Origin: Escherichia phage LF82-10 | Direction: 5' to 3' (one strand) | Sequence record: PV660453 | DNA length: 52,895 nt | Shown here: piece by piece, positions 1 through 52,895 of the stretch | Position numbering within the stretch: the first letter of the stretch is position 1 | Layout of the letters: each line of letters opens with the position of its first letter | Made by a program: the position numbers and the translations under genes | Notes under the pieces: generated by a model | The model's input: the letters and a program-made list of their open reading frames with translations, nothing else | What the model was told of the DNA's origin: nothing | Databases searched by the model: none

Positions 1-555
1 ATGTCACATGAAGAAGATAACGAATGGAAAAGCACGAGCGGCGCAGCCAATGAAGCGATCAAGAAAGGGAACTTTAAAGCACTGTATAACAAGAAGTATG
101 GCGACTTGTTTACGGTTTCAAAAAACCATGCTTTCACGCCTGAGCAGCTTTTTGATATGGCTGTTAAATACTTCACCTGGGCGGAAGAGAACGCGCTTAA
201 AGCAGCGGAAACGGCAAGCTTTCAGGGCATTGTGACTGAGAACCTCGTGCATAAGGTGCGCGTATTCACCCTTAACGGACTGTGCCTATTTTGCGGAATC
301 ACAGCCAACGCGATCCACAACTGGCGCAAGCAACCCGGATTTGGTGACGTGGTGGAGTTTATCGACAACGTGATCTATGAGCAGAAATTCCAGCTTGCGG
401 CTAACGGCATCATCAACGCCAGCTTTATTGGCAAGGAGATCGGCATTGATAAAGCGCCGGAAATTAACGTTGCAGCGACGGCGGCGGCTTCTGTTTCAGC
501 GCCAACCACTGAGGAAGTTAAAGACGCGGTGCGTGATATCCTGGGGGAATTATGA
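1..555 (+). CDS. putative terminase small subunit
   Basis: ATG at 1 with SD AAGGAGGG at window end; 184 aa; stop overlaps next start (ATGA 552-555); assigned by position upstream of terminase large subunit only. Confidence 0.4.
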   Translation: MSHEEDNEWKSTSGAANEAIKKGNFKALYNKKYGDLFTVSKNHAFTPEQLFDMAVKYFTWAEENALKAAETASFQGIVTENLVHKVRVFTLNGLCLFCGITANAIHNWRKQPGFGDVVEFIDNVIYEQKFQLAANGIINASFIGKEIGIDKAPEINVAATAAASVSAPTTEEVKDAVRDILGEL

Positions 556-2141
556 TCCAGTGGGAAGACTTGACGGCGGCGCATAAAGCCGCCATTAAAG
601 CGATGAGTGAAACATCGTTCGAGAAGATGCTGCGGATCTGGTTCCAGTTATGCCAGGCGCAGAAGTTCCAAAGCAACTGGCACTTTACCTATCTGTGCTG
701 GAAGGTTGAGCAGATCATCAAGGGTGAGGCTCAAAACGTGATATTCAACATCACGCCAGGATCGGGCAAAACTGAAATCTTCTCTATCCACATGCCTGTT
801 TACGGAATGCTGAAGAGTCCGAAGGTTAGAAACCTAAACCTTTCGTTTTCCGATAGCCTCGTGAAAGATAACGGCATTCGCACGCGTGAGATCATCGGCT
901 CTGACGAATTCCAGGAGCTATGGCCTTGCAAGATGGCGAAAGCCAGCGGTGGAGATATCACGGCGCTAAACGACAACCAGAAAGCGTGGCTTACGCTAAC
1001 CTCCCGCGCCATTGGTGGGCAGGTAACGGGTAAGCGTGGCGGTTACATGGATGATCCTAACAAGCCGTGGGAGTTTACCGGGATGTTGACGCTTGACGAC
1101 CCGGATAAGCCAAAGGATATGTTTTCCGCGATCAAGCGCAAGGCCGCGCACACCTTGCTGAAGAACACCGTGCGATCGCGGCGAATGACAGACCGCACGC
1201 CATGTGTTGTGGTTCAGCAGCGCCTACACGTCAACGATTCAACATGGTTCTTGATGAATGGCGGTATGGGCGGTATGAAGTTTGAGCAGGTTATTATTCC
1301 GGCTCTCGTAACTGAGGAATATAGAGACACGCTTCCTGACTGGTTGAAAGAAGAGTTTGACAATGACGTTTTATCGTCCGATCCGGTCTATATTGACGGC
1401 GTGGCGCATTACTCGTTTTGGCCTGCAAAGGAAAGCGCTGAAAGCCTGTTAGCTTTGCGCGAAGCTGATCTCTACACGTTTGAATCTCAGTACCAGCAGA
1501 AGCCGATCGCGCTTGGTGGTAACGCGTTTAAAGCGGAATGGTTCAAGTATTACGGAGAAAGCGAGAAAGCTGATTTTCCAGTGCCTGACCGCTTCGAATA
1601 CCTGTTTACAACGGCTGATACCGCTCAGAAGGCCGAAGAGATTCACGACTTTTCAGTTTTCGTGTTGTGGGGTAAATATCGCGATCGAATCTATTTCGTC
1701 GATGGGATTCGCGGGAAGTGGGAGGCACCTGATCTGGAAAAGGCCGCGCTGGGCTTCTACAACGAGTCATTCCTGAAGGCTAAGAAGATGAAGGTTGCGA
1801 TCAGAAAGGTTTACATCGAAGACAAGGCGAGCGGAACGGGATTGATTCAGTCGATTAACAAGAAATTGCCGATCGACATTACGCCAGTTCAGCGAAACAC
1901 GGATAAGGTAACGCGAGCTATGGATGCAGCGCCGATACTCAAGTCCGGGCGAGTTGTATTCCCTGATGATCACCCAATGCTTACAGAAATGGAGGCGGAG
2001 TTGGTGGGGTTCACCTTCGACGATAGTCACCCTCACGACGATATAGTTGATAACGTGGTTGACGCGGCAAACTTCGAAATGAACTTGCTTGATGATCCGG
2101 TAGAGCGCATGAAACGCTTAGCAGGAATGAAGAAACAGTGA
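552..2141 (+). CDS. terminase large subunit
   Basis: 529 aa; Walker A-like motif ITPGSGKTE; size and position before portal gene. Confidence 0.8.
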   Translation: MIQWEDLTAAHKAAIKAMSETSFEKMLRIWFQLCQAQKFQSNWHFTYLCWKVEQIIKGEAQNVIFNITPGSGKTEIFSIHMPVYGMLKSPKVRNLNLSFSDSLVKDNGIRTREIIGSDEFQELWPCKMAKASGGDITALNDNQKAWLTLTSRAIGGQVTGKRGGYMDDPNKPWEFTGMLTLDDPDKPKDMFSAIKRKAAHTLLKNTVRSRRMTDRTPCVVVQQRLHVNDSTWFLMNGGMGGMKFEQVIIPALVTEEYRDTLPDWLKEEFDNDVLSSDPVYIDGVAHYSFWPAKESAESLLALREADLYTFESQYQQKPIALGGNAFKAEWFKYYGESEKADFPVPDRFEYLFTTADTAQKAEEIHDFSVFVLWGKYRDRIYFVDGIRGKWEAPDLEKAALGFYNESFLKAKKMKVAIRKVYIEDKASGTGLIQSINKKLPIDITPVQRNTDKVTRAMDAAPILKSGRVVFPDDHPMLTEMEAELVGFTFDDSHPHDDIVDNVVDAANFEMNLLDDPVERMKRLAGMKKQ

Positions 2142-2148
2142 TATAATC

Positions 2149-2176
2149 AGCCGGGCTAATAACCCGGCTTTTTTAT
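2149..2176 (+). terminator. intrinsic terminator-like hairpin between terminase and portal genes
   Basis: GCCGGG-CTAATAA-CCCGGC followed by TTTTTTATT. Confidence 0.5.
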
Positions 2177-2189
2177 TGAGGAAATCGCT

Positions 2190-3506
2190 ATGACTAAGCA
2201 GAAAAAGCCCGTCAAAATGGACTCGTACAACGAGACATTCAAGGGCGCAGGTACAGACCGCGCGCACAGCGGCCTAAACTATTATTACAACGTCACGCAG
2301 TTCTACATTGACAACCCGCTAGCCCGTAAGATTATCGACGTTATACCGGAGGAAATGGTTTTTCCTGGGTTCGGTATCGACGGCGAAACGGATGAGAAGG
2401 AATTTAAATCCCGATGGGATGCGCTGAAGATGAACGAGCAGATTGTTGAAGCGTTTGCGTGGGAACGCCTTTACGGTGGCTCAGCAATCGTGGCTGTGAT
2501 CAATGACCGCCGCGCGCTCACTTCGCCAGCCAAAGAGGGTGCCCCGCTTGAGTCTATCCGAGTGTACGAAAAGGAGCAGGTCAAGATCCAGACGCGAGAA
2601 ACCAACCCGCGTAATGTTCGCTACGGTATGCCGAAGACGTACACCATCAACCCTGGTGGCTCTATGCCTGAGTACGAGATCCACTATTCGCGAATCTACA
2701 TCAACGATGGTGATCGCGTGCCCGGTTCGGTTCGCCGTCAAAATGAGGGGTGGGGTGCTTCCGTTCTTTCTCGCGGAATGATTGATGCCATCACGGACTA
2801 TGACTACTGCGAAGAGCTTGCAACTCAGCTTTTACGCCGTAAGCAGCAAGCGGTGTGGAAGGCTCGCGGCCTGGCTGATTTATGCGATGATGATGAAGGG
2901 CGCTACGCGGCACGAATCAGGCTTGCTCAGGTTGACGATAACAGCGGCGTTGGGCGTGCGGTTGGTATTGATGCCACGGATGAAGAGTACGAAATCTTGA
3001 ACTCCGATATCAACGGCGTTGACGCTTTTCTTGATAAGAAAATGGATCGCATCGTGAACTATTCCGGCATCCATGAAATCATCCTGAAGAATAAGAACGT
3101 GGGCGGCGTTTCAGCGAGCCAAAACACGGCGCTTGAGACATTCTACAAGATGATTGACCGCCGCCGTAACGAGCGATACAGGCCGCTTCTGGAGTGGTTG
3201 TTGCCGTTCATGATTCAAGAGCAAGAATGGTCTATCCGGTTCGACCCTCTCTCTATGCCGTCAGAGAAAGAACAGGCTGAGACATTCGAGCGTTACACCA
3301 ATGCGGTTGACAAGCTGATCACGAATCAGGCTATTGACACCGAAGAGGCGCGCGATACACTTGAATCTGTTTCTGATGTGCTCAAGCTGAAATCCGGCTT
3401 GCCGAAGTTGCCGCCGCGCGATAAGACTGGCAAAGATCAGCAGGGTAAAGAGAAAGTAACCACACTGCCAAAAGGGGCTACAGATGAAGGTTCAGGGGAT
3501 AGCTAA
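2190..3506 (+). CDS. portal protein
   Basis: 438 aa directly after terminase; preceded by terminator hairpin 2149-2176. Confidence 0.7.
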   Translation: MTKQKKPVKMDSYNETFKGAGTDRAHSGLNYYYNVTQFYIDNPLARKIIDVIPEEMVFPGFGIDGETDEKEFKSRWDALKMNEQIVEAFAWERLYGGSAIVAVINDRRALTSPAKEGAPLESIRVYEKEQVKIQTRETNPRNVRYGMPKTYTINPGGSMPEYEIHYSRIYINDGDRVPGSVRRQNEGWGASVLSRGMIDAITDYDYCEELATQLLRRKQQAVWKARGLADLCDDDEGRYAARIRLAQVDDNSGVGRAVGIDATDEEYEILNSDINGVDAFLDKKMDRIVNYSGIHEIILKNKNVGGVSASQNTALETFYKMIDRRRNERYRPLLEWLLPFMIQEQEWSIRFDPLSMPSEKEQAETFERYTNAVDKLITNQAIDTEEARDTLESVSDVLKLKSGLPKLPPRDKTGKDQQGKEKVTTLPKGATDEGSGDS

Positions 3507-4248
3507 ACAGTGGCGCTATCCAGAAGCAAGCGAGCGGGAATTATCCCGCTCTCTGGCAACGTTCGCGGGTGAGCTTATCGTGTTTGCTCGCGATCAACTG
3601 GATAAGATGAAGTTTGACGCTAGCGCCGATGAGATAGATCAGGCAGAAAGCGAGCTTGAAGATTACGCCGCGTATCTGATCGCAGGTCTGATGGCCTTGC
3701 TTCCATCGCTGGCGCTGAAGATTTACCGCTTCAACTCGCAGCAGTTTATTGATGTTGCCAAATCTGCTGGCGGGAAAAAGAATCCGGTTGTGGTTCTGCT
3801 TATCGCTCTGGGATATAACGCTAACGAGCCGTGGTATCGTGAGAAAGAAGATAACTGGCTATCTCTCACAGAGGCAAGTTATCGTAAGCTGGCGAATGAT
3901 ATCATTGCTGACTGGTCTAACACCGTAAGGATGGAAAACGCCAAAGGCAAGAGCCGTGAGTATATCGACGATGTGATTGAGCAGCGTTACAAGGTGTATA
4001 CTGGCTGGACGGTAAACAGATCTCGTGGAATCGTTGCGACTTGGAATAGTTTACTGATGCGCGCGCGCCTGGAAGATTCAGGAGTGACGCATTATTTTTG
4101 GCATGGTAAACTTGACGAACGCGAGCGCCTTAAGCACTTGTTATGGGAGAACAAACGAATCGCCATAAACAGCGATCACGTATTCCCAGGTGAAGAATAC
4201 GGTTGCCGATGCTGGGCAACTCCTGACTTTTACAATATCGAGGAATGA
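3484..4248 (+). CDS. minor head protein (Mu F / SPP1 gp7-like head morphogenesis)
   Basis: 254 aa after portal; C-terminal FPGEEYGCRCWATPDF-type motif typical of Mu F-like proteins; overlaps portal stop. Confidence 0.5.
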   Translation: MKVQGIAKQWRYPEASERELSRSLATFAGELIVFARDQLDKMKFDASADEIDQAESELEDYAAYLIAGLMALLPSLALKIYRFNSQQFIDVAKSAGGKKNPVVVLLIALGYNANEPWYREKEDNWLSLTEASYRKLANDIIADWSNTVRMENAKGKSREYIDDVIEQRYKVYTGWTVNRSRGIVATWNSLLMRARLEDSGVTHYFWHGKLDERERLKHLLWENKRIAINSDHVFPGEEYGCRCWATPDFYNIEE

Positions 4249-5375
4249 AAATGACCACTAAACAACGCTATGATAGCGCACCAATCAAGGCACGATTCGA
4301 TTCAAACGGATATCTTCATGATGAGCCAATCATCGCGCGAATCGGCATTCAATCGTACATGAAACCAGATGGAACCATGCAGCGTGAATTTCGCCCGGCT
4401 AGCGAGGTATTCAGCGAGAAGTCAATGAAGTCTTTTCAAGGGATGCCGATTGTTGAAGGTCACAAGGAGATCACCGTTAAGAACGCGCGAGGTGAGGTTG
4501 TTGGCGCGGTGAGCGGAGCGGCGCGCCGTGACGGAATCGGCTTGCTGTGCCCGATCGTAATTCACGATGGTGAATCAATCGAAAGCGCCAAACGAGGCGA
4601 TGCTGCTGAATTATCCGTAGGCTACAAAACAAACGATATTCATCGCGCCGGGTGGGGCAACGTGGTTACTGGTGAGTACGTATTCAAAGACGATGCGGAA
4701 ATGATGGAGAAGATTTTCCCCAGCGGAACCACGATGAGTGACGAATGGGAAGAGTTCGACGTGCTTCAAACAAACATCGTGCCCAACCACATCGCGAAGG
4801 TTCACAAAGGCCGCGCCGGAATCGCTCGTTTAAACCTTGACGGCTCCGAGGAAATCAAGTACGATTCAAGCGTTGACAATCAACCATCAAAGGAAAATGT
4901 TATGACCGTTAAAATTAAGATCGACTCCGCAGAAGTGGAAGTAACACAGGATGTGGCAAACCACATCGAAGCGCTGAAGGCAACCGCAACGGCAGCCAAA
5001 ACAAAGGCTGATACTCTGGAAGCAGAGCGCGACTCACTGAAAGTTAAGGTTGACGGCCTCCCGGCACTGATTGAAGCCGCGATCGCCGAAGCGAAAACAA
5101 AAGCCGATGCAGAAAACGAAATCAAAACTTTCGCCACTGAAATTGGCGTTAAGTGTGACGGCCTGGATAACAAAGCGATTAAAGTTGCAGTTATCAAAGA
5201 GGTGTTAGGTATCGACGCAGCAGAGAAAAGCGATGCTTATATTGATCAGTCATTTGAAATCGCGCGCGATTCTGATAAGATGGCGGCTAATCGCGTTAAA
5301 ATCTCCGGCTCTAACGGCAAGGAAGACGGCGCTGATACTGGCATCCCTGATGCTCAGGCTCGTTTCCGCAAGTAA
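4245..5375 (+). CDS. capsid scaffolding protein (possibly protease-scaffold)
   Basis: 376 aa; C-terminal Ala/Lys/Glu-rich coiled-coil-like region (EALKATATAAKTKADTLEAERDSLKVKV); position between portal/MuF and capsid genes. Confidence 0.5.
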   Translation: MKMTTKQRYDSAPIKARFDSNGYLHDEPIIARIGIQSYMKPDGTMQREFRPASEVFSEKSMKSFQGMPIVEGHKEITVKNARGEVVGAVSGAARRDGIGLLCPIVIHDGESIESAKRGDAAELSVGYKTNDIHRAGWGNVVTGEYVFKDDAEMMEKIFPSGTTMSDEWEEFDVLQTNIVPNHIAKVHKGRAGIARLNLDGSEEIKYDSSVDNQPSKENVMTVKIKIDSAEVEVTQDVANHIEALKATATAAKTKADTLEAERDSLKVKVDGLPALIEAAIAEAKTKADAENEIKTFATEIGVKCDGLDNKAIKVAVIKEVLGIDAAEKSDAYIDQSFEIARDSDKMAANRVKISGSNGKEDGADTGIPDAQARFRK

Positions 5376-5433
5376 TAAAACAAGCGGCTGAAATATGCCG
5401 CTTCACTCTCTCTGAAGAAAAGGAAAAATAATC

Positions 5434-5967
5434 ATGGCACTTATTCAAGCAAGCTACACCGTTCACCGTTCAAAGGCATACGCTGGTATGCACGCCGACA
5501 CCTCAGCTTACAACATCGACGGCACTTGCTGCGCTGGTGTTGACAAACTCCCGGTTGGCGTATTCGTCGCACTCGATCCGGCTGGCGGCGTTGTTGACGG
5601 TCACAAGGTAGTAACCAACGTTATCGACACTGCGGCAAGCAACCCTAATCTGGTTGGCGCAACTCTGATGAGCCACGCTTATTCACCTGAAGGTGTTTAC
5701 GATGAAGGTTCAGCAGTGAACGTAATGACCGCCGGGCGCATTTGGGTGCTGTGTGCTAAGTCTTTGGCTGATGCAAACAAGGCATTCAACGTTCAGGTTA
5801 ACATTAACGCAAAAGGTGAAGTTGTTAACCCTGGCTCCGGCGCAATCGGCACTGTTTACACCACCACTGGCGAATGGCTGAAGACTGACGATCCGAATTA
5901 CGACCTGATCAAGGTTCAGCTTACACAGGCTCAGTTCCAGCTTCCGGCATCCGGTGGCGGCGCGTAA
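5434..5967 (+). CDS. hypothetical capsid accessory/decoration protein
   Basis: 177 aa between scaffold and major capsid gene (lambda D-like position); followed by strong terminator; function by synteny only. Confidence 0.3.
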   Translation: MALIQASYTVHRSKAYAGMHADTSAYNIDGTCCAGVDKLPVGVFVALDPAGGVVDGHKVVTNVIDTAASNPNLVGATLMSHAYSPEGVYDEGSAVNVMTAGRIWVLCAKSLADANKAFNVQVNINAKGEVVNPGSGAIGTVYTTTGEWLKTDDPNYDLIKVQLTQAQFQLPASGGGA

Positions 5968-5974
5968 TTAAACA

Positions 5975-5998
5975 GGGAGCTTCGGCTCCCTTTTTATT
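5975..5998 (+). terminator. intrinsic terminator
   Basis: GGGAGC-TTCG-GCTCCC then TTTTTATTT. Confidence 0.6.
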
Positions 5999-6019
5999 TA
6001 TGTCTACCACAAAAAGATA

Positions 6020-6047
6020 TTGACCGTTTAGCAAAAAGTGCTATTAT
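6020..6047 (+). promoter_or_regulatory. sigma70-like promoter of major capsid gene (TTGACC-16-TATTAT) with TAGCA-box in spacer
   Basis: hexamers at 6020-6025 and 6042-6047; box TAGCAAAAAGTGCTA at 6029-6043. Confidence 0.5.
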
Positions 6048-6090
6048 TGACGCGTGACCTAATCACGCATTCAATCAAAAGGAAAATGTT

Positions 6091-7044
6091 ATGACCATGA
6101 AACTTGATTCATTCGAGCAGAACGAAATTACGGTAGGCCTTCGCAAGATGGGTGTTGCGGCAAGCAAAGCGGATCGCCTGGGTATCTGGACTGTAGAGCA
6201 GATGAAGCAGACGCTTAAGCGTCAGTATGAAGCGGCTTATCCCGAAACATCAGCGCTGGCGCTCTTCCCGGTTACAACCGAAATTGCACCAACAACCCGC
6301 ATCTTCGAATACATGAAGATTGACGGCGTGACCATGGCGAAAATCATCGCGGATTATACTGACGATCTGCCTCTGGTTGATGCGACCCATAGCCTGGAAA
6401 CAGGCCGCGTACACCGCCTGGGTAACGCGTGGATGATTTCCATTGACGAAATCAAAACTGGTGCGGCGCTGGGTTCTTCCCTGTCTGACCGCAAGGCAAC
6501 ACTGGCGCGCGAAGCGCACGAAACGCTGGTGAATACTCTGGTGTTCCAGGGTTCCAAGCCTCACAAAATTCTGTCTGTGTTCGACAACCCGAACATCACC
6601 CGCGTAACTTCAGCGGCTGGCGCGTGGGCTGACCCTGAAAAGGCAAGCGACGAACTGACGGATCTGATTGAGAAAATGGAAACCCTGACCAAAGGCAAGC
6701 ACAAGATCACCGATATTGTGATCCCGCCTTCTCAGCGTAAGATCCTGGCTAAGCGCATGCCGGAAACCACGATGAGTTACTTGCAGTGGTTTGAGTCTCA
6801 GAACGGCGGTATCACAATTAGCTCAATCTCTGAGCTTGAAGATATCGACGGCATCGGTACCAAAGGCATTCTTGCCTACGAGAAAGACCCGATGAACATG
6901 AGCATCGAGATCCCGGAAGCATTCAACATGCTCCCAATGCAGCCTAAAGACCTGCATTTCAAAGTGCCTTGTACGTCCAAGACTACTGGCCTGATCGTTT
7001 ATCGTCCTCTGACGATTATCTTGCTGGTTGGCGTAGGTAAGTAA
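6091..7044 (+). CDS. major capsid protein
   Basis: 317 aa; own promoter (TTGACC-16-TATTAT, 6020-6047) and flanking terminators imply high expression; size and position. Confidence 0.65.
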   Translation: MTMKLDSFEQNEITVGLRKMGVAASKADRLGIWTVEQMKQTLKRQYEAAYPETSALALFPVTTEIAPTTRIFEYMKIDGVTMAKIIADYTDDLPLVDATHSLETGRVHRLGNAWMISIDEIKTGAALGSSLSDRKATLAREAHETLVNTLVFQGSKPHKILSVFDNPNITRVTSAAGAWADPEKASDELTDLIEKMETLTKGKHKITDIVIPPSQRKILAKRMPETTMSYLQWFESQNGGITISSISELEDIDGIGTKGILAYEKDPMNMSIEIPEAFNMLPMQPKDLHFKVPCTSKTTGLIVYRPLTIILLVGVGK

Positions 7045-7049
7045 GACGA

Positions 7050-7079
7050 AGCCCCTGATTAATTTCAGGGGCTTTTTTG
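7050..7079 (+). terminator. intrinsic terminator after major capsid gene
   Basis: AGCCCCTGA-TTAATT-TCAGGGGCT then TTTTTTG. Confidence 0.6.
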
Positions 7080-7147
7080 TTGACACGCTGCCGGAAAGTT
7101 TTGTATATTGACGGCTCACAAACAAGTAAACCAAAAGGTGAATTATC

Positions 7148-7414
7148 ATGGCTGCAAAGAAAAACGTAATGAAGAACATTGGCGCTTGCCTGGTGCGTAT
7201 CGGCATGGTGGATGTTAAGCCGAACGAAACGATTGAGCTGACAGACGAACAGCTAAATTCACAGGGTGTTAAATCCCTGCTACACCGTGAGGTTTTGGAG
7301 TTCGAAGATGATCCGAAGCGCACGCGTGAACTTCTCGAAGTGATTCGCAAGAAGGCGAAACCAAAAGAAGAGAAGACCATTGAACAGCGTGAGAAAGCGC
7401 CGGATATCGAATAA
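7148..7414 (+). CDS. hypothetical head protein
   Basis: 88 aa, ATG with SD AAGGTG, flanked by terminators. Confidence 0.35.
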   Translation: MAAKKNVMKNIGACLVRIGMVDVKPNETIELTDEQLNSQGVKSLLHREVLEFEDDPKRTRELLEVIRKKAKPKEEKTIEQREKAPDIE

Positions 7415-7417
7415 CCG

Positions 7418-7446
7418 AAAGGGGGCGTAATGCTCCCTTTTTTTAT
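7418..7446 (+). terminator. intrinsic terminator
   Basis: AAGGGGGCG-TAA-TGCTCCCTT then TTTTTTT. Confidence 0.6.
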
Positions 7447-7460
7447 ACCTGGAGGAAACC

Positions 7461-7868
7461 ATGAACGAAGATGAAATGAAGATCGCAGAGATTATGCGAA
7501 AGCTTGCGCCAGCGCTAAAGAACGTGCCAGATCAGACGATTGTTGTTTGGATTAACCTTGCGGAAATGTTCGTGTGTGCCAATAAGTTTGGCGACAAGTA
7601 TCACCAGGCCGTCGCACTCTATACGATGCACCTGATGTTCCTTGATGGCGCGATGAAGGGCGAGAAAGAAACTCTTGAGAGTTATTCACGTCGTGTAACG
7701 TCATTCACTCTGAGCGGTGAATTTTCCACGAGCTACGGGGCAGTGACCGCCAATAATACCGGGCGATCAATCCATGATACGCCATGGGGCAAAATGTACG
7801 ATATTCTCAACAAGAAAAAAGGCGGCGGGTTCGGCCTGATTTCAGGAATCAGAGGTTGTGGGCGATGA
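7461..7868 (+). CDS. head-tail connector protein (putative)
   Basis: 135 aa; SD GGAGGAAACC before ATG; synteny. Confidence 0.4.
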   Translation: MNEDEMKIAEIMRKLAPALKNVPDQTIVVWINLAEMFVCANKFGDKYHQAVALYTMHLMFLDGAMKGEKETLESYSRRVTSFTLSGEFSTSYGAVTANNTGRSIHDTPWGKMYDILNKKKGGGFGLISGIRGCGR

Positions 7869-8245
7869 TAAATTATGCAGAGATTCAGAATCTGACCGAT
7901 CAGGGGATCAACGCTTTTGCTGGTGATGGCGGAGAGTTCGACGTGATCTTAACTGGTGGCGGCGTGCGGGTTGGCGACGATGGAAAGGAAATTGTCGTGC
8001 CGCCTCGGATGGGCAAAGTGCATGGCGCGGTTCGTGCGATCTCCTATCGCTACATCGACGGCGAAAACATACGGTTCGGTGACAAGCGCGCATTCTTCTC
8101 GAACGTCACGCCGCTTGAGAATGGAATGATCGTAATCATCGACGGCGAGCACTGGCGCATAGTTGACACGCGCCCGGTTAACCCTACACAAACGCACGTT
8201 ATCGCATATCGTCCTATACTGCGAAAGGTTGCGGCTCATGTCTAA
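7865..8245 (+). CDS. head-tail adaptor / head closure (putative)
   Basis: ATG at 7865 overlaps upstream stop (ATGA); 126 aa; synteny. Confidence 0.4.
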   Translation: MINYAEIQNLTDQGINAFAGDGGEFDVILTGGGVRVGDDGKEIVVPPRMGKVHGAVRAISYRYIDGENIRFGDKRAFFSNVTPLENGMIVIIDGEHWRIVDTRPVNPTQTHVIAYRPILRKVAAHV

Positions 8246-8681
8246 TTACCAGGTGCGCAAGTTTCACGGTGATATTTCTCGTTGGATTCTGCGCACTCAG
8301 AAGGGGCTAGAGGACGTGGTTAGAGAGTTCGTTAAATCGGTTCACGCGGAGCTTGTAAAGACCTCACCAGTAGATACAGGGCGATTCCGAGCTAACTGGC
8401 AGATAACCTATAACCACGTACCGCTATACGCTCTCAATGAGTACGACAAAACCGGAGAGAAAACGATCGCGTCAGGGGTTCGAATTGCAAACGCGTTGCC
8501 GTTGGGCAGAGGTGGCGCGGTTACTTCAATCTACTTTTCGAACATGTTAATCTATGCCAACGCGCTCGAATACGGGCATTCACGGCAAGCGCCAGCGGGT
8601 GTGCTGGGGTTGGTGGCGATACGCTTACGATCTCACATGGCGGCGGCGATTAAACAATCAAGGATTAAAAATGGTTTATGA
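8238..8681 (+). CDS. tail completion / neck protein (putative)
   Basis: in-frame ATG (MSNYQV...) at 8238 within ORF-track 8163..8681; synteny. Confidence 0.4.
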   Translation: MSNYQVRKFHGDISRWILRTQKGLEDVVREFVKSVHAELVKTSPVDTGRFRANWQITYNHVPLYALNEYDKTGEKTIASGVRIANALPLGRGGAVTSIYFSNMLIYANALEYGHSRQAPAGVLGLVAIRLRSHMAAAIKQSRIKNGL

Positions 8682-9081
8682 TGATCTGGATATGTCAGAG
8701 GCGGCGCGCTCCGCTCTCTTCGCTGAGTTCAGGCCGCGATTCGCCATCATGGCTGAAAACGTGGATTTCACAGAGCCTAGCCAGGGTCAGACCTGGCTAA
8801 AGTTCGACTACATCCCGGCTGATAAGATCTACCGCACTATTGACCGCAAGTGCATTTCTTTGCTTGCCATGGTTCAGATCGGCATAGTGTTTGCGCCGGG
8901 CAAGGGCATGACTGAGGCGCGCACCATTGCGAAAGAGATTGCAAACTTTTTCAGTGATGGTAAAATTCTCAACGTGGGTTATGTTTATGAGGGCGCAAGT
9001 TCTAAACCCGTACAGAAATCAGAGCGCGGCTGGATGTTACCAGTACGCTTCACAATGCGATACGATGAAAAGGAGCAGTAA
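8671..9081 (+). CDS. tail terminator-like protein (putative)
   Basis: in-frame ATG (MVYDDLD...) at 8671 preceded by SD-like AGGATT; 136 aa; synteny. Confidence 0.4.
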   Translation: MVYDDLDMSEAARSALFAEFRPRFAIMAENVDFTEPSQGQTWLKFDYIPADKIYRTIDRKCISLLAMVQIGIVFAPGKGMTEARTIAKEIANFFSDGKILNVGYVYEGASSKPVQKSERGWMLPVRFTMRYDEKEQ

Positions 9082-9083
9082 TT

Positions 9084-9764
9084 ATGGCACTTCCTAACGG
9101 TTCACAGGTCTTCATTGAGCAGACACGATCCATAACCGAAGTTGAAGCAACGAGCATCACCAACTCGAAAGAGCCAGTTGCGACGGTTGCCGATATTGGC
9201 GATCTGGTAAATGGTGATTACGTGCTGGTTCTCGAATCAGTATGGGCAGGTCTGAAAAACCGCGTCCTTCGCGTCAAGTCTATTGATGCGCTGAAGGTAA
9301 CTCTTGAGGGTGACGGCAGCACGGACACGAGCAACATCAACAAGTTCCCGGCTGGCGGCGCATCAACGCTGGTGAAGATCACAAGCTGGATTGAAATCCC
9401 ATGTATCAGCGACATCGCCAAAACTGGTGGCGAACAGCAGTTTTACACCAAGCAGTGTTTAGCTGATGAGCGAGAGAAGCAAACGCCAACCTTCAAGTCT
9501 GCAACGTCGATCGGCTACACGTTCGATTTCGACTACGCAAACCCGATTACTCAACTCCTGATCGGTTACGACGAAGACGGCAAAACCCGCGCGATGCGTA
9601 TGTTCGTTCCAAAGGCGAGCTACCCGATCCGCACCTTCTCTGGCGTGCCATCGTTCGACGATGTGCCAAACACGGTGATGAACGAAGACGAAACAACCGT
9701 CCTCAACATTTCCCTTGATGGCAAGTATACGCACATGAAGGAATATGTTGCACCGACACCATAA
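9084..9764 (+). CDS. major tail protein
   Basis: 226 aa immediately upstream of the chaperone-tape measure block; followed by terminator 9768-9797. Confidence 0.6.
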   Translation: MALPNGSQVFIEQTRSITEVEATSITNSKEPVATVADIGDLVNGDYVLVLESVWAGLKNRVLRVKSIDALKVTLEGDGSTDTSNINKFPAGGASTLVKITSWIEIPCISDIAKTGGEQQFYTKQCLADEREKQTPTFKSATSIGYTFDFDYANPITQLLIGYDEDGKTRAMRMFVPKASYPIRTFSGVPSFDDVPNTVMNEDETTVLNISLDGKYTHMKEYVAPTP

Positions 9765-9767
9765 TCC

Positions 9768-9797
9768 GAAGGGGGGCTATTGCTCCCCTTTTTCTTT
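9768..9797 (+). terminator. intrinsic terminator after major tail gene
   Basis: GGGGGGC-TAT-TGCTCCCC then TTTTTCTTTT. Confidence 0.6.
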
Positions 9798-9840
9798 TGT
9801 GATTTAATACGCGAAACACAACCAATCAGAGGATTTAATT

Positions 9841-10158
9841 ATGTCATTCAAAGTTAAACTGTCCGAGCGCCTCCCTGACTTCCCGCTTGATGTGAAATTC
9901 AACCTTCCGAACGGCACCGAGGCCGAAATTAAATTCACCGTCAAATCACTGAAGGCAAGCGAAGTTCAGGAGCTTTACACCAAGGCTGGCGAGGGCACTG
10001 GCGCTGAGTTCATTACCGCGCTGGCTACCGGGTGGAACCTGGAGGATGAATTTAACGAAGCCAACCAGAACGAGCTGGTAGACAGCTACCCGGCTGTAGT
10101 TCTTGCGCTGGTTTCCGCATACATGGAAGCGCTAGCGGGGTATCGAGCAAAAAACTAA
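9841..10158 (+). CDS. tail assembly chaperone (lambda gpG-like)
   Basis: 105 aa, acidic; ends in slippery heptamer A_AAA_AAC (10149-10155) just before TAA; directly upstream of tape measure. Confidence 0.65.
   Translation: MSFKVKLSERLPDFPLDVKFNLPNGTEAEIKFTVKSLKASEVQELYTKAGEGTGAEFITALATGWNLEDEFNEANQNELVDSYPAVVLALVSAYMEALAGYRAKN
10149..10155 (+). other. -1 programmed ribosomal frameshift slippery heptamer A_AAA_AAC
   Basis: X_XXY_YYZ heptamer in frame of 9841..10158, 1 nt before its TAA; -1 frame is open into 10176..10469. Confidence 0.6.
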
Positions 10159-10175
10159 AAAGGGCAGTCGAGCTA

Positions 10176-10469
10176 ATGTATCGACGAGTGCCCACAGAAG
10201 CAGAGCTTGCCGATTACGGCCTGACAATGGAAGATTACCTAAATGAAGACCCTGAGATCTTAGAGTTTGATTCAGAGCTTTATGCGTCATGGGAAATGTT
10301 TTGCGCGATGCAAACACAGTGGCGATCTTCCGGCGTTGGCGCAATTGGCCTTGATTATAACGTGTTGCCTATGTTGTTCCGAATCTATAAAATAGAAGAC
10401 GAAGAACTAGCCTTAAACGACGTGCGAATCATGGAAGCGGAAGCGCTGAAACGTATGCACAAAAAATAA
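10176..10469 (+). CDS. tail assembly chaperone T-like segment (likely made as G-T fusion by -1 frameshift)
   Basis: ORF in -1 frame relative to 9841..10158; frame is open from slippery site 10152 through 10176. Confidence 0.55.
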   Translation: MYRRVPTEAELADYGLTMEDYLNEDPEILEFDSELYASWEMFCAMQTQWRSSGVGAIGLDYNVLPMLFRIYKIEDEELALNDVRIMEAEALKRMHKK

Positions 10470-10490
10470 GCGCCTTCGGGCGCTTTTCTT
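10468..10490 (+). terminator. terminator/attenuator hairpin before tape measure gene
   Basis: AAGCGCC-TTCG-GGCGCTT then TTCTT. Confidence 0.5.
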
Positions 10491-10503
10491 ATATGGGGGT
10501 TTT

Positions 10504-13203
10504 ATGACCGAACAGTATGCAGGTTTGAGCCTTGAAGTTGACGTGTCGCAGGTTGACAAAGCTGCGGTTTCGCTTGAGAACTTCGCGAAGGCGAATGACA
10601 CGGCTGCGAAGGGTGTTGATAAGTTTATCAACCAGGAGCAGGTTGCACGCCAGAAACAAAAGGAATACGTAGAGGAGATCAAGAAGGGTAACGCCGAGTT
10701 TGCCAGGATCGAGAAGGTCATTGACCCGGCAGTGTCAAAGATCAAGCAATTGCAAACCGCTGGCGCAGATCTCGAAAAGCTATGGCAGAAAGGGCTTGTG
10801 CCTGATGAGCGCTTTTTCCAGTTGGGTGACGTTATCGACACTCAGATCGGGGCGCTGAAGAAGTCACAGCAAGCACTGACTGAGGAAGGCCGCGCAGCAC
10901 TGGAAAACGCGAAGGCGAAAGCACAGGCGCAACGTGACGGCGATCGCTTCATCAAGCAGTTGCAGGAGCAAGCCAACGCCGCAACCATGACCAAGACCGA
11001 GATCTTAGAAATGAAGGCCGCGCAGTTGGGCGTTACGGCACAGGCCGCGCCACTGATCGCAGCCATGAACAAGCAGACTAGCGCCATCAATCTTGCTGGC
11101 ATTTCGGCTGGGCAGTACAACCAGGCAATGCGAATGCTTCCGGCGCAGATCACGGACGTTGTGACTTCATTAGCATCAGGGATGCCTGTTTGGCTTGTTG
11201 CCATCCAGCAGGGCGGCCAGATCAAGGACAGCTTCGGCGGAATCGGTAACACGTTCAAAGTGTTGTTGTCTTACCTCAATCCGCTTAATGTTGGCATTGG
11301 CCTGACGGTTGGCGCGCTGGGCGCTCTCATCTTCCAGGTTGTGAAGGCTCGCGGAGAGATTACGGCAGCGCAGAAAGCCGTTGCAGAGTCATTGGGCATG
11401 ACTGGTGATTACGCCGATAAGCTGGCGTTAAACCTTCGCAACATTGCTGACGCTTCAAAGCAGACAGCAGAGGAGGCGGCTAAGGCTTTCATTTCCACGA
11501 AAGATAAAGCGGCAGAGGCACAGGCCAAACTGATTGATGTTGGTTTCAGCTACGACGAAGCGCGCCAGATGGTTGAGAAGTACAAAGGATCGTCTGATTT
11601 CACTTTCCTTAACACGGAGATTGAGCGCCATCGCCTTGAGGTGCTGGGCATTAAAGATGCGTGGAGTGATGCGGCTGAGGAAGTCAAGAACTACTACACC
11701 GGGGCGAAGGAAGGCAAGCAAAGCGTAGCGCTGGGCGGCGCGATTGACCCTATCATCAAGATCATCGAGCGTGCCAAAAATCTCCAGGTTGAGACTAACA
11801 AGGCGCGAATCGAAGGTAACAAGATCGTAAATGATACCGTCAACCTCGTTGAAAAAGAGTACCTTGCAAGCAACCGCGTTGCTGCGGCTAAGAAGGCTCT
11901 TACTGAGGCCGAGAAGTACGCGAAAACAATCGCGGCATCCGGCAACGCTGAGGCGATCAAGCAGTCGAAAGAGCTGATTGAGATTCGCAAGAAGGAGATC
12001 AAGCAAGCTGAGGAGGCTGAAGCGAAGAAGAACAAGCCTAAGAAAGTTTCACAGGGCGCAATTGTTCGATCGCCTGAAGAGCAGCTTGACAAAGAGCTTT
12101 ACACGCTCAAAGCTCAGTTGAAGGTGTTGCAGGAGCATCAAAACATCGGTGAGCGCATTTCAAGCCAGCGTAAATCATTGTGGAGCGTTGAGGCTCAGAT
12201 CTCAATCCTTCAGGAAGCGCAGAGTAAGCGCCGATTGTCGAATGAGGAAAAGGCGTTGCTGACGAGCCAGCAAAAGGTGCTGGCGATGGCTCAGGAGAAA
12301 GCGGAGTTAGGCGATCAGATTTTGGCTCAAGAGAAGTTAAACGCTCTTAATGACAAATCGCTTGCCTTTGTGATCCAAATGAACCAGTCAGCACAAGCCC
12401 TCAACGAAACACGCGCCATGGGCAACCGTGAGGCAGAGCGTGCGGCGGCGAAGGCTAAGATCACCTCTGATTACATGGCGCAGGGTGGCGGCAAGGATGA
12501 TGCAGCGTTGCAGAAGATGATCAAAGCACAGGACGACTACTACGCGGCTGAAGATGCGAAGCGTGCAGACTGGTTAGCCGGGGCGAAAAACGCCTTTGCC
12601 AACTACGGTGACGCGGCAACGGATATGTACTCCAACGTTGGGCAGATTGCCAGCAGCGCGCTTAACGGAATGTCAGATATGATGGCGGAGTTTCTCATGA
12701 CGGGCAAAGCCAACTTTGAGGACTTCGCGAAGAGCATCATCAGCCAGATCATTAAGATGATCACACAGATGGTAATCTTTAACAGCATTTCCGGCATGAT
12801 GGGCGGCGGCGGTTGGTCATTCGCTGGTGCTGGTTTCTCTGGTGGTGGCTACACTGGCGACGGCGGGAAGTATCAGCCAGCCGGAACGGTTCACCGTGGC
12901 GAGTTTGTCATGACCAAGGAAGCAACAAAGAGGATTGGCGTTGACAACCTGTATCGACTGATGCGAGGCTATGCTAACGGCGGTTATGTTGGCGGCTCAT
13001 CTTCCGGCACTGGTGCTGGCGGTAGCTTCGGCGGCGGATTCTCTCTGACGATTGGCAGCATCCCGGTTGACGTGAACAACGGAGGCGATCCGAAAGGCAT
13101 GGAGCAGGGAATTAAGGCAATCTTCCAGCAGATGATTCAGGAGTCATGCGCGCAGGGAGGAGAGGTTTACAACTTCATTCAACAGAAAACAGGAGCGGGT
13201 TAA
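10504..13203 (+). CDS. tail tape measure protein
   Basis: 899 aa, Ala/Gln/Lys-rich coiled-coil-like N-terminal two-thirds, Gly-rich C-terminal part; position. Confidence 0.85.
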   Translation: MTEQYAGLSLEVDVSQVDKAAVSLENFAKANDTAAKGVDKFINQEQVARQKQKEYVEEIKKGNAEFARIEKVIDPAVSKIKQLQTAGADLEKLWQKGLVPDERFFQLGDVIDTQIGALKKSQQALTEEGRAALENAKAKAQAQRDGDRFIKQLQEQANAATMTKTEILEMKAAQLGVTAQAAPLIAAMNKQTSAINLAGISAGQYNQAMRMLPAQITDVVTSLASGMPVWLVAIQQGGQIKDSFGGIGNTFKVLLSYLNPLNVGIGLTVGALGALIFQVVKARGEITAAQKAVAESLGMTGDYADKLALNLRNIADASKQTAEEAAKAFISTKDKAAEAQAKLIDVGFSYDEARQMVEKYKGSSDFTFLNTEIERHRLEVLGIKDAWSDAAEEVKNYYTGAKEGKQSVALGGAIDPIIKIIERAKNLQVETNKARIEGNKIVNDTVNLVEKEYLASNRVAAAKKALTEAEKYAKTIAASGNAEAIKQSKELIEIRKKEIKQAEEAEAKKNKPKKVSQGAIVRSPEEQLDKELYTLKAQLKVLQEHQNIGERISSQRKSLWSVEAQISILQEAQSKRRLSNEEKALLTSQQKVLAMAQEKAELGDQILAQEKLNALNDKSLAFVIQMNQSAQALNETRAMGNREAERAAAKAKITSDYMAQGGGKDDAALQKMIKAQDDYYAAEDAKRADWLAGAKNAFANYGDAATDMYSNVGQIASSALNGMSDMMAEFLMTGKANFEDFAKSIISQIIKMITQMVIFNSISGMMGGGGWSFAGAGFSGGGYTGDGGKYQPAGTVHRGEFVMTKEATKRIGVDNLYRLMRGYANGGYVGGSSSGTGAGGSFGGGFSLTIGSIPVDVNNGGDPKGMEQGIKAIFQQMIQESCAQGGEVYNFIQQKTGAG

Positions 13204-13550
13204 TGGCACTTGATATTTTTAAATGGTGCGTGCAGTTGCAGAATGGCGGTGGCGTGATGAGCGTCACCAACAATGACAGGCAAGTGCAGTTTGGCAACGG
13301 TTTCCGGCAGGTAGGATCTGCTGGGTTCAACACGGAGCGGCGAGAGTATGCGATCGTCTATTTCGGTGAGGACTGGCGCGAGGTTCGGCAATTCCTGCGA
13401 GATCACCGATTGAAACCTTTCGCATTCACGCCACCAGAGGACACGATCGGAATATTCTTGCTGAAGCCTGACACTCTGGCAACCGCACCAAAGGGTAAAG
13501 GTTTGCTTGAGGTAACTTGCACACTTGTAGAACAATTCACAGCAGCGTAA
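13203..13550 (+). CDS. minor tail protein (lambda gpM-like)
   Basis: ATG 13203 overlaps tape measure stop (TAATG); 115 aa; synteny with L/K/I/J. Confidence 0.6.
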   Translation: MALDIFKWCVQLQNGGGVMSVTNNDRQVQFGNGFRQVGSAGFNTERREYAIVYFGEDWREVRQFLRDHRLKPFAFTPPEDTIGIFLLKPDTLATAPKGKGLLEVTCTLVEQFTAA

Positions 13551-13555
13551 AATAA

Positions 13556-13580
13556 AGCCTCCTAACGGGGGCTTTTTTAT
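13556..13580 (+). terminator. intrinsic terminator
   Basis: AGCCTCC-TAAC-GGGGGCT then TTTTTTATT. Confidence 0.55.
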
Positions 13581-13590
13581 TGGGGGTAAT

Positions 13591-14337
13591 ATGTCACCAG
13601 CATTTGAGAACGCACTAGCCAGTTTATACCCTGGCGAAATCATCACATTGATAGAGGTTGACGGCACCAAGTTTGGCGCGCAGGTCTACCGCTTCCACGG
13701 CGAAAACATCGCCTTTACTCCTGAAGAGATTCTTGCGGCTACTCAGCCGGGCGGAAGTCTTCAGCCGAAAACAATCACGTTCCAGGGTAACGAATACGGC
13801 GCGCGCCCGTTCGGGATTTCTGGCGTTAACTTCAACGGCAACGGCAAGGCAGGAAAGGTCACGCTCACGCTGTCAAACATTGATAGCCAGGTATCGGCGC
13901 TTATCCGCTCGTATAACGGGATGATGCAAGCGAAGGTCACTATCTGGATAACTCAGAAAGATTTGCTTGCCGACGATGGCACCGTTTCGCCAGGTGACTT
14001 CAGAAAGCTTGTGTACTTCATCGAGCGACCAAATTTTGTGGATCAGAACGTGGCGCGGTTCGAGCTTACCAGCCCATACGATATGGATGGCATCATGATC
14101 CCGGCGCGAATCACTCAGAGCGTTTGCTATTGGGCGCAGCGCGGTTGGTATCGCTCAGGTAAGGGTTGCAGCTACAACGGCAACCGATATTTCGATAAAG
14201 ACAACAATCCGACAGACGACCCAAGCCAGGACGTTTGCGCAGGAACAGCAACGGCGTGCAAGCTTCGCTTCGGCTCAGATCAGGAACTTGATTTCGGCGG
14301 TTGCGCAGTGGCTTCACTTGACAGAAGGAATCAATGA
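13591..14337 (+). CDS. minor tail protein (lambda gpL-like)
   Basis: 248 aa; C-terminal four-Cys cluster (C..C..C..C) as in gpL-type proteins; synteny. Confidence 0.7.
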   Translation: MSPAFENALASLYPGEIITLIEVDGTKFGAQVYRFHGENIAFTPEEILAATQPGGSLQPKTITFQGNEYGARPFGISGVNFNGNGKAGKVTLTLSNIDSQVSALIRSYNGMMQAKVTIWITQKDLLADDGTVSPGDFRKLVYFIERPNFVDQNVARFELTSPYDMDGIMIPARITQSVCYWAQRGWYRSGKGCSYNGNRYFDKDNNPTDDPSQDVCAGTATACKLRFGSDQELDFGGCAVASLDRRNQ

Positions 14338-15062
14338 TGTTACAGCCAAAAATTAAGATGGCAATCTTCGAACATGCGAAAGAGGTTTACCCGCACGAGT
14401 GTTGCGGCGTGGTGACTCAAAAGGGGCGAGTGCAGAAATATTGGCGAGTGGATAACGTACACTCTGATCCTGAAAATCATTTCCAGATGCATCCTGTGCA
14501 ATACGCCGAAATCGAAGACGACGCGGAGCTAACCACGATCGCCATCGTTCACAGTCACACAGGAGACGGTGCAACAACGCTACCGAGCGCGCACGACAAG
14601 TGCATAATGAATGAAATGCAAGTGCCATGGGTTATCGTTAGCTTGCCGGAGGGTGATTTGAGGGTTGTTAATCCAGAGTCAATCCCTCTGATTGGTAGAC
14701 CCTGGGCGCTTGGATCGTATGATTGCTGGGGGCTGGTGATGGCGTGGCACCGTGAGCAGGGCGTGATCTTGAATGACTTCAGAAAGCCCTACGAGTGGTG
14801 GAAGCCGGAGCATGGAGAAAACCTCTATCAAGAAAACTATCTTGCGGAGGGGTTCGTTGAAACAGGTAAAGATCCAGAGCCAGGGGATATGGTAATATTC
14901 CAGCTACAGGCTAACGTATGGAACCATGCGGGAATCTACGTGGGCAACAACCAAATCCTTCATCACGCATTCGGAAAGCTGTCAAGGCACGATATTTATT
15001 CTGGATGGTATCAGGATCACGCGGTAATGATTTGCAGACATAAGGACTTAAAACCATGCTGA
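14334..15062 (+). CDS. tail assembly protein (lambda gpK-like; JAB/MPN + NlpC/P60)
   Basis: 242 aa; JAMM-like HSHTGDGATTLPSAHD motif and C-terminal Cys/His region (YDCWGLV...NHAGIYVG...LHH) typical of NlpC/P60. Confidence 0.8.
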   Translation: MMLQPKIKMAIFEHAKEVYPHECCGVVTQKGRVQKYWRVDNVHSDPENHFQMHPVQYAEIEDDAELTTIAIVHSHTGDGATTLPSAHDKCIMNEMQVPWVIVSLPEGDLRVVNPESIPLIGRPWALGSYDCWGLVMAWHREQGVILNDFRKPYEWWKPEHGENLYQENYLAEGFVETGKDPEPGDMVIFQLQANVWNHAGIYVGNNQILHHAFGKLSRHDIYSGWYQDHAVMICRHKDLKPC

Positions 15063-15649
15063 AGACGATTAAACTTTCAGGCTCGTTGGGCAAACGCTTT
15101 GGCGTATTCCACAAATTTTGCGTAGACAGCTACCCGGAGGCAATTCGGGCGCTTTCATCCCAGGTTGAAGGATTTAAGGAATACATGCAAAGCGAGGTTG
15201 GATCGCGAATGAGCTACGCAATTTTTGTGGACGGCAAGAACATTGGCGCTACGGATGAGCACGCCTTCGCCATCGCGAAAGAGATTCGCATCATCCCGGT
15301 TCCGACTGGCTCAAAATCTGGCGGACTGTTTCAGATTGTGGTTGGCGCTGTGATCATGGTTGCGGCATTCTATACTGGCGGAGCGTCGCTGGCGCTAATG
15401 GGAACGTTCGCAACGTCAGCTTTCATGATGGGCGGTGCAATGGTGCTGGGCGGCGTGATGCAGATGATCTCACCGCAGCAGGGCGGAATGAAGATGGAAA
15501 TGCAGAGCAGCAAGAACAAGCCATCATACGCATTCGGCGGAGCAGTAAATACCACGGCGGCTGGCTATCCTTTGCCGCTACCATACGGACGACGAACGAA
15601 CGGCGGCGCGGTGTATTCAGCCGCGAGTGTTGCCGAAGATATGAGCTAA
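15056..15649 (+). CDS. tail assembly protein (lambda gpI-like)
   Basis: 197 aa with Gly/Ala/Met-rich hydrophobic C-terminal half; between K-like and J-like genes. Confidence 0.65.
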   Translation: MLKTIKLSGSLGKRFGVFHKFCVDSYPEAIRALSSQVEGFKEYMQSEVGSRMSYAIFVDGKNIGATDEHAFAIAKEIRIIPVPTGSKSGGLFQIVVGAVIMVAAFYTGGASLALMGTFATSAFMMGGAMVLGGVMQMISPQQGGMKMEMQSSKNKPSYAFGGAVNTTAAGYPLPLPYGRRTNGGAVYSAASVAEDMS

Positions 15650-15652
15650 CAG

Positions 15653-15678
15653 AAGCCCGCCTTGCGCGGGTTTTTTTT
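15653..15678 (+). terminator. intrinsic terminator before J-like gene
   Basis: AAGCCCGC-CTTG-CGCGGGTT then TTTTTTTT; followed by -10 TGTATAAT (15683-15690). Confidence 0.6.
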
Positions 15679-15726
15679 CGCCTGTATAATGGGTTCTTCT
15701 ATAAACCGCACGAAAAGGTAAACACA

Positions 15727-18700
15727 ATGAATAAAAAAGTGTTAGTGCATGGCTCAAAGGGTGGTTCACCAAAGCCGCACACGCCACAGGAAATGGAAGA
15801 CAACTTAATTTCAATCAACAAAATTAAGGTGCTTCTGGCTATTTCTGACGGTGAGATTGATCCTGATTTCAGCCTTAAAGATCTGTATCTCAATGACGTT
15901 CCTGTGCAGTCGAAAGAAGGAACGATGAACTACGATGGCGTGATTGCCGAGTTTAGACCGGGAACGCAAACGCAATCTTACATTCAGGGTTTTACTGACA
16001 CGGCAAGCGAGGTGACTGTAAACCGAGCGCTGAAGCAAGATAACCCTTTCATCTTCCCGGTAACGAACAAAAGCATTTCAGCGGTACGCGTTAAGATCTT
16101 CATGCCTCGCGGCGTAAAGACAGAATCAAATGGAGATATGGTTGGCGTTAGGGTTGAATACGCGATTGATTTCGCGGTTGATGGTGGATCATACCAGGAG
16201 GTTCTTAAGGACGTAATCGACGGTAAGACGATGAGCGGCTACGACAGAACCAAACGGATTAACCTTCCTGAATTCAACGATCAGGTATTGGTGCGCGTGC
16301 GTCGTGTAACGATGGATTCAACAGACGCAAGATTGATTGATGAGATCAGCGTGCAATCATATGCTCAAGTTGTCGATGCTAAATTCCGTTACCCCCTGAC
16401 CGGGCTGTTATACGTTGAGCTGAACAGCGCAATGTTCCCACAAATGCCAAATATCAGCGTCAAGAAAAAATGGAAGCTGGTGAAGGTTCCGAGCAACTAC
16501 GATCCAGTAGCGCGCGAGTATCACGGCACATGGGATGGCAGTTTTAAACAGGCATGGAGCAATAACCCTGCATGGGTGCTTTACGACTTGATCACCAATC
16601 AGAGATACGGACTCGACCAGCGCGAATTAGGGATTGATGTTGATAAGTGGAGCTTGTACGAAGCCGGGCAGTATTGCGATCAGCTCGTGCCGGACGGCAA
16701 AGGCGGAACAGAACCGCGCTACCTGTGCGACGTTGTGATTCAGTCTCAGATTGAAGCGTACACGCTAGTGCGTGATATTTGCTCTATCTTCCGTGGGATG
16801 AGCTTTTGGAACGGTGAAAGCCTATCTATCGTGATTGACAGGCCGCGTGATGCGTCTTACATCTTCACGAATGATAACGTGGTGGGCGGTTCATTCTCCT
16901 ACACGTTCGCCAGTGAAAAGAGCATGTACACAACATGCAACGTGACGTTTGACGATGAGCTGAACATGTACCAGCAGGACGTTGAAGCTGTGTTTGATCT
17001 GGATGCGTCTATTCGATTCGGGCACAACCCGACAAGCATAACGGCGATCGGATGCACGCGACGGAGTGAGGCAAACCGCCGAGGGCGCTGGATTCTGAAA
17101 ACGAACTTGCGCAGCACGACAGTTAGCTTTGCTACCGGGCTTGAAGGTATGATCCCAATGGTGGGCGATGTGATTGCGGTTGCGGATAACTTCTGGCAAA
17201 GCAATCTGACGCTTTCCCTTTCCGGGCGATTGATGGAGGTTTCAGGCATTCAGTGCTTCACTCACTTCCGAGTTGATGCGCGGCCAGGTGATTTCATTAT
17301 CGTTAACAAGCCTGATGGTAAGCCAGTGCGCCGCACGATTGCTAACGTATCAGCAGACGGAAAGACCATTGAACTAAATATCGGCTTCGGCTTTGCGGTT
17401 CAGCCAAACGCGGTATTCGCGATTGACCGTCAAGATCTGGCGCTTCAGCAGTATGTTGTTACCGGAATCAGCAAGGGTGATGGAGACGAGGAGTTTACTT
17501 ACTCGATCACGGCGGTTGAGTACGACCCGAACAAGTATGACGAGATTGATTACGGCGTTAACATCGACGACAGGCCGACGAGCATCATCGACCCTGACAA
17601 CATGCAGCCGCCAGAAAATATCAGCGTTTCGTCATATTCCAGGATCGTGCAGGGCATGAGCGTTGAGACGATGGTTATCGGGTGGGATAAGGCGCAGTAC
17701 GCGAGCACATACGATGTTCAATGGCGCAAGGATAATGGTAACTGGATTAACACTCCACGCACCGCAAACACAGAGGTTGAGGTTGAAGGCATCTATGCTG
17801 GCGTTTACCACGTCCGAGTAAGATCGACTTCAGCGGCTGGTAACTCTTCGCCATGGTCAAGCGTAGTGACGGTGAGCTTAACTGGCAAGGTTGGAAAGCC
17901 AGGAGCGCCGACGAGCATCACGGCGAGCACGGATGAGGTGTTTGGTATTCGCGTTAAGTGGGGTATGCCAGCAGGATCAGAGGACACGGCCTACATCGAG
18001 CTTCACCAGTCGAAAGACGGAACGCCGGACAATGCAAGCCTGTTAACGATGATTCCTTATCCTCAGTTTGAATACTGGCACGCGGTGCTCCCGGCTGGTT
18101 ATGTGAACTGGTATCGGGCGCGAGCAGTTGACCGAATCGGCAACGTCTCTGATTGGTCTGACTTCGCACGCGGCATGGCTTCGGATGATGTGGATCAGAT
18201 TTTGGACGTTATCAAGATTGACATTGAGGACAGCGAGATTTTCAAAGAGCTTGCCGAAAATGCAGTTGATACCGCCAACAAGATCAAAGACCAGGCGCAG
18301 ACGGATATTCAGAACGCATTAGCGAATGACTACAACCTGCAATGGACTCGCAAGCAGAACGGCGCACGTAAGGCCGAATACGGTCAAGCGGTGATTCTCA
18401 TTGCCAATGAGACAGAAGCTCGTGTAGCGGCGATTGAGGAGCTTAGAGCGTCAATCAATGACGATATCATTGCTCAAATCAAAACGATTCGAGAAGCGGT
18501 AGCAAATGAGGAGGAGGCACGAGTTAAGGCGGTTCAGGAGCTTGACGCTAAGTTTGCCGGGCAGATTGGAGACTTGCAGACAGCAACAGAGGCGAGCGTA
18601 TCGCGTCTGGATGAGGCGATCGCAAATGAGTCAGAGGCAAGAACTCAGGCAATTTCACAACTCGATGCGAAGTTCCAGGGCGTCATTGATGGAGTTAAGG

Positions 18701-19278
18701 CCGACACTGAAGCCAGCATTACGCGAGTTGATAAAGCCATTGCTAGCGAGACTCAAGCCAGGGTTGAGGCAGATACAGCGCTTGGTGTTCGGGTTGGTAA
18801 CACTGAATCCGCCATCACGCAAAAGCTTGATTCATGGATTCAGAACGGGCAGCCGGGAGCGTCGTATAACGTCAAGTTGGGTATCAAGTACAACGGGCAG
18901 GAGTATAGCGCAGGGATGGGGATGCAGTTGGTTAGCGATCAGTATGGCGTTAGATCGCAAATCCTGTTTGACGCTGACCGATTCGCAGTTGGCAAGATTG
19001 AGAATGGCTCTATTCGTCAGTTGCCGTTTGTGATTGAGGGTAATCAGGTATTCATTCGTGATGCGCTGATTAAAAACGGCTCCATCACTAACGCAATGAT
19101 CGGAAACGTCATTCAGTCAAACAACTATGTTGCTGGTTGGGCTGGTTGGAGAATGGACAAGAACGGAAACCTTGAGATTAACGGCAGCGCCGGAAACGGA
19201 AGGCTGACCATTAACAACAACATCATTGCCGTATATGATGGTAACGGTGTGTTAAGAGTTCGAATGGGATTGTTCTAA
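15727..19278 (+). CDS. tail tip host specificity protein (lambda gpJ-like)
   Basis: 1183 aa; largest tail gene after K/I; C-terminal ~22-aa tandem repeats (EARxxAxxxLDAKFxG); own extended -10 promoter after terminator. Confidence 0.85.
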   Translation: MNKKVLVHGSKGGSPKPHTPQEMEDNLISINKIKVLLAISDGEIDPDFSLKDLYLNDVPVQSKEGTMNYDGVIAEFRPGTQTQSYIQGFTDTASEVTVNRALKQDNPFIFPVTNKSISAVRVKIFMPRGVKTESNGDMVGVRVEYAIDFAVDGGSYQEVLKDVIDGKTMSGYDRTKRINLPEFNDQVLVRVRRVTMDSTDARLIDEISVQSYAQVVDAKFRYPLTGLLYVELNSAMFPQMPNISVKKKWKLVKVPSNYDPVAREYHGTWDGSFKQAWSNNPAWVLYDLITNQRYGLDQRELGIDVDKWSLYEAGQYCDQLVPDGKGGTEPRYLCDVVIQSQIEAYTLVRDICSIFRGMSFWNGESLSIVIDRPRDASYIFTNDNVVGGSFSYTFASEKSMYTTCNVTFDDELNMYQQDVEAVFDLDASIRFGHNPTSITAIGCTRRSEANRRGRWILKTNLRSTTVSFATGLEGMIPMVGDVIAVADNFWQSNLTLSLSGRLMEVSGIQCFTHFRVDARPGDFIIVNKPDGKPVRRTIANVSADGKTIELNIGFGFAVQPNAVFAIDRQDLALQQYVVTGISKGDGDEEFTYSITAVEYDPNKYDEIDYGVNIDDRPTSIIDPDNMQPPENISVSSYSRIVQGMSVETMVIGWDKAQYASTYDVQWRKDNGNWINTPRTANTEVEVEGIYAGVYHVRVRSTSAAGNSSPWSSVVTVSLTGKVGKPGAPTSITASTDEVFGIRVKWGMPAGSEDTAYIELHQSKDGTPDNASLLTMIPYPQFEYWHAVLPAGYVNWYRARAVDRIGNVSDWSDFARGMASDDVDQILDVIKIDIEDSEIFKELAENAVDTANKIKDQAQTDIQNALANDYNLQWTRKQNGARKAEYGQAVILIANETEARVAAIEELRASINDDIIAQIKTIREAVANEEEARVKAVQELDAKFAGQIGDLQTATEASVSRLDEAIANESEARTQAISQLDAKFQGVIDGVKADTEASITRVDKAIASETQARVEADTALGVRVGNTESAITQKLDSWIQNGQPGASYNVKLGIKYNGQEYSAGMGMQLVSDQYGVRSQILFDADRFAVGKIENGSIRQLPFVIEGNQVFIRDALIKNGSITNAMIGNVIQSNNYVAGWAGWRMDKNGNLEINGSAGNGRLTINNNIIAVYDGNGVLRVRMGLF

Positions 19279-19282
19279 TAGA

Positions 19283-19312
19283 AAAGGGAGCCTTGCGGCT
19301 CCCTCTTTTTTT
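19283..19312. terminator. bidirectional terminator between J-like gene and Cor-like gene
   Basis: GGGAGCC-TTGC-GGCTCCC flanked by A-run upstream and T-run downstream. Confidence 0.6.
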
Positions 19313-19643
19313 ACATCACTTTATTGTAGATAACCGGGCTTCGGCTGGTTTGCTGGGTAATCATGTCAAGCTTGTATTCAGCGCCGCGATTCCACTCGAA
19401 GCGTAGCGTATAAGTGTTTACGTCGCCGTAGCACATTACGTGTTTGAACTTGCGCAGGTGCTTATCAAATATCACGTTTGTGCTTTCTTCAATATTCACC
19501 GTCCGATCCTGGCAGTTTACAACCGCCACGGTTGAGCCAGTAAGAGACATTCTGGAAGCGTCAACCGGATATCCGATATTAACGTTCAAAGCCATAGCGT
19601 TTAAAGGAGCTAAGAGAGCCATAGCGAGCATGATTTTTTCCAT
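19311..19643 (-). CDS. secreted protein, possible Cor-like superinfection exclusion factor
   Basis: ATG at 19643 (SD GAGGAA); signal-peptide-like N-terminus MEKIMLAMALLAPLNAMA; sits right after the J-like gene on the opposite strand; function speculative. Confidence 0.3.
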   Translation of the reverse strand: MEKIMLAMALLAPLNAMALNVNIGYPVDASRMSLTGSTVAVVNCQDRTVNIEESTNVIFDKHLRKFKHVMCYGDVNTYTLRFEWNRGAEYKLDMITQQTSRSPVIYNKVM

Positions 19644-19702
19644 TGGTGTTTCCTCGATTCGTTTATTTAAATTGATTATATCCACCAATCAGGGCGCGTG
19701 CT

Positions 19703-19717
19703 TAGCAATTCGTGCTA
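19703..19717 (-). promoter_or_regulatory. TAGCA-box (TAGCACGAATTGCTA) upstream of Cor-like gene
   Basis: -10 TATAAT at 19675-19680 (minus), 37 bp from box start; adjacent to stop of 19718..20368. Confidence 0.55.
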
Positions 19718-20368
19718 TTAGTTCCACCCAAGGAATCGAGCCATTGGAATCTTTAGGTTTCCGCGACCGTTGAAAATATCATTAAACCCTCGCTGATTTC
19801 GTCTGATCCATGTAGTCTGCAACTCCGAGCCAGTCCAGCGCATGAGGTTGCCAGAGTAACCAGAGGCAACGCCATCCGTTGACATTTCACCCATGCAGGA
19901 CTCCCACAGAAAGAATGGGTTGTAACCAGGTGATACGCTGGCAACGTTACCCTCAAGAGGCCAATTCCCGGCAACCTCAAGGAAGCCAGTTACACGAGGC
20001 ATTGAGGCAGCGCCCAAAGCAGACCAGATCAGTTGCCCGGAACCGTCGAACACGTCAAGCACGCCAGATGGAAAGTTTGCGTTTCTGGTTGTCCTGATCA
20101 CGCGGATTGAGTTTGGTAGGAACATATCAGATCCCGGAAACCCCCACGCGCCGTTAGAAAGAAATTGCACCCAATGCAAATATCCGTCTTGCTTCCTCGT
20201 GTTTTGGTTTAGGTAAGCCAGTGAGCTTATGTTGCCAAAAGGTGTGTTTAGGTTGTAGTCACCAGTATTTAAATATGACGGGTTGAAAGATGAGTGGTAG
20301 ATCGTGTGTTTCTGATCTGAGTTAATCATCATCGCCCCGGCGTTATTGTATACCTCAAAACCAGGCAT
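19718..20368 (-). CDS. hypothetical protein (MPG-paralog A)
   Basis: 216 aa, Asn/Gly/Ser/aromatic-rich; SD GAGGGGG; N-terminus paralogous to the next gene. Confidence 0.45.
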   Translation of the reverse strand: MPGFEVYNNAGAMMINSDQKHTIYHSSFNPSYLNTGDYNLNTPFGNISSLAYLNQNTRKQDGYLHWVQFLSNGAWGFPGSDMFLPNSIRVIRTTRNANFPSGVLDVFDGSGQLIWSALGAASMPRVTGFLEVAGNWPLEGNVASVSPGYNPFFLWESCMGEMSTDGVASGYSGNLMRWTGSELQTTWIRRNQRGFNDIFNGRGNLKIPMARFLGWN

Positions 20369-20377
20369 ATTGCCCCC

Positions 20378-20677
20378 TCAGTTAAATTTGTAAATTTCGA
20401 TATCCATCGTCACATCGTTAAACGGGTTGCTTGTTGGTAGGTAGATAACATCAACAGCATTCTCACGCGTTACGCAAGCGTAAGCACTCCCTATGTAGAT
20501 GTTTGCGTATTTGATGCAAGCAAACGAGTTGTAACCGTTTATTCCGACAACAGCAAAAGACACGATCGAAGTCGAGCGCGGGAACACGATTTGCTGACGA
20601 TGCACAAAGCGAGTGCTGAAATCTCCGAGATCCACAATCAGATTTCCCGACCCATCCCATGCTTGTAAACCAGGCAT
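20378..20677 (-). CDS. hypothetical protein (MPG-paralog B)
   Basis: 99 aa; SD GAGGTGG; N-terminus MPGLQAWDGSGNLIVD aligns with MPGFEVYNNAGAMMIN of the downstream gene. Confidence 0.45.
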   Translation of the reverse strand: MPGLQAWDGSGNLIVDLGDFSTRFVHRQQIVFPRSTSIVSFAVVGINGYNSFACIKYANIYIGSAYACVTRENAVDVIYLPTSNPFNDVTMDIEIYKFN

Positions 20678-20795
20678 AATGCCACCTCGTGAGTTTGTTT
20701 GATTGAGTGCAAATAATACACCAGCGAGCAGACAAAATCAAAGTCAACATGTCGTTCCTGTAGTTAGCTGTTAAGAAAATCACTTTCCGGCGATT

Positions 20796-20814
20796 TCGAT
20801 ACACGCAACTACAG
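20796..20814 (+). repeat. direct repeat TCGATACACGCAACTACAG, copy 1
   Basis: identical 19-mer recurs at 21013-21031; related copy AATACGCACTACAAC at 42082-42096. Confidence 0.7.
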
Positions 20815-20838
20815 AAAACTACAGCGTTATACATTGCG

Positions 20839-20880
20839 TAAGTATATATATAATAAGGGTTTATCTAATATTATTATTAT
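20839..20880 (+). repeat. AT-rich element (TAAGTATATATA...GGTTT...ATCTAAT), copy A
   Basis: homologous to 41900-41950. Confidence 0.6.
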
Positions 20881-21012
20881 TACTATATTCATGTTGTAGT
20901 TAGTGTAACGGTATCGTTTGGTGATTCCCGGATATCTTTTCGAATAGTTGAGTTAATTGTGTGGTTATTAGGATGCCGATACCTGGCTACCCCTCCGCAA
21001 TCCGCGTTAAAA

Positions 21013-21031
21013 TCGATACACGCAACTACAG
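21013..21031 (+). repeat. direct repeat TCGATACACGCAACTACAG, copy 2
   Basis: identical to 20796-20814; preceded by CCCCTCCGCAATCCGC which recurs as CCCCTCCGAAATCCGC at 42056-42071. Confidence 0.7.
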
Positions 21032-21115
21032 TCAGCATTCATGCGGGTTTGAAGGGTGTTTTTTGTAACGAATGCCATTATCGACAAAAAATAACACTAA
21101 CGACACGTTATATAT

Positions 21116-21143
21116 TTGACAAAGCGAATGAACCGCGTATACT
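21116..21143 (+). promoter_or_regulatory. sigma70-like promoter TTGACA-16-TATACT for recombination operon
   Basis: near-consensus hexamers 30 bp upstream of 21174 start. Confidence 0.55.
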
Positions 21144-21173
21144 CAGCCACATCAACCACAACTGAGGAATAAA

Positions 21174-22232
21174 GTGATGAATCCAACAAGACCTGAATCA
21201 GATTTTTTCTGGTTCACCAGCGATGAAATGCCGAACGATTTTTACCACGACAAAGAGGCATGGACTTTTGATTTCGTATCAGGCTCCAGCCTTTGCGACA
21301 TTCACCAATCGTCACCCGCTTCATGGTTCTTCGCCAAAAACGAGATCACAAAGGCGCTTGAGTTTGGTACTCAGTCACACACCAACTTTGAATCGAAGTC
21401 GCTGTTTGATGCAACGTATCGACGCGCACCAGCCCCGGAAGACTTCGAAAACTTGATTACGTCTCAGGCAGCGCTGGCTACGAAGTTGAAATCATTCGGC
21501 CTGACTGGTACAAGCGGGAAGCAATATCCAGAGCTGATCAAAATGATGGTTGATTGCGGTGAAGATCTTAACGTGTTGTGGCTTATTGATATGATCGCAC
21601 AGTGCCAGGCTTGGGCTGATGGCGTTGAGTTGGTCAAGGCTGAGGATTACGACAAGTGCAAGATGATGCGCGCCGTTCTGGAATCAGTGCCGGAATACGC
21701 AATGATGATGGAAAGCCCAACGGCAATGCACGAGCTTTCATTGTTCGGAAAGATCAGCGGCGTTGACGTAAAAGTCAGACTTGACTACGTTGACACGGTT
21801 ACTGATCCAAACCTCATTCGTCATTTTGGGTACGATCCAGAGCTACACCCTGAAATCATTGTGATTATGGACTACAAAACGACGAGCAGCGCCAACCCGG
21901 CAGATTTTGACCGAAAGGCATTCGATCTTGGGTATTATCTGAAGATGGCATTGCAGCGTGATTTATTCGTCAAAGTGTACGATGAGAAGCGCCCCGTTTG
22001 CTTGGTTCTGCTTACACAGGAAAAGAAAGAGCCATTCTTGCCACTTGGAAGGCCAATGACGCGCGAGCAGCTTCTTTTAGGCCGCAAGCAGTATATGGGT
22101 GTCATTCACACTTACTCGATCTGCAAGGAATCAAACGTTTGGCCTGGCTATGCAAACGGCGCTCCTTTCGTTAGCCTTGAAACGCCTGACTACATCAAGC
22201 GCCAGCATAAGGATATTTTCGGCGGAGAGTAA
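21174..22232 (+). CDS. recombination exonuclease (PD-(D/E)XK, RecE/YqaJ-like)
   Basis: 352 aa; PD-(D/E)XK-like segment IVIMDYKTT; precedes Erf-like and SSB genes. Confidence 0.5.
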   Translation: MMNPTRPESDFFWFTSDEMPNDFYHDKEAWTFDFVSGSSLCDIHQSSPASWFFAKNEITKALEFGTQSHTNFESKSLFDATYRRAPAPEDFENLITSQAALATKLKSFGLTGTSGKQYPELIKMMVDCGEDLNVLWLIDMIAQCQAWADGVELVKAEDYDKCKMMRAVLESVPEYAMMMESPTAMHELSLFGKISGVDVKVRLDYVDTVTDPNLIRHFGYDPELHPEIIVIMDYKTTSSANPADFDRKAFDLGYYLKMALQRDLFVKVYDEKRPVCLVLLTQEKKEPFLPLGRPMTREQLLLGRKQYMGVIHTYSICKESNVWPGYANGAPFVSLETPDYIKRQHKDIFGGE

Positions 22233-22247
22233 TAGCACTAAAAGCTA
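22233..22247 (+). promoter_or_regulatory. TAGCA-box (TAGCACTAAAAGCTA) upstream of Erf-like gene
   Basis: starts 1 nt after exonuclease stop; -10 TATAAT at 22269-22274 within inverted repeat. Confidence 0.55.
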
Positions 22248-22311
22248 AACAAAAGCGGTGATGTTTGGTATAATCACCGCTCAATCAAACGAACGAAAAG
22301 AGGCATAAGCA

Positions 22312-22971
22312 ATGCGAACTTCAGAAAGTATTATCAATGTTTCAAAGGCTCTCATCGAGGCGAAAAAGAAATTTGCCATCGCCAAAAAATCCGGTTTTAA
22401 CAAACACCTCAACTCCCATTATTCAAACCTGACGGATGTATTGGAGGCGATCGAGCCAGCGCTGAAAGAGCTTGATTTGATGGTTATTCAGTCAAACCTT
22501 GAAAGCACGACAGATAAGGTTATGCACATCGAAACGCTGATCCTTCATACATCCGGCGAATGGCTTGCATTCCAGTACAACATGCCTATAGAGAAAATCC
22601 AGGCTCAGGCATACGGCTCAACAACATCATACGGGCGACGTTATGCACTTTGTGCCGCGCTCAGCATCACTCAGAGCGACGACGACGCAGAGATCGCGAA
22701 ACGCACCGCGTCGGATTACAAAAAGCTGGTAGCAGATTGCAACGATATCGAGGCGCTTGGAACCATTTACCAAAGTGCCAAGCAATCACTCGGAGCGGCA
22801 GAGTGGAAAATTGCAGAGGAGCATTTGCGCAAACGCAAAGCAGAATTGCAAGCCGGAACGGCGCGAGGATTTAACCCACCTCAAAAGCAGGAAGCGCCAA
22901 AGAAACAAAATCAGGTTGAAGAGAAGCCACAACATCCGGTAGACTCTCAAAACATCGAAGACTTTAACTAA
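22312..22971 (+). CDS. single-strand annealing protein (Erf-like)
   Basis: 219 aa; N-terminal region resembles Erf family; between exonuclease and SSB. Confidence 0.55.
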   Translation: MRTSESIINVSKALIEAKKKFAIAKKSGFNKHLNSHYSNLTDVLEAIEPALKELDLMVIQSNLESTTDKVMHIETLILHTSGEWLAFQYNMPIEKIQAQAYGSTTSYGRRYALCAALSITQSDDDAEIAKRTASDYKKLVADCNDIEALGTIYQSAKQSLGAAEWKIAEEHLRKRKAELQAGTARGFNPPQKQEAPKKQNQVEEKPQHPVDSQNIEDFN

Positions 22972-23012
22972 ACCAAAGGGGGCGAAAGCCCCCTCACTAA
23001 CAGGAAATCAAA

Positions 23013-23498
23013 ATGCCGCACATCATCACAGGTGAGATCAAAAAAGCCCCGTACACCAAAGACGGAAGCAACAATAACGGGCGATGGAAAATGTACATTG
23101 TCGATCTGAGTGAGCGCATGAAAGTGCGCAACCCTGACACACAGGCCGATGAAGTTGTTTACACAAACTACAAGGCAACCTTCTTTGCAAAAGAAAACGT
23201 CATGCAGTGGTACGATGAAGCGTTCCAGGTTGGCAAGGTAATCAGCGTAACGTGTGACACGCTGCAAATCACCAGCCGAGATCACAACGGCAATACGTAT
23301 CTTACGGCTGAAATGATCCGGCCTCAACTGACCTTCAGCCAGCGAGAGGCTCAGCAGCAGGGATGGGGGCAACCACAGCAGCCGCAAGGCAATCAGCAAC
23401 AAAGCCAGCACAGACCACCACAGCAGCGACCACAGCAGCGACCACAGCAGCAACAGCCACAGCAGGGAAATCAGTTTGACGATGACATTCCATTCTGA
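23013..23498 (+). CDS. ssb: single-stranded DNA-binding protein
   Basis: 161 aa ending in the canonical acidic SSB tail DDDIPF, preceded by Gln/Pro-rich linker. Confidence 0.8.
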   Translation: MPHIITGEIKKAPYTKDGSNNNGRWKMYIVDLSERMKVRNPDTQADEVVYTNYKATFFAKENVMQWYDEAFQVGKVISVTCDTLQITSRDHNGNTYLTAEMIRPQLTFSQREAQQQGWGQPQQPQGNQQQSQHRPPQQRPQQRPQQQQPQQGNQFDDDIPF

Positions 23499-23503
23499 CG
23501 GGT

Positions 23504-23536
23504 AAAAATAAAGGAGCCTTTCGGCTCCTTTTTTAT
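23504..23536. terminator. bidirectional terminator between ssb and tail fibre gene
   Basis: AAAAATAAA-GGAGCC-TTTC-GGCTCC-TTTTTTATTT. Confidence 0.6.
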
Positions 23537-25899
23537 TTCAGCAATAACGACTCAAGTTTAGCAAGGCGCTCTTCCATTTCCTCCATTCTGTTACCCATGT
23601 AAACCATAGCACAGGCCATATCAGTAAGCATGACGTTTGAATCAAGAGCTAGCGTATCGTCCTTAAATCCAGTCTCGATCTGCCTGGCAACGTACTCCTC
23701 ACCATTCTCGTTGACTCCGATAACATCTTCAAAGATCGGAGCGCCAGGGACTACTTTCACATACTGACTATCAACTTTATTCAAGTCCTGAGCAATCAGA
23801 CCGAATCTCTGTGTGTCAGATCCCTTATACTTGAACATGGTTGGGAGCCACTGCATTACGCGATCATAGCTCTCCTTTCCTTCGGTGTATTTGATATCCC
23901 ACTTAAGATCCCGGTCAGACGTTGGCGCTTTCTGGAATGTATACCCCCCATCCCATCCTCCACCCTGACCCCATGAGATAATATCTGATGATGGTGCATG
24001 GAATTCAAATCCGCGATGGTACGCACCATCACCAAGCATCTTAATTACTGCGCGAGGCCATCCGTTGTTCCCGCTAGAAATCATACCAAGAGAGGTATTC
24101 ATTCGATACCCGCCAGTTGATGTGGTTGCCCCTGAGATCAATGAAGCATATCCGGCATCATTACCCGTTACATCACCAGCAAAGAACGTACTCCCCATGT
24201 AATCATTTGGCTGCGCCCAACCTCCTTGAGTTAACTTACCAAGAAACCCCCTTGGAGAAGATATGTGACCGCCGTATGAGTTTATGAATTTAAACTCCTT
24301 CCAGTCACTTCCTTGGTTGTTCACTCCGATCTTGAAGTGATCAATATCAGTGCCACTACCGCGAACCCCCCCAATCTGCCAGTAACCAGAGTACCAGTTA
24401 CCTTGAACCAGGTTAACCCAACTATTAACAGAGCCATCACCAGCAGCGTTTTGAATCAGGATGTTTTTGTTTCCGCCACTCTGAGTTGAAACAACGATCG
24501 ATTTACCCTGCTTTGCCTCTACGTTTCCGTTTGTTGCAACCAGAGCGCCGCCGCTAATCGTTCCGACGGCTGTCAGCGATGCAACTCCGGTAATGTTCCC
24601 CGCCTCATCAAACTGATAGTAGTTCCCCTTTCCTCCAGCCGTGTTTGCCGTGTGAATCGTTGTCTTTACAACGCCGCCTTGTAGTTCATTGTAAAATCTT
24701 GAGTTTGATTGCAGCGTTGCGCCGTCAGCAGAAAGCCTTTTACTCTCAATCAGCCCCCCACTAGTTGCTGAGCCAAGTGTTGTAGCCTCCACGCCTCCAA
24801 ATCTCACCGCTTGACCCGAGCCGATACCAAGATTGTTTCTTGCTCCGTCAGCAGTTGTTGATCCAGTGCCACCAGATCCGATAGGGATCGGGATTACATT
24901 TCCGTTACTATCCTGCCACTGGAAAATCCCATCATCGCCAATCGTCAGCCTTTTTGTTCTATCTGGCGTGCTAATGTAGTTACGCGTTCCAATGTGGCGC
25001 AGCCAGTCAAGATCAAGGTTCGTCCTCGCGGCTTGTACGTCAGTAAGATCAGATAGGTTATTTGCCTTCTTTAGCTGTTCGTCAGGGTTAGCCGTTGCTG
25101 CGCGGTCTGCTTCAGCCTTGGCTCGTGCTGCATCGTCACGAGCGGCGGCGGCAGATTGCCCGGCGCTGGTTTCGCTGTTTGCTGCATTCGTCTCGCTTAC
25201 CCTGGCGGCATCCTTGCTGGCTCCGGCTTGGGTTGCGGCAACTTCGGCGGCTTGACGATGCGCGGCAGCTTCGCCGTTAGATTGAGCGGCTGAGCTTGCG
25301 CTATTACCCGCATTTGTCTCGCTAGTCTTCGCATTGAATGCAGAATCGGCGGCAGCGTTCTTTGCGCTTGTTGCGGTTGCAGCGTCAGCGGCGGAGCTAG
25401 ATGCAGATGCGGCAGCGGCGTTTTTATCTTGCTGTGCAGACTGAGCAGATCCGGCGGCGGCGTTCTTGCTTGCCTCAGCTTCGTTTGCGTTAACTTCAGT
25501 ACGATCAGCATCAACGCGAACGGCAGACTGAAGATCTTTCAGCTCTTGCAGGTTAAAGTTCTTGAAGAAATCCATAGCCTCCTCGATCACAGTTTCCTTG
25601 CTTTGGTAGTAGCGCAGAGTTTCAGCCACATCTTGAGCAAGGCCATCAACAGTGATTGAGTCATGCAGCAGGATTACATAGTTCGTACCATCCGGCACAA
25701 CTGCATCATCCGTTTGGATCGCTCGCATTTCCGTGTCACTCACGATCGCGGAAATAGTAACCAGCGTTAGTGGTTGAGTTAAAAACACCATCGTTGCCCC
25801 AACGCGAATCAGAGACAGCTTGTCTTGCCATTTCGTATCAACGCCAGTTACAACGCCGTTAGCGGCCAATCCCGCCGTTCCTCTACGATAAATCGCCAT
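23533..25899 (-). CDS. tail fibre with C-terminal intramolecular chaperone (S74-like) domain
   Basis: ATG at 25899 (SD AGGTG); Ala/Ser/Asn-rich low-complexity segment; C-terminal region (DRDLKWDIKY...LIAQDLNKV...LAKLESLL) resembles auto-cleaving fibre chaperone domains. Confidence 0.75.
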   Translation of the reverse strand: MAIYRRGTAGLAANGVVTGVDTKWQDKLSLIRVGATMVFLTQPLTLVTISAIVSDTEMRAIQTDDAVVPDGTNYVILLHDSITVDGLAQDVAETLRYYQSKETVIEEAMDFFKNFNLQELKDLQSAVRVDADRTEVNANEAEASKNAAAGSAQSAQQDKNAAAASASSSAADAATATSAKNAAADSAFNAKTSETNAGNSASSAAQSNGEAAAHRQAAEVAATQAGASKDAARVSETNAANSETSAGQSAAAARDDAARAKAEADRAATANPDEQLKKANNLSDLTDVQAARTNLDLDWLRHIGTRNYISTPDRTKRLTIGDDGIFQWQDSNGNVIPIPIGSGGTGSTTADGARNNLGIGSGQAVRFGGVEATTLGSATSGGLIESKRLSADGATLQSNSRFYNELQGGVVKTTIHTANTAGGKGNYYQFDEAGNITGVASLTAVGTISGGALVATNGNVEAKQGKSIVVSTQSGGNKNILIQNAAGDGSVNSWVNLVQGNWYSGYWQIGGVRGSGTDIDHFKIGVNNQGSDWKEFKFINSYGGHISSPRGFLGKLTQGGWAQPNDYMGSTFFAGDVTGNDAGYASLISGATTSTGGYRMNTSLGMISSGNNGWPRAVIKMLGDGAYHRGFEFHAPSSDIISWGQGGGWDGGYTFQKAPTSDRDLKWDIKYTEGKESYDRVMQWLPTMFKYKGSDTQRFGLIAQDLNKVDSQYVKVVPGAPIFEDVIGVNENGEEYVARQIETGFKDDTLALDSNVMLTDMACAMVYMGNRMEEMEERLAKLESLLLK

Positions 25900-25922
25900 T
25901 GTCAACACCTCTTGTTAGTAAA

Positions 25923-25937
25923 TAGCACGAATTGCTA
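25923..25937 (+). promoter_or_regulatory. TAGCA-box (TAGCACGAATTGCTA) over predicted start site of tail fibre transcript
   Basis: minus-strand -10 TATAAT at 25944-25949 lies upstream of box; operator-like position. Confidence 0.45.
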
Positions 25938-25965
25938 AAACGCATTATATCAGGCATTCAGGCAA

Positions 25966-25990
25966 TAAAAAACCCTCCGAAGAGGGTTGT
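25966..25990 (-). terminator. terminator for primase transcript (minus strand)
   Basis: minus-strand reading CAACCCTCTTCGGAGGGTTTTTT. Confidence 0.5.
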
Positions 25991-25998
25991 TGTTCGAT

Positions 25999-26934
25999 TT
26001 ACTCCAGTCTGTCAATAAGAGATTGCGGATCGTATAGCCTACGCTGCATCCCCTGGCGGAAATTGTCATTGTTCGGCAAGATTACCCTCAGATCCCGATC
26101 GTCAGCCATGCACAGGGTTTGGTAATCGGTAGACAGGCAAGCAACGCGAAGCTCACGATCTCCTTTGTATCGCCAAGCCACAATTTCAAGGTTCTCGGGC
26201 GTGAAAGTGACCCATACTTCCTGATTGGTTGCCGTCGCTACGCGATGCCCTTCGATTATGTCGCACACCAGATAAATAGAGCCAGTGCCAGCACCAAGCT
26301 TAACAACTGAACCGCGAGAATGATCGCGAGCCATAAAAGAATATTCCCCACTTTCATTAACAAACAGGATATTACACATTTCATCATCCAATCCTTCCGG
26401 TTGAGCGAGATAGCACGGATATGCATGAATAAGCGATTCTCCGCCATTCTCGCGAGGTTTTACGCCTACAATGAATGATTCATCCAATAGGCACTCATAA
26501 ACGCTTAGAGGCGTGCTGGCTCGCAATTCAGTGCGCTCCATAACAGCCATACAGGCATCGTGATCAACTTGCTTGCCAATATTGGCATCGGTTGTTCTCG
26601 CTATGCGCTTGTAAGCCTTCACGCGGTACTCTTGCGGAACCTTGCCCAAGAAGCGCCCCAGGATGTTAACCGCCTCGCTGTATGGCTCACCAGTCAGCTT
26701 CATGACCCAGCCAATGCCTTTATCGTTACCGCATGCGTTACAGATCGCCCCGCCGTCACCCTTCGACTCAAGGTTATCAGTCCAGCGGAAGCGGTCATTG
26801 CCGCCACAGTTTGGGCATGGCTGGTGTTTGCCATTGAATACGGTTGAGGGAAGAGCGCATATTGACTGCAACGCCTCGCGCCATAATCCTTTCATGTATG
26901 GCAAAACTTCCTCTTTCTGGTACATCATCGACAT
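25999..26934 (-). CDS. putative DNA primase
   Basis: 311 aa; N-terminal zinc ribbon CPNCGG-(x19)-CNACG like primase zinc-binding domains; adjacent to helicase module. Confidence 0.5.
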   Translation of the reverse strand: MSMMYQKEEVLPYMKGLWREALQSICALPSTVFNGKHQPCPNCGGNDRFRWTDNLESKGDGGAICNACGNDKGIGWVMKLTGEPYSEAVNILGRFLGKVPQEYRVKAYKRIARTTDANIGKQVDHDACMAVMERTELRASTPLSVYECLLDESFIVGVKPRENGGESLIHAYPCYLAQPEGLDDEMCNILFVNESGEYSFMARDHSRGSVVKLGAGTGSIYLVCDIIEGHRVATATNQEVWVTFTPENLEIVAWRYKGDRELRVACLSTDYQTLCMADDRDLRVILPNNDNFRQGMQRRLYDPQSLIDRLE

Positions 26935-26989
26935 CGCAAAAACTCCAGTATAAAAAAGGGTTGCACCGATTATGGCACAACCCGCGAGA

Positions 26990-27448
26990 TCATTGATTAG
27001 CTTTTCGTGCTTTCAGTGTTTTCCAGGATGGTTGCTCCGGCTTGGTTTCTAACTCTTCCTTTCTCACCACGCGCAGCATGTGACGCTTTTTGCATCGGAC
27101 TGTTAGCGGCTTGCCGTTGCCGTCGAATGACAGATCAGGGCGGCACCACGACGCGCGGAAACCTCCGCCATTTCGTTTATATGCGTTGTGCGCCAGTTGC
27201 GCGCCTCGCGCTGAAATCATGCCGCGTTGCCGCCACTCATAAACAACCTGAAGCGAAACGCGCAATTCTTTCGCCAGCTTTGCAGGTGAGCCGTAGAATT
27301 CAAGGATGGTATCTAATCTAGCCTTAAGCCCGGCCTTTACTTCGTCTCGTAAAACATAGTAACCTACTGGACGTTTTCGGCGCTTAGCGTCACTTCCGCG
27401 CTTCGTTCCATTGTTCCCATTAAGCGTGCGTTTATCTACGGTTTCCAT
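26990..27448 (-). CDS. Cro/CI-type HTH DNA-binding protein (candidate regulator)
   Basis: 152 aa, basic; HTH-like segment LAKELRVSLQVVYEWRQRGMIS; its leader contains a TAGCA-box. Confidence 0.55.
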   Translation of the reverse strand: METVDKRTLNGNNGTKRGSDAKRRKRPVGYYVLRDEVKAGLKARLDTILEFYGSPAKLAKELRVSLQVVYEWRQRGMISARGAQLAHNAYKRNGGGFRASWCRPDLSFDGNGKPLTVRCKKRHMLRVVRKEELETKPEQPSWKTLKARKANQ

Positions 27449-27461
27449 AATTATTCCTCAA

Positions 27462-27476
27462 TAGCATTTTTTGTTA
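27462..27476 (+). promoter_or_regulatory. TAGCA-box variant (TAGCATTTTTTGTTA) in divergent HTH-helicase control region
   Basis: -10 TGTATTAT 27496-27503 for helicase at +36; same box lies between minus-strand -10 (27499-27504) and the HTH gene SD. Confidence 0.55.
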
Positions 27477-27540
27477 AAACTGGATTGTTGAGGCGTGTAT
27501 TATATCAATCAAACGAACGAACATCAAAGGCATTAACACG

Positions 27541-29610
27541 ATGAAAATCAAGAGCATCAAGAAGCAGATTGAGGAGTTAGGCGAGGATAAGATCGCAGAG
27601 CTTCAAAAGAAATTCACTTTTGGTGACATTGTTCCTTATGCGTATCAGTGCGTCATGTACGACGAGATCGCAAAGCGCATTTCCGCATACAAACACCCAT
27701 TCTTTGTTAAGGCTTCCGTGTCGGCTGGCAAAACAGTTGGGTTTGCCATGGTGGCGGCGCGGTGCAGGGAAATGACTAGCGCAAAGTTTCCAAAGGGTTT
27801 ATCAATGGCAATCCTCGCTCGCCAGGGTGAGATCGTATCTCAGGATAGCCAGGAGCTAACAAACTTCGGCGTGCCGAATAGCGTTTACTGCGCCGGGCTT
27901 GGTACTAAATCTGCATACTTCCCGATCGTCGTTGGCTCTGAGGGTTCAGTTGCAAACGGGCTTTTCAAGGCTCTCGGAGACTTCGCGCCAATGGTTGTCG
28001 GCATCGACGAATGTCACCAGGTGGATTGGGAAGACCTTGCAGACTCGATCGAGAAGAACGAAAGCTATGAGGAAATGAGCAGACCAAAGGATGAGGCTTA
28101 CATGATCAATGGCGAAGTAGTCGATCGCGGGTTGAAGATATCAAGCCTCATGGAAACCCTGGGAACAGTTGCACCAGGTGCCGGGCGCTCTCAGTACACG
28201 ATAATCATTCGTGAGTTGCAGCGTCGATGCCTGGAAGTTCACGGAAAGGAACTACGCATATTCGGCATGACTGGTTCAGAGTTTCGCGGCACAACTCCGA
28301 TCCTTGTTGAGAATATGAAACTCAAAGGCTTCTGGCGCGAGCAGGTAACGAACATTGATACGAACTACCTCATTGAGTTTGGCTCGGTTGTTCCAACCGT
28401 CTTCGGCTCAACTGGCGGGTTAGGCTACGATCTGGAAGAGTTCAAAGCGTCAAGCGAAGATGGAACAAAAGACTTTGACGCGAAAGTAATGAAGAAGATG
28501 GAGGAGAAGATCCACAAGGATGCTTCCATGACGGCAAGAATTATGGCGGCGGTTGTGGAGGAAGCGAAGAAGCGAAACGGCGTTCTAATTACTTGCTCAG
28601 GGCAACGACACTGTAAAGAGGCGGCTAGTTACCTGCCTGAAGGCTCAACGTATGCGATCATTACTGAGAAGACCGGAACGAAACAGCGCCAGCAAATCCT
28701 TGATGATGCAAACCAGGGAAAGATAAAGTACATCTTCCAGGTTGTGGCATTGACGACTGGCGTTAACGTGCCGTTTTGGGATTTCTCCGTGATACTCCGT
28801 AAGATTGGCTCTCTCACATTGCTGATACAGTTGCTTGGGCGCGGAATGCGACTTTTAAAGGCGTGGCAAATCGCAATGGGGATGGTGAAGACAGATCACC
28901 TTGTTTGGGATTTTGCCGGAACTATGGACGAATTAGGCCAACTTTACTTTGACCCGATTCTTGAGGAAGCTCAGTATCAACGCCGTTTCGACTCGAAGAA
29001 GGAGCCTAAAAAATGCCCTATTTGCGGTCATGAAAACAGTTTCTTTGCTCGTCGCTGTATCAGTCGGGATTTGAACGGAAACAGATGTGAGTATTTCTGG
29101 AAGTCGAGAACGTGCGAGGATCAGGTTGACGATCGAACCGGGAAAGTTATTGTGAAGGGTTGCGGTGTTCAAAATGATGTTGTAGCTCGAATCTGTAGGG
29201 GTTGTGATGCTAGCCTAACAGATCCCAACGCCAACTTAACCGGGAAGGCGTACACAAAAAACGACTGGTGCCAGGTTCTCAGCTTTGAGGTTGGGCTTAC
29301 CAAAAACCAGACCGGGATCATTTATAAATATCGCTTGCGTGATATGCTCGGAGAGGAGTTTAACGCATACGAGAAGTTTTTCCCTGAGTCTCAGGCTCAG
29401 GTATGCCACACGATATGGAAAACAAAAGGCGTGCTTCCACACGTTCACGATTCGAAAGTGGCAAAGCTTATGGCAGCATACAGGAGCGCGCGCCTGATCT
29501 TACAAAACGCGCACCACATCGCGCACCCGGTACGGGTTACGCATCGCAAAAACGCAAAGGGCGAAGATATCATTTCGCGCAAGGACTTCGGTCTTAATGA
29601 GGGCTTATGA
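27541..29610 (+). CDS. ATP-dependent DNA helicase (SF2, DExH)
   Basis: 689 aa; Walker A SVSAGKTVG, DECH box (GIDECHQV); C-terminal Cys-rich zinc-finger-like cluster. Confidence 0.8.
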   Translation: MKIKSIKKQIEELGEDKIAELQKKFTFGDIVPYAYQCVMYDEIAKRISAYKHPFFVKASVSAGKTVGFAMVAARCREMTSAKFPKGLSMAILARQGEIVSQDSQELTNFGVPNSVYCAGLGTKSAYFPIVVGSEGSVANGLFKALGDFAPMVVGIDECHQVDWEDLADSIEKNESYEEMSRPKDEAYMINGEVVDRGLKISSLMETLGTVAPGAGRSQYTIIIRELQRRCLEVHGKELRIFGMTGSEFRGTTPILVENMKLKGFWREQVTNIDTNYLIEFGSVVPTVFGSTGGLGYDLEEFKASSEDGTKDFDAKVMKKMEEKIHKDASMTARIMAAVVEEAKKRNGVLITCSGQRHCKEAASYLPEGSTYAIITEKTGTKQRQQILDDANQGKIKYIFQVVALTTGVNVPFWDFSVILRKIGSLTLLIQLLGRGMRLLKAWQIAMGMVKTDHLVWDFAGTMDELGQLYFDPILEEAQYQRRFDSKKEPKKCPICGHENSFFARRCISRDLNGNRCEYFWKSRTCEDQVDDRTGKVIVKGCGVQNDVVARICRGCDASLTDPNANLTGKAYTKNDWCQVLSFEVGLTKNQTGIIYKYRLRDMLGEEFNAYEKFFPESQAQVCHTIWKTKGVLPHVHDSKVAKLMAAYRSARLILQNAHHIAHPVRVTHRKNAKGEDIISRKDFGLNEGL

Positions 29611-30026
29611 TTACTGACAAGGGCGATTATCTTGAATATTACACCCCTGATAAGGGGTGTACCCTGAAGGAAGAGACTCACCAGGTTAACGGCGTTTCGT
29701 GGCTAAAGTACCACTACCCAAACCTGATGTTTTGGCACACGGTCAACGAGGGGCAGAAGCACATAAACACAGCCCTAAAAGATGAGCAAGCCGGGCTTAA
29801 GAAAGGTGTCAGCGACTTCGTATTTCTGATTGGTCATTTCGATCGGAAATATTGCTTTGGGGCTATTGAGCTGAAGCGCACCAACAAGAGCGGAAAGTAC
29901 AAGGCATCACCAGTCAGTAAGGAGCAGAAAGCTTTCCTTCTCGGTGTGCGTGAACGTGGGGGGTTCGCGGCTGTGGCTTACGGATTCGAGGAGTTGAAGA
30001 AAGCCGTTGAGGACATGATGAAATAG
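29607..30026 (+). CDS. VRR-NUC domain nuclease
   Basis: 139 aa; PD-(D/E)XK-like core (DFVFLIG...GAIELK) consistent with VRR-NUC; overlaps helicase stop. Confidence 0.55.
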   Translation: MITDKGDYLEYYTPDKGCTLKEETHQVNGVSWLKYHYPNLMFWHTVNEGQKHINTALKDEQAGLKKGVSDFVFLIGHFDRKYCFGAIELKRTNKSGKYKASPVSKEQKAFLLGVRERGGFAAVAYGFEELKKAVEDMMK

Positions 30027-30038
30027 CACTATTTGCTA
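30024..30038 (+). promoter_or_regulatory. TAGCA-box (TAGCACTATTTGCTA) upstream of dam
   Basis: TAG is stop of VRR-NUC gene; -10 CATAAT 30061-30066 after hairpin TGCCGG/CCGGCA. Confidence 0.55.
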
Positions 30039-30096
30039 AACCTGTGCCGGAACAATCCGGCATAATGCAACTACACAAACAAACAGGAATGAGATC

Positions 30097-30810
30097 ATGA
30101 TTGACGAGAACGATAAAGACACAATGACGTTTGAAGAAATGGAGCACGGCTTGTATTCAACTCGCGCACTGGTTGCCGGGTGCCACTACCAGCCAGTGAA
30201 GCCGGAAACGTACTATCGCGTTTCAGGGCATCGTTACGTTGGCAGCAAAACGCCTGACGTTGTGCGTGACTTGTGGGCAACCGATCGCGAATTGATTTCG
30301 TGGATGGAAGAGCGTTACGGAAAGTATGATATCGACGCAGCGGCAAGCGCGAATAATGCCGTGTGCGAAAAGTTCTACGACGAGCAACGTAACTGCCTGA
30401 AAATCTGGTGGGGAAAGAATAAGCACATCTGGCTTAACCCTCCGTACTCACATCCTGATCCATTCGTGAAGAAGGCCATTGAGCAGATGGAGCATGACAA
30501 CCAGATTGATATGCTTCTTCCTGGCGACAACTCAACGGCATGGTTTGCAGAGGCGCGCAAAAACGCTGCTGAGATCATCTGGATTGAGGCTGAGATCACA
30601 GAGATTGACCAGCAGGAATATTGCCGAACCGGGCGACTCGCTTTTATTTCCGGCCTAACCGGAAAGCCAGTTGACGGCAACAACAAAGGGAGTGTGATTT
30701 TCATCATGCGCAAACTGAAAGAGGGTGAGACGCAACAAACACACTATGTGAGCGTTTCTGAGATCTGCCCAGGCGTAAGCCGCAAGAAACCACGTAAACG
30801 GAGCGTTTAA
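30097..30810 (+). CDS. dam: DNA N6-adenine methyltransferase (phage Dam-type)
   Basis: 237 aa; catalytic NPPY motif (WLNPPYSHP). Confidence 0.8.
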   Translation: MIDENDKDTMTFEEMEHGLYSTRALVAGCHYQPVKPETYYRVSGHRYVGSKTPDVVRDLWATDRELISWMEERYGKYDIDAAASANNAVCEKFYDEQRNCLKIWWGKNKHIWLNPPYSHPDPFVKKAIEQMEHDNQIDMLLPGDNSTAWFAEARKNAAEIIWIEAEITEIDQQEYCRTGRLAFISGLTGKPVDGNNKGSVIFIMRKLKEGETQQTHYVSVSEICPGVSRKKPRKRSV

Positions 30811-30812
30811 AA

Positions 30813-31025
30813 ATGGCTACTGCATTCGGACTGTATAAGGCAAAAGTTATTCGCGCTCTGATGGCGGCTGGATTCAAGCACAACGCGGAGGAATTCGCTG
30901 ATTGCCTTGATATGAGCTTTGACGAGATCAAGCATCTTCACCACACGCAATGGGGAGAATCAATCAAGCGCGATCTCGAAGAGTACCGGAAAGAGAATCC
31001 GCACGAATTCGCAACACAGCACTAA
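30813..31025 (+). CDS. hypothetical protein
   Basis: 70 aa ORF, ATG immediately after dam. Confidence 0.4.
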   Translation: MATAFGLYKAKVIRALMAAGFKHNAEEFADCLDMSFDEIKHLHHTQWGESIKRDLEEYRKENPHEFATQH

Positions 31026-31031
31026 TTGCTA
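31017..31031 (+). promoter_or_regulatory. TAGCA-box variant (CAGCACTAATTGCTA)
   Basis: -10 TATTAT 31054-31059 after hairpin ACCCGG/CCGGGT. Confidence 0.5.
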
Positions 31032-31087
31032 AACGTACCCGGCGAAAGTCGGGTATTATTATTTTACACCAACAAGAGGAATCACCC

Positions 31088-31336
31088 ATGAAAACCAAAC
31101 TCACCATCAAAGACACCATGAGCACTTACAACTTTACTGAGTCTCGCGGTAAAGTGCTGATGCCTCACATGCTGAAGCTTGCACAGCAGACCGCGCGCGA
31201 GTCCATTGAGCTTGGATCTGATGGCGGCCTTCATGAGGTGATTTCAGTTGTATACCTCCGCGCAGCGTATGGTCACTTGGAGGTTTCCACCCTTGAGCAA
31301 ATGGCGGAGGCGTTCGATCTGTATGGTAATAGTTGA
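31088..31336 (+). CDS. hypothetical protein
   Basis: 82 aa; SD AGAGGAA; downstream of box/-10 at 31017-31059. Confidence 0.45.
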   Translation: MKTKLTIKDTMSTYNFTESRGKVLMPHMLKLAQQTARESIELGSDGGLHEVISVVYLRAAYGHLEVSTLEQMAEAFDLYGNS

Positions 31337-31556
31337 AGAGGGTAAACGCGCCGTTTGGGAGCACTGCAAAGAGGCTGGCATTGACGGCGACATAGCGCTA
31401 ATCGCAAAGTATTTCGATATCAAGGATATTTGCCTGATCTACAATGGCAAAATGACCTACATCGAAGATAGGCCGCGAAAGATGGTTAGGATCGCGGTAG
31501 CCACCAAGCCGGATAAAGACGTAGCGGCGTACATCAAGGAAACAAAGAAAAAATGA
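31323..31556 (+). CDS. hypothetical protein
   Basis: in-frame ATG (MVIVEEGK...) within ORF-track 31248..31556; 77 aa. Confidence 0.35.
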   Translation: MVIVEEGKRAVWEHCKEAGIDGDIALIAKYFDIKDICLIYNGKMTYIEDRPRKMVRIAVATKPDKDVAAYIKETKKK

Positions 31557-31810
31557 ACCTCCCGCACCTGGATTTCAACCCGCATGATTACGATGAATAC
31601 TCAGGGCAGGTAACAGACGGCGATTACCGAATGATTCCGTTCGCTGACTGGTTGCCTCCTGACTTTGAAGACGTTCTATGCAGTCGAGGCGGCGCGTTCA
31701 AACTGATGTACTTTAGCCCGGCTACTGGTATGATGGTTCCCAGCGAAACAGAATGCGCAAGCGAAGCGCTTGAACCTTCACAGCTCACTATATGGTTGAA
31801 AAAGATTTGA
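31553..31810 (+). CDS. hypothetical acidic protein
   Basis: 85 aa, Asp/Glu-rich; ATG overlaps upstream stop. Confidence 0.4.
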   Translation: MNLPHLDFNPHDYDEYSGQVTDGDYRMIPFADWLPPDFEDVLCSRGGAFKLMYFSPATGMMVPSETECASEALEPSQLTIWLKKI

Positions 31811-31893
31811 TGCGCTGTTTAATTCCTGTATTATTACCGCCGATTATCGGTTTTATTATTATCTATCAACTAATTATGAGTTAAGGATTTGTT

Positions 31894-33030
31894 ATGTCAC
31901 TGAAGAAAATCACCGACGAGCAGTTAAACGCCGAGCGAGAGTCGGGTAAAACTTACCGCCAGATCGCGGAAGAGTACGGAATGAACATACGCACCGTCGA
32001 GGCTCGCGGCGCACGCCTGGCTAAGAAAGGTTTCGGTCACGGTAACGGCGATGCATCGCGATTTGTTCCAGAAGGCTTCATGGTTAAGGGCACATCAACC
32101 ATGCACCGCGCGAACGGAGAGGTTATCGTTAGCTGGACGAAAACCAATCAGGATCATGAGAAGTTAGCCGCCATGCTTGAGCACGCGATCGAGGCGTTTT
32201 GCGTTGAGCTTCCACGCGCAGCCGCTACACCTTCCAACGTTGGTGAGGTGATGGAGAACCAGCTCGCGCTTTATCCTGTATTCGATCTGCATATCGGTGC
32301 AATGGCTCATAAGCATGAGTGCGGCGAGAACTACTCAACCGATATTGCCGAGAAGGTTTTGGGCGATTTCTTCAAGTACGCTGTGAACGTTGCGCCGAAG
32401 GCGAAGAAGGCGGTTGTGCTGGTTGGCGGTGACTACCTCCACTCTGACGGCCTGGACGCTGTAACACCCGCAAGCGGTCACGTTCTGGATCAGGACTCAC
32501 GTTACGCTAAGCTGGTTCACGTTGCCATTCGCTCACTCCGTCGCGGCGTTGCGCTTCTGCTTGATAAGCATGAAGAGATTGAGATCCAGATTATCGAAGG
32601 CAACCACGATCAGGCGGGTATGATTTGGCTACGCGCTGCAATGGCGGCATACTTCGAAGATGAGCCGCGCGTCACGGTTGACACATCGCCTATGATCCTT
32701 CACCGTACCAAGTGGGGCAAAACGCTGTTAGGCTACACTCACGGTCACACGATGAAGAAAGCAGAAACCCGCCTCCAGGCGCTGGCTACTGACTTCCGTT
32801 CTGAGTTCGGCACGAGTGAATTCGTTTATACTCACTCAGGGCATTGGCATCACCAGACGCTTACAGAGCACACCTTAGGCATTGACGAGGTTCACGGTCA
32901 GTTAGGTGCCAAAGATGCGTATGCGGCTCGCGGTGGATGGCGCTCATATCGCCAGGCGGCGGTAATTGTCTATGATAAAGAATTTGGCGAGGTAGGCCGA
33001 TTCGTTTATCGTCCTCAGATGAGCAAATAG
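31894..33030 (+). CDS. HTH domain fused to calcineurin-like metallophosphoesterase
   Basis: 378 aa; N-terminal HTH-like KTYRQIAEEYGMNIRTVEARGARL; phosphoesterase motifs DLH, GGDYLHSD, GNHD, HGH, GHWH in canonical order. Confidence 0.7.
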   Translation: MSLKKITDEQLNAERESGKTYRQIAEEYGMNIRTVEARGARLAKKGFGHGNGDASRFVPEGFMVKGTSTMHRANGEVIVSWTKTNQDHEKLAAMLEHAIEAFCVELPRAAATPSNVGEVMENQLALYPVFDLHIGAMAHKHECGENYSTDIAEKVLGDFFKYAVNVAPKAKKAVVLVGGDYLHSDGLDAVTPASGHVLDQDSRYAKLVHVAIRSLRRGVALLLDKHEEIEIQIIEGNHDQAGMIWLRAAMAAYFEDEPRVTVDTSPMILHRTKWGKTLLGYTHGHTMKKAETRLQALATDFRSEFGTSEFVYTHSGHWHHQTLTEHTLGIDEVHGQLGAKDAYAARGGWRSYRQAAVIVYDKEFGEVGRFVYRPQMSK

Positions 33031-33042
33031 CACTTTTTGTTA
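33028..33042 (+). promoter_or_regulatory. TAGCA-box (TAGCACTTTTTGTTA)
   Basis: TAG is stop of 31894..33030; -10 TATACT 33065-33070 after hairpin AGCCGA/TCGGCT. Confidence 0.55.
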
Positions 33043-33099
33043 AAAGCCGATCGCGTTGGTCGGCTATACTCATTTCATCAACTCAGAGGAGTAACGGAA

Positions 33100-33204
33100 A
33101 TGAAATCTATCTTAATCAACGTGGTCTGTTTTGCATTGGGCGCTGGCGTAGTTGCTTCCAGCCTTTGGGTTATCAATCTCGCTTCAGTATTCAAGGGCTT
33201 CTAA
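33100..33204 (+). CDS. small hydrophobic peptide (34 aa)
   Basis: ATG with SD GAGGAG; single predicted TM segment; below ORF-track size cut-off. Confidence 0.3.
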   Translation: MKSILINVVCFALGAGVVASSLWVINLASVFKGF

Positions 33205-33378
33205 ATGAAAGTTAAATGTATTCGCAATGACTCTAAATCGCTCCCGTTCCATGTGAACCAGTTTTACTCTATCGGGTTCGATCACGGCGGCGGGAACTTC
33301 GAAATTTATGACGGTTGCGGCTCCTGTATTATTGCCCCGCTAAATGGGCATTATCTGGAATTCGTTATCGTCAAATAA
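33205..33378 (+). CDS. hypothetical small protein (MKxKC-family)
   Basis: 57 aa; TAAATG coupling to upstream peptide; N-terminus MKVKCIRN shared with 45397..45762. Confidence 0.4.
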   Translation: MKVKCIRNDSKSLPFHVNQFYSIGFDHGGGNFEIYDGCGSCIIAPLNGHYLEFVIVK

Positions 33379-33404
33379 AGCAACACATTCATCACCTTAC
33401 CTAT

Positions 33405-33445
33405 CGGGAGCCTTTTACGGCTCCCTTTTTTGCTTCTTTTTTATT
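33405..33445 (+). terminator. intrinsic terminator before lysis cassette
   Basis: CGGGAGCC-TTTTAC-GGCTCCC then TTTTTTGCTTCTTTTTT. Confidence 0.6.
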
Positions 33446-33510
33446 CCGAGCCGGGTTACAATCCTTTTACTAACTAAATATTGACATTCAAAGAGTTTAA
33501 GGATCTGATC

Positions 33511-33729
33511 ATGAGGGAAGTAATCAATGCAGTAACCAGCGCCACAGGCGGCGCGTCACTAACCGGAGCGGCTACAGGTCAGTTAGTTATTGCTGGCGCA
33601 ACGTTCGTGCTATTCGTTGGCTTCGGTGTTTGGGGTGCTTACTGGAAATACCAGGACAGCAAAGCAATTCGTGAAGCCCTCAAATCCGGCAATCTGGAAG
33701 AGGCGATCAAACTAAACGGGAAAAAGTAA
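33511..33729 (+). CDS. holin (pinholin-like)
   Basis: 72 aa from ATG 33511; Gly/Ala-rich TM1 and hydrophobic TM2; immediately upstream of SAR endolysin. Confidence 0.6.
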
Positions 33730-33730
33730 C

Positions 33731-34216
33731 ATGAAGAGATTAGTAGCCGGGGCTGCATTCGGTGCAGCTCTCGCCTTAACGCCTCCCCTGGTGGAGCAGG
33801 TTGAAGGCATTCATTACGATCCATACAAAGACATTGCCGGGATCTGGACGGTGTGCGCTGGCATTACCGGGAGCGATGTAGTGCTAGGGAAGCGATATAC
33901 TCAGCGCGAGTGCGATGCGTTGCTTTTCAAGCATATCGAGATCGCAAGGAAGGAAGTTGACAAGCGCGTAAACTATCCGATCCCGGACACGATGCGCGCA
34001 GCAATGTACAGCTTCACGTTTAACGCTGGCACTGGCGCTTTTCGTGGCTCTACAATGCTGAAGCTTATCAATCAGGGCAAGTTGCCTGAGGCATGTAATC
34101 AGCTTTGGAGCTGGACTTACTACACCAACCCGAAGACCGGGAAAAAAGAGAAGTCGAAGGGGTTGAAGAACCGCCGCGCCTTTGAATACAACTACTGCAT
34201 GAAGGAATTAAAATGA
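33731..34216 (+). CDS. SAR endolysin (GH24 lysozyme, phage P21 R-like)
   Basis: 161 aa; N-terminal Gly/Ala-rich signal-anchor-release segment; E-D-T catalytic region [23 protein letters not shown] and [13 protein letters not shown] resemble P21 lysozyme from memory. Confidence 0.85.
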
Positions 34217-34644
34217 AACGCGTAAGCAACTCAATGCTGATCTTCGTAACCATCCTCGTGTTCGTTGCAGTGACTTCGCTATCTGGTTGCTCAACGGCTG
34301 GCGCTCTGACTGGTTTGATCGGCAGCAAGCCGGAAATCTCAGCACAGGCCGGAGCGGAAAACACGAAACAGACGGTTGGCCTAAACAACAAAGTGGATCA
34401 GTCAAGCGAGGTGGAAACCACGATTCGTGATTCAAAGGTTGGAAAGGTTGACAGCTCTAACGGAAAGAAGACCAGCGCATCAAGCATCACGGCTGAAACC
34501 ATCAAGGCCGACAAGATCGAGATTCGCAATAGTGATGGAGAGGCGTTTGGTATTGCGGCTGGTTTCTTCGTCGCTGGTCTGATTGCAGGTTCAAGCGCCG
34601 TTGCATACTTAGCAACGAGACGCAGAAACAACAAAGGAGCCTAA
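34213..34644 (+). CDS. unimolecular spanin (u-spanin)
   Basis: 143 aa; N-terminal lipoprotein signal with lipobox LSGC and C-terminal TM segment ([21 protein letters not shown]) followed by RRRNNKGA; architecture as in T1 gp11. Confidence 0.7.
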
Positions 34645-34660
34645 CGGCTCCTTTTTTATT
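34634..34660. terminator. bidirectional terminator between spanin gene and leftward accessory operon
   Basis: AAAGGAGCC-TAAC-GGCTCC-TTTTTTATT; overlaps both stop codons. Confidence 0.6.
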
Positions 34661-34850
34661 TGTAACGCTTTGCCAGTATCAGAAGTTCACCAGCATCATT
34701 GCACAACGTGTGCTCATCCTTCTTCCCGGCTCGCATCGAACTATTCAGCAGTGACAGCAGGGCGTAATTTAACTCGTCCTCCGTCACCCCTTGAGAGGCG
34801 CAAGCCTCAATAATCGCGTTGATTAGGTTTTGAGCAACCAAAAAGTTCAT
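34656..34850 (-). CDS. hypothetical protein
   Basis: in-frame ATG (MNFLVAQ...) at 34850; 64 aa; last gene of leftward accessory operon. Confidence 0.35.
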   Translation of the reverse strand: MNFLVAQNLINAIIEACASQGVTEDELNYALLSLLNSSMRAGKKDEHTLCNDAGELLILAKRYK

Positions 34851-35169
34851 CGTCGCTGAGCTTGTCAATATTCATCATCTCCCATGTGTAACGATCCTCT
34901 TCACCGCCGTAACAGTTGAAATCAAATTCAAAGGGGCGCTTCTGCGCCCCCTTGCTCCAGTACCAGAGGTTTACGCCGTCAAGGTAGCCCAACCCCATCA
35001 TCCTTGCAACAAACTCCTTAGAAGCGCTTGAGGCGAAGTAACGAGGGGTTACGTTAGCGGCCTTTGCAAGCCGCTCGCACTCGTGATGCTTGAAAATGAA
35101 TTGCGCCAAGTGTTGGCGGTTGAATTTCGTGTAACTCTCACAGAACTTATACAGATCCAGAAGGAACAT
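34807..35169 (-). CDS. hypothetical protein
   Basis: 120 aa; ATG 2 nt after upstream stop. Confidence 0.4.
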   Translation of the reverse strand: MFLLDLYKFCESYTKFNRQHLAQFIFKHHECERLAKAANVTPRYFASSASKEFVARMMGLGYLDGVNLWYWSKGAQKRPFEFDFNCYGGEEDRYTWEMMNIDKLSDDELFGCSKPNQRDY

Positions 35170-35171
35170 GA

Positions 35172-36758
35172 TTACCCCAGCAAGCGTGGATTAACGTAAA
35201 TCTTATCACCGATCAGGCAAGTGTAATTCTTCTCGTCAAGCATCGGCAGCAAGTGATCTTTGATTCGTGTCATTGTTCCGGCCTGGCCTTCGAATGGTCG
35301 AACCTTGCGCGCGGCCTCGTAAAGCGCCCGAAGACCAACAACGCCCTTCCCCTGCTTTCCGCTCTTGATCAGCAAGTCAATAAGCTTGTTCATTTCTGCT
35401 GAATCGCCAGCGTGCCCGGCAGACGACGCGGAAGAAAGATAGGTCTTGCTCAGCTCGTTAAACATGATCACGGCCTCCTGCATTGTGTCAAGCTCAATCT
35501 CTCGACTCTTCGGCGCATTGCTTCCGTTTGGTGAGAACCAGTTACGGATCACATGCAGAACCGACGCGATACGAATCGCCTGTTTATCGAACTTGCCCAG
35601 CGCACCGCGTAACATGGTGTGCGAGTATTTCCCGCCGTCTGCCAAGTGTGGCTCCATCGCCTGGCGTGCGTTGTTAAGGTACTTCATCGCGCTCTTGCTC
35701 ACCGTGAGCTTAACGTCAACCTCACTCATGATGGCGTGTATCAGCTTGAAGTAATCAGCTTTCAGGCCGCCGTCAATAGGCTCGTAAGTTGACTCGCCAT
35801 TGTCATTCACGAAAACACGCTCACCAAGGAATGACTTCTCACGAACCAGCAAGAAACGCTCAGAAACACCGATACCGCGCGCACCTGCATTCATGATCGC
35901 GTTGATTGTCTCGTCCTGCGCGATAACCGAAATACAACCCATAGCCACGAATGACATGTTGTTATCAGCGTTCGCACGAGCGATAGACACGTTCCCTGCA
36001 TCCCATGCTTTCAGCACAAGCTCGCTGTTTGTCTTCTTCGAACCGTCACCATACGTCATGCCCAACAGGCTGTTAACGGATGTCGCTTCGTCCGAGATCA
36101 CAGCGAAGTTGCCTTGACGGTTGTTAATGCGTGCCAAGCCTTCAGGCGTGGTATCTGAAACAGGGAAAACGATATCGCAAAGGCGCTCAAGCTTCTCTTC
36201 AAGATCCTCTTTCTCCTCAAACAGCGAGGCCATTTCAGATGGCGCTTTCTCCTGTTTCATTTCCTTCGCCAGCGCAGACAGTTTGGCGAGAATCTTTTTA
36301 CGCTCACGCTTACGAGCCTCGTTGAGTCGCTCAGTCTCCGCGATCATTGGCGCGATGGATAGCGAGTTGATTGCGGATTTCCCCGTTGATGGTGGCTGAC
36401 TGGTTACAACGTAGAGCGCAGTTGGTTGTTGCGTTCCGTGATAGTCAACCGTGAACCTACCCAGCATGGCGGCAGACACGCAACCTACAAAGTGCATATA
36501 GGCTGAAGACTCAGGGAATTGAACCGATCTCGCGGCGTTGCGTGAGAGCTTGCCGACCACATCACTATCGTTGCCCAGGGAAATAACAGGATATTTATCA
36601 TTACCTGAATCAATCTCTACCGGAGCCTTCCAGAAGGATTGGGATTGACGATATCCATTCGCATTTATGGCAACGCGGAGCGGCGGCAACCCTTCGGCCT
36701 TTGCAACCTCGATCACTTGTTCCGGCGAAAGTTTATCATCATTGAAAATATCGAACAT
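35172..36758 (-). CDS. large P-loop-like protein of unknown function
   Basis: 528 aa; strong SD AAGGAG; deviant Walker A-like TSQPPSTGKS; own box/-10 promoter (36815-36829 / 36786-36791). Confidence 0.5.
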   Translation of the reverse strand: MFDIFNDDKLSPEQVIEVAKAEGLPPLRVAINANGYRQSQSFWKAPVEIDSGNDKYPVISLGNDSDVVGKLSRNAARSVQFPESSAYMHFVGCVSAAMLGRFTVDYHGTQQPTALYVVTSQPPSTGKSAINSLSIAPMIAETERLNEARKRERKKILAKLSALAKEMKQEKAPSEMASLFEEKEDLEEKLERLCDIVFPVSDTTPEGLARINNRQGNFAVISDEATSVNSLLGMTYGDGSKKTNSELVLKAWDAGNVSIARANADNNMSFVAMGCISVIAQDETINAIMNAGARGIGVSERFLLVREKSFLGERVFVNDNGESTYEPIDGGLKADYFKLIHAIMSEVDVKLTVSKSAMKYLNNARQAMEPHLADGGKYSHTMLRGALGKFDKQAIRIASVLHVIRNWFSPNGSNAPKSREIELDTMQEAVIMFNELSKTYLSSASSAGHAGDSAEMNKLIDLLIKSGKQGKGVVGLRALYEAARKVRPFEGQAGTMTRIKDHLLPMLDEKNYTCLIGDKIYVNPRLLG

Positions 36759-36814
36759 GTTAAAAACTCCTTGTTTGGTTGCTCAATGATAGAGCAACCA
36801 ATGATAGTGCGTTT

Positions 36815-36829
36815 TGGCAAAAAGTGCTA
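36815..36829 (-). promoter_or_regulatory. TAGCA-box (TAGCACTTTTTGCCA) upstream of 528-aa gene
   Basis: -10 TATCAT at 36786-36791 (minus). Confidence 0.5.
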
Positions 36830-36833
36830 TTGG

Positions 36834-37250
36834 TTATAAATATTTTGCTTCAAATGTTGTGCCGTCTGCGATCGAAAATCCAACCTCCTCGCGGTAAAGG
36901 TTCCACGGTGAGCCGTCCTCGTCAAAGATAAGCCCGGCAACCCCACCAAGCGCCCTGCCTGAATCCACCTGGTAGCGCTTGCCAACCTTAAAGGATTTCT
37001 TCATTGGGTTCTTGTGATCCAGCGTCATGCACTTCAGGGTTTTAGTTTTCATCTCAACGAATGTTGCAGCAACGACGCCATCCGATGAAACGAAAATATC
37101 ACCGCTTACGCCAACCGAAAGCACGATCTTAGCCTTGCCCTTGCCGATTGAAATGTTGCCTTCATCGTCAACTTTCGCCTTATACATGTGGTTAGCGTTG
37201 AAGGTTTTAGTTAATGACATGGTGCATTTGATCTTGATTGACTTTGACAT
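36834..37250 (-). CDS. hypothetical protein (IKIKCT N-terminus, MKxKC-family)
   Basis: in-frame ATG at 37250 (MSKSIKIKCT...), SD AGGA; 138 aa. Confidence 0.45.
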   Translation of the reverse strand: MSKSIKIKCTMSLTKTFNANHMYKAKVDDEGNISIGKGKAKIVLSVGVSGDIFVSSDGVVAATFVEMKTKTLKCMTLDHKNPMKKSFKVGKRYQVDSGRALGGVAGLIFDEDGSPWNLYREEVGFSIADGTTFEAKYL

Positions 37251-37307
37251 TTTTAGTTCCTCGTTGTTGGTGTGAATGAATAATAACAAAACCCGCCGAA
37301 GCGGGTT

Positions 37308-37322
37308 TAACAAAAAGTGCTA
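37308..37322 (-). promoter_or_regulatory. TAGCA-box (TAGCACTTTTTGTTA)
   Basis: TAG is stop of 37320..38012; followed by hairpin CCCGCTTCGGCGGG and -10 TATTAT 37280-37285 (minus). Confidence 0.55.
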
Positions 37323-38012
37323 TTTGTAACGGTTGTACTGGAAGACGGCGCGAGCGAATCCGCGCGGAGTTAGGGAGCGGAGTTGCTTAGTCTTCGCAGA
37401 CTTTCCGCCGAGGAACTTCCAGCCCCAAAAGAAATGCAAGCCTTCCTCTTTTGGTAATGGTGCCTTCTCTGGCTCGCGGAAACCGTTGCCATGCCAGATG
37501 CAAGTTTTTTTCGTGTAGCCGTCTCGCAGTGGCATTTTGGGGTGCCAGGAGCCTTCACGCGCATCGACGTATTGCCCGAAGTCACGAGGATGGAAATAGA
37601 ATTTAGGCTTGCCCAGGTTTTCCGGCTTTGACATTGCCCCTACCGGGTTTTCAATCATCCACGGGATCTGGTAGCGTTCGCCAATCTCAATGACAACCTT
37701 TGCACACTCAAGCGCATATTTCATTTCGGCGTCGTCTCTCTCGTGCTGCGCGCCAGATTGGGCAAACAGAGTGCAATCCGGGAAGCCAAAAACGATATCA
37801 GGCTTGGGCAACCCCAGGATCTCAGCCTTTGTGATGAAATCCTTATCAATCCACGTATTCACATATCGGATATTTGGGTGATTCATCTTCACGGCGTACT
37901 CGCCATGATTGCCGGAGTCAGCGTTGAAGCATATCACCTGACAACCAACCTCAGCCCAAGGCAATCCCATAATGCCGGAGCCGTCAAACAGCGACCATAC
38001 AACACGCTTCAT
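37320..38012 (-). CDS. short C5-cytosine methyltransferase-like SAM-dependent protein
   Basis: 230 aa; motif I-like LFDGSGIMG, motif IV-like GFPDC (Pro-Cys region), motif VI-like ENPVG; no room for a normal target-recognition domain; stop TAG embedded in box 37308-37322. Confidence 0.5.
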   Translation of the reverse strand: MKRVVWSLFDGSGIMGLPWAEVGCQVICFNADSGNHGEYAVKMNHPNIRYVNTWIDKDFITKAEILGLPKPDIVFGFPDCTLFAQSGAQHERDDAEMKYALECAKVVIEIGERYQIPWMIENPVGAMSKPENLGKPKFYFHPRDFGQYVDAREGSWHPKMPLRDGYTKKTCIWHGNGFREPEKAPLPKEEGLHFFWGWKFLGGKSAKTKQLRSLTPRGFARAVFQYNRYK

Positions 38013-38230
38013 TCTGCCACCTCTTCAAATTTAGCCACGCCCAGGATTACCCATCCTTTATGGTGCATAGTAACCGCTTGCCACTCGAATGAGCCGTTGC
38101 GGCGCTTCTCATCGCCAGTGATCACAGCATCACCGCCAACCTTCACGGCATCGTAGATTTTACCTTTCGTGAAGTGTGGCTTTTGCTTCTTATCGGTTGG
38201 CGAAACAGCGCCAGTACATTTCAGTTTCAT
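38009..38230 (-). CDS. hypothetical small protein (MKLKCT, MKxKC-family)
   Basis: 73 aa; SD AAGGA; stop overlaps next start (ATGA). Confidence 0.45.
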   Translation of the reverse strand: MKLKCTGAVSPTDKKQKPHFTKGKIYDAVKVGGDAVITGDEKRRNGSFEWQAVTMHHKGWVILGVAKFEEVAE

Positions 38231-38239
38231 TGCAGATCC

Positions 38240-38479
38240 TTAAAATGGAATTTCATCTTTGCAAGCTTGACATACTTTCTCAGGCGTGCATGAGCAGTTA
38301 TAAGCGCAAACAGAAACCGGATTATTGCCGATAACCTTGCTTTCTGATTGGTGATCCATTCCACCAAGAGCATCATCAAGCTCTATGCACCCATAGGCAA
38401 CCATCATTGCCCACTCGTCGTTAAGCCCGGCATCCTTAGCCGCGCGGTGGCGGCTCCAGAAGTTATTGACGTTCTTCAT
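38240..38479 (-). CDS. hypothetical Cys-containing small protein
   Basis: in-frame ATG (MKNVNNFW...) with SD GGGAG inside ORF-track 38240..38770; 79 aa. Confidence 0.35.
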   Translation of the reverse strand: MKNVNNFWSRHRAAKDAGLNDEWAMMVAYGCIELDDALGGMDHQSESKVIGNNPVSVCAYNCSCTPEKVCQACKDEIPF

Positions 38480-38705
38480 TCTCGCGCTCCCGATCCTGAT
38501 AGCCGATTTCAACGAGCGCGGAGCCAGCAGCCTCGACGAATTCCATGTTGCAGCACATAAAGAAAAGTTCCTTGTATTGCTGAGGAACATCAAGCGCATC
38601 GATAATCTCTCTTGCGCGATCTTCATCGATATCGTTGCGATATAGCCCGATCTGGCGCGAATGCATACGGAACGTCGCGCCAGCTTCAATCTTGTTGATA
38701 GCCAT
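38463..38705 (-). CDS. hypothetical protein
   Basis: 80 aa; ATG directly after upstream stop codons, SD GGAG. Confidence 0.4.
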   Translation of the reverse strand: MAINKIEAGATFRMHSRQIGLYRNDIDEDRAREIIDALDVPQQYKELFFMCCNMEFVEAAGSALVEIGYQDRERENEERQ

Positions 38706-38708
38706 TTA

Positions 38709-38933
38709 TTAGCTCCAGGAGTTGATAAACATTGCGTTACCTTCAAGAACCTGAATAACTTCAAACTCACTGTATTTCGTCAGGCCGGAACCTGGGGTTT
38801 TGCCAACCACAAAGGAGCCATCACGGCGAGCGGTAATGCAAATCTGAGTCAGGCCGGATGCGCGATCCAATTTCACGCGAACGGAGCCAGTTTTATCCAG
38901 GTGTGCCATGATATTTGCGGTTTTAACTTTCAT
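38709..38933 (-). CDS. hypothetical protein
   Basis: start placed at in-frame ATG (MKVKTANIM...) with SD AAGGAA; downstream of box 38992-39006. Confidence 0.4.
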   Translation of the reverse strand: MKVKTANIMAHLDKTGSVRVKLDRASGLTQICITARRDGSFVVGKTPGSGLTKYSEFEVIQVLEGNAMFINSWS

Positions 38934-38991
38934 CTTCATTTCCTTGTTTGTTGGTGTAACTGCATTATTGCAGATCACGCCGATTTAGTTT

Positions 38992-39006
38992 TAACAAAAA
39001 GTGCTA
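38992..39006 (-). promoter_or_regulatory. TAGCA-box (TAGCACTTTTTGTTA)
   Basis: TAG is stop of 39004..39351; weak -10 AATAAT at 38964-38969 (minus). Confidence 0.5.
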
Positions 39007-39351
39007 TTTGATGCCGTCAAAGGTTGTGTATTTCAGGTTCACACTGACCTTGCCATCATCGAAATGGAAAGCGGGAGCCTCAAAGCGGATGATGTTATTC
39101 ATCGTTCCGGCCTCTACGTAGCGTCGTGCGCCATTTCTCATGGGGATAACGCTGACTCTCTTTGCCGCATCGAATGGATTTGAAACGCCAAAGTATCGAC
39201 ATACAGCGCCGCGCAACGCCTCATCTTCATGCTTATGCATATCACGGATGAGGCGATTTTTAGCGTCCATCATCACATCATAGCTTGCACAGCTAGAGCC
39301 GATGTTGCTATATTCGCGCATTCCGCCAACCTTGAATTGATTGTTGTTCAT
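39004..39351 (-). CDS. hypothetical protein
   Basis: 115 aa; stop TAG embedded in box 38992-39006. Confidence 0.4.
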   Translation of the reverse strand: MNNNQFKVGGMREYSNIGSSCASYDVMMDAKNRLIRDMHKHEDEALRGAVCRYFGVSNPFDAAKRVSVIPMRNGARRYVEAGTMNNIIRFEAPAFHFDDGKVSVNLKYTTFDGIK

Positions 39352-39596
39352 GGTAACTTTACCTCGTTGTATTCACAGAATTCGATTACATATTCACAGC
39401 TATCGGTTGACTCAGTGCCGCGCAGAACATCACAGCCGCCATCACTACCCAAGAAGGCCGGGCATGAAGCGCACAGCGCGCCGCCGCAATTCGATTCGAC
39501 GATTGACATTCCGTTACACCTTCCGCCGCCGAATCGGTGCGGAAAGTCATAGGCGCGGCAGTCGCACGTAACCTGGTGTCGCTTACGCTTTTGCAT
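39348..39596 (-). CDS. cysteine-rich small protein
   Basis: 82 aa with ~10 Cys in CxC / CxxC-like spacing. Confidence 0.4.
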   Translation of the reverse strand: MQKRKRHQVTCDCRAYDFPHRFGGGRCNGMSIVESNCGGALCASCPAFLGSDGGCDVLRGTESTDSCEYVIEFCEYNEVKLP

Positions 39597-39807
39597 CTGC
39601 CAGCCACTTAGCGTATTTTGCGCGCTGATTCATTGAGCAGGTGATCCCCTCTTCCTTCATGTTGCTCGCGCGGTAGATCTCAACCTGTGATTCCGTGTTT
39701 AACTTGCCATCACGAACGTAAACGGAGCCACGGAAGGTGTGGAAAACTACATCTTTCATGGTTGCAGCCAGCGCCAGGAATTCAGACTTTTTCATCATAT
39801 GTGCCAT
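39583..39807 (-). CDS. hypothetical protein
   Basis: 74 aa; downstream of box 39867-39881 and -10 CATAAT. Confidence 0.4.
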   Translation of the reverse strand: MAHMMKKSEFLALAATMKDVVFHTFRGSVYVRDGKLNTESQVEIYRASNMKEEGITCSMNQRAKYAKWLADAKA

Positions 39808-39866
39808 TTGCTTATCTCCGTTTCGTTTTAGTGGTTACATTATGCCGGGTTTCCGCCCGGCACGTT

Positions 39867-39881
39867 TAGCAATTAGTGCTA
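39867..39881 (-). promoter_or_regulatory. TAGCA-box (TAGCACTAATTGCTA)
   Basis: abuts stop of 39882..40088; -10 CATAAT 39839-39844 (minus) after hairpin. Confidence 0.55.
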
Positions 39882-40088
39882 TCAGATTGATTCGATTACC
39901 GCGTGGAAATCTTTGCGGGTTTTGCAGTCTGCCAGGCGTGCATAACATGCTTTAGCGTAGTCAGTATCGGCCTGAGTTTCGAAGATGCCACACTCTTTGG
40001 CGATAGCTTTTAATGTACGCTTTCCGCTTTCGATATCAGCCTTGATGCCGTTGATGGTGTTGATGTCGATGATGTTAAGAGTTGTCAT
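39882..40088 (-). CDS. hypothetical protein
   Basis: 68 aa; downstream of box 40155-40169. Confidence 0.4.
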   Translation of the reverse strand: MTTLNIIDINTINGIKADIESGKRTLKAIAKECGIFETQADTDYAKACYARLADCKTRKDFHAVIESI

Positions 40089-40154
40089 TTTGCTATCCTT
40101 TTGTGTGCTTCGTTTCGATGGAGTAATAATAGCAAAAGCCAGATCGGGAGTTTT

Positions 40155-40169
40155 AGCAAAAAGTGCTAT
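40155..40169 (-). promoter_or_regulatory. TAGCA-box (TAGCACTTTTTGCTA)
   Basis: -10 TATTAT 40126-40131 (minus). Confidence 0.5.
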
Positions 40170-40230
40170 TTTCCCGATCCGGCGCGCGGAACATCTGCCC
40201 CATGGTTTGGGGTGTTAACCAGTCAGAGCG

Positions 40231-40659
40231 TCATGCGTAATAAAGCCCTGATGTTAGTTTCTCAACGTCAACCTTCGCCTTGTACGGCTTATCACACCCA
40301 AGGCACCAGGCTATATAATCAGCGCCATGATCACAAGACGAAATCCAGACGCGCCATTGCTTTGACCCGGCGTGCCAGCGATACAGAACCTTGTAATCCT
40401 CACTATGGAAGTAAACGCCATCATCATCATCGCGGATGATATGCCCACGCTCAAACAGCTTGAAGCGCTTCACGGTTTCGATGATGTAGCGCGCCTGAGG
40501 GTTAGCGCTCCCGGTTTTGTACACGCGCCCGGCTGACATTTTGCCTTCACTATCACTGATGCGAACCATCGTCATTCCACCATCGACGTGCTGACGGGTA
40601 ACAGTGGCACCACGGCTTTTGGCGAACTCCAGCGCCTTGATCAGATGTTTGTTTTTCAC
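40231..40659 (-). CDS. hypothetical protein
   Basis: 142 aa ORF. Confidence 0.4.
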   Translation of the reverse strand: MKNKHLIKALEFAKSRGATVTRQHVDGGMTMVRISDSEGKMSAGRVYKTGSANPQARYIIETVKRFKLFERGHIIRDDDDGVYFHSEDYKVLYRWHAGSKQWRVWISSCDHGADYIAWCLGCDKPYKAKVDVEKLTSGLYYA

Positions 40660-40871
40660 GCTTTATTCCTCGTTAATTTGAAAGTCAATTCAACCTCGCC
40701 CACAACCTCCGCCATCCCATGATTTACCATGTAACGAAACTCTTCATAGGTAAATGCGGTTTGCGCTGGCAGGCCATCCATGATGCGCATACAAGGCAAC
40801 TCACTGTAGCGCGTCATTGGGATCGCGTACTCGCGCCCGGTTGTCTTAATGCGGATAAGTTTCATTTTCAT
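40656..40871 (-). CDS. hypothetical protein
   Basis: 71 aa; stop overlaps downstream start. Confidence 0.4.
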   Translation of the reverse strand: MKMKLIRIKTTGREYAIPMTRYSELPCMRIMDGLPAQTAFTYEEFRYMVNHGMAEVVGEVELTFKLTRNKA

Positions 40872-41026
40872 TGCGCCTCCATCTCCTCAACTGAACCACA
40901 GTACCCTTTCTCATTGTTGATCTCATCCTCACGAGCAACCGCATCACTCTCTTTAAGCCATACGCTATCAACCTCTGAGTCTCCGCCACTAAAGAACTCG
41001 TGACGCATCACAACGTATACGATCAT
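40868..41026 (-). CDS. hypothetical small protein
   Basis: start placed at in-frame ATG (MIVYVV...) adjacent to upstream stop; acidic C-terminus; weak. Confidence 0.25.
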   Translation of the reverse strand: MIVYVVMRHEFFSGGDSEVDSVWLKESDAVAREDEINNEKGYCGSVEEMEAQ

Positions 41027-41271
41027 AACCACTCCATTGCTTTGATGATGCACTCTGCCTGTGAGCCGATAAACGAGTTGTCTTTGGTATCAGCTCTCCA
41101 CTGACGCGATCCTTTTGCCACCTGGGTGCACGTAATCATAACGCCACCACGATAACCAACCTTGAACGCGTTTGATGTCTTGCCATTACTGCGCTTACGG
41201 AAATGGTCAGTAACGATTACTCCGTTGTCAGTTGCAGCGTCGATTGCTTGCTGAATGGTTAACTTGCTCAT
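41023..41271 (-). CDS. hypothetical basic protein
   Basis: 82 aa, 3 nt after upstream stop. Confidence 0.4.
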   Translation of the reverse strand: MSKLTIQQAIDAATDNGVIVTDHFRKRSNGKTSNAFKVGYRGGVMITCTQVAKGSRQWRADTKDNSFIGSQAECIIKAMEWL

Positions 41272-41274
41272 AAA

Positions 41275-41514
41275 TTACCCCTTGATAGTCAGGCCGAAAG
41301 CCTCAACCAGAATGTCACTTGCAGCGTGCATTTCGCAACGAGCAACCTCACGGTCATCAAAATTCTCTACAGCGTACATCACAACACCACGAGCCTGATC
41401 AGCTTCTACAAACTGGTTGCAACGGTCATTCAGTTCTTTCGCTAACTCAGCGTCAAAATCAGCCGTTACGCCTTCGATAAACTCCGCCTCGGTGATGATG
41501 TTCATGTAGCGCAT
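41275..41514 (-). CDS. hypothetical acidic protein (first gene of leftward accessory operon)
   Basis: 79 aa; downstream of box 41575-41589 and -10 TATAGT. Confidence 0.4.
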   Translation of the reverse strand: MRYMNIITEAEFIEGVTADFDAELAKELNDRCNQFVEADQARGVVMYAVENFDDREVARCEMHAASDILVEAFGLTIKG

Positions 41515-41574
41515 TGCTGTTTCCTCAGTTCGTTTCGTTGAGATAACTATAGCCGAAACATCCTGAGTGGTTTT

Positions 41575-41589
41575 AGCAAAAAGTGCTAT
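41575..41589 (-). promoter_or_regulatory. TAGCA-box (TAGCACTTTTTGCTA), first of leftward accessory operon
   Basis: -10 TATAGT 41546-41551 (minus). Confidence 0.55.
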
Positions 41590-41602
41590 TGATTCGATTT
41601 AT

Positions 41603-41664
41603 CCAATTATTCCATTATTCCAACTATTCTGGAATATTCCTGAATAACCGAATATCTGGAATAG
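41603..41664. repeat. cluster of GGAATA/TATTCC motifs including perfect palindrome GGAATATTCC (41631-41640)
   Basis: ATTATTCCA x2, GGAATATTCC, CTGGAATAG in 62 bp; GGAATAATTGGAATAG recurs at 42931-42946. Confidence 0.6.
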
Positions 41665-41709
41665 TCAAAATGACTATGGCTCTCCGTTCGTTTTAGCGAA
41701 CAAACGTTC

Positions 41710-41730
41710 GATGTGATGTGATGTGATGTG
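41710..41730 (+). repeat. (GATGT)4 microsatellite
   Basis: GATGTGATGTGATGTGATGTG. Confidence 0.8.
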
Positions 41731-41899
41731 AATGAGGGTGAGGAGGCGATCAGATCTGATCCCGAAACTTTTTCCCTCACCGCACGATTTGCTAATGAAT
41801 TGTCGTGCCTGTAGTTGTATGTTGTGTTTTACGTTTTCCGTGGAAATCGGTACGCGCTACTACGCGGAATAACAATGTTATGCTTTATATATAGATATA

Positions 41900-41950
41900 T
41901 AAGTATATATAAAATAAAGGTTTTTTATTATATATATTATCTAATTTCAT
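41900..41950 (+). repeat. AT-rich element (TAAGTATATATA...GGTTTTTT...ATCTAAT), copy B
   Basis: homologous to 20839-20880. Confidence 0.6.
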
Positions 41951-42162
41951 AACACTTTATAACGTGTTGTGTTTGTTCCGCCGGACGCGGAGTGATTGAT
42001 ATGTTTCGCGGCCTATTTATGCCTATATTGTGAAATATGGGTAGGGGGATATATACCCCTCCGAAATCCGCAACAAACGCTTAATACGCACTACAACCCA
42101 GCAGGAATGCACCATGTAGAGGAGATTTTGTTGATAATGGCAATAATCGACACAAATTAATC

Positions 42163-42191
42163 TTGACTACAATTAAGCTTTTCCGCATTAT
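42163..42191 (+). promoter_or_regulatory. sigma70-like promoter TTGACT-17-CATTAT for rightward accessory operon
   Basis: hexamers at 42163-42168 and 42186-42191, 33 bp upstream of 42224. Confidence 0.55.
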
Positions 42192-42223
42192 GGCGGCTCA
42201 ACCAATCAGATGAGGTATCACCC

Positions 42224-42721
42224 ATGACACTTGCAGAAGTATTGCGCTATATGGCAACCGAAGCCATGAAATCCCCTGAGAAGGAGATCACCGTGCCAGT
42301 GTGGCAAATCCTGGTTCAGGCACACAATCTGGACGCTGACGAGCGCCGCGCATTACAGGCAGACTTTGACAAGCGCGTTGAGCTGGTAGCAAGTGAGAAG
42401 CGCCTGACCAACTCGTACATCACCAACACCTGCAACCGCATGAAGGAAATGATCGCGGCTGACCTATCCATCACCACAAAGCGTGGCGAGGACGACGGCG
42501 GGAATCGGACGCTCACCCTGGGCGTTAAGCCCGGCGCAATGAAGCTGGGCAGTCGGAGCAAGTCGGAGAACATCGCGGCGAAGAATGCAGTGCAGGATTT
42601 TGCCCGGCGCATCATGGAGATTGCCCCAGCACTAGATAGCCTGAGCGATGATCGCGTTGCTGGTGCCGTCGATGGCGTGCGCATGATGAAAGAGCTGATT
42701 GCCAGGGAGGCCGGACTATGA
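42224..42721 (+). CDS. hypothetical protein (first gene of rightward accessory operon)
   Basis: 165 aa; SD GAGGT; downstream of sigma70-like promoter TTGACT-17-CATTAT (42163-42191). Confidence 0.45.
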   Translation: MTLAEVLRYMATEAMKSPEKEITVPVWQILVQAHNLDADERRALQADFDKRVELVASEKRLTNSYITNTCNRMKEMIAADLSITTKRGEDDGGNRTLTLGVKPGAMKLGSRSKSENIAAKNAVQDFARRIMEIAPALDSLSDDRVAGAVDGVRMMKELIAREAGL

Positions 42722-42930
42722 AGCTTCGAATAGCTATCGTTTCCGTTGTGCTGCCATTCAGCGGCGAGCGCAAAAACACATACGCCGTTCAAAAGCGGAT
42801 CGGCTTCTTCTGGTGGCAGACGCTTACCCTGTGTGACAGCTTGCCCCAGGCGCGCCACTATGTACGCCACACCCTGGAAGATCGCAGTGGTGAAAAGCTG
42901 GTCAAGGTTCTGAATCGTTATTCCTCTTGA
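42718..42930 (+). CDS. hypothetical protein
   Basis: 70 aa; ATGA coupling. Confidence 0.35.
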   Translation: MKLRIAIVSVVLPFSGERKNTYAVQKRIGFFWWQTLTLCDSLPQARHYVRHTLEDRSGEKLVKVLNRYSS

Positions 42931-42945
42931 ATGGAATAATTGGAA

Positions 42946-42960
42946 TAGCACGAACTGCTA
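42946..42960 (+). promoter_or_regulatory. TAGCA-box (TAGCACGAACTGCTA)
   Basis: preceded by GGAATA repeats; -10 CATAAT 42983-42988 inside palindrome GGGGCTATGCCATAATAGCCCC. Confidence 0.55.
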
Positions 42961-43019
42961 AAACACCAGATCGGGGCTATGCCATAATAGCCCTACACCA
43001 ACAAAACGAGGTTAGCACA

Positions 43020-43235
43020 ATGGAAACTGTAACAATCGGCGCTAAGCCGCCATCATTTGACAACTTCCCGTCGCAATTCGTTGAGGATGAATACGGTGAC
43101 GAAACAGAGGTGTCTTTAATTCACTCGTCAGGCAACAAGTCTGTACTCATGGAAAGCGGCAACATGATTTTCACGCCAGATCAGGCGCGCGAACTGGCTG
43201 CGGCTCTCATCAAGGCGGCTGAGGTGTGCGAATGA
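43020..43235 (+). CDS. hypothetical acidic protein
   Basis: in-frame ATG (METVTIG...) after box 42946-42960; 71 aa, Asp/Glu-rich. Confidence 0.4.
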   Translation: METVTIGAKPPSFDNFPSQFVEDEYGDETEVSLIHSSGNKSVLMESGNMIFTPDQARELAAALIKAAEVCE

Positions 43236-43441
43236 AGTTCAAAACTACATACGTATCACCGCGCGCTCGCGTTGCATTCAACCTGCGCAAGGGTATGACA
43301 TACGACGCTGAGAAGATTGGCAATCAGATTTCGGTGCGCGTGCCTATCGGTAGGCTCATCATCAAGCTCCAGGGAGAGAGGTTCATGAGTCGCTCAATGA
43401 CGGGCGAATTACTCGCGGCATGGGAGGAAGTGAAAAAATGA
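43232..43441 (+). CDS. hypothetical protein
   Basis: ATG 43232 overlaps upstream stop (ATGA); 69 aa. Confidence 0.4.
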   Translation: MKFKTTYVSPRARVAFNLRKGMTYDAEKIGNQISVRVPIGRLIIKLQGERFMSRSMTGELLAAWEEVKK

Positions 43442-43746
43442 TGATTTTGAATGACCGAGAGGAGCTACAGGAAGCCGTGAGACTGGCGCTAAAATCAGAC
43501 GTGCCATTTATCGAAGTTGTGCTTTGCGTGGCTGCCAGCCTCGATGTACGGCCCCGTGTGGCTGCTTTCATGGTTCACTCTAACACCTTCGATATGGCTG
43601 GCACATTCCAGGGTGATAAATTCCTTGAATTCTTGATGCAGCTAACCGATAAGTTCGAAGCCATGCATCCTGACCGGATAAGCGCCAGTGGGCAGATCCT
43701 GATCGAGGAGTTCACCAACTTTGTGATTCGCGGTACATGGCGATAG
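43438..43746 (+). CDS. hypothetical protein
   Basis: ATG 43438 overlaps upstream stop; 102 aa; stop TAG embedded in box 43744-43758. Confidence 0.4.
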   Translation: MMILNDREELQEAVRLALKSDVPFIEVVLCVAASLDVRPRVAAFMVHSNTFDMAGTFQGDKFLEFLMQLTDKFEAMHPDRISASGQILIEEFTNFVIRGTWR

Positions 43747-43758
43747 CACTTTTTGTTA
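43744..43758 (+). promoter_or_regulatory. TAGCA-box (TAGCACTTTTTGTTA)
   Basis: TAG is stop of upstream gene; -10 CATACT 43781-43786 after hairpin TGCCGG/CCGGCA. Confidence 0.55.
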
Positions 43759-43816
43759 AACGTGTGCCGGGCTAATCCGGCATACTGTCACCACACCAAC
43801 CAATCAAGAAGTCAAC

Positions 43817-44095
43817 ATGAAGACGTTAAAAGAGATTTTGGCAGAAATTGACGAGGCTGCGCTCAAGGATAATGACGACGAGGCCACAACAAGCAAGAAG
43901 ATCCTGACTTGCGGAGCCACTCACATTGCGCAAGATGCAGACGGCGCAGTATTCGCATTCAGGGGTAAGCCAACCGCCACGAAAATTGAGGATATGACGG
44001 AGTGGTTTAGCGGCGAAAAAGGTGAAGTGCTGTTATTCTGCGCAGACCTGGAAAAGCCAGAAGATTGGACGCAGTGCATTTGGGAGCTGCCATAA
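43817..44095 (+). CDS. hypothetical protein
   Basis: 92 aa. Confidence 0.4.
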   Translation: MKTLKEILAEIDEAALKDNDDEATTSKKILTCGATHIAQDADGAVFAFRGKPTATKIEDMTEWFSGEKGEVLLFCADLEKPEDWTQCIWELP

Positions 44096-44415
44096 TGAAA
44101 AAGTTTGTCGGATCGTGTTTGCTGGTTTCTGTCCTGGCGCTGGCGTTCATCGCTCTCGCAGGGTGTGACGACTCAACCCGCGTGCCTCGTGAGCAGCGTA
44201 GCAAGGTGCGGGTCACAACGGCTGAATCCGGGCGCGTGCAGGTGCGCAAGATCAGCGAATTCCGTGACGACCTGGCTTATGACAGCTATCGAGGCGTGTA
44301 CATCATCACGGACACTGAAACCGGGCAGGAGTTCATAGGCGTTAGCGGTGTTGGTATCAGTGCTATCGGGCAACACAATTGCGGCAAAAACTGCTGGAAG
44401 AAAGATGAGAGATAG
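44095..44415 (+). CDS. putative lipoprotein
   Basis: ATG overlaps upstream stop (TAATG); signal peptide with lipobox LAGC. Confidence 0.5.
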   Translation: MKKFVGSCLLVSVLALAFIALAGCDDSTRVPREQRSKVRVTTAESGRVQVRKISEFRDDLAYDSYRGVYIITDTETGQEFIGVSGVGISAIGQHNCGKNCWKKDER

Positions 44416-44427
44416 CACTTTTTGTTA
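44413..44427 (+). promoter_or_regulatory. TAGCA-box (TAGCACTTTTTGTTA)
   Basis: TAG is stop of lipoprotein gene; -10 CATAAT 44450-44455. Confidence 0.55.
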
Positions 44428-44484
44428 AAACTGCCCGGAGCGATTCGGGCATAATGATTTCACACCAAACGAGAGGAAGTGAAA

Positions 44485-45099
44485 ATGTTTAAATTAGTTC
44501 GCGGCGTAACAACTCCAAATGACATTCTTATCCATGTTGCATCCGGCGCACGCTATGACGTTCCTGACAACACCAAACAGGTTGCAGTAGATCAGGATGG
44601 AGAAATATACGCCTATGAATCCGGCATGGCTAAAGTAGAGCACGGGCACACCGGATGGAGTGATAACGGATATGATGGTTTTGTCAAGTGCATCGGTAAG
44701 ATTCCGAGCGATCAGGAAAACATGCCGAAAGGTGTATTCCCTGGATGGCTGGACTCATTGACAAGCATCGACGCGCTTAAGCTTTCGCCGGAATACGCCC
44801 CGCTAGGCAGTAAGAAAAAGATTGAGATCGCAACACCCGTTCGCATTGGCGGCTCACAACTCCGCGCTCGTGTCACGGAATATCTTGACCGCAAGATGAA
44901 GGATAACGTTGTCGGATCTGTTCGGGCGCGCCACTTCCTTTCTGACATTCGAAGCGAGGGCTTCACGTTCGAGAACTACCGCACAGCCGATCTCGTCCTG
45001 GCTCTGGTTACTATCGGGTGCGATCTCAAGCTGGCTCGTGACTATGCAGCATTCCGCGCCATTGATGATGCGGTTCACTTTGTGCGAGGTGAGGCATGA
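44485..45099 (+). CDS. hypothetical protein
   Basis: 204 aa from ATG 44485, SD GAGGAAG. Confidence 0.45.
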   Translation: MFKLVRGVTTPNDILIHVASGARYDVPDNTKQVAVDQDGEIYAYESGMAKVEHGHTGWSDNGYDGFVKCIGKIPSDQENMPKGVFPGWLDSLTSIDALKLSPEYAPLGSKKKIEIATPVRIGGSQLRARVTEYLDRKMKDNVVGSVRARHFLSDIRSEGFTFENYRTADLVLALVTIGCDLKLARDYAAFRAIDDAVHFVRGEA

Positions 45100-45227
45100 A
45101 CCTAACAACTCTTGAGGCGATCATTGTCGCTACCGCTGGCTTACTCGTTGCTGGCATCATCATTGAGCAAATTGCCTATACCTGGTTGCAGATTGTTAAG
45201 CGCCGGAAGGAGAAAGGTGATGATTAA
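45096..45227 (+). CDS. small hydrophobic peptide (43 aa)
   Basis: ATGA coupling to upstream gene; one TM segment followed by KRRKEK. Confidence 0.3.
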   Translation: MNLTTLEAIIVATAGLLVAGIIIEQIAYTWLQIVKRRKEKGDD

Positions 45228-45324
45228 TGCAATCGGCGCGGCATGTCTTCTTGCTTCCGTCACTGTGGTTGCGGTTGGCGCTGTTTGGCTAATGGCAAAA
45301 ATATTGCGTGAGATTGACGAATAG
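45220..45324 (+). CDS. small hydrophobic peptide (34 aa)
   Basis: ATG overlapping upstream stop; one TM segment; stop TAG embedded in box 45322-45336; alternative is a 70-aa TTG-initiated ORF 45112..45324. Confidence 0.25.
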   Translation: MINAIGAACLLASVTVVAVGAVWLMAKILREIDE

Positions 45325-45336
45325 CACGAATTGCTA
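45322..45336 (+). promoter_or_regulatory. TAGCA-box (TAGCACGAATTGCTA)
   Basis: -10 TATCAT 45359-45364 inside inverted repeat CGGCATG/CATGCCG. Confidence 0.55.
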
Positions 45337-45396
45337 AAACGGCATGGCTCCTGAGTGGTATCATGCCGTTACACCAAACAAACAGGAGTCACCCAA

Positions 45397-45762
45397 ATGA
45401 AAGTTAAATGCATTAGTTCAGACGTTTTGCTTGATGGTTACTACACCCCAGGTAGAGTCTACCGATTAAGGCGAGAAAGGGGCAAAAGCTATAGAACCGT
45501 TAAATCAAACAGAGGCGTTGATCTTGGTGTTATCCACGACCCATTAAAAAGAGGTCGGTTTTTCGTTGCTGGATTTGAACGTTGTGTGTTTGATTCGGCT
45601 CCGCACCGATTCGTGAAGCGCAACCAAAGCGCCGCGCTGGGGCAGATTGAGATCGACTATACGCGATGCAAGCGCAGCATTCGCAATCAGGCTCGCAACA
45701 TCGCAAAAGAGCACTTCTCGTGCGGCAAGCTTGAGAAGATTGCGCGAGGCTATAAGCGATAG
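45397..45762 (+). CDS. hypothetical basic protein (MKVKCI, MKxKC-family)
   Basis: 121 aa from ATG 45397, SD CAGGAG. Confidence 0.45.
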   Translation: MKVKCISSDVLLDGYYTPGRVYRLRRERGKSYRTVKSNRGVDLGVIHDPLKRGRFFVAGFERCVFDSAPHRFVKRNQSAALGQIEIDYTRCKRSIRNQARNIAKEHFSCGKLEKIARGYKR

Positions 45763-45774
45763 CACTTTTTGCTA
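45760..45774 (+). promoter_or_regulatory. TAGCA-box (TAGCACTTTTTGCTA)
   Basis: -10 TATAGT 45797-45802 inside inverted repeat AAGGGCA/TGCCCTT. Confidence 0.55.
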
Positions 45775-45842
45775 AAACTTCCGCAAGGGCATTTGATATA
45801 GTGCCCTTATTGAAGCAGAGCAAACCAATCAGAGGATTCAAC

Positions 45843-46052
45843 ATGGCAATACCAACATTTACCCGTAAGCAGTTTACCGAGTTCTTCCGCCTGGTTAACA
45901 TGAGCGGCAGCCCGCACCAGATGGATCGCATCACTAGCCGCCTTGAAATGCCCAAGTTCGTTGAGGCAGTCGGGCGCAAGAATTGCAATAGCATGTGGGC
46001 GCTGATTAATGGCGGCGTTACACCATCAACCTTAGACCCGGAGATCAAATAA
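45843..46052 (+). CDS. hypothetical protein
   Basis: 69 aa, SD AGAGGA. Confidence 0.4.
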   Translation: MAIPTFTRKQFTEFFRLVNMSGSPHQMDRITSRLEMPKFVEAVGRKNCNSMWALINGGVTPSTLDPEIK

Positions 46053-46417
46053 TGCGCATTCGTTTATTAAACCCGTCAATCTATACCGGAATGGAGCTGA
46101 GCAAATACAACTCAGATCCTATGCACGACGAAAGCAACTACCCGGTTATTGTTGAAGCGTCAGAGAAGGATCACAACGGCTTTGAATTCACAGGCCGGGC
46201 GCATGTAAGCTACAAGGAGCTTGATCGCGTATTCCCATACGGATTCGAGCGCGACAAGTGCGAACCTGGGAAGGGCATTGGCTGGTGGAATAACCCGGTA
46301 AAACGAGACGCTAAAACGCCTCAAATCTCATGGGAGCCAGTATCACCGTTTGACTACTGGAACAAGCTGAAATCATCCCGCCCGGTTGGTGACGTGGTTC
46401 CGGCGGGGTACTTATGA
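46052..46417 (+). CDS. hypothetical protein
   Basis: 121 aa; TAATG coupling. Confidence 0.4.
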   Translation: MRIRLLNPSIYTGMELSKYNSDPMHDESNYPVIVEASEKDHNGFEFTGRAHVSYKELDRVFPYGFERDKCEPGKGIGWWNNPVKRDAKTPQISWEPVSPFDYWNKLKSSRPVGDVVPAGYL

Positions 46418-46665
46418 GAAAATTAACCCGCGATGAGGAGCGTTTTAAATCGTGCCTCAAGAAGTCAAAGCAGAAGGCTATCATCATGGATCGCAACTCA
46501 TCCGGTCAAGCCTTCTGGCATTTCCCGGACGTTGAGCAAACGGGATGGCACCCGGACACTATACGAGATCTCATGCGTGATGATCTTGTTGAGTTCGGGT
46601 TAATGGATAGTGGGCACCCTAACGGACAGCCGCGATACAGTAACGCAAAGTGGATAGGGGGTTGA
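46414..46665 (+). CDS. hypothetical protein
   Basis: 83 aa; ATGA coupling. Confidence 0.4.
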   Translation: MRKLTRDEERFKSCLKKSKQKAIIMDRNSSGQAFWHFPDVEQTGWHPDTIRDLMRDDLVEFGLMDSGHPNGQPRYSNAKWIGG

Positions 46666-46666
46666 T

Positions 46667-46855
46667 ATGCAGATCTACAAATCGCCAGGCGGAGCAAGAT
46701 ATGTCGTTGTTGATGGCGTTGTTTACTGCAAGCCAGCAGATGGAAGCATGGTTTACAGGCCGCGCATGACGGTTGAGCGATATCTTGAGCTTATCGCTGG
46801 CGGTCTTCTGACATTCCATTGCGTTATTCGCCCGGTAATGTTCAAAAAGCACTAA
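46667..46855 (+). CDS. hypothetical protein
   Basis: 62 aa. Confidence 0.35.
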   Translation: MQIYKSPGGARYVVVDGVVYCKPADGSMVYRPRMTVERYLELIAGGLLTFHCVIRPVMFKKH

Positions 46856-46861
46856 TTGCTA
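46847..46861 (+). promoter_or_regulatory. TAGCA-box variant (AAGCACTAATTGCTA)
   Basis: -10 TATAGT 46884-46889 inside inverted repeat AAGAGGCA/TGCCTCTT. Confidence 0.5.
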
Positions 46862-46927
46862 AAACTTGCTAAGAGGCATTTGTTATAGTGCCTCTTGTCG
46901 AGTTAACACAAATACAGAGGATTTGAA

Positions 46928-47632
46928 ATGAGCATTCAACGCTACTACCCTGAAGTGAAGTACACAGTGCGGGAAACTCGCGTTAATATGGCTCCACACG
47001 AGCGCGGAAGCTATGTGACCTATGAATCACACATCGAAGAATTGCGCCGCGTACAGGCCGAATTAGACGCCTTAAAAGCGATGCAAAAAAGCGATTTTTT
47101 CTATCACCTAAAGCCAGTCTTCGAAAAGGCGCTTGAAGAGGCGATTGCTATCGTCGTGAAGCAAGCCAGCCAATCAGTTTTCAAGGTTGACGCTGAGGCG
47201 CTAATTGCTGCTGACGTTGGCCGTTGGATGGAGAAGCACATGAACGAGCGCGCCGGATTTGCAACTGGCAGCCTGTTTGTGGGTGATGTAGAGGTTGATT
47301 TCGACAACAACAAAGTCAAGATCACCGATGCGCTAATCAAGAGCGGCGTTGTGACTGAAAGCGAATTATTCTCTTTCCCTAAGGCACGAAAGAACATTGT
47401 CGTTTGCACAAGCGCCGATGAAGGTAGCGGTTTCACTATTGGAAAGAAATACGCATTCGATCGCAATGAAGGGAACATTATCCGAATCTGCCAGGATGAT
47501 TTTGTTTCAGATCTCGCAGAGGATGATTGCTGGATTGCAAGCCGCCGCCGAAACCTGGTAAGCGGTGAATTCAGATACTTCTTACAGGGGCATACAGAAG
47601 GCAAGCGCGCATCTTTCGAGATCGTTGAATAG
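46928..47632 (+). CDS. hypothetical protein
   Basis: 234 aa; contains internal CT...GKKY motif of the MKxKC family; stop TAG embedded in box. Confidence 0.45.
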   Translation: MSIQRYYPEVKYTVRETRVNMAPHERGSYVTYESHIEELRRVQAELDALKAMQKSDFFYHLKPVFEKALEEAIAIVVKQASQSVFKVDAEALIAADVGRWMEKHMNERAGFATGSLFVGDVEVDFDNNKVKITDALIKSGVVTESELFSFPKARKNIVVCTSADEGSGFTIGKKYAFDRNEGNIIRICQDDFVSDLAEDDCWIASRRRNLVSGEFRYFLQGHTEGKRASFEIVE

Positions 47633-47644
47633 CACGAATTGTTA
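47630..47644 (+). promoter_or_regulatory. TAGCA-box (TAGCACGAATTGTTA)
   Basis: -10 TATCAT 47667-47672 inside inverted repeat GGCATGTG/CATGTGCC. Confidence 0.55.
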
Positions 47645-47702
47645 AACGGGCATGTGTTCCGACTGGTATCATGTGCCAACACAAACAAGCAAGGGGCTTT
47701 AA

Positions 47703-47870
47703 ATGTTCGAAGAAAAGAAACACAGGCCGGAACAAGCTTACTCAAGGGTATCACGCACCGTTAAAGAGCGTAGGCGCTGGGTTAAGTATTTCATGAATCA
47801 AGGCCACACCAGATCGGTTGCGATTGGCCTGGCTAAGTGGGCAACAAACAACTACAACGGGAAAAACTGA
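47703..47870 (+). CDS. hypothetical basic small protein
   Basis: 55 aa; stop overlaps next start; below ORF-track cut-off. Confidence 0.3.
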   Translation: MFEEKKHRPEQAYSRVSRTVKERRRWVKYFMNQGHTRSVAIGLAKWATNNYNGKN

Positions 47871-48502
47871 TGAACTTTCAAATGTACACTATGATCAAGC
47901 ATCACTTACTTACTCATCCAGATCAGCCAGTCTACATCTTCGACTATGACGGCACGCTTTCGGATGGCTCTCACCGACTGGACAAGTTGCCAACAAAAGA
48001 TTTGCACCTCACCGAAAGCTGGGAAGAGTTCAATCGCCTTGCTTCATTCGATGAGCCGATCGAAACAACCATTCAGGTGATGAATTCACTTTATAAGGCT
48101 GGCGCTTTCGTTATCGTGTTAACCGGGCGCGCCGATAGCGTTGTTGAAGAGTCAACACAATGGCTGCATGATGCTGGGGCGAAATATACAGTGATGGTGA
48201 TGCGTGGGCGTGACGACAATCGCAAGGACACGATCATCAAGGAGGAATTCTTGCGCTACATCGGACTTGAGCGAATTACAGCGGCGTGGGATGATAGCCC
48301 AAAAGTGATCGAGCATTTCCGATCGCTGGGCATCACAACCTACCAGGTTTGTGATTATGGCGATAAGACTCACGCGCATCTACAGTCACACGGCGTGAAA
48401 GATGCTGGCGGAGAGTGTGAGCATATTTGGGAGCGTCACAGTATTGGTGACGATTATTATGAATGCTGTGTTTCATGCGGCAGATCAAGAGGCATTAAGT
48501 AA
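47870..48502 (+). CDS. HAD-family phosphatase (T4 Pnk 3'-phosphatase-domain-like)
   Basis: 210 aa; HAD motif I FDYDGTL; later segments (VLTGRAD, RGRDDNRKDTIIKEEF, AWDDSPKVIEHFRSLGITTYQV) resemble the T4 polynucleotide kinase phosphatase domain from memory. Confidence 0.6.
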   Translation: MNFQMYTMIKHHLLTHPDQPVYIFDYDGTLSDGSHRLDKLPTKDLHLTESWEEFNRLASFDEPIETTIQVMNSLYKAGAFVIVLTGRADSVVEESTQWLHDAGAKYTVMVMRGRDDNRKDTIIKEEFLRYIGLERITAAWDDSPKVIEHFRSLGITTYQVCDYGDKTHAHLQSHGVKDAGGECEHIWERHSIGDDYYECCVSCGRSRGIK

Positions 48503-49110
48503 TGGCAACTATCATCATTCTGAATGCGCCGCCGCGCGCCGGGAAAGACACGATCGCGAAAATCATCGACGAGCAATACGGCTTGCCAGTTGTGAGCTTC
48601 AAAACTCCGATGTTCAACATTGCTCGCGGCATCTTGGGCGAAGCGGATTTTAAAGAGTTCATGGCGGTTTACGAAACAGACCGCAAGGACACACAGCCGT
48701 TAAGTATTCTGCATGGCAGCACTTGCCGCGAGTTTATGATCTGGATTAGCGAATCCGTGATTAAGCCTCATTTCGGCAAGAAGCATTTCGGCTGGCTTAT
48801 GGCTGATTTGCTCAGCGAAATGGAGGATGATGTTGATCTCACAATTTGCAGCGATGGCGGGTTCCCGGATGAGGTAGAGGCGTTGATTGACTTCGGGCAC
48901 CGTGTCAAGCTGGTTCGTATGCACCGTGAAGGCTTCGACTTCTCGAAAGATAGCCGTGACTACATCTACCTTTCCGAAGAGTACAAGAGCAAGCCTGGTG
49001 TTGTTGAGTTCGATCTGACATTGCAGGACGGTTGCCCTAATCTGGCTGCTGAGACTATCGCGTCATTGTTCATTGCCCATCATAAACCAGATAACGAGAT
49101 CCCTTGGTAA
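48502..49110 (+). CDS. P-loop kinase (T4 gp1 dNMP-kinase-like)
   Basis: 202 aa; Walker A LNAPPRAGKDT and later ICSDGGFPDEVEA resemble T4 dNMP kinase; start overlaps phosphatase stop (TAATG). Confidence 0.55.
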   Translation: MATIIILNAPPRAGKDTIAKIIDEQYGLPVVSFKTPMFNIARGILGEADFKEFMAVYETDRKDTQPLSILHGSTCREFMIWISESVIKPHFGKKHFGWLMADLLSEMEDDVDLTICSDGGFPDEVEALIDFGHRVKLVRMHREGFDFSKDSRDYIYLSEEYKSKPGVVEFDLTLQDGCPNLAAETIASLFIAHHKPDNEIPW

Positions 49111-49111
49111 A

Positions 49112-49126
49112 TAGCACTTTTTGTTA
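49112..49126 (+). promoter_or_regulatory. TAGCA-box (TAGCACTTTTTGTTA) fused to terminator-like hairpin
   Basis: 41 bp identical (inverted) to 37282-37322; hairpin CCCGCTTCGGCGGG 49129-49142 then TTTTGTTATTC. Confidence 0.5.
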
Positions 49127-49183
49127 AACCCGCTTCGGCGGGTTTTGTTATTCTTGCTTTAACGAAACGAAATGGAGTGAAGA

Positions 49184-49414
49184 ATGAAAACTTTATCAGA
49201 GCTGAAGTCGATCGCGGCTGACTTGCAGGAGCGAATGAAGCCACTAAACCACAAGCTGGAAAACTCGCGCATTACTATAGCCTCAAGAATGTCTATCGAG
49301 TGCTCACTGCGCGAACTTAAAATCATGTGGCATGATGCCATGTGCGACGTTCACGCTCACCCTGAGTACGAAGGTGAGTTTAAATTCCAGAAAGAAAACA
49401 ACCCATACCGATAA
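49184..49414 (+). CDS. hypothetical protein
   Basis: 76 aa. Confidence 0.4.
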   Translation: MKTLSELKSIAADLQERMKPLNHKLENSRITIASRMSIECSLRELKIMWHDAMCDVHAHPEYEGEFKFQKENNPYR

Positions 49415-49424
49415 GGATTCAATA

Positions 49425-49721
49425 ATGAACACTATCAAAAAGTTGACTCCAAACATGGCAACCAAAATCAAGTACGAGATCCCGGAGGATGGCACATTCT
49501 TAGCCGTCTGGACTTATCGCGAGATCCCGTACTCCGGTACTTATCAATGGCGAAACGGCGAGCTTGCCGTGTGGGTTGATGGCGTTGGCTGGGAAATTGC
49601 CGGGCATGGAGCGGCGGAGGACTATTACGATTTCAACTGCCTCGTGTCTATGGCTAGTGGTGAGAATTACGGCGGTGCTTGTCACTTTGTTGCGGTTGTA
49701 GTGGTTGAGGAAACAGCGTGA
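49425..49721 (+). CDS. hypothetical protein
   Basis: 98 aa from in-frame ATG (MNTIKK...). Confidence 0.4.
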   Translation: MNTIKKLTPNMATKIKYEIPEDGTFLAVWTYREIPYSGTYQWRNGELAVWVDGVGWEIAGHGAAEDYYDFNCLVSMASGENYGGACHFVAVVVVEETA

Positions 49722-49891
49722 AGACTTTTATTATTTTCCTAGTTGGCGCTTGCATGGTTAGCGTTTCTGATAACTTCACAGTTTTCGTTGGCGCTGCGAT
49801 GGTGTCGTGGGCTTACTACCGATGCGGAAAGGCTGACGGAATAGCGGAAGGTAAACGCCAGGCGCTGGCATCCGGCACTAAGTTAAAGTAG
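49718..49891 (+). CDS. small membrane protein (GTG start)
   Basis: 57 aa, two hydrophobic segments; GTGA overlap with upstream stop; TAG embedded in box 49889-49903. Confidence 0.25.
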   Translation: MKTFIIFLVGACMVSVSDNFTVFVGAAMVSWAYYRCGKADGIAEGKRQALASGTKLK

Positions 49892-49903
49892 CACGATTTG
49901 TTA
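49889..49903 (+). promoter_or_regulatory. TAGCA-box (TAGCACGATTTGTTA)
   Basis: -10 TGGTATAAT 49923-49931 inside inverted repeat GGGGAT/ATCCCC. Confidence 0.55.
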
Positions 49904-49961
49904 AAAGGGGATTCGTCCTGACTGGTATAATCCCCACATCAACCAAGCAGAGGAAACGATC

Positions 49962-50414
49962 ATGAAATTAGTTTGCACATCATCACGCGTCAAAAGCTTC
50001 ACCGTTGGAAAGAAATATGAAAGCCGCACAGTCGAGCATTACGGAATTGTTACGCACGAGGTGGACGGAGACACCGCTTGCGGCTGGGTGATTAACGATG
50101 GCCTGAGCATTTGCGGAGCTGATCACTCAAACCCAATGGCAACTTTCCGCAAGGATAAGAGCATGATGAAGATGCTTGTTCGCGCATTCGTATTGGTTGC
50201 AAAGGCTCGCGGTTGGGGTGATAGCAAGAGCGGGGCTTACAAATCCTGGAGCGGCACACCTTACAAAAACTCCAGAGATTGGGCGCGAGCTATTGCCTTC
50301 AGCTACGATGTTGGGAGTGTTGCGCGCGAGATAATTGATGAAGATCCTAACGTGAAACTCATCGACCAGGAAGCGGTAAACCTGTTTGCCGAAAACGAGA
50401 TCGACAACTGGTAA
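49962..50414 (+). CDS. hypothetical protein (MKLVCT, MKxKC-family)
   Basis: 150 aa; SD GAGGAA. Confidence 0.45.
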   Translation: MKLVCTSSRVKSFTVGKKYESRTVEHYGIVTHEVDGDTACGWVINDGLSICGADHSNPMATFRKDKSMMKMLVRAFVLVAKARGWGDSKSGAYKSWSGTPYKNSRDWARAIAFSYDVGSVAREIIDEDPNVKLIDQEAVNLFAENEIDNW

Positions 50415-50476
50415 TTTGCGCAAGGCCGTTTATAATAGCGGCCTTACTCAGACAAACCAATCAGAAGGAAATCACC

Positions 50477-50905
50477 ATGAAATTACGTTGCACATTCCTT
50501 GAGCCAGCTTTCGCAAAAGCTCTGGCTGAGTTCTACACCATCGGCAAAACTTACGCCGCATCCATCAAGCCGGGATCAAAGGTTGGCGCTGTGCTGGTGG
50601 AGTCAAACGAAGGCAATGAAGGCGATCAGCTTGCAGCAGTTCCGAGCCGCTCAGGGTTCGAGGTTCAAATTAAGAACCAAATTCCGATCGCAAAGTTCGA
50701 GGTTGTTGGCAAGCGTGCGGTGAAGCTTGTTAAGACTGAGAAGCGCGTAACGCTGAAACTTGATGGCGTGGGGAAATCAGATAAGCGCCGATTCCGCCGT
50801 GTTTGCCGCCAGTATCGAAAGTTGAAATTCATCAACCCTGGATTCTATTATGATCTGGAATCCGATCGCCACATGGCTAAACTTGCGCGACATCACCGCC
50901 GATAG
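50477..50905 (+). CDS. hypothetical basic protein (MKLRCT, MKxKC-family)
   Basis: 142 aa; SD AGAAGGAA. Confidence 0.45.
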   Translation: MKLRCTFLEPAFAKALAEFYTIGKTYAASIKPGSKVGAVLVESNEGNEGDQLAAVPSRSGFEVQIKNQIPIAKFEVVGKRAVKLVKTEKRVTLKLDGVGKSDKRRFRRVCRQYRKLKFINPGFYYDLESDRHMAKLARHHRR

Positions 50906-50917
50906 CACTTTTTGCTA
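50903..50917 (+). promoter_or_regulatory. TAGCA-box (TAGCACTTTTTGCTA)
   Basis: -10 TATAGT 50940-50945 inside inverted repeat CGGGGTT/AACCCCATCG. Confidence 0.55.
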
Positions 50918-50978
50918 AAACTCGAAATCGGGGTTGCGATATAGTAACCCCATCGAAACGCAACGGAGCAAACGAAAA

Positions 50979-51209
50979 ATGAAAAAGTACCCAACTGCGA
51001 TGATTATCCGCACCACTAACCGCGTAGAAGCCGATGCACTCACCCTGGCCGAATGTGGTTTCAAGGTTGGTGATATCATCGAGCTTGACGGATGCTACTG
51101 CGACGGCACAGCAAGTGCAAAAGCGATTCGCGAAGGGCTTGGGATTCGCGTAGGCGATAACGTCAGCCTTGAGGCTTGCGAATATGTTGTTGTGGAGGGT
51201 TCTATATGA
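50979..51209 (+). CDS. hypothetical protein
   Basis: 76 aa from in-frame ATG (MKKYPT...). Confidence 0.4.
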   Translation: MKKYPTAMIIRTTNRVEADALTLAECGFKVGDIIELDGCYCDGTASAKAIREGLGIRVGDNVSLEACEYVVVEGSI

Positions 51210-51511
51210 TTTGGGTTCACACTTACGGCGTGGGCAAGTTCGGCAAGCGCATTATAAAAACCATCCACGAGAGCGCCGAAAGCGCTGAGGACTCACAAAA
51301 AGTCCTTGGTGGAACGGTTGAGCAGTTCATGAGCACAGAAGAGGTTGCGATCGAGAAATACCATATCGCCAACGCTGCGCGCCAGGAAGTTAGCGATATC
51401 ATTGACGACTTCAGCAAGCACGATCCGGCATCCTACGGTTCGCCGGGATGGGATGCGAAAAAGCTGAAGGCGTGCAACATGATCAACCAGATTATCGAAG
51501 GGGATTTTTGA
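51206..51511 (+). CDS. hypothetical protein
   Basis: 101 aa; ATGA coupling. Confidence 0.4.
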   Translation: MIWVHTYGVGKFGKRIIKTIHESAESAEDSQKVLGGTVEQFMSTEEVAIEKYHIANAARQEVSDIIDDFSKHDPASYGSPGWDAKKLKACNMINQIIEGDF

Positions 51512-51745
51512 ATGTTCGGACTGAGTGAGCCGCACTGGAACATAGTTAAGAGCCAGGCGCGAAAGCTGAATGAAGCGGTTAAAGCAATGCCGGAGAAAGA
51601 TCGCAAAAATGACCGCCTGATGATTCAGGTTATCGACAAGCATCACCAGCCGATCGCCACCATCATTGAGCGCTTGAAATTCACTTGGACGGCTGGATAT
51701 TTAGCCGGGCGCGTGGGAAATAAAACTAACGGAGATTATGAGTAA
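51512..51745 (+). CDS. hypothetical protein
   Basis: 77 aa. Confidence 0.4.
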   Translation: MFGLSEPHWNIVKSQARKLNEAVKAMPEKDRKNDRLMIQVIDKHHQPIATIIERLKFTWTAGYLAGRVGNKTNGDYE

Positions 51746-51927
51746 TGGCAGGATTTGACAGCACGAAAAAAGACGCTACGCAAGAAGAGTGGAAGGAACA
51801 GCTTGATTGCATCGTCGAACTAAACGGCTACAACCCTGATTTCATCCCTGATTCATGGCTTGATGCATATGATGGCGGCGCTGAAGTGGCTGATTTCTTT
51901 TACGATAACTATGACTCGGAGGAATAA
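51745..51927 (+). CDS. highly acidic small protein
   Basis: 60 aa, ~30% Asp/Glu with aromatic residues; TAATG coupling. Confidence 0.4.
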   Translation: MAGFDSTKKDATQEEWKEQLDCIVELNGYNPDFIPDSWLDAYDGGAEVADFFYDNYDSEE

Positions 51928-52133
51928 TGTTTAAGCATCTGCCAAAGAAAGGCGAAATCATTCGCTGTGATTCAGTAGTTGGAGCCGCGCCGTTTATGGT
52001 TGGCGTTGAGTACACCGTTGAACATGTTGATCGCAAAGTTGGTCACATCTACGTTTACGGTGACGAAGGCAACCTCGAGGCGATCGACTACCCGCAAGAC
52101 GCTGTACACGGAAAGTTTTCAAAAGTTGATTGA
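51927..52133 (+). CDS. hypothetical protein
   Basis: 68 aa; TAATG coupling. Confidence 0.4.
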   Translation: MFKHLPKKGEIIRCDSVVGAAPFMVGVEYTVEHVDRKVGHIYVYGDEGNLEAIDYPQDAVHGKFSKVD

Positions 52134-52297
52134 CGACACCTTCGCTGAGTGGTAAATTAAAAAGCGTAGACAGAAGAGGCGCTTAGAGCGCAACGGGCAT
52201 CACGTTTGATGCAACTTAGTTTACAGCGTCATTGATGGCGCTTTCATTCGGTGCATAGTGGTAAGCACGCCGTAGACCCGTAAGCGGCACAAATTCA

Positions 52298-52385
52298 GGA
52301 AGGTTGGCAGAGTGGACGATCGCGCACGGTTGCTAACCGTCAAGCCGGAAACGGCTCAAGGGTTCGAATCCCTTACCTTCCACCA
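52298..52385 (+). tRNA. type II tRNA, probably tRNA-Ser (anticodon GCU)
   Basis: perfect 7-bp acceptor stem GGAAGGT/ACCTTCC, discriminator A and encoded CCA; T-arm AAGGG-TTCGAAT-CCCTT; long variable arm GCCG-GAAA-CGGC; anticodon loop TTGCTAA; one C-C mismatch at base of anticodon stem. Confidence 0.7.
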
Positions 52386-52400
52386 ATCAAAGAGGTTTGC

Positions 52401-52580
52401 ATGTTTGATGTTAAACTCACTATCTTGTTAATGGGGCGCTCATGCGCATCATGCAAGCAACACTTCGAGTGCACCGTTGAGGCGGAAACATCCGAAGATG
52501 CCGTGTCAAAGGCAAAGGCAATGGCGGGAGCCGATCCCACTACTCACAAGTTTTTAGTTAACTACGTAAGGAAAAAGTAA
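52401..52580 (+). CDS. hypothetical Cys-containing small protein
   Basis: 59 aa; SD AGAGG; below ORF-track cut-off. Confidence 0.3.
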   Translation: MFDVKLTILLMGRSCASCKQHFECTVEAETSEDAVSKAKAMAGADPTTHKFLVNYVRKK

Positions 52581-52581
52581 A

Positions 52582-52815
52582 ATGCTGAATTCAATTTTGT
52601 TTATCGTCCTGGGTGTGATTATTGGCGTTATCGTCGTTGTTGCGTGGGCTGGCCTGTGGTCGCGAAAGCTACTGGCAAAGAACCAATTCGCCTCAGCGCG
52701 CTTCGATACGAAATCAAAAGAATGGCGCATTTGCGGCAAGTACGCAAAGATCGCACAGGAGTTGGTAGACATTCGCGAAGGACGAAAGCCTGGCGCGATT
52801 AAGTACATCGACTGA
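52582..52815 (+). CDS. small membrane protein
   Basis: 77 aa; N-terminal TM segment LFIVLGVIIGVIVVVAWAGLW; followed by terminator 52820-52843. Confidence 0.45.
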   Translation: MLNSILFIVLGVIIGVIVVVAWAGLWSRKLLAKNQFASARFDTKSKEWRICGKYAKIAQELVDIREGRKPGAIKYID

Positions 52816-52819
52816 TAAA

Positions 52820-52843
52820 CAACCCGCTTCGGCGGGTTTTTTT
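52820..52843 (+). terminator. intrinsic terminator at end of rightward accessory operon
   Basis: AACCCGCTTCGGCGGG then TTTTTTT. Confidence 0.6.
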
Positions 52844-52855
52844 GCGTCTGCAATC

Positions 52856-52864
52856 TGGTATAAT
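52856..52864 (+). promoter_or_regulatory. extended -10 promoter (TGGTATAAT) for terminase operon
   Basis: follows terminator 52820-52843; precedes SD and the ATG at position 1. Confidence 0.5.
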
Positions 52865-52895
52865 CGAACCTCATCAACAAAGGAGGGAAGGAACA

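Follow-up and report, generated by a model that had tools for sequence, protein, structure and literature searches.

A short Dcm-like protein with an Asp-Cys motif in an Escherichia phage is probably an active DNA cytosine-C5 methyltransferase

Introduction

Functional data for a relative of the gene considered here come from phage K42, which shares 95% genome identity with KarlJaspers (BASEL Bas06) and whose dcm was lost or disrupted in four of four phages that escaped the retron Ec86 (bioRxiv 10.1101/2023.08.16.553469). Expression of K42 Dcm gave more 5-methylcytosine (5mC) on msDNA, as determined by LC-MS after nuclease P1 digestion of its DNA part, while a C82A/E128A/K175A/K176A variant – in which K175 and K176 had been chosen as substrate-binding residues by superposition on DNMT3A – gave no such rise (bioRxiv 10.1101/2023.08.16.553469). 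Mutating either C of the msDNA CCTGG abolished Ec86 defence, and dcm+ MG1655 showed little msDNA methylation before expression of the phage enzyme (bioRxiv 10.1101/2023.08.16.553469). The phage enzyme is thus not simply redundant with host Dcm. Its CCWGG specificity was carried over from E. coli Dcm as an assumption, mutation of the msDNA site being its one support (bioRxiv 10.1101/2023.08.16.553469). This work on Ec86 (Eco1) was published as Wang et al. (2024, Cell Rep 43:114857), and later papers cite the retron-trigger finding as accepted.

Two further relatives come from phages whose DNA resists EcoRII: AAS23, with the homologue gp52 (43% identity, Pro-Cys), and KP36, with 155 CCWGG sites and the homologue gp74 (Ser-Cys). 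Work on KP36 in 2013 attributed the methylation to the host and overlooked gp74 as a cytosine methyltransferase; the resistance data are confounded by host Dcm. Members of the family that have been tested or are indirectly supported carry Pro-Cys (K42/KarlJaspers, AAS23) or Ser-Cys (KP36) at the catalytic motif, and none carries Asp-Cys. Here we describe an Asp-Cys member from Escherichia phage LF82-10 (PV660453), the whole 52,895-nucleotide stretch analysed being referred to as the window.

Results

The gene and its surroundings

The open reading frame has an ATG start and 230 codons plus a stop, and lies on the minus strand, a point on which the first-pass annotation of this DNA was silent (Table 1). 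Its product is identical to XUQ13473.1 of Escherichia phage LF82-11, whose record (PV660454) is 100% identical over 4 kb and annotates the gene as ‘DNA methyltransferase’. A Shine-Dalgarno-like GAGGTGG (38017-38023) was read ahead of the ATG (38010-38012), which overlaps, as ATGA, the TGA stop of an upstream 73-aa ORF (38009..38230) and so suggests translational coupling; at the other end, a terminator-like hairpin lies 12 nt beyond the stop codon. The genomic slot, a same-strand cluster of small ORFs upstream of a DUF3987-type helicase, is common to LF82-11, KarlJaspers, AAS23 and KP36 (Drexlerviridae). Both other genes to which a modification role had been linked are present, namely dam (30097-30810, plus strand, PF05869 E=4.9e-59) and a dNMP kinase-annotated gene at about 48502-49110. 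Neither adjoining ORF (73 aa upstream, 138 aa downstream) has methyltransferase similarity, which rules out a split enzyme with a partner subunit.

Table 1. Positions in the window of the methyltransferase gene, its signals and the motifs of its product
Feature	Position	Strand	Basis
CDS, 230-aa short Dcm-like C5-cytosine methyltransferase	37320..38012, stop codon included	minus	ORF list and translation
Translation start region	38009..38023	minus	sequence read
Motif I, F9-D-G-S-G13, SAM-binding loop after strand beta-1	37974..37988	minus	aligns with FSGAG of M.HaeIII and FAGIGG of canonical profile
Motif IV variant, F77-P-D79-C80-T81; Cys80 presumed nucleophile	37770..37784	minus	aligns with GPPCQ of HaeIII
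Motif VI, E121-N-P-V-G125 (canonical ENV; Glu contacts target cytosine)	37638..37652	minus	aligns with ENV of HaeIII and canonical profile
Motif VIII-like strand, Y166-T-K168-K169-T-C-I-W173 (canonical QxRxR)	37494..37517	minus	conservation and spacing
Residues 176-211, only room for a target-recognition element	37380..37487	minus	spacing, conservation, AF2
C-terminal block R212-S-L-T-P-R-G-F-A-R-A-V-F-Q-Y-N227, motif IX- or X-like, then final helix	37332..37379	minus	family conservation
Intrinsic-terminator-like hairpin AAACCCGC-TTCG-GCGGGTTT, then T-rich tail	37289..37308	minus	terminator scan and sequence

A short protein from a large family

The protein matches PHROG 757 over residues 1-228 (E=3.6e-77), and homologues occur in 1,489 of the 50,697 phage records searched (~3%), 1,471 of them aligning over at least 80% of the query. 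Relatives form 1,971 clusters at 90% identity, those listed being 215-245 aa long, and 830 clusters at 50% identity, whose full-length representatives mostly measure ~200-260 aa. As had been noted, the product is about 100 aa shorter than known enzymes (M.HhaI, 327 aa; M.HaeIII, 324-331 aa), and it falls 57 aa below the shortest canonical phage C5-methyltransferase that we aligned (287 aa). The term ‘truncated’ was nevertheless misplaced, since this length is the full-length state of the family; for the same reason a truncated gene or pseudogene is ruled out. Far from being a one-off, the 230-aa protein is typical of a family that counts thousands of members.

The nearest relatives by sequence, four putative C-5 cytosine methylases, share both its subfamily and its length: those of Enterobacter phage Ec_L1 (81% identity), gp76 of Escherichia phage NBD2 (74%) and gp78 of Salmonella phage 9NA (67%), the last two with FPDC as here, and gp74 of Webervirus KP36 (62%), which has FPSC instead. 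A literature search for NBD2 methylation found no paper. KarlJaspers bas06_0055 is more distant (43% identity, E=3e-61, residues 2-227) and likewise adjoins a DUF3987-type helicase. The K42/KarlJaspers enzymes are similar in size (236 aa against 230 aa), homologous over their full length and encoded in the same Drexlerviridae slot; their C82, E128, K175 and K176 correspond to C80, E121, K168 and K169 here, all invariant or nearly so, and the C-terminal RSLTPRGFARAVF block is shared. They differ in motif IV (FPPCTD against FPDCTL), in having a 5-aa insertion after motif IV that the present clade lacks, in lacking its PE insertion after ENPVG, and in having NPGW where this clade has FFWGW.

Fold and superfamily relationship

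The proposed relationship to C5-cytosine methyltransferases is borne out by a match to HaeIII (E=0.0038) and by hhalign against eight canonical phage and E. coli enzymes (E=1.7e-5, motifs I-VI), although the global alignment was uninformative past motif VI and the match to a single Dcm sequence was weak. Standard profiles mostly miss the family: the Pfam PF00145 score is 18.3 bits, under the cut-off of 22 and over residues 6-109 only, just 6 of 98 relatives reach PF00145 at E<0.01, and NCBIfam gave no match. A profile of close relatives had no match among PDB sequences, and a more diverse family profile had marginal ones only (DNMT2, E=0.0014; HaeIII, E=0.095). The AF2 model (pLDDT 89.3, pTM 0.88) is of low confidence solely in the catalytic loop, residues 83-91, and its top 30 Foldseek matches are all C5-methyltransferases, comprising 29 DNMT3A/B chains and 3g7u (best E=6.5e-8). 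The structure prediction that had been suggested as a check thus gives a C5-methyltransferase fold.

With E. coli Dcm, M.HhaI and M.HaeIII (PF00145), the protein shares this fold, the order and spacings of motifs I, IV, VI and a putative motif VIII, and the catalytic Cys and Glu. Unlike them, it scores under the Pfam gathering threshold, lacks the 80-150-aa recognition domain, has K-K for QxRxR and Asp-Cys for Pro-Cys, and has one C-terminal block in place of separate motifs IX (RxLTxRE) and X (GNxV). The DNMT3A and DNMT3B catalytic domains (e.g. 6u8p, 6w89, 5yx2) resemble it in their very small recognition element, and DNMT3A also has Arg-Ser in motif X (G-R-S-W-S-V-P) and F-W-G-N after motif VIII. 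Identity to DNMT3A/B is, however, only 15-19%, and DNMT3A has Pro-Cys and a motif IX as well as a motif X, and it continues for 123 residues from motif VIII, compared with 63 here. DNMT3A acts as an oligomer with DNMT3L.

Catalytic motifs

The translation contains LFDGSG at residues 8-13, GFPDC at 76-80 and ENPVG at 121-125, as the first-pass annotation had read them. In the close clade F9, D10, G11, S12 and G13 of motif I are invariant or nearly so. Cys80 is present in every relative compared, both close (121/121) and distant (107/107), whereas the residue before it varies, being D in 84, S in 23 and P in 11 of the 121 close relatives, and P in 78, V in 13, E in 11 and D in 3 of the 107 distant representatives. 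The altered catalytic motif is therefore real, with Asp79 where the canonical Pro-Cys has Pro. Motif IV reads F-P-D-C-T-L rather than the family-typical F-P-P-C-T-D (among the distant representatives, PPCT in 68/107 and PDCT in 3/107), and the two positions covary: P79 pairs with D82, and D79 with a hydrophobic residue at 82. Motif VI follows at the canonical distance (41 aa), and E121, N122 and P123 are found in 106, 101 and 105 of the 107 distant representatives. The motif VIII-like region is beyond the reach of the profile alignment, but its spacing from motif VI is canonical (47 aa, against 43-52 aa); Y166, K168, T170 and W173 are essentially invariant, AF2 predicts a strand at 170-175, and the K42 study takes the region as the counterpart of motif VIII.

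Recognition region and C-terminal block

That there is hardly room for a target-recognition domain proved correct: K168 and R212 are 44 aa apart, so that at most 44 residues take the place of the 80-152 aa that separate motifs VIII and IX in eight canonical enzymes. Residues 176-211 hold conserved G-N-G-F-x-x-P and F-W-G-W-K-x-L-G-G-K-S-x-K-T-K stretches, which AF2 models with high confidence as mostly coil with short helices at 196-200 and 206-212.

The claim that motifs IX and X cannot be recognised needs revision, since a strongly conserved block (R212-N227) follows, in which R212, S213, T215, P216, G218 and A222 are conserved across the wide family. This block may correspond to motif IX or to motif X, neither assignment being statistically secure. 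Compared with E. coli Dcm by Smith-Waterman alignment, it scores best against motif IX (RRLTPRECAR, 7/10 identical), a score that 57 of 500 shuffles also reach; it begins 18 aa from the C-terminus, within the 14-36 aa at which the motif X Asn is found in canonical enzymes. Alignment of C-terminal halves by hhalign gave E=0.019 and a probability of 2.4%, and BLASTP of the C-terminal 57 residues against Dcm gave no match. Three short alignments disagree, favouring motif IX, motif X or a DNMT3-like recognition loop. The GN dipeptide of motif X is absent, and the block is single, without separate motifs IX and X.

Discussion

We consider it probable that this protein, which belongs to the short phage ‘Dcm-like’ family (PHROG 757), actively methylates DNA cytosines at C5 with SAM as cofactor. 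As such it would be essentially the catalytic Rossmann domain alone of a C5-methyltransferase, in which motif I (FDGSG) would bind SAM, Cys80 would attack C6 of the flipped-out cytosine and Glu121 (ENP) would contact the base. K168 and K169 would stand in for the motif VIII arginines, and a basic and aromatic segment of ~40 residues (176-211), with the R212-S-x-T-P block, for the usual 80-150-aa recognition domain. Expressed from the leftward cluster of small genes and helicase of a T1-like phage, beside the phage’s own Dam, the enzyme would methylate replicating phage DNA, and host DNA too. Most likely it would reproduce the CCWGG pattern of host Dcm, and do so more quickly than that enzyme can, giving protection from EcoRII-type restriction, the cost being that retron Ec86/Eco1 would sense its activity through methylation of its own msDNA. 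Of the three options raised at first pass, the ‘minimal methyltransferase’ is thus the favoured one; the invariance of Cys80 and Glu121 makes a SAM-binding decoy unlikely, and another C5 modification is a remote possibility. A DNA modification role, then described as unproven, can no longer be called so for the family, since the K42/KarlJaspers type, at 43% identity, gives 5mC and its quadruple mutant does not; for the Asp-Cys variant we infer activity, CCWGG specificity and an anti-restriction role. Points against this reading include the weak sequence similarity to canonical enzymes and the need for some 40 residues to read a 5-bp site.

A possible, though not favoured, alternative is an active C5-cytosine methyltransferase with a target other than CCWGG, whose site might be shorter or less strictly defined, or which might prefer hairpins or single-stranded DNA. 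Relaxed specificity is expected where the recognition domain is nearly absent, as the 44-residue gap between motif VIII and the C-terminal block indicates; the closest solved folds, those of DNMT3A/B, recognise their 2-bp site through a minimal loop, and strong msDNA methylation in dcm+ MG1655 was seen only with the phage enzyme expressed. If specificity were relaxed, R-5mC sites would arise in large numbers and be open to attack by McrBC of E. coli K-12; nevertheless, K-12 was the host on which BASEL phages with family members were isolated and grown. Also against a target other than CCWGG are the loss of Ec86 defence on mutating either C of the msDNA CCTGG, the EcoRII-resistant DNA of phages with homologues, and the composition of the window itself, in which most palindromic sites are avoided (GGNCC occurs once where ~200 are expected, and 20 hexamer palindromes are absent) while CCWGG (1.25x; 126 sites predicted in the genome), like GATC (1.7x), is not. 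An unlikely extension concerns the Asp-Cys subfamily lacking a recognition domain, which comprises LF82-11, NBD2, 9NA and many Klebsiella and rV5-like phages: rather than simply copying host Dcm, its members would recognise DNA by some novel means (for instance by forming oligomers, by acting on hairpins or single strands, or by needing only a very short target) or use a different cofactor chemistry. If new chemistry were involved, Arg212 may stand where CmoX has its carboxy-SAM-selecting residue, with the acidic residue perhaps shifted from +2 to -1 of the catalytic Cys. Were either version true, no smaller sequence-reading C5 DNA-modifying enzyme would be known.

Transfer of another group, such as carboxymethyl from the carboxy-SAM supplied by E. 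coli CmoA, with Arg212 in the role of CmoX Arg350, is very unlikely. In CmoX, a phage-encoded cytosine C5-carboxymethyltransferase (8yf3), Arg350 replaces Asn304 of M.HhaI, and a basic residue at this motif X position selects carboxy-SAM both there and in the engineered M.MpeI N374K (PMC12783734). The basic residue here may match that position, R212-S lying where the motif X G-N-S usually does, and the K42 study reported measurement of 5mC only; but the equivalence of R212 with the motif X Asn is unproven, and K42 Dcm raised 5mC itself, whereas wild-type CmoX took carboxy-SAM only (PMC12783734). With its 372-aa chain CmoX is moreover a full-length enzyme, and it has an SPPC motif and is accompanied by phage cmoA and ligase genes (PMC12783734), features not seen here; the annotation of the 22 kb examined (record positions 27084-49084) includes neither cmoA nor a ligase gene. 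Motif X of DNMT3A likewise reads G-R-S. DNMT3A is a methyltransferase that uses SAM. It is just as improbable that the protein is catalytically dead or weakened and serves as a SAM- or DNA-binding decoy, SAM sink or regulator. Such a role is suggested by the replacement of the hallmark Pro-Cys of the superfamily with Asp-Cys, since a Pro-to-Asp change would disable the catalytic loop, and by the low AF2 confidence of loop 83-91. Disorder of this loop is, however, normal for C5-methyltransferases without DNA, the Cys is constant across the family although the residue before it varies freely (P, V, E, D, S, T), and motif I, Cys80, E121, N122, P123, K168 and R212 are invariant or nearly so inside the Asp/Ser clade, the pattern of an enzyme under selection. 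Methylation of tRNA or another RNA rather than DNA, as by DNMT2 of the same fold, is barely plausible: the homologue methylates msDNA, with 5mC recovered from the nuclease P1-digested DNA part, DNMT3 and bacterial DNA enzymes outscore DNMT2 in fold comparison, and the gene lies among DNA replication and modification genes in a genome that also encodes Dam.

The gene is mostly ordinary, because its small phage C5-methyltransferase family is already recognised and one member demonstrably produces 5-methylcytosine and triggers retron Ec86. The family as a whole – unrecognised by Pfam and NCBIfam – is among the most widespread of phage DNA methyltransferases, at ~3% of the records searched, has the smallest known C5-cytosine methyltransferase architecture, and provides through its activity the molecular signal that Ec86/Eco1 detects. 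LF82-11-type phages are predicted to contain 5mC and could be sensitive to retrons of the Ec86 type, a point of some relevance given their isolation on pathogenic E. coli LF82, although the practical value of this gene is modest. The Asp-Cys clade offers a natural experiment on whether the ‘invariant’ Pro of Pro-Cys is dispensable.

Results

The window protein, the 230-aa product studied here, most probably acts as a SAM-dependent C5-cytosine methyltransferase on DNA; its link to these enzymes is weak in sequence and clear in the predicted structure. The Pfam model PF00145 scored 18.3 bits, under the cut-off of 22, over residues 6-109 only; of 98 relatives, just 6 were matched at E<0.01. NCBIfam gave no match for the protein. 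Because both resources miss this family, many GenBank records label the gene "hypothetical protein". M.HaeIII was reached by phmmer (E=0.0038), and a profile-profile alignment against eight canonical enzymes from E. coli and phages gave E=1.7e-5 at 78% probability, both over motifs I-VI. The AlphaFold2 model (pLDDT 89.3, pTM 0.88) is uncertain in the catalytic loop, residues 83-91, alone, and its best 30 Foldseek matches are C5-methyltransferases only (29 DNMT3A/B chains and 3g7u; best E=6.5e-8), so that the likeness proposed in the first-pass annotation is upheld by structure prediction. The three motifs quoted there are present in the translation: LFDGSG at 8-13, GFPDC at 76-80 and ENPVG at 121-125.

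The PHROG 757 profile ("DNA methyltransferase") covers residues 1-228 (E=3.6e-77), and tblastn found homologues in 1,489 of 50,697 phage records, including Drexlerviridae, phages of 137-168 kb, Nonanavirus 9NA and Arthrobacter phages; 1,471 align over at least 80% of the length of the window protein. A collection of 5.8 billion proteins holds 1,971 clusters, with lengths of 215-245 aa among the clusters listed, and an exhaustive HMMER scan returned 830 clusters at 50% identity, whose full-length members are mostly ~200-260 aa. Judged from these alignments, members of this very large phage family are natively short, and the earlier description of the protein as truncated has to be dropped. The protein is real and unusual-looking, as had been noticed, but it is no oddity: the family it belongs to is known, widely annotated and partly characterised, and within that family the protein is ordinary.

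Motifs IV and VI are 41 aa apart (38-47 in the eight canonical enzymes), and motif VI is followed after 47 aa by the strand carrying K168/K169 (43-52 from VI to VIII in the canonical set). Only 63 residues remain after this strand. The gap between motifs VIII and IX alone spans 80-152 aa in canonical enzymes, and in DNMT3A 123 aa run from motif VIII to the C-terminus; the near absence of a target-recognition domain is borne out. The tail contains two conserved stretches, G-N-G-F-x-x-P and F-W-G-W-K-x-L-G-G-K-S-x-K-T-K, and a very strongly conserved block, R212-S-L-T-P-R-G-F-A-R-A-V-F..N227. Because of this block, calling motifs IX and X unrecognisable went too far, although the block has no secure assignment to either. 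Locally it aligns best with motif IX of E. coli Dcm (RRLTPRECAR, 7/10 identical; equalled by 57 of 500 shuffles), and hhalign of the C-terminal halves paired it with motif IX, but at E=0.019 and 2.4% probability. The block lies 18 aa from the C-terminus, a distance typical of the canonical motif X Asn (14-36 aa) and not of motif IX (49-71 aa). When residues 200-230 were compared with the DNMT3A tail, the best match was the recognition loop GRIAKFSKVRTITTR, a result equalled by 5 of 1000 shuffles.

The catalytic Cys is kept in all 121 close relatives and all 107 distant representatives. Family membership, fold and conservation of the catalytic residues are each shown for the window protein itself. 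The residue before this Cys is variable across the family. Among the distant representatives the canonical Pro is commonest (PPCT 68, PVCT 12, PECT 10, PDCT 3), while in the clade at least 55% identical to the window protein the counts are 84 Asp, 23 Ser and 11 Pro. The altered motif IV is confirmed in the window protein: Cys80 is present, preceded by Asp instead of Pro. FPDC is shared with NBD2 gp76 and 9NA gp78, and KP36 gp74 has FPSC. Motif I, E121-N-P, K168 and R212 stay invariant in the Asp/Ser clade, which argues for an enzyme under selection and not a decaying one; the Asp-Cys variant would be expected to be active. Positions 79 and 82 are coupled among 240 family members, Pro79 occurring with Asp82 in 64/98 and Asp79 with a hydrophobic residue (Leu, Met or Phe) at 82 in 69/85. 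This pattern, confounded by phylogeny and clade structure, may reflect an acidic residue moved around the nucleophile.

The gene is an ORF of 230 codons plus stop with an ATG start, preceded by a Shine-Dalgarno-like GAGGTGG. The ATG shares bases with the stop of the upstream ORF (ATGA), and 3' of the stop codon a clean hairpin runs into a T-rich tail. Neither flanking ORF has a Pfam match. Positions 36000-40000 match Escherichia phage LF82-11, a 52,979-bp T1-like siphovirus whose closest relatives are Drexlerviridae, at 100% identity, as they do LF82-12, -19 and -40; the LF82-11 counterpart, XUQ13473.1, is annotated "DNA methyltransferase". Polynucleotide kinase and dNMP kinase genes are annotated in the same genome and, with Dam, make the first-pass remarks on genome context correct. 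Dam lies inside a rightward-transcribed block that begins with a large annotated "hypothetical protein", the counterpart of the KarlJaspers/KP36 helicase.

Features of the methyltransferase locus and related genes
Feature	Sequence	Coordinates	Strand	Remarks
Methyltransferase gene	window	37320-38012	-	ORF list, translation
Coupled positions 79/82	window	37767-37778	-
Upstream ORF, 73 aa	window	38009-38230	-	probably translationally coupled to methyltransferase; ORF list
Downstream ORF, 138-159 aa	window	36834-37250	-	ORF list
T1-type Dam, second and unrelated methyltransferase	window	30097-30810	+	PF05869, E=4.9e-59
gp74, Ser-Cys homologue, 62% identical	Klebsiella phage KP36, NC_029099	17553-18245	-

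Palindromic restriction sites are extremely under-represented throughout the window (1-52895). Twenty of the 64 6-bp palindromes, including GGATCC, CTGCAG, GTCGAC, CCCGGG and GGCGCC, occur at zero copies (~12.5 expected each); GGNCC occurs once (~200 expected), RCCGGY not at all (39), CTAG 27 times (205) and GGCC 87 times (200). GATC (349 copies, 1.7x) and CCWGG (126 copies, 1.25x), the targets expected for Dam- and Dcm-type methylation, are not avoided, and this composition circumstantially favours CCWGG as the target.

Discussion

Activity in this family was demonstrated for the Dcm of phage K42 (bioRxiv 10.1101/2023.08.16.553469; Wang et al. 2024, Cell Rep 43:114857); at the genome level K42 is 95% identical to BASEL phage KarlJaspers. 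In each of the four K42 escapers of retron Ec86 a 711-bp dcm gene was missing or disrupted, expression of K42 Dcm was toxic in Ec86-carrying cells only, and LC-MS detected high 5mC in msDNA, the retron DNA, with the wild-type enzyme and not with a C82A/E128A/K175A/K176A mutant; 34 of 35 Ec86-sensitive phages encode the gene (10.1101/2023.08.16.553469). Subsequent papers take the finding as established. The KarlJaspers gene, bas06_0055 (236 aa, "Dcm-like C5 cytosine methyltransferase"), occupies the same genomic slot, its product shares 43% identity with the window protein over the full length (E=3e-61), and C82, E128, K175 and K176 align with C80, E121, K168 and K169. 5mC formation and retron triggering are results obtained elsewhere, for a homologue of the window protein.

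The window protein would most likely methylate CCWGG and, alongside the phage's own Dam, shield the DNA from EcoRII-type restriction. A serious possibility, if the less likely one, is that the site differs from CCWGG or that specificity is relaxed, which concerns the site and not the chemistry. Against a simple second Dcm, the retron study assumed CCWGG specificity and did not map it, in a dcm+ host msDNA carried little methylation before expression of the phage enzyme (10.1101/2023.08.16.553469), and ~40 residues are very little for reading five base pairs. Much less probably, the chemistry might itself differ if R212 occupied the position of the motif X Asn, since an Arg there selects carboxy-SAM in CmoX, a phage cytosine C5-carboxymethyltransferase (PMC12783734). 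However, K42 Dcm makes 5mC, DNMT3A likewise has Arg-Ser at motif X (G-R-S-W-S-V-P), and the annotation of the 22-kb region examined around the gene includes no cmoA. Readings of the protein as a decoy or as an RNA methyltransferase find little support.

Older descriptions of two EcoRII-resistant phages indirectly back 5mC activity in the family. For AAS23, whose gp52 is a Pro-Cys homologue at 43% identity to the window protein, restriction digests, EcoRII among them, led to a report of Dcm-methylated DNA. KP36 DNA has 155 CCWGG sites and showed no EcoRII cutting whatever; its 2013 description, in which gp74 was not recognised as a cytosine methyltransferase and the phage was said to lack one, ascribed this resistance to host Dcm, an attribution that probably needs revisiting. 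In both phages, a T1p07-like counterpart of the downstream flanking ORF is kept beside the methyltransferase-helicase pair.

Follow-up and report, generated by a model that had tools for sequence, protein, structure and literature searches.

The cluster of GGAATA hexamers in the central divergent region of Escherichia phage LF82-10 (PV660453) appears, from its sequence and its recurrence in relatives, to be a real array of candidate protein-docking half-sites that is conserved throughout the family. The array and the GATGT repeat tract to its right are best explained as parts of two neighbouring modules, each conserved on its own, in the region of T1-type phages where early control and the start of packaging are located. 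The reading that we prefer, with a probability of about 0.45, is that the array serves as an operator for a phage DNA-binding protein controlling the first promoters on either side, which carry a repeat referred to below as the box, and that it abuts the zone in which the packaging cut is made. The array is delimited here for the first time. No annotation of it is found in any matching record, and it is mentioned neither in the TLS paper (PMC11447400) nor in the searchable literature.

The window, that is, the whole stretch of 52,895 nucleotides that was analysed, represents a T1-like phage of Drexlerviridae type as judged by gene order and content, in which Vilniusvirus NBD2 is the nearest to it. 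The record is circularised at terS, and a position in PV660454.1 (Escherichia phage LF82-11) equals the window position plus 84. The stretch 41300-42400 is 100% identical in LF82-11, -12, -19 and -40, which are the sole close relatives available for a comparison of isolates. The array and the GATGT tract lie inside a non-coding region of 709 bp (41515-42223), with a leftward block of small genes on one side and a rightward block leading into the terminase genes on the other (Table 1). When the homologous intergenic regions are placed side by side, BLAST finding little beyond the box, a conserved order is read: the first leftward gene, the box, a palindromic motif cluster, a GAT(G/T)-rich tract, a purine-rich G tract, the AT-rich tract, the sigma-70 promoter and the first rightward gene (DUF7174). 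Promoters of the form TTGACx-17-xAxAAT in the relatives are the counterparts of the sigma-70 promoter in the window. The turn of GC skew at 41-42 kb is uninformative, because it coincides with the switch of gene orientation, and an Rfam search of the region returned only GcvB, below threshold (E = 0.99). A GTG open reading frame of 57 codons overlapping the array and the GATGT region was discarded as a gene, since it has no ribosome binding site and no homologues and the region is non-coding in relatives.

Table 1. Features of the divergent region and of the first rightward box (window coordinates)
Feature	Position	Strand	Remarks
L1, first leftward gene (ORF)	41275-41514	-	ATG at 41514
-10-like hexamer TATAGT of first leftward promoter	41546-41551	-	transcription start predicted near 41539
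Core of first leftward box, ATAGCACTTTTTGCTAAA	41572-41589	-	about -50 to -33 of the promoter
Array hexamers	TATTCC 41608, TATTCC 41616, TATTCT 41625, GGAATA 41631, TATTCC 41635, TGAATA 41641, CGAATA 41649, GGAATA 41658		exact copies start at 41608, 41616, 41631, 41635 and 41658; one mismatch at 41625 (TATTCT), 41641 (TGAATA) and 41649 (CGAATA)
Perfect palindrome ATAGTCA-AAA-TGACTAT	41661-41677		adjoins last array hexamer
Palindrome GTTCG-N6-CGAAC	41686-41701		by inspection, geometry and place like T1 GTTGC-N6-TGCAAT (positions 1-60)
(GATGT)4.4	41710-41731	+	100% match, TRF score 44
Purine-rich G tract TGTGAATGAGGGTGAGGAGG	41727-41746	+	GTGAAATGAAGGGGTGAGTGAG or GATTGTGAGAGGGGGG in the same place in relatives
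Perfect palindrome GATCAGATCTGATC	41748-41761		three Dam sites; none denser in the genome
Degenerate rightward box ACCGCACGATTTGCTAAT	41779-41796	+	3 mismatches; similar sequence in Vilniusvirus
Isolated GGAATA	41866-41871	+	just before AT-rich tract; same position in NBD2, KLB19 and HazelMika
AT-rich tract, 90 bp	41870-41959		12-13% GC; kept across the family
Sigma-70 promoter TTGACT-17-CATTAT	42163-42191	+	sole canonical one in the region; drives R1
R1, first rightward gene	42224-42721	+	DUF7174
Second unit, perfect TATTCC-N8-GGAATA-N3-GGAATA	42919-42947		last hexamer fused to first rightward box
Core of first rightward box	42945-42962	+	hexamer-box junction GGAATAGCAC; promoter predicted at about 42995

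The array occupies 41608-41663 and consists of eight GGAATA-type hexamers, five exact and three with one mismatch, which follow one another with a period of 8-9 bp and are mirror-symmetric about 41635/41636. They form two tripartite units placed head to head (41608-41636 and 41635-41663), each of about 26 nt with the formula TATTCC-N8/9-GGAATA-N2/3-GGAATA. The palindrome GGAATATTCC (41631-41640) is common to both units and holds the dyad centre, and two copies of ATTATTCCA at 41605-41621 are recorded by TRF as a repeat of period 8 (2.1 copies, 100% match). The initial annotation had listed the direct repeats, the palindrome, the further GGAATA copies, the GATGT units and a recurrence beside the box at 42946, and each of these motifs is found at its position; the mirror-symmetric arrangement of eight hexamers, and the fact that 42919-42947 is a complete second unit, had escaped it.

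The array does not match the box consensus of Drexlerviridae, aaATAGCACnnnTTGnTAAAA, whereas its neighbours at 41572-41589 and 42945-42962 do. The box is a 21-nt intergenic repeat, expected about 76 nt ahead of a start codon and oriented with transcription, that has been published with this consensus for TLS, in a paper that names what these intergenic repeats do as an open question (PMC11447400). About 25 copies are present in the window, and a -10-like hexamer stands exactly 20 nt past the 18-nt box core in 19 of the 21 good boxes; because this distance is fixed, the box would lie at about -50 to -33 of a promoter. Since the geometry of the box promoters is so rigid, the array also has a defined promoter position. 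It stands 16-19 nt from the first leftward box and covers about -69 to -124 of the corresponding promoter, with its dyad centre at about -96. At the other end of the divergent region, GGAATAATTGGAATAG at 42933-42948 runs into the first rightward box, which starts at 42945, so that the last hexamer of the second unit is fused to this box; the junction is the same as that at the main site of T1, GTGCTATTCC. The examined stretches of T1, NBD2/KLB19 and Phc show no second unit beside the rightward box. In other T1-like contigs, secondary units are located inside coding sequence, 500-700 nt from any box, and their hexamers are preserved among diverged copies.

For the comparison, T1-like contigs were drawn from IMG/VR by way of the small terminase and the helicase, and about 60 partial loci were covered in all; the R1 protein as an IMG/VR query found no relatives, and the 14-mer GAATATCTGGAATA, common to T1 and the window, was abandoned as a probe because its scan of viral contigs gave mostly chance matches. 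The unit is present in 23 distinct T1-like sequences, including T1 itself and IMG/VR contigs of several clades. It starts exactly 16 nt past the first leftward box in 19 of them, and the other four carry an extra TATTCC ahead of the unit, at 15 nt. Hexamer 2 is exact in 19 of the 23 and hexamer 3 in all, and spacer 1 takes 17 different sequences, the hexamer counts being subject to some ascertainment bias in that the search pattern demanded the first hexamer. Conserved hexamers separated by drifting spacers are the usual signature of half-sites contacted by a protein, and this pattern points to such half-sites here.

GGAATA arrays are found at the homologous spot in Vilniusvirus (NBD2, KLB19 and HazelMika), in Eclunavirus (Phc), in T1, in Shigella and Escherichia phages of the T1 clade or Shfl1 type, and in Klebsiella phages. 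The spot is occupied differently in other clades. Phages of Rtp/Rogue1 type carry four copies of TTGCA-N5-TGCAA instead, and about 26 nt separate the box from the first dyad centre, just as in phages of GGAATA type. TLS and Stevie carry two copies of AGACCGATTGGTCT. The array is family-wide, with clade-specific replacements.

The second module begins next to the first. Of the perfect tracts reported by TRF in the window, only (GATGT)4.4 has at least four copies of a short unit (5-6 nt), and GATGTGAT occurs three times at this tract and only three times elsewhere in the genome; by homology, the tract is an expansion, specific to LF82, of the GATGTGAT/GATTGTG tract that the whole family has. The palindrome GTTCG-N6-CGAAC of the window and GTTGC-N6-TGCAAT of T1 both lie just before the GAT-rich tract. 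As for the triple-GATC palindrome further right, two other 40-bp windows of the genome also hold three GATC sites, and NBD2, TLS and T1 have their densest GATC cluster at the corresponding place (in T1 a tie, with two sites). The window, NBD2, TLS and T1 encode Dam, whereas JulesPiccard, which is Dam-less, has no GATC cluster there.

The mapped or recorded genome ends of several relatives fall into this zone. In the T1 record, position 1 opens an annotated terminal repeat of 2.8 kb. It is found inside a GATGTGATT repeat, 37 nt beyond the last GGAATA on the right-hand side (...gagatgtgatt/gttgcatgg..., the slash marking the end). This end coincides with the border of the TTGCA palindromes and not with the GGAATA unit. 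The same GAT-rich tract holds the first position of the TLS record (...gattgatgtgtg/agattttg...). For the exact position of both ends the database records are the source; pac of TLS was placed by restriction mapping of a submolar pac fragment and then fixed by a weak similarity to P22 pac (PMC11447400). The authors of SU57 put the genome end in the same untranslated region, the records of Rtp and Rogue1 begin no more than 7 nt from the position that matches the T1 start, and several records of the T1 clade open 54-88 nt further right. The ends of fEg-Eco19, defined by PhageTerm, were considered as a guide and set aside, since it is not a T1-type phage. By homology, the GATGT tract would belong to the zone that matches the T1 and TLS record ends (pac). 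This connection of the tract with the packaging start was missed in the initial annotation.

A module comprising the small palindrome, the GATGT tract, the purine-rich G tract and the triple-GATC palindrome (approximately 41686-41761) is most likely the site at which terminase makes its first cut, because the homologous zone in T1 and TLS is where their virion DNA begins; in LF82-11 the cut would be expected at the equivalent place. In the neighbouring module, an oligomer of a sequence-specific DNA-binding protein encoded by the phage would assemble on 41608-41663. The bound protein would touch, or compete with, whatever occupies the box, and would thereby switch the first leftward and the first rightward box promoters on or off. 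Both promoters are suggested as targets because the array is near the leftward box and the second unit is fused to the rightward one. The operator reading is argued for by four features: the spacing to the box is fixed across clades in which the intervening sequence has diverged, the first dyad is equally placed in the GGAATA and TTGCA types, hexamers are fused to boxes at two different promoters, and the geometry is one of short period and mixed orientation. The suggestion of a multi-site regulator binding region, one of the three functions that the initial annotation had considered for these motifs, is borne out to the extent that half-sites are conserved, spacers vary, the position relative to a promoter is fixed and a second unit occurs at another promoter; the other two, an iteron-type origin and phase variation by slippage, fare badly, as discussed below.

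Some observations count against the operator. For a simple repressor, a dyad centre at about -96 is a long way upstream, and secondary units inside coding sequence, 500-700 nt from boxes, are not predicted by a purely promoter-linked role. The second unit found at the rightward box in the window is missing from the T1, NBD2/KLB19 and Phc stretches examined, and the array is so near the mapped genome end that a role in packaging is just as compatible with its place. The search for a reader protein also bears on this point. The recognisable sequence-specific DNA binders in the genome are only the small terminase, which belongs to the P22 gp3 family, and an Rtp52-like regulator, which matches a helix-turn-helix only weakly. 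A regulator of the Rtp52 type was reportedly proposed, in the paper on the Rtp genome, as the reader of the box. Searches of 57 small proteins against Pfam and PHROGs gave no further DNA-binding domain, and this counts against an operator read by one of them. No ribbon-helix-helix protein was recognised in the genome, the proteins scanned included no initiator-like family, and PDB sequence searches with R1 and the Rtp52-like regulator found nothing.

Neither the sequence nor the presence of any protein cleanly tracks the array type, which is a further point against the operator. The small terminase, the large terminase, the portal, the Rtp52-like regulator and R1 were compared in five genomes as candidates that might follow the array type, and were rejected because none showed a matching pattern. 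A matrix of small-terminase identities for 22 phages showed no partition by array type: identity is only 52-67% among GGAATA-type phages, and small terminases 74% identical are found in a GGAATA-type contig and a phage with a different array. Gene presence and absence over 36 loci chiefly reflects one closely related clade, and none of the gene families is found in all GGAATA-type loci and lacking in the others. In a scan of the R-arm genes, the best correlate is a 68-aa protein (window 51927-52133), encoded in 12 of 15 GGAATA-type contigs and in none of 11 contigs of the TTGCA/GGTCT types; it was rejected as the reader because it is missing from three GGAATA-type contigs and is not DNA-binder-like. 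Judged by eye, none of ARG box, IHF, H-NS and DnaA sites fits the spacing of the unit. No reader protein for the array was identified among the proteins of the genome.

The array might instead be the recognition part of pac, so that a ring oligomer of the small terminase wraps the hexamers and the large terminase cuts 40-130 bp to the right. We regard this as possible but unlikely. The genome ends of T1 and TLS are located just to the right of the arrays, with those of other T1-clade records 54-88 nt beyond, the small terminase is one of the only two recognisable sequence-specific DNA binders, and the Dam-encoding relatives share the position of the GATC cluster, which the Dam-less one lacks. 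The secondary units in coding regions also keep a recognition role of terminase alive. Moreover, hexamer arrays flank the cut in pac of P1, and pac of SPP1 has repeated boxes. On the other hand, small terminases of the P22 family are known to recognise one asymmetric 22-bp site and not arrays, and the sequence to be recognised does not co-vary with the small terminase, as seen from the identities within and across array types. Packaging offers no evident reason for a fixed spacing of 16 nt to the box or for fusions of hexamers to boxes at two different promoters, and the T1 end lies at the edge of the TTGCA palindromes instead of the GGAATA unit. If the array did belong to pac, the GGAATA at 41866 or the unit at 42919 could act as a second anchor, like pacL or pacR of SPP1, a detail that is likewise unlikely; the GATC cluster might also gate cutting through Dam methylation, as in P1.

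The operator and the small-terminase readings are not mutually exclusive and can both hold. A further reading, which we consider quite doubtful, is a composite pac consisting of the array, the GATC cluster and the GAT-rich tract, in which the small terminase of P22 gp3 type, or an adaptor, would read hexamers that stand on an early promoter. If it were true, the start of packaging would be physically coupled to early leftward shut-off, possibly under the control of the Dam methylase of the phage itself, and the exchanges of the array between GGAATA, TTGCA and AGACCGATTGGTCT would define packaging specificity groups within Drexlerviridae.

A replication origin, in which the hexamers would be iterons, 41870-41959 an unwinding element and the GATC sites the equivalent of those in oriC, is very unlikely. 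The repeats, the AT-rich tract and the GATC cluster do share one 350-bp non-coding stretch, which is conserved in the family and from which the flanking transcription units diverge, and iterons elsewhere were not found by the authors of the TLS paper (PMC11447400). However, the repeats are 6-bp half-sites arranged with mirror symmetry at a spacing of 8-9 bp, in contrast to direct iterons of 17-22 bp, and no recognisable initiator-like protein is present among those scanned. DnaA boxes are not enriched in the genome (41 observed, 38.9 expected) and none is in the array. Between the array and the AT-rich tract there are 200 bp with other conserved elements, and the position of the array is tied to the promoter box and not to this tract. 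On these grounds the iteron-type origin suggested by the initial annotation is not supported.

The same annotation had supposed that (GATGT)4 could be a contingency microsatellite, slippage of which would switch a neighbouring gene. In favour of this, the pentanucleotide is repeated perfectly, and the tract lies in non-coding DNA with a promoter on either side. It has only 4.4 units, however, and is outside any promoter spacer, 5' leader or credible open reading frame, the predicted leftward start being about 170 nt downstream of it and the sigma-70 promoter about 430 nt away. It is identical in the four LF82 isolates, and relatives have a degenerate GAT-rich stretch in which the type of sequence is kept and not the number of repeats. 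Phase variation by this tract is effectively excluded.

Chance, or the composition of AT-rich non-coding DNA, is the weakest account of the motif cluster. The window contains 37 copies of GGAATA against 19.3 +/- 4.0 expected, a number reached in 0 of 100 shuffles, and the five exact copies in 56 bp are the densest cluster of any hexamer in the genome. By the count alone this would be of limited weight (p about 0.03), since some hexamer with at least five copies in 61 bp is found in 6 of 200 dinucleotide-shuffled genomes. That the array is more than chance follows from the comparative evidence. The densest hexamer cluster of the whole genome is at the homologous spot in the window, T1, NBD2 and TLS, and in JulesPiccard an ATTGCA/GCAATA cluster at this spot is tied second, behind a cluster at 25.0 kb; the same unit is at the same position in the 23 distinct relatives with variable spacers. 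A second perfect unit is present in the same genome, and by our own calculation its 18-base pattern is expected about 2e-5 times per genome by chance. This comparative evidence effectively refutes chance as the origin of the cluster.

T1 is a classical phage. The site of about 26 nt, conserved from T1 to phages of Klebsiella and Enterobacter, is a precise bait for the putative reader protein, and with it two questions about T1, the control of early transcription and the definition of pac, become direct experiments. The array can also be used to mark the early-control and pac region in new genomes, and it offers a reasonable point of attack where T1-type phages, notorious contaminants of laboratories that also perform generalised transduction, are to be engineered or disabled.

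Among known elements, the Drexlerviridae box is the closest in location: it is found in the same family and the same intergenic region, and both box and array are repeated and look like protein sites. The box is universal in the family and is present in about 25 copies, one before each transcription unit, whereas the array has a different sequence, is exchanged between clades and has one main site with occasional secondary units. Iteron origins, such as the lambda origin and plasmid iterons, are likewise composed of repeats near an AT-rich tract in non-coding DNA, but they differ in length, orientation and spacing of the unit, and here neither an adjacent initiator gene nor an enrichment of DnaA boxes accompanies the array. 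In pac of P1, TGATCA/G hexamers stand on both sides of the cut and function in a Dam-dependent manner, and pac of SPP1 is composed of pacL, pacC and pacR. The present region resembles them in having short repeats within about 100 bp of the mapped packaging start, a GATC cluster nearby in Dam-encoding phages and an isolated copy across the presumed cut. It differs in that the terminase of the window belongs to the P22 gp3 family, for which a single 22-bp site is known, that the GGAATA hexamers contain no GATC, and that similarity of terminases does not track the array type.

The arrays read by ribbon-helix-helix proteins are nearest in geometry. Omega of pSM19035 recognises 7-bp heptads in direct and inverted orientation, and MetJ recognises tandem metboxes of 8 bp. 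Like these operators, the GGAATA array has very short half-sites, a period within 7-9 bp and mixed orientations, is located near or overlapping promoters, and varies in copy number from one operator to another. A period of 8-9 bp in both orientations would, by this analogy, be the geometry of repressors of the ribbon-helix-helix type. The resemblance is one of working principle only, no such protein being recognised in the window genome. Seen beside these systems, the array is not a new kind of element; it is an ordinary multi-site, putatively protein-binding control array of a phage.

The 21-nt intergenic repeat known from the Drexlerviridae (the box), of which about 25 sites are present in the window, is a promoter element of rigid geometry. 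In 19 of 21 copies in the window, the distance from the 18-nt core of the box to a -10-like hexamer downstream is exactly 20 nt. The box contains an imperfect dyad, TAGCA-N5-TGCTA, which this fixed spacing places with its centre near -42, and this is the position of class II activators. The TTGnTA of the box is 22 nt from the -10 hexamer and is too distant to serve as a normal -35 element. The 20-nt spacer often contains a GC-rich hairpin with a T-run after it, leading to overlap of a terminator with the promoter.

Features of the window by position
Feature	Position (strand)	Remark
Box, example copies	41572-41589 (minus); 42945-42962 (plus); 45759; 50902	
P22 pac core, GATTTATC	41596-41603; 25887-25894 (minus)	first copy between box and array; second is the single further copy in the genome
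ATAGTCA-AAA-TGACTAT, small palindrome	41661-41677	between array and GATGT tract
GTTCG-N6-CGAAC, small palindrome	41686-41701	between array and GATGT tract
GATCAGATCTGATC, perfect 14-bp palindrome	41748-41761	three GATC sites
AT-rich tract, TATATA/ATTATT-type	41870-41959	90 bp, only 12-13% GC
Sigma-70 promoter, TTGACT-17-CATTAT	42163-42191	sole canonical one in control region
First rightward gene	42224-42721	DUF7174 protein
Gene for 68-aa protein	51927-52133	function unknown

The canonical sigma-70 promoter drives the first rightward gene, whose product is found family-wide in very divergent form (20–36% identity), and promoter and gene probably constitute the immediate-early transcription unit. 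All relatives examined have the AT-rich tract at the corresponding place; it might serve for unwinding, as bent DNA or as a silencer. The density of GATC at the 14-bp palindrome is unsurpassed in the genome, being tied by two other 40-bp windows. Three Dam-encoding relatives have their densest GATC cluster at the homologous spot: NBD2, TLS and, with a tie, T1. In the Dam-less JulesPiccard, the densest cluster is not at the homologous spot, and GATC is under-represented (79 vs 186 expected).

Complete tripartite GGAATA units, the type of which the hexamer array is made, also occur within protein-coding sequences of other T1-like contigs (L187 6687, L181 7254 and L184 7084; L232 13947 and L233 14181), where the hexamers are kept while adjacent synonymous positions vary. 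The 68-aa protein is encoded in 12 of 15 contigs of the GGAATA type, being missing from three, and in none of the 11 with a TTGCA- or AGACC-type cluster at the array position. In the deposited circular record, the small-terminase gene spans the point where the window starts, 84 nt into the gene, and the edge of the window (positions 1 and 52895) thus cuts this gene short.

A match to the 8-mer core of the packaging site of phage P22 is by itself weak evidence; Rtp-type phages have GATTTAT where the window has the array-side copy. The GTTCG-N6-CGAAC palindrome shares its geometry with GTTGC-N6-TGCAAT at the equivalent place in T1. In positions 100-430 of the T1 record (L010), a second leftward box is located at about 103-120, right of the genome start, with upstream repeats of its own, GATTACGATTACG, ATTACGCC (two copies) and GATTAACAC (three copies). 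After injection, the promoter of this second box would face outwards, with about 100 bp between it and the left end of the DNA.

Follow-up and report, generated by a model that had tools for sequence, protein, structure and literature searches.

We analyzed a 52,895-nucleotide window (PV660453), which represents the genome of Escherichia phage LF82-10/-11; this phage is T1-like and belongs to the Drexlerviridae. Three of its small open reading frames, here termed A, B and C, each coincide with a CDS annotated as a hypothetical protein in Escherichia phage LF82-11 (PV660454.1; beyond position 25460, window coordinates are those of that record minus 84). Arrays of small ORFs leave a divergent non-coding region in both directions, leftward from 41514 and rightward from 42224, and a strong hairpin, which has a near-duplicate at 49126-49145, closes the rightward array (Table 1). 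B heads a repeat-marked block in the accessory gene array, and A lies in another such block, positioned late in the array; the intergenic repeat at the head of these blocks has been reported for T1 and Stevie (PMC4319613). The initial annotation spoke of early-type operons, a description that gains nothing from a generic sigma-70 scan (12 promoter-like sites versus 13.2 expected in shuffled sequence, i.e., no excess) or from the literature, in which a search for expression time courses of T1-like phages came up empty. The span that it gave, 43020-51927, is merely the stretch between two unrelated genes, A and B, and C lies outside it.

Table 1. Coordinates of the three small acidic proteins and of associated features in the window.
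Feature	Position	Strand	Description
Protein C	31553..31810	+	85 aa; ORF and annotated CDS
phrog_704 'DNA repair exonuclease'	31894..33030	+	378 aa; E 4.8e-149; metallophosphoesterase-type motifs
Divergent non-coding region	41515..42223	.	AT-richer; one sigma-70-like site at 42163-42191
T1-type intergenic repeat, second copy	42947..42991	+	immediately upstream of B
Protein B	43020..43235	+	71 aa; ORF and annotated CDS
T1-type intergenic repeat	50900..50948	+	ATAGCAC-N4-TTG[CT]TAAA...; heads A's gene block
Five-gene block with A	50979..52133	+	50979-51209, 51206-51511, 51512-51745, A, 51927-52133; tightly packed, starts/stops overlap
Protein A	51745..51927	+	60 aa; ORF and annotated CDS
Intrinsic-terminator-like hairpin, strong	52821..52838	+	closes rightward array, just before terminase genes

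A, B and C had been singled out as small, strongly acidic proteins and, on that account, as Ocr-like DNA-mimic or anti-defense candidates. In net charge per residue, they do rank first, third and sixth of the 91 CDSs, but only A goes beyond chance: with residues drawn from the amino-acid usage of LF82-10 itself, its charge has P = 4.3e-4 per protein (0.04 such proteins expected among 91), whereas 2.7 proteins as charged as B and 4.0 as charged as C are expected. The calculated pI is 4.05 for A, which has a conserved negative charge, and 4.22 and 4.24 for B and C, which have a charge within chance. A, B and C are mutually unrelated (e.g., no relationship in the profile comparison of A and B) and have to be judged separately. 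Three further small CDSs, 40868-41026(-), 41275-41514(-) and 43817-44095(+), are equally acidic and were missing from the initial annotation; none of the six proteins has a significant match in Pfam, NCBIfam or PADLOC. For A, B and C, neither ArdA nor KlcA(ArdB) was matched in Pfam or NCBIfam at E<=1, and PDB sequence and profile searches returned nothing relevant; a match to the DNA mimic AcrIF13 (E = 0.47) was dismissed as compositional only.

Protein C is moderately acidic (net -9) and corresponds to phrog_4596 (E = 5.4e-30, residues 1-85 versus profile positions 1-84 of 85). It is present in 214 T1-like genomes with fixed synteny, i.e., not as an accessory gene, and features the conserved motif IPF[SA]DW[LI]PPD[FY] and a predicted small beta-barrel fold. 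Acidity is not a conserved feature of C: in T1, the orthologue has a net charge of -3. The phrog_704 exonuclease, for which Pfam gave no significant match, is encoded directly downstream of C in T1, Rogue1/RTP and LF82-10. These properties weaken the earlier proposal as far as C is concerned: we consider it a poor mimic candidate. It is a core T1-like protein, which most likely acts with the adjacent exonuclease or otherwise in DNA metabolism.

Protein B (net -9) is a near-orphan accessory gene product found only in four LF82 phage records. Its conserved domain spans residues 20-71 ([FY]VEDxYGD...FTPxQARELAAALIxAAE), and its four relatives are also acidic (net -5 to -12). We rejected a longer, TTG-initiated version of the ORF from 42927, because it would cross the intergenic repeat; the annotated ATG at 43020 has a good ribosome-binding site (Shine-Dalgarno GAGG, 8 nt upstream). 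The best PDB match of B, to a designed LRR protein in its alanine-rich capping helix, is not meaningful. The standing of B as a candidate is much as it was before this analysis.

Protein A is the most acidic of the 91 LF82-10 proteins, with 17 Asp/Glu (28.3%), three Lys/Arg (5.0%) and a net charge of -14; with its 10 Phe/Trp/Tyr residues, this bears out the earlier description of a 60-aa protein of about 30% Asp/Glu with Trp/Tyr/Phe. It is encoded by the fourth gene of its block, which has a Shine-Dalgarno sequence (GGAG) 9 nt upstream and overlaps both neighbors, start with preceding stop and stop with following start; all its block partners belong to PHROGs without known function. A belongs to a family of 103 clusters from more than 1000 contigs, all of them free-standing ORFs of about 60 aa (44-68 aa), which is uncharacterized and had not been described, though it is widespread in enterobacterial phages and prophages (hosts: E. 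coli, Salmonella, Klebsiella, Citrobacter and Enterobacter). Among its 58 representatives, 51 match phrog_519 (best E 2.9e-10); LF82-10 A does so at E = 1e-6 over profile positions 76-135 of 143, i.e., the C-terminal half only. Acidity is kept in 57 of the 58 (mean net -12, D/E 27%, K/R 7%), although the subfamilies differ at about 40% of the acidic positions. For instance, LF82-10 A and the Salmonella-type proteins (about 42% identity) have 17 acidic residues each but only 10 acidic columns in common, which suggests that selection acts on charge itself.

The distribution of A is that of an accessory (arms-race) gene, patchy among close relatives and moving between unrelated phages. It occurs in 35 of 50,697 phage records, namely T1-likes, one P22-like phage and one Stephanstirmvirinae phage, and in many prophages; within the phage collection, the LF82 group is the only one among the E. 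coli T1-likes to have it, T1 itself lacks it, and its position within the gene array varies between genomes. In T1-likes it is located among nucleotide-metabolism genes (PNK and dNMP kinase), and P22-like prophages carry it in the accessory region between integrase and recombination genes, known from lambda and P22 as the early-left operon, together with Kil, CIII and, about 2 kb away, the anti-RecBCD gene abc2 (Anti-RecBCD_p2). No neighbor of A is conserved across these contexts and unrelated phage groups, from which it follows that A acts alone. A conserved gene of about 75 aa that follows the prophage copies with a 1-nt overlap was rejected as a conserved partner, as it is found neither in T1-likes nor in Tr1.

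These observations bear on the possibility, which we regard as doubtful, that A has a phage-internal role to which its acidity is incidental, for instance as a regulator of a neighboring gene product or as a small chaperone or adaptor of a basic phage protein, with the acidity of B and C being sampling noise among many short proteins. The latter part agrees with the chance-level charge of B and C and with the fact that C is a syntenic core gene with a charge that is not conserved; the 75-aa gene could be a partner of A in the prophage lineage. For A in general, however, that partner is not conserved, the charge is maintained family-wide far beyond chance, and the movement of the gene between phages with unrelated gene sets argues for a host rather than a phage target.

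The confident AlphaFold model of A (pLDDT 88, pTM 0.73) is a monomeric three-helix bundle of about 7 kDa (H13-26, H38-43 and H48-55) with amphipathic helices and an acidic exterior. Judged by helix periodicity only, the solvent faces carry stripes of conserved acidic residues (positions 14/18/21/25 and 49/50/54/55), and the invariant hydrophobic positions (W16, L20, I/M23, V24, L26, V48, F51 and Y53) lie on the opposite faces. The sole full-length structural look-alikes of the model are two uncharacterized proteins of similar length (about 60 aa), W6B140 of Erwinia phage Ea9-2 and I0J310 of Dickeya phage LIMEstone1, with TM 0.72-0.79 over 56-58 aligned columns, an identity of just 18-22% and a non-significant Foldseek E (0.1-0.3). 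The fold searches gave no match to Ocr, ArdA, gp5.9 or any named protein. Structure prediction, proposed earlier as a check for similarity to DNA mimics, yielded no fold like that of a known mimic for A, and a small beta-barrel for C.

Ocr (T7 gp0.3), an inhibitor of type I R-M and BREX, is the archetype of DNA mimics, and its composition (D/E 29.1%, K/R 5.1%, net per residue -0.239, pI 4.05) is nearly identical to that of A (net per residue -0.233, same pI), with equal charge density. Both are all-alpha, in the case of A by prediction, and both are encoded by accessory genes of virulent coliphages. Small size with high acidity is a recognized hallmark of DNA mimics, which are structurally diverse (PMC9836394), and a pI of about 4 is in use as a heuristic for them (10.1101/2023.04.06.535777); A displays this combination of small size and very high negative charge density throughout its family, and in this respect the proposal is strengthened. 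The likeness stops short of homology: Pfam gave none at E<=1, the A-family profiles A3, A4 and A6 score at noise level, and hhalign of A3 with Ocr returned a probability of 0.14%. Ocr is a dimer of 117 aa and the first gene product expressed in T7, whereas A has 60 aa, half an Ocr monomer, is the fourth gene of an internal block and has a predicted fold that does not match an elongated all-alpha dimer mimicking bent B-DNA. Most characterized mimics are likewise dimers, with a longer DNA-like surface, and high acidity is found in non-mimic proteins too.

We weighed whether A (and B and C) could be Ocr/ArdA-like anti-restriction proteins that block type I R-M by DNA mimicry, and we consider this very improbable. 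Besides its composition, A has in its favor that it is an accessory gene near other counter-defense genes, and Drexlerviridae vary greatly in R-M sensitivity, type I included, from 'unknown factors' (PMC8594841). Against it stand the lack of homology or fold resemblance to Ocr or ArdA, a size far below the footprint of the Ocr dimer, which mimics about 24 bp of bent DNA (PMC2806950), the two DNA methyltransferases that the LF82-10 genome already encodes, and the unexceptional charge of B and C; nothing on A points to type I restriction in particular. A is missing from T1 and most E. coli T1-likes and therefore cannot explain the general restriction behavior of the family; as the cause of T1's classical restriction escape it is ruled out.

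Two other T7 proteins are closer to A in size. The 52-aa DNA-mimic inhibitor of RecBCD, gp5.9, is less acidic (net per residue -0.154, pI 4.08) and helical with Asp/Glu on the outside (PMC9836394), and its dimer is a parallel coiled coil braced by a beta-sheet at the N-terminus, unlike the compact bundle predicted for A. The two are without sequence similarity (hhalign probability 0.26%), and the resemblance extends to context, in that the prophage A homologues lie close to abc2, the other known RecBCD modulator. T7 Gp2, a stand-alone, stoichiometrically binding early or middle inhibitor of host RNA polymerase (64 aa; NC_001604 annotation), is acidic but much less so than A (net -5), shows no profile similarity to it and did not turn up when folds were searched. 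Profile comparisons with T7 Ocr, gp0.4, gp1.2, Gp2, gp5.5, gp5.7 and gp5.9 revealed no relationship, and a literature search for the conserved motifs, together with the supplements of the accessory-gene screen of Silas et al., found nothing.

In a further alternative, possible if somewhat doubtful, A (and possibly B) would be a host-takeover rather than an anti-defense factor, inhibiting RNA polymerase, the nucleoid proteins H-NS/HU or MukBEF, Ung, or the machinery of replication or cell division. The likeness in size to Gp2 speaks for this. Such housekeeping proteins are conserved in all hosts of the family and in this sense fit better than strain-variable defense systems; the neighborhood of PNK and dNMP kinase in T1-likes is in keeping with such a role, and for gp5.9 inhibition of MukBEF is reported in addition to that of RecBCD (PMC7617805). 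The patchy occurrence of A, which is dispensable in most relatives, is more typical of arms-race genes, and A resembles neither Gp2 nor other known takeover proteins.

On composition plus context, A is a plausible DNA-mimic or anti-defense protein, whereas the case for B is weak and C is unlikely to be one. Our preferred reading, to which we tentatively assign a probability of about one in three, is that A is a DNA-mimic-like polyanionic decoy, that B may follow the same logic and that C is no mimic but a core T1-like protein. In this reading A, a free-standing accessory protein that moves horizontally, would fold into a small amphipathic three-helix bundle with exposed faces that are almost all Asp/Glu. 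As a stoichiometric decoy it could bind the positively charged surface with which a protein conserved in Enterobacteriaceae contacts nucleic acid, and thereby keep DNA or RNA out. Specificity might come from the conserved acidic-aromatic helix (V-D-D-F-F/Y-Y-D/E) and the conserved N-terminal peptide, and a defense or repair nuclease complex (of the type I R-M, BREX or RecBCD class) would be one possible target among several. We infer the binding mechanism, the early expression and the link to defense from these features; as an inhibitor of a host DNA-binding protein, A is a reasonable but unproven candidate. DNA-mimic anti-defense proteins tend to be broad-spectrum and to be triggers of backup immunity. 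A stronger version, which we think improbable, would make the A family a new, widespread, minimal DNA-mimic counter-defense family of Enterobacteriaceae phages and prophages that blocks a DNA-binding immune or repair complex and might itself be sensed by backup systems such as PARIS or retrons.

If A is not a mimic, the three genes are an ordinary set of hypothetical small phage proteins. About a dozen DNA-mimic anti-defense proteins have been catalogued, 11 of them in EVADES (10.1101/2025.06.06.658234). If the mimic reading is true, the 60-aa A family, found on more than 1000 prophage and phage contigs of Salmonella, Klebsiella and E. coli, would provide a compact new scaffold among the smallest natural mimics, would help to explain the differing defense sensitivity among related Drexlerviridae and would matter for phages considered for therapy against the pathobiont LF82.

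We found that, among the three small proteins of phage LF82-10 singled out by the initial annotation as strongly acidic (here A, B and C; see the table), there is one solid candidate, protein A, which represents a new, widespread and uncharacterized family of 60-aa polyanionic three-helix proteins. All three ORFs coincide with CDSs annotated as 'hypothetical protein', their calculated pI and net charge confirm an acidic character, and they rank first, third and sixth, respectively, by net charge per residue among the 91 CDSs annotated in the record. When proteins were simulated from the residue usage of this phage, A stood out as a true outlier (P = 4.3e-4; 0.04 equally acidic proteins expected among 91). 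B and C did not: chance alone would give 2.7 and 4.0 equally acidic proteins, respectively. The description thus holds in substance for A but was overstated for the other two. Across the whole proteome, acidic proteins are in mild excess, with seven at or below a net charge of -0.10 per residue versus 3.1 ± 1.7 expected. Three further small CDSs, absent from the initial annotation, are as acidic as B and C. One of them (41275-41514) opens the leftward array at the divergent control region, a place that may be likened to that of ocr in T7, and only two other phages of the phage collection encode relatives of its product; the product of 40868-41026 is confined to the LF82 phages in that collection.

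Features of the LF82-10 genome and of prophages carrying A homologs
Feature	Position (strand)	Properties
Protein A	51745-51927 (+)	60 aa; 17 D/E, 3 K/R, net -14; 10 aromatic residues; pI 4.05
Protein B	43020-43235 (+)	71 aa; net -9; pI 4.22
Protein C	31553-31810 (+)	85 aa; net -9; pI 4.24
Further acidic CDS	41275-41514 (-)	net -10; pI within 4.1-4.4
Further acidic CDS	40868-41026 (-)	net -9; pI within 4.1-4.4
Further acidic CDS	43817-44095 (+)	net -10; pI within 4.1-4.4
DNA methyltransferase genes	30097-30810 (+), 37320-38012 (-)	one Dam-like, syntenic with T1 dam
55-aa ORF	47703-47870	precedes the two kinase genes
Polynucleotide kinase/phosphatase gene	47703-48502 (span with the 55-aa ORF)	within small-ORF array
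dNMP kinase gene	48502-49110	within small-ORF array
tRNA-Ser	52298-52385	anticodon GCT
Non-coding region	41515-42223	two long small-ORF arrays diverge from it
Rightward small-ORF array	42224-52815	reaches terminase genes
Strong terminators	49126-49145, 52821-52838	in arrays
Intergenic repeat copies	30023, 31016, 33025, 42947, 43743, 44412, 45321, 45761, 46848, 47629, 49109, 49886, 50900 (+)	
Intergenic repeat copies	36803, 37264, 38948, 40110, 41530 (-)	
Shared-motif proteins	49962-50414, 50477-50905, 45397-45762, 33205-33378, 51927-52133	motif N-terminal
Shared-motif protein, sixth	46928-47632	motif in C-terminal part
Deletion in tail-fibre gene	~25454-25460	84 bp, in-frame
Prophage gene downstream of A homolog	L006/L007 6180-6410; L008 6180-6404; L003 3215-3319	~75 aa

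Protein A has no match in Pfam, NCBIfam or PADLOC, and its only family match is phrog_519 (function unassigned in PHROGs), with the C-terminal half of the profile covered. Two relatives turned up among 5.8 billion proteins when the single sequence served as query, and a six-sequence alignment recovered 103 clusters, all of 44-68 aa, none with a Pfam domain and all labelled 'hypothetical' or 'prophage protein'. The hosts are Salmonella, Klebsiella, Kluyvera, Citrobacter, Enterobacter and E. coli, with more than 1000 contigs in total. Among cultured phages the family is found in 35 records, including four LF82 phages, 27 Klebsiella T1-likes, Enterobacter phage Phc, the P22-like Salmonella phage UPF_BP1 and the 154-kb Stephanstirmvirinae phage Citrobacter Tr1; in the phage collection it is present neither in T1 nor in E. 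coli T1-likes beyond the LF82 group. Acidity is a trait of the whole family: its 58 representatives average a net charge of -12 (all between -16 and -8 except one aberrant member at -1), with 27% D/E and 7% K/R. A and the Salmonella-type proteins (~42% identity) have 17 acidic residues each, 10 acidic columns being common to both, and total charge appears to be kept while the acidic positions drift. The AlphaFold2 model built on the 58-sequence alignment is confident (pLDDT 88.3, pTM 0.73), with helices at residues 13-26, 38-43 and 48-55. Invariant hydrophobic positions (W16, L20, 23, 24, L26, A41, Y42, V48, F51, Y53) alternate with conserved acidic ones (14, 15, 18, 21, 25, 32, 35, 37, 39, 43, 49, 50, 54, 55), and A is predicted to form an amphipathic bundle with an almost entirely acidic exterior. 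A conserved, non-helical N-terminal peptide, M-A-D/G-F-x-x-T-K-K/R, carries the only conserved basic residues of the family and, together with a second conserved element, the acidic-aromatic helix V-D-D-F-F/Y-Y-D/E, is a plausible determinant of specificity.

The family occurs in several gene contexts. P22-like prophages carry the gene behind an Ead/Ea22 gene, in the stretch from the integrase to the recombination module, which in lambda and P22 is the early-left accessory region, where it is accompanied by Anti-RecBCD_p2 (abc2), Kil and CIII; by analogy with this lambdoid position, these homologs would be expressed early. In Klebsiella myovirus-type prophages and Tr1 it lies within arrays of small ORFs of no known function, in Klebsiella phage KLB26 immediately upstream of the dNMP kinase gene and in LF82-10 2.6 kb downstream of it. 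Since the contexts differ and the downstream gene is conserved among prophage copies only, A is an accessory gene that stands alone and is mobile. The downstream gene of the Salmonella and Klebsiella prophages overlaps the A homolog by 1 nt and encodes a protein with the C-terminus ...HLKTDPPFxDQxDANxHVAEELTYWTP, which is absent in T1-like and Tr1 contexts and may be a lineage-specific partner. A tRNA-Ser gene lies 165 nt 3' of the operon with A. Phage tRNAs can neutralize tRNA-cleaving backup defenses that sense Ocr, e.g., PARIS (PMC11464382); the adjacency may be a coincidence because T1-likes that lack A (e.g., NBD2) also have this tRNA.

In composition, A equals T7 Ocr, the DNA-mimic inhibitor of type I restriction (net charge per residue -0.233 and -0.239, respectively; both pI 4.05), whereas T7 gp5.9 (-0.154) and Gp2 (-0.078), inhibitors of RecBCD and RNA polymerase, are less acidic. 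Ocr, gp5.9 and Gam are sensed by PARIS and retron Ec48. Direct comparison found no homology to T7 Ocr, gp0.4, gp1.2, Gp2, gp5.5, gp5.7 or gp5.9, and a structure search of BFVD returned two full-length look-alikes only, uncharacterized proteins of Erwinia phage Ea9-2 and Dickeya phage LIMEstone1, both with non-significant similarity. Membership of A in the known mimic families is excluded by this absent fold match, which is still compatible with a mimic-like mechanism because DNA mimics are diverse in structure and recognized chiefly through small size and acidity (PMC9836394). Proteins of family A plausibly serve as decoys that engage a host protein binding nucleic acids; we put the probability of this general mechanism at about 0.35, and consider action specifically against type I restriction improbable. 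As small acidic proteins of no known function are common in phage accessory regions, this result will not surprise a specialist; A is a well-defined target that is cheap to test. The conserved motifs of A and C are not mentioned in the literature searched, and those of A and B do not occur in the supplements of a large accessory-gene screen (Silas et al.). LF82-10 also encodes two DNA methyltransferases, which are an alternative, already known route of restriction evasion in the T1-like family.

Protein B is uninformative. This near-orphan, low-information candidate is found in the phage collection in the four LF82 records only, and its matches in PHROGs are weak, the best being a family of unknown function. 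Four short genuine relatives (47-52% identity over residues 20-71) came out of an exhaustive HMMER scan of 1.84 billion representatives, whose other matches were to giant proteins and reflected repeats or composition. The relatives are acidic (net -5 to -12) and share with B the domain [FY]VEDxYGD...FTPxQARELAAALIxAAE; one lies in a comparable one-strand small-ORF array with a PNK-phosphatase gene. The B gene, whose annotated ATG has a good RBS, is the first of a block marked by the intergenic repeat. For C, the evidence speaks against mimicry. Its family is phrog_4596 (E = 5e-30), and 214 T1-like genomes, T1 among them, encode it; a ~378-aa phrog_704 'DNA repair exonuclease' is encoded directly downstream in T1, Rogue1/RTP and LF82-10, and a Dam methylase further upstream in T1 and LF82-10. 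Judging from its relatives (net -3 in the T1 ortholog, -4 in two others, -7 in Rogue1), acidity is not conserved, and six of its 14 acidic residues in LF82-10 lie within the first 24, a segment poorly conserved family-wide. The best reading of C is as a core accessory subunit or neighbor in DNA metabolism rather than a mimic, and it is probably unrelated to defense.

The LF82-10 group comprises virulent T1-like phages forming a novel genus-level cluster of Drexlerviridae (PMC12509680). Positions 42000-52895 are 100% identical to phages LF82-11, -12, -19 and -40, and LF82-11 (PV660454.1) matches the whole genome except for one mismatch and the 84-bp deletion; relative to LF82-11, -12 and -40, this deletion is possibly a host-range variant. 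Behind the structural genes of the first ~20 kb lie those for recombination and replication; the two small-ORF arrays diverge from the non-coding region at 41515-42223. The arrays are punctuated by strong terminators and by ~20 copies of the repeat ATAGCAC-N4-TTG[CT]TAAA, always oriented with transcription. Each copy stands at the head of a gene block, with a short hairpin or a [CT]ATAAT-like box behind it; the repeat, which may be a promoter, terminator or regulator site, corresponds to a 22-bp one described in T1 and Stevie (PMC4319613). The early-type operons in which A, B and C were placed are putative: early expression is inferred from this architecture, and sigma-70 sites in a generic scan of the window are not enriched over shuffled sequence; the literature searched gave no temporal expression data for T1-likes. 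The T1-likes TLS and Stevie reportedly combine PNK with an anti-restriction peptide resembling T4 Stp (PMC4319613).

In LF82-10, at least six small proteins, including the one encoded directly downstream of A, have in common the motif MK[VL]xC[IT]S...[FY]T[IV]G[KR]xY...G, and look like a paralogous mini-domain family scattered over the accessory arrays. Two of their genes, 49962 and 50477, are also alike at the DNA level in their ribosome-binding and start regions.

What the first reader, a model, noticed from the sequence alone, without database searches (positions are those of the whole stretch)
47870..49110. Translationally coupled Pnk-type 3'-phosphatase and dNMP-kinase-like kinase as separate genes
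The HAD phosphatase (FDYDGTL plus downstream segments resembling the T4 Pnk phosphatase domain) is followed with a TAATG overlap by a kinase whose P-loop (PPRAGKDT) and later motifs resemble T4 gp1 dNMP kinase rather than the Pnk kinase domain. This split, order-swapped pairing could be an end-healing module against host anticodon nucleases (a tRNA gene lies 3 kb downstream) or a nucleotide salvage or modified-nucleotide pathway. No RNA ligase partner (KxDG motif of appropriate size) was seen.
Basis: partly seen in the sequence, partly recalled or inferred. Interest (0 to 1): 0.55.

Follow-up and report, generated by a model that had tools for sequence, protein, structure and literature searches.

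The report
Phage phosphatase plus nucleotide kinase pair
A T1-like coliphage carries two overlapping genes, a T4 Pnk-type 3'-phosphatase without its kinase half and a T4 gp1-like deoxynucleotide kinase, a pair that is common and already annotated in such phages, most likely recycles host DNA into nucleotides, and has never been tested biochemically.

Summary
ORF1 (47870-48502) is a stand-alone HAD phosphatase of the T4 polynucleotide kinase/phosphatase type. It passes the Pfam HAD_PNKP threshold, all tested catalytic residues are present, and its best structural match is the T4 Pnkp phosphatase. ORF2 (48502-49110) overlaps it by one base (TAATG). It is a divergent relative of T4 gp1 dNMP kinase: same PHROG, profile-profile E 2.7e-13, best structural match 1DEK. 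It shares only the P-loop with the Pnk kinase domain.

[quoted passage not shown] Two papers have noted the pair in Drexlerviridae.

The phosphatase lies upstream of the kinase, in that order, in 75 of 80 related viral loci. Two natural phosphatase-kinase fusions exist. The kinase also occurs alone in nucleotide-metabolism and replication modules, and once fused to dUTPase. The phage has no ligase and no Pnk-type kinase.

The best reading is a host-DNA salvage cassette, not tRNA repair. This is an ordinary finding with an untested function. Side observations are an SSB-tail-like C-terminus on the kinase and a zinc-ribbon tail on the phosphatase.

The parts
47703..47870 (+). Upstream 55-aa basic ORF whose TGA stop overlaps the ORF1 ATG (TGATG); function unknown
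   Evidence: sequence; annotated as a hypothetical protein in PV660454.1; no Pfam or PHROG match
47870..48502 (+). Stand-alone HAD phosphatase of the T4 Pnk 3'-phosphatase type (210 aa). Conserved residues are D25-x-D27-G-T, T85-G-R87, D116-N-R-K-D120, K124 and D141-D142.
48416..48499 (+). C-terminal Cys/His-rich extension of the phosphatase (C183-x-H185 ... C200-x-x-C203), a zinc-ribbon-like module joined to the core by a low-confidence linker
   Evidence: alignment A2; 31 of 120 homologs carry CxH...CxxC after aa 150 and some carry two copies; AF2 predicts three short strands at pLDDT about 67-73
48487..48504 (+). Gene junction: Shine-Dalgarno-like AAGAGG (48487-48492), the TAA stop of ORF1 (48500-48502) and the ATG of ORF2 (48502-48504), giving a TAATG one-base overlap
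   Evidence: the same -1 overlap occurs in 16 of 75 related loci, and 27 of 75 have a junction within 10 nt
48502..49110 (+). P-loop kinase of the T4 gp1 dNMP-kinase superfamily (202 aa). Conserved residues are G14-K15-D16-T17, K34, R76, M79, D118-G-G-F, E124, R139 and D150-S-R152-x-Y154.
49090..49107 (+). Extreme C-terminus of the kinase, D-N-E-I-P-W, after a low-confidence (disordered) linker; it resembles the SSB C-terminal tip DDDIPF
   Evidence: alignment A1; the last 12 residues have mean pLDDT 54-62; 67 of 120 close homologs end in acidic-[IL]-P-W, and the phage SSB ends in FDDDIPF
49126..49155 (+). Intrinsic-terminator-like hairpin (AAACCCGC-TTCG-GCGGGTTT followed by a T-rich tail) 16 nt after the kinase stop codon

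Best explanation
This is a two-gene nucleotide-salvage and DNA-end-processing cassette of a T1-like phage.

ORF1 is a stand-alone acyl-phosphatase homologous to the 3'-phosphatase half of T4 Pnkp. I infer that it removes 3'-phosphates from DNA fragments or from 3'-deoxynucleotides released while the host chromosome is degraded. That would give 3'-OH ends that exonucleases can digest to 5'-dNMPs.

ORF2 is a divergent gp1-type (d)NMP kinase. I infer that it converts those 5'-dNMPs to dNDPs using ATP. Host nucleoside diphosphate kinase would then make dNTPs for phage DNA synthesis, which relies on the host polymerase because T1-like phages encode none.

The two genes are expressed together from one transcript, and the ORF2 start overlaps the ORF1 stop.

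Shown here: the family and fold of both proteins, retention of the catalytic residues, conserved gene order, and natural fusions. Inferred: the substrates, and the link to host-DNA recycling.
For: Phosphatase:
- Pfam HAD_PNKP above threshold.
- hhalign to T4 Pnk residues 158-297 at E 1.6e-11. D25, D27, R87, D120, K124, D141 and D142 align with T4 D165, D167, R213, D254, K258, D277 and D278, and all are invariant in 40 homologs.

Kinase:
- Same PHROG as T4 gp1.
- hhalign to the gp1 family at 98% probability, E 2.7e-13.
- R76, M79, D118, E124 and D150 align with the gp1 residues R132, M135, D175, E181 and D204, which PMC10653934 lists as dNMP-site residues.
- Viral structural neighbours are mostly annotated as dNMP kinases.

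Nucleotide-metabolism context of the kinase family:
- Fused to dUTPase inside a replication module (P0468).
- Next to thymidylate synthase and ribonucleotide reductase in PVP-SE1, and next to ribonucleotide reductase and a pyrophosphatase in Colwellia phage 9A, with no phosphatase nearby.

Coupling of the two genes:
- The phosphatase lies upstream on the same strand in 75 of 80 IMG/VR loci.
- The pair is also adjacent in an Era103-like podophage and in Yersinia phage vB_YenM_25.
- Two phosphatase-kinase fusion proteins exist in the same order.
- A phrog_704 'DNA repair exonuclease' sits directly upstream of the phosphatase in 23 of 75 loci.

Biology: T1 and TLS degrade the host chromosome and reuse its nucleotides, and they lack a DNA polymerase gene (PMC11447400). 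PMC13164509 independently proposes that the pair enhances nucleotide supply.
Against: - No enzyme assay exists for either protein or for any close homolog that I could find.
- The kinase fails the Pfam DNMK threshold (12 bits against 27.1).
- The kinase replaces three gp1 dNMP-site residues: R177 becomes G120, K37 becomes F38 and H206 becomes R152. Its acceptor substrate could therefore differ.
- A need for 3'-phosphate removal during host-DNA breakdown is hypothetical. The nuclease that degrades host DNA in T1-like phages is unidentified (PMC11447400), and common exonucleases leave 3'-OH ends.
- E. coli already has four NMP kinases and its own 3'-phosphatase activities (my own knowledge), so the benefit may be only quantitative.
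- In many T1-like phages 100-2000 nt of other ORFs separate the two genes, so tight translational coupling is not required.
Confidence: 0.6

Rival explanations
1. The pair is a bipartite, non-orthologous Pnkp. The Pnk-type phosphatase heals 3'-phosphate or 2',3'-cyclic-phosphate ends, and the gp1-like kinase has been recruited to phosphorylate 5'-OH polynucleotide ends. A ligase (host LigA, or a phage ligase where one is present) could then reseal DNA or RNA broken by host defence nucleases.
For: - The phosphatase belongs to the Pnkp end-healing family and keeps its catalytic residues.
- Conserved adjacency and true fusions with a kinase mimic the phosphatase-kinase architecture of end-healing enzymes.
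- In Era103-like phages the order is exonuclease, phosphatase, kinase, DNA ligase. The kinase also abuts or lies near a ligase in Marinomonas CB5A, Colwellia 9A and the P0468 contig.
- A zinc-ribbon tail on the phosphatase could target nucleic-acid ends.
Against: - The kinase shares only the P-loop with the T4 Pnk kinase. Its best matches, T4 gp1 dNMP kinase, an AMP-bound adenylate-kinase-related protein and phosphomevalonate kinase, act on or bind phosphorylated small molecules, not 5'-OH polynucleotide ends.
- Several gp1 dNMP-pocket residues are kept.
- The kinase family occurs alone among thymidylate synthase, ribonucleotide reductase and dUTPase genes.
- This phage has no ligase.
- From my own knowledge, E. 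coli has no Rnl-type RNA ligase, and RtcB needs the 3'-phosphate that the phosphatase would remove.
- A kinase next to a ligase also occurs in T7, where gene 1.7 encodes a nucleotide kinase (my own knowledge).
Confidence: 0.12
2. The two enzymes are independent and merely co-transcribed early genes. The kinase is a general dNMP kinase. The phosphatase has an unrelated target, for example removing a 3'-phosphorylated nucleotide signal or metabolite or repairing damaged phage DNA, with no pathway shared between them.
For: - The kinase is found without the phosphatase in at least seven other phage lineages.
- In many T1-like genomes the two genes are separated by inserted ORFs. T1 and KanT1 have an HNH endonuclease gene between them (PMC13164509).
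- The phosphatase has its own highly conserved cap insert (H35-R-L..L-P..H-L-T-E-S-W..F-N), which is unlike the corresponding T4 Pnk segment and suggests a distinct specificity.
Against: - The phosphatase-then-kinase order is kept across Drexlerviridae, Kagunavirus-like phages, an Autographiviridae genus and a Yersinia phage.
- Two independent cluster representatives are single-chain fusions of the two domains, and one of these genes was read on three contigs.
Confidence: 0.2
3. The pair is a counter-defence against nucleotide-depleting immunity. The kinase re-phosphorylates the dNMPs produced when host systems hydrolyse dNTPs, or clears signalling dNMPs such as m6-dAMP. The phosphatase destroys a nucleotide second messenger.
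For: There is only indirect context. A PUA-Cal-HAD defence senses m6-dAMP from phage-induced host DNA degradation and degrades dNTPs to dNMPs (bioRxiv 10.64898/2026.01.15.699771). A dNMP kinase would act directly on those products.
Against: - Neither protein matches any PADLOC defence or anti-defence model.
- No escape-mutant or genetic data involve these genes in the papers I searched.
- This explanation overlaps with plain salvage and adds no feature that the sequence requires.
Confidence: 0.08

Closest known systems
T4 polynucleotide kinase/phosphatase (Pnkp, pseT), C-terminal 3'-phosphatase domain (PDB 1ltq, 5uj0)
   Different: ORF1 has no N-terminal Pnk kinase domain. It carries a longer, highly conserved insert after motif I (HRLxxLPTKDLHLTESWxEFN). 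It also has a CHCC zinc-ribbon-like tail that T4 lacks. No Rnl ligase partner is present in the phage.
T4 gp1 deoxynucleoside monophosphate kinase (PDB 1dek)
   Same: Same PHROG. Profile-profile E 2.7e-13. Best structural match. G-K-D-T P-loop. Equivalents of R132, M135, D175, E181 and D204 are retained.
   Different: Only 16% identity. ORF2 is 40 residues shorter and lacks the gp1 insert of about 50 residues. It is below the Pfam DNMK threshold. R177 becomes G, K37 becomes F and H206 becomes R. A clade-specific acidic-IPW C-terminal tail is present.
Capnocytophaga gingivalis Pnkp1 of the Pnkp1-Rnl-Hen1 RNA repair complex (PDB 4xrp)
   Different: Pnkp1 is a kinase-phosphatase fusion that works with an RNA ligase and Hen1. 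None of those partners is present here.
Mammalian PNKP (PDB 3zvl)
   Same: Phosphatase-before-kinase order, as in this gene pair and in the fusions P0345 and P0351.
Pseudomonas putida dNMPK PP_1964 and phage T5 dNMP kinase
   Same: These are gp1-type dNMP kinases from mobile elements or phages. PP_1964 has genetic evidence for TMP kinase activity, and the paper cites T5 biochemistry showing activity on all four dNMPs (PMC10653934).
   Different: I did not compare their sequences with ORF2 directly. PP_1964 keeps R200 (equivalent to gp1 R177), which ORF2 lacks.
PNK plus dNMP kinase genes of phages T1, TLS and KanT1 (Drexlerviridae)
   Same: Orthologous genes in the same order. T1 is locus L030. 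They are described as Gp09 and Gp14 in TLS (PMC11447400) and as PNK, HNH and dNMP kinase in KanT1 and T1 (PMC13164509).
   Different: In T1, about 480 nt including other ORFs separate the two genes, whereas here they overlap by one base. T1's kinase lacks the acidic-IPW tail (it ends ...IAATFINK).

Membership tests
HAD_PNKP (Pnk-type 3'-phosphatase, Pfam PF25109) | Score above the Pfam gathering threshold | tested here: met
   63 bits against a cut-off of 27.6, E 4.3e-17, covering profile positions 3-139 of 143
HAD_PNKP (Pnk-type 3'-phosphatase, Pfam PF25109) | HAD motif I D-x-D-x-T (nucleophile and general acid) | tested here: met
   D25-Y-D27-G-T29. D25, D27 and G28 are invariant in 40 homologs. 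D25 and D27 align with T4 D165 and D167.
HAD_PNKP (Pnk-type 3'-phosphatase, Pfam PF25109) | Equivalents of T4 Pnkp R213, D254, K258, D277 and D278 (their essentiality in T4 is recalled from Wang and Shuman 2002 and Zhu et al. 2007, my own knowledge) | tested here: met
   R87, D120, K124, D141 and D142 align with those residues, and all are invariant
HAD_PNKP (Pnk-type 3'-phosphatase, Pfam PF25109) | Equivalent of T4 R176 in the segment after motif I | tested here: inconclusive
   R36 is invariant, but the alignment of this segment contains a gap and a long insert, so the equivalence is uncertain
HAD_PNKP (Pnk-type 3'-phosphatase, Pfam PF25109) | Fold of the T4 Pnkp phosphatase domain | tested here: met
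HAD_PNKP (Pnk-type 3'-phosphatase, Pfam PF25109) | 3'-phosphatase activity on DNA or RNA ends or on 3'-dNMPs | not testable with these tools
   Needs an enzyme assay
Bifunctional Pnkp end-healing / RNA repair system (T4 Pnkp plus Rnl type) | Pnk-type 5'-OH polynucleotide kinase domain | tested here: not met
Bifunctional Pnkp end-healing / RNA repair system (T4 Pnkp plus Rnl type) | A partner RNA (or DNA) ligase encoded by the same element | tested here: not met
   No ligase appears among the 92 annotated features of the nearly identical record. Pfam scans of the larger unnamed proteins found none.
T4 gp1-type dNMP kinase (Pfam DNMK PF21448 / phrog_139) | Score above the Pfam DNMK gathering threshold | tested here: not met
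   12.2 bits against a cut-off of 27.1, E 0.14, P-loop only
T4 gp1-type dNMP kinase (Pfam DNMK PF21448 / phrog_139) | Homology to gp1 by profile methods | tested here: met
   phrog_139 at E 2.7e-42, with T4 gp1 in the same PHROG at E 1.8e-65 over the same profile region. hhalign of A1 against A3 gives 98% probability, E 2.7e-13, over 146 columns.
T4 gp1-type dNMP kinase (Pfam DNMK PF21448 / phrog_139) | gp1 fold | tested here: met
T4 gp1-type dNMP kinase (Pfam DNMK PF21448 / phrog_139) | P-loop of the form x-x-x-x-G-K-D-T | tested here: met
   A9-P-P-R-A-G14-K15-D16-T17. G14, K15 and D16 are invariant and align with gp1 G13, K14 and D15.
T4 gp1-type dNMP kinase (Pfam DNMK PF21448 / phrog_139) | dNMP-binding residues of 1DEK (K37, R68, R132, M135, D175, R177, E181, D204, H206) as listed in PMC10653934 | tested here: inconclusive
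   Five are retained: R76 for R132, M79 for M135, D118 for D175, E124 for E181 and D150 for D204. Three are changed: F38 for K37, G120 for R177 and R152 for H206. The R68 region did not align reliably.
T4 gp1-type dNMP kinase (Pfam DNMK PF21448 / phrog_139) | ATP-dependent phosphorylation of dNMPs | not testable with these tools
   Needs an enzyme assay or complementation of E. coli tmk, gmk, cmk or adk mutants

The most novel reading that the evidence does not exclude
The phosphatase-kinase cassette is a non-orthologous replacement of Pnkp. Here a gp1-like kinase would have evolved to act on 5'-OH polynucleotide ends, or on 3'-nucleotides. In this clade the enzyme would also be delivered to its site of action by a C-terminal mimic of the SSB tail (acidic-I-P-W against SSB's DDDIPF), which docks onto host SSB-partner proteins such as exonuclease I, RecJ or the chi subunit of Pol III. 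The phosphatase would be targeted by its zinc-ribbon tail. That would make it a new kind of phage DNA-end repair or nucleotide-channelling machine that hijacks the SSB interactome.
Probability: 0.1. Interest if true: 0.65.

Novelty: new member of a known kind. Interest (0 to 1): 0.3.

Why it matters
Practically, the finding corrects a widespread annotation. The 'polynucleotide kinase' of T1-like and many other phages has no kinase domain; it is only the 3'-phosphatase half of Pnkp.

Biologically, T1-like phages recycle the host chromosome, yet no genes have been assigned to that process. A conserved cassette of phosphatase and dNMP kinase, with an exonuclease directly upstream in 23 of 75 related loci, is an obvious and cheap candidate to test.

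The family is large: about 3,700 clusters at 50% identity match the kinase profile. One characterisation would therefore inform many genomes.

If the SSB-tail-like C-terminus is functional, it would be an example of a metabolic enzyme plugged into the host replisome or repair hub. That remains speculative.

Tried and rejected
- **Pfam and NCBIfam on the kinase.** Only sub-threshold P-loop hits came back (AAA_17, CPT, DNMK, adenylate kinases). They are uninformative alone.
- **PDB sequence searches with the kinase or its family profile.** These returned only P-loop matches to AAA+ ATPases and adenylate kinases. Structure and profile-profile comparison were needed.
- **hhalign of the kinase family against the single gp1 sequence.** It aligned only 35 residues. 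It worked only after I built a gp1 family alignment.
- **PADLOC.** No defence-system model matched either protein.
- **Neighbouring ORFs at 46052-47870 and 49184-50905.** No Pfam families matched, and the only PHROG hits were families of unknown function. The local context adds nothing.
- **Ligase search.** None was found.
- **Literature searches for biochemical or genetic tests of the T1-type genes.** I found only genome-annotation statements. The retron Eco2, DefensePredictor and PUA-Cal-HAD papers mention related terms but not these genes.
- **tRNA-Ser(GCU) as a clue to anticodon-nuclease evasion.** Rejected for lack of any link. It lies 3.2 kb away, beyond a terminator-like hairpin and 11 annotated small unrelated ORFs.
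- **Identity of the phrog_704 'DNA repair exonuclease'.** It has no Pfam match and no PDB sequence match and remains unresolved.
- **One failed call.** A coordinate error arose from an 84-base difference between the window and record PV660454.1 and was corrected.
Full report
**What is there.**
The window is a T1-like siphophage. The stretch 47000-50000 is 100% identical to Escherichia phages LF82-11, -12, -19 and -40. [quoted passage not shown] The window is not identical to LF82-11: it is 84 bases shorter, and the first difference is at 12421.

ORF1 runs from the ATG at 47870 to the TAA at 48500-48502 (210 aa). ORF2 runs from the ATG at 48502 to 49110 (202 aa). The junction is TAATG, with AAGAGG 9 nt upstream of the second ATG. 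A 55-aa ORF upstream (47703-47870) overlaps ORF1 in the same way (TGATG). A terminator-like hairpin follows ORF2 at 49126-49145. The genes therefore close a co-directional early-gene block.

**ORF1 is the phosphatase half of Pnkp and nothing more.**
- It exceeds the Pfam HAD_PNKP threshold (63 bits against 27.6) and matches phrog_415 at E 2.8e-62.
- Plain phmmer finds the T4 Pnkp phosphatase (5uj0, 1ltq) and Pnkp1 (4xrp) at about 1e-5 to 1e-6.
- A 40-sequence family profile aligns with T4 Pnk residues 158-297 at E 1.6e-11. I verified the T4 sequence as identical to 1ltq_A.
- D25, D27, R87, D120, K124, D141 and D142 fall on T4 D165, D167, R213, D254, K258, D277 and D278, and all are invariant in the family.

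Two things differ from T4. The first is a longer, almost invariant insert after motif I (HRLxxLPTKDLHLTESWxEFN). The second is a C-terminal C-x-H...C-x-x-C module, present in 31 of 120 homologs and sometimes duplicated. There is no kinase domain, so the common label 'polynucleotide kinase' is a misnomer.

**ORF2 is a gp1-type kinase, not a Pnk-type one.**
Pfam and PDB sequence searches see only the P-loop. The other evidence is clear:
- ORF2 and T4 gp1 fall in phrog_139 over the same profile region. I verified the gp1 sequence as 100% identical to X03016.
- The two family profiles align at 98% probability, E 2.7e-13, over 146 columns.
- Against T4 Pnk only 34 P-loop columns align.
- BFVD neighbours are mostly annotated as dNMP kinases.

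Using the 1DEK residue table in PMC10653934, the equivalents of R132, M135, D175, E181 and D204 are kept (R76, M79, D118, E124, D150). R177, K37 and H206 are replaced (G120, F38, R152). ORF2 is thus a divergent branch of the family. A nucleotide acceptor is likely but not proven.

**Is the pairing meaningful?**
- Among 80 IMG/VR loci that encode the kinase, 75 have the phosphatase upstream on the same strand within 2.7 kb.
- In 27 of those 75 the junction is within 10 nt, and in 16 it has the same one-base overlap.
- In T1 itself, other ORFs lie between the two genes (PMC13164509 reports an HNH gene there).
- These loci are mostly related phages, so the count overstates independence.
- The same order does recur outside the T1-like group: in Kagunavirus-like genomes of about 44 kb, in an Era103-like podophage (exonuclease, endonuclease VII, 'DNA repair exonuclease', phosphatase, kinase, ligase) and in Yersinia phage vB_YenM_25.
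- A scan of 1.84 billion cluster representatives found 3,722 relatives of the kinase. Two of them are single-chain HAD_PNKP-kinase fusions in the same order (P0345 and P0351). The P0345 gene was read on three contigs, one of them 60.8 kb long.

I therefore take the functional coupling as likely.

**What points to nucleotides rather than nucleic-acid ends.**
- The kinase occurs without any nearby phosphatase in Vequintavirinae, where it sits beside thymidylate synthase and ribonucleotide reductase.
- It occurs alone in Colwellia phage 9A, beside ribonucleotide reductase and a pyrophosphatase.
- It occurs alone in several Autographiviridae, a Kuravirus and a Saclayvirus.
- One relative is fused to dUTPase inside a replication module (P0468). 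Another structural neighbour is annotated as a nucleoside 2-deoxyribosyltransferase and is about 100 residues longer than the kinase.
- T1 and TLS degrade the host chromosome and reuse the nucleotides. They lack a polymerase gene, and the responsible genes are unknown (PMC11447400).
- From my own knowledge, T4 (gp1), T5 (Dnk) and T7 (gp1.7) all pair host-DNA breakdown with a phage dNMP kinase.
- A phrog_704 'DNA repair exonuclease' lies directly upstream of the phosphatase in 23 of 75 loci. In this window it is at 31894-33030.

My best model has four steps:
1. The phosphatase unblocks 3'-phosphate ends or dephosphorylates 3'-dNMPs.
2. Exonucleases release 5'-dNMPs.
3. The kinase makes dNDPs.
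4. Host Ndk makes dNTPs.

The folds, motifs, synteny and fusions are shown. The substrates and the salvage link are inferred. I put confidence at about 0.6.

**Why not tRNA repair.**
The end-healing system is defined by a Pnk-type 5'-kinase and a ligase. Both were looked for and neither is present. The tRNA-Ser(GCU) gene at 52298-52385 is separated from the pair by a terminator-like hairpin and 11 annotated unrelated small genes. From my own knowledge, E. coli's RtcB ligase needs the 3'-phosphate that this enzyme would remove.

A bipartite DNA-end-healing role remains possible, at about 0.12. Kinase-ligase proximity in four lineages favours it. It contradicts the kinase's family relationships.

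**Comparison with what is known, and novelty.**
Each protein belongs to a known family, and the phosphatase passes every membership test I could run. The kinase passes the profile and fold tests but fails the Pfam DNMK threshold and changes three pocket residues. The pair has been annotated for years, and the KanT1 and TLS papers comment on it; the KanT1 paper proposes 'enhancing nucleotide supply'. I found no biochemical or genetic test.

The finding is therefore a correct reading of an ordinary, already annotated cassette. What this analysis adds:
- a firm statement that the 'PNK' is phosphatase-only;
- the demonstration that the kinase is gp1-like;
- the natural fusions;
- the kinase-alone contexts.

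**Side observations.**
- The kinase ends in ...DNEIPW after a low-confidence linker. Of 120 close homologs, 67 end in acidic-[IL]-P-W, most often DDIPW. None of the 147 other 50%-identity representatives listed does, so the tail is specific to this clade.
- The phage's own SSB ends in FDDDIPF, identical to the SSB-Ct tip sequence DDDIPF given in PMC5872125, and a 78-aa ORF at 38240-38476 (-) ends in KDEIPF. This looks like mimicry of the SSB C-terminal docking peptide. It could tether the kinase to SSB-partner proteins. It is untested.

Noticed in passing
window 49090-49107 (+); compare 23013-23498 (+) and 38240-38476 (-): The kinase ends in D-N-E-I-P-W after a disordered linker, and 67 of 120 close homologs end in acidic-[IL]-P-W, mostly DDIPW. 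The phage SSB ends in FDDDIPF, and a 78-aa protein of unknown function (phrog_9323) ends in KDEIPF. These may be mimics of the SSB C-terminal docking peptide.
   Followed up: partly
window 48416-48499 (+): The phosphatase has a C-terminal C-x-H...C-x-x-C zinc-ribbon-like module. It is present in 31 of 120 homologs, duplicated in some (P0124, P0126, P0161, P0177) and absent from T1, Rtp and T4 Pnk.
   Followed up: partly
window 47703-47870 (+): A 55-aa basic ORF has a stop codon that overlaps the phosphatase start (TGATG), making a chain of three overlapping genes. It has no Pfam or PHROG match.
   Followed up: partly
window 31894-33030 (+); loci L006, L062-L081: The phrog_704 'DNA repair exonuclease' (378 aa) has no Pfam match and no PDB sequence match. 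A homolog sits directly upstream of the phosphatase-kinase pair in 23 of 75 related loci, but here it lies about 15 kb away, next to the lysis genes.
   Followed up: partly
L093 6001-7212; L094 6001-7122; protein P0351: Natural fusions exist. HAD_PNKP phosphatase plus this kinase occurs in one chain (P0345, 403 aa, on a 60.8-kb contig next to PAPS-reductase-like and Dam-like genes; P0351, 461 aa). The kinase is fused to dUTPase in P0468, downstream of DNA polymerase A, a 5'-3' exonuclease and a ligase-like gene.
   Followed up: yes
L091 4689-5582 (Kuravirus phage 1-6af): The kinase homolog is 298 aa long. Profile positions 161-188 match residues 46-73, ahead of the main match (positions 4-158 at residues 115-273). 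This suggests a permuted or partly duplicated arrangement.
   Followed up: no
window 52298-52385 (+): The phage's single tRNA gene, tRNA-Ser(GCU), lies among small ORFs of unknown function near the end of the window. I found no link to the pair.
   Followed up: partly
window 12421 and 23533-25899: The window is a close relative of LF82-11 (PV660454.1), not a copy. The first base difference is at 12421, in the tape-measure gene. The 84-base length difference maps inside the tail-fibre gene, which spans 23533-25983 in the record and 23533-25899 in the window.
   Followed up: partly
window 27541-29610 (+) and 29607-30026 (+): Two genes annotated as hypothetical proteins match known families. One is a 689-aa helicase-like protein (Helicase_C, ResIII). 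The other is a VRR-NUC nuclease.
   Followed up: no
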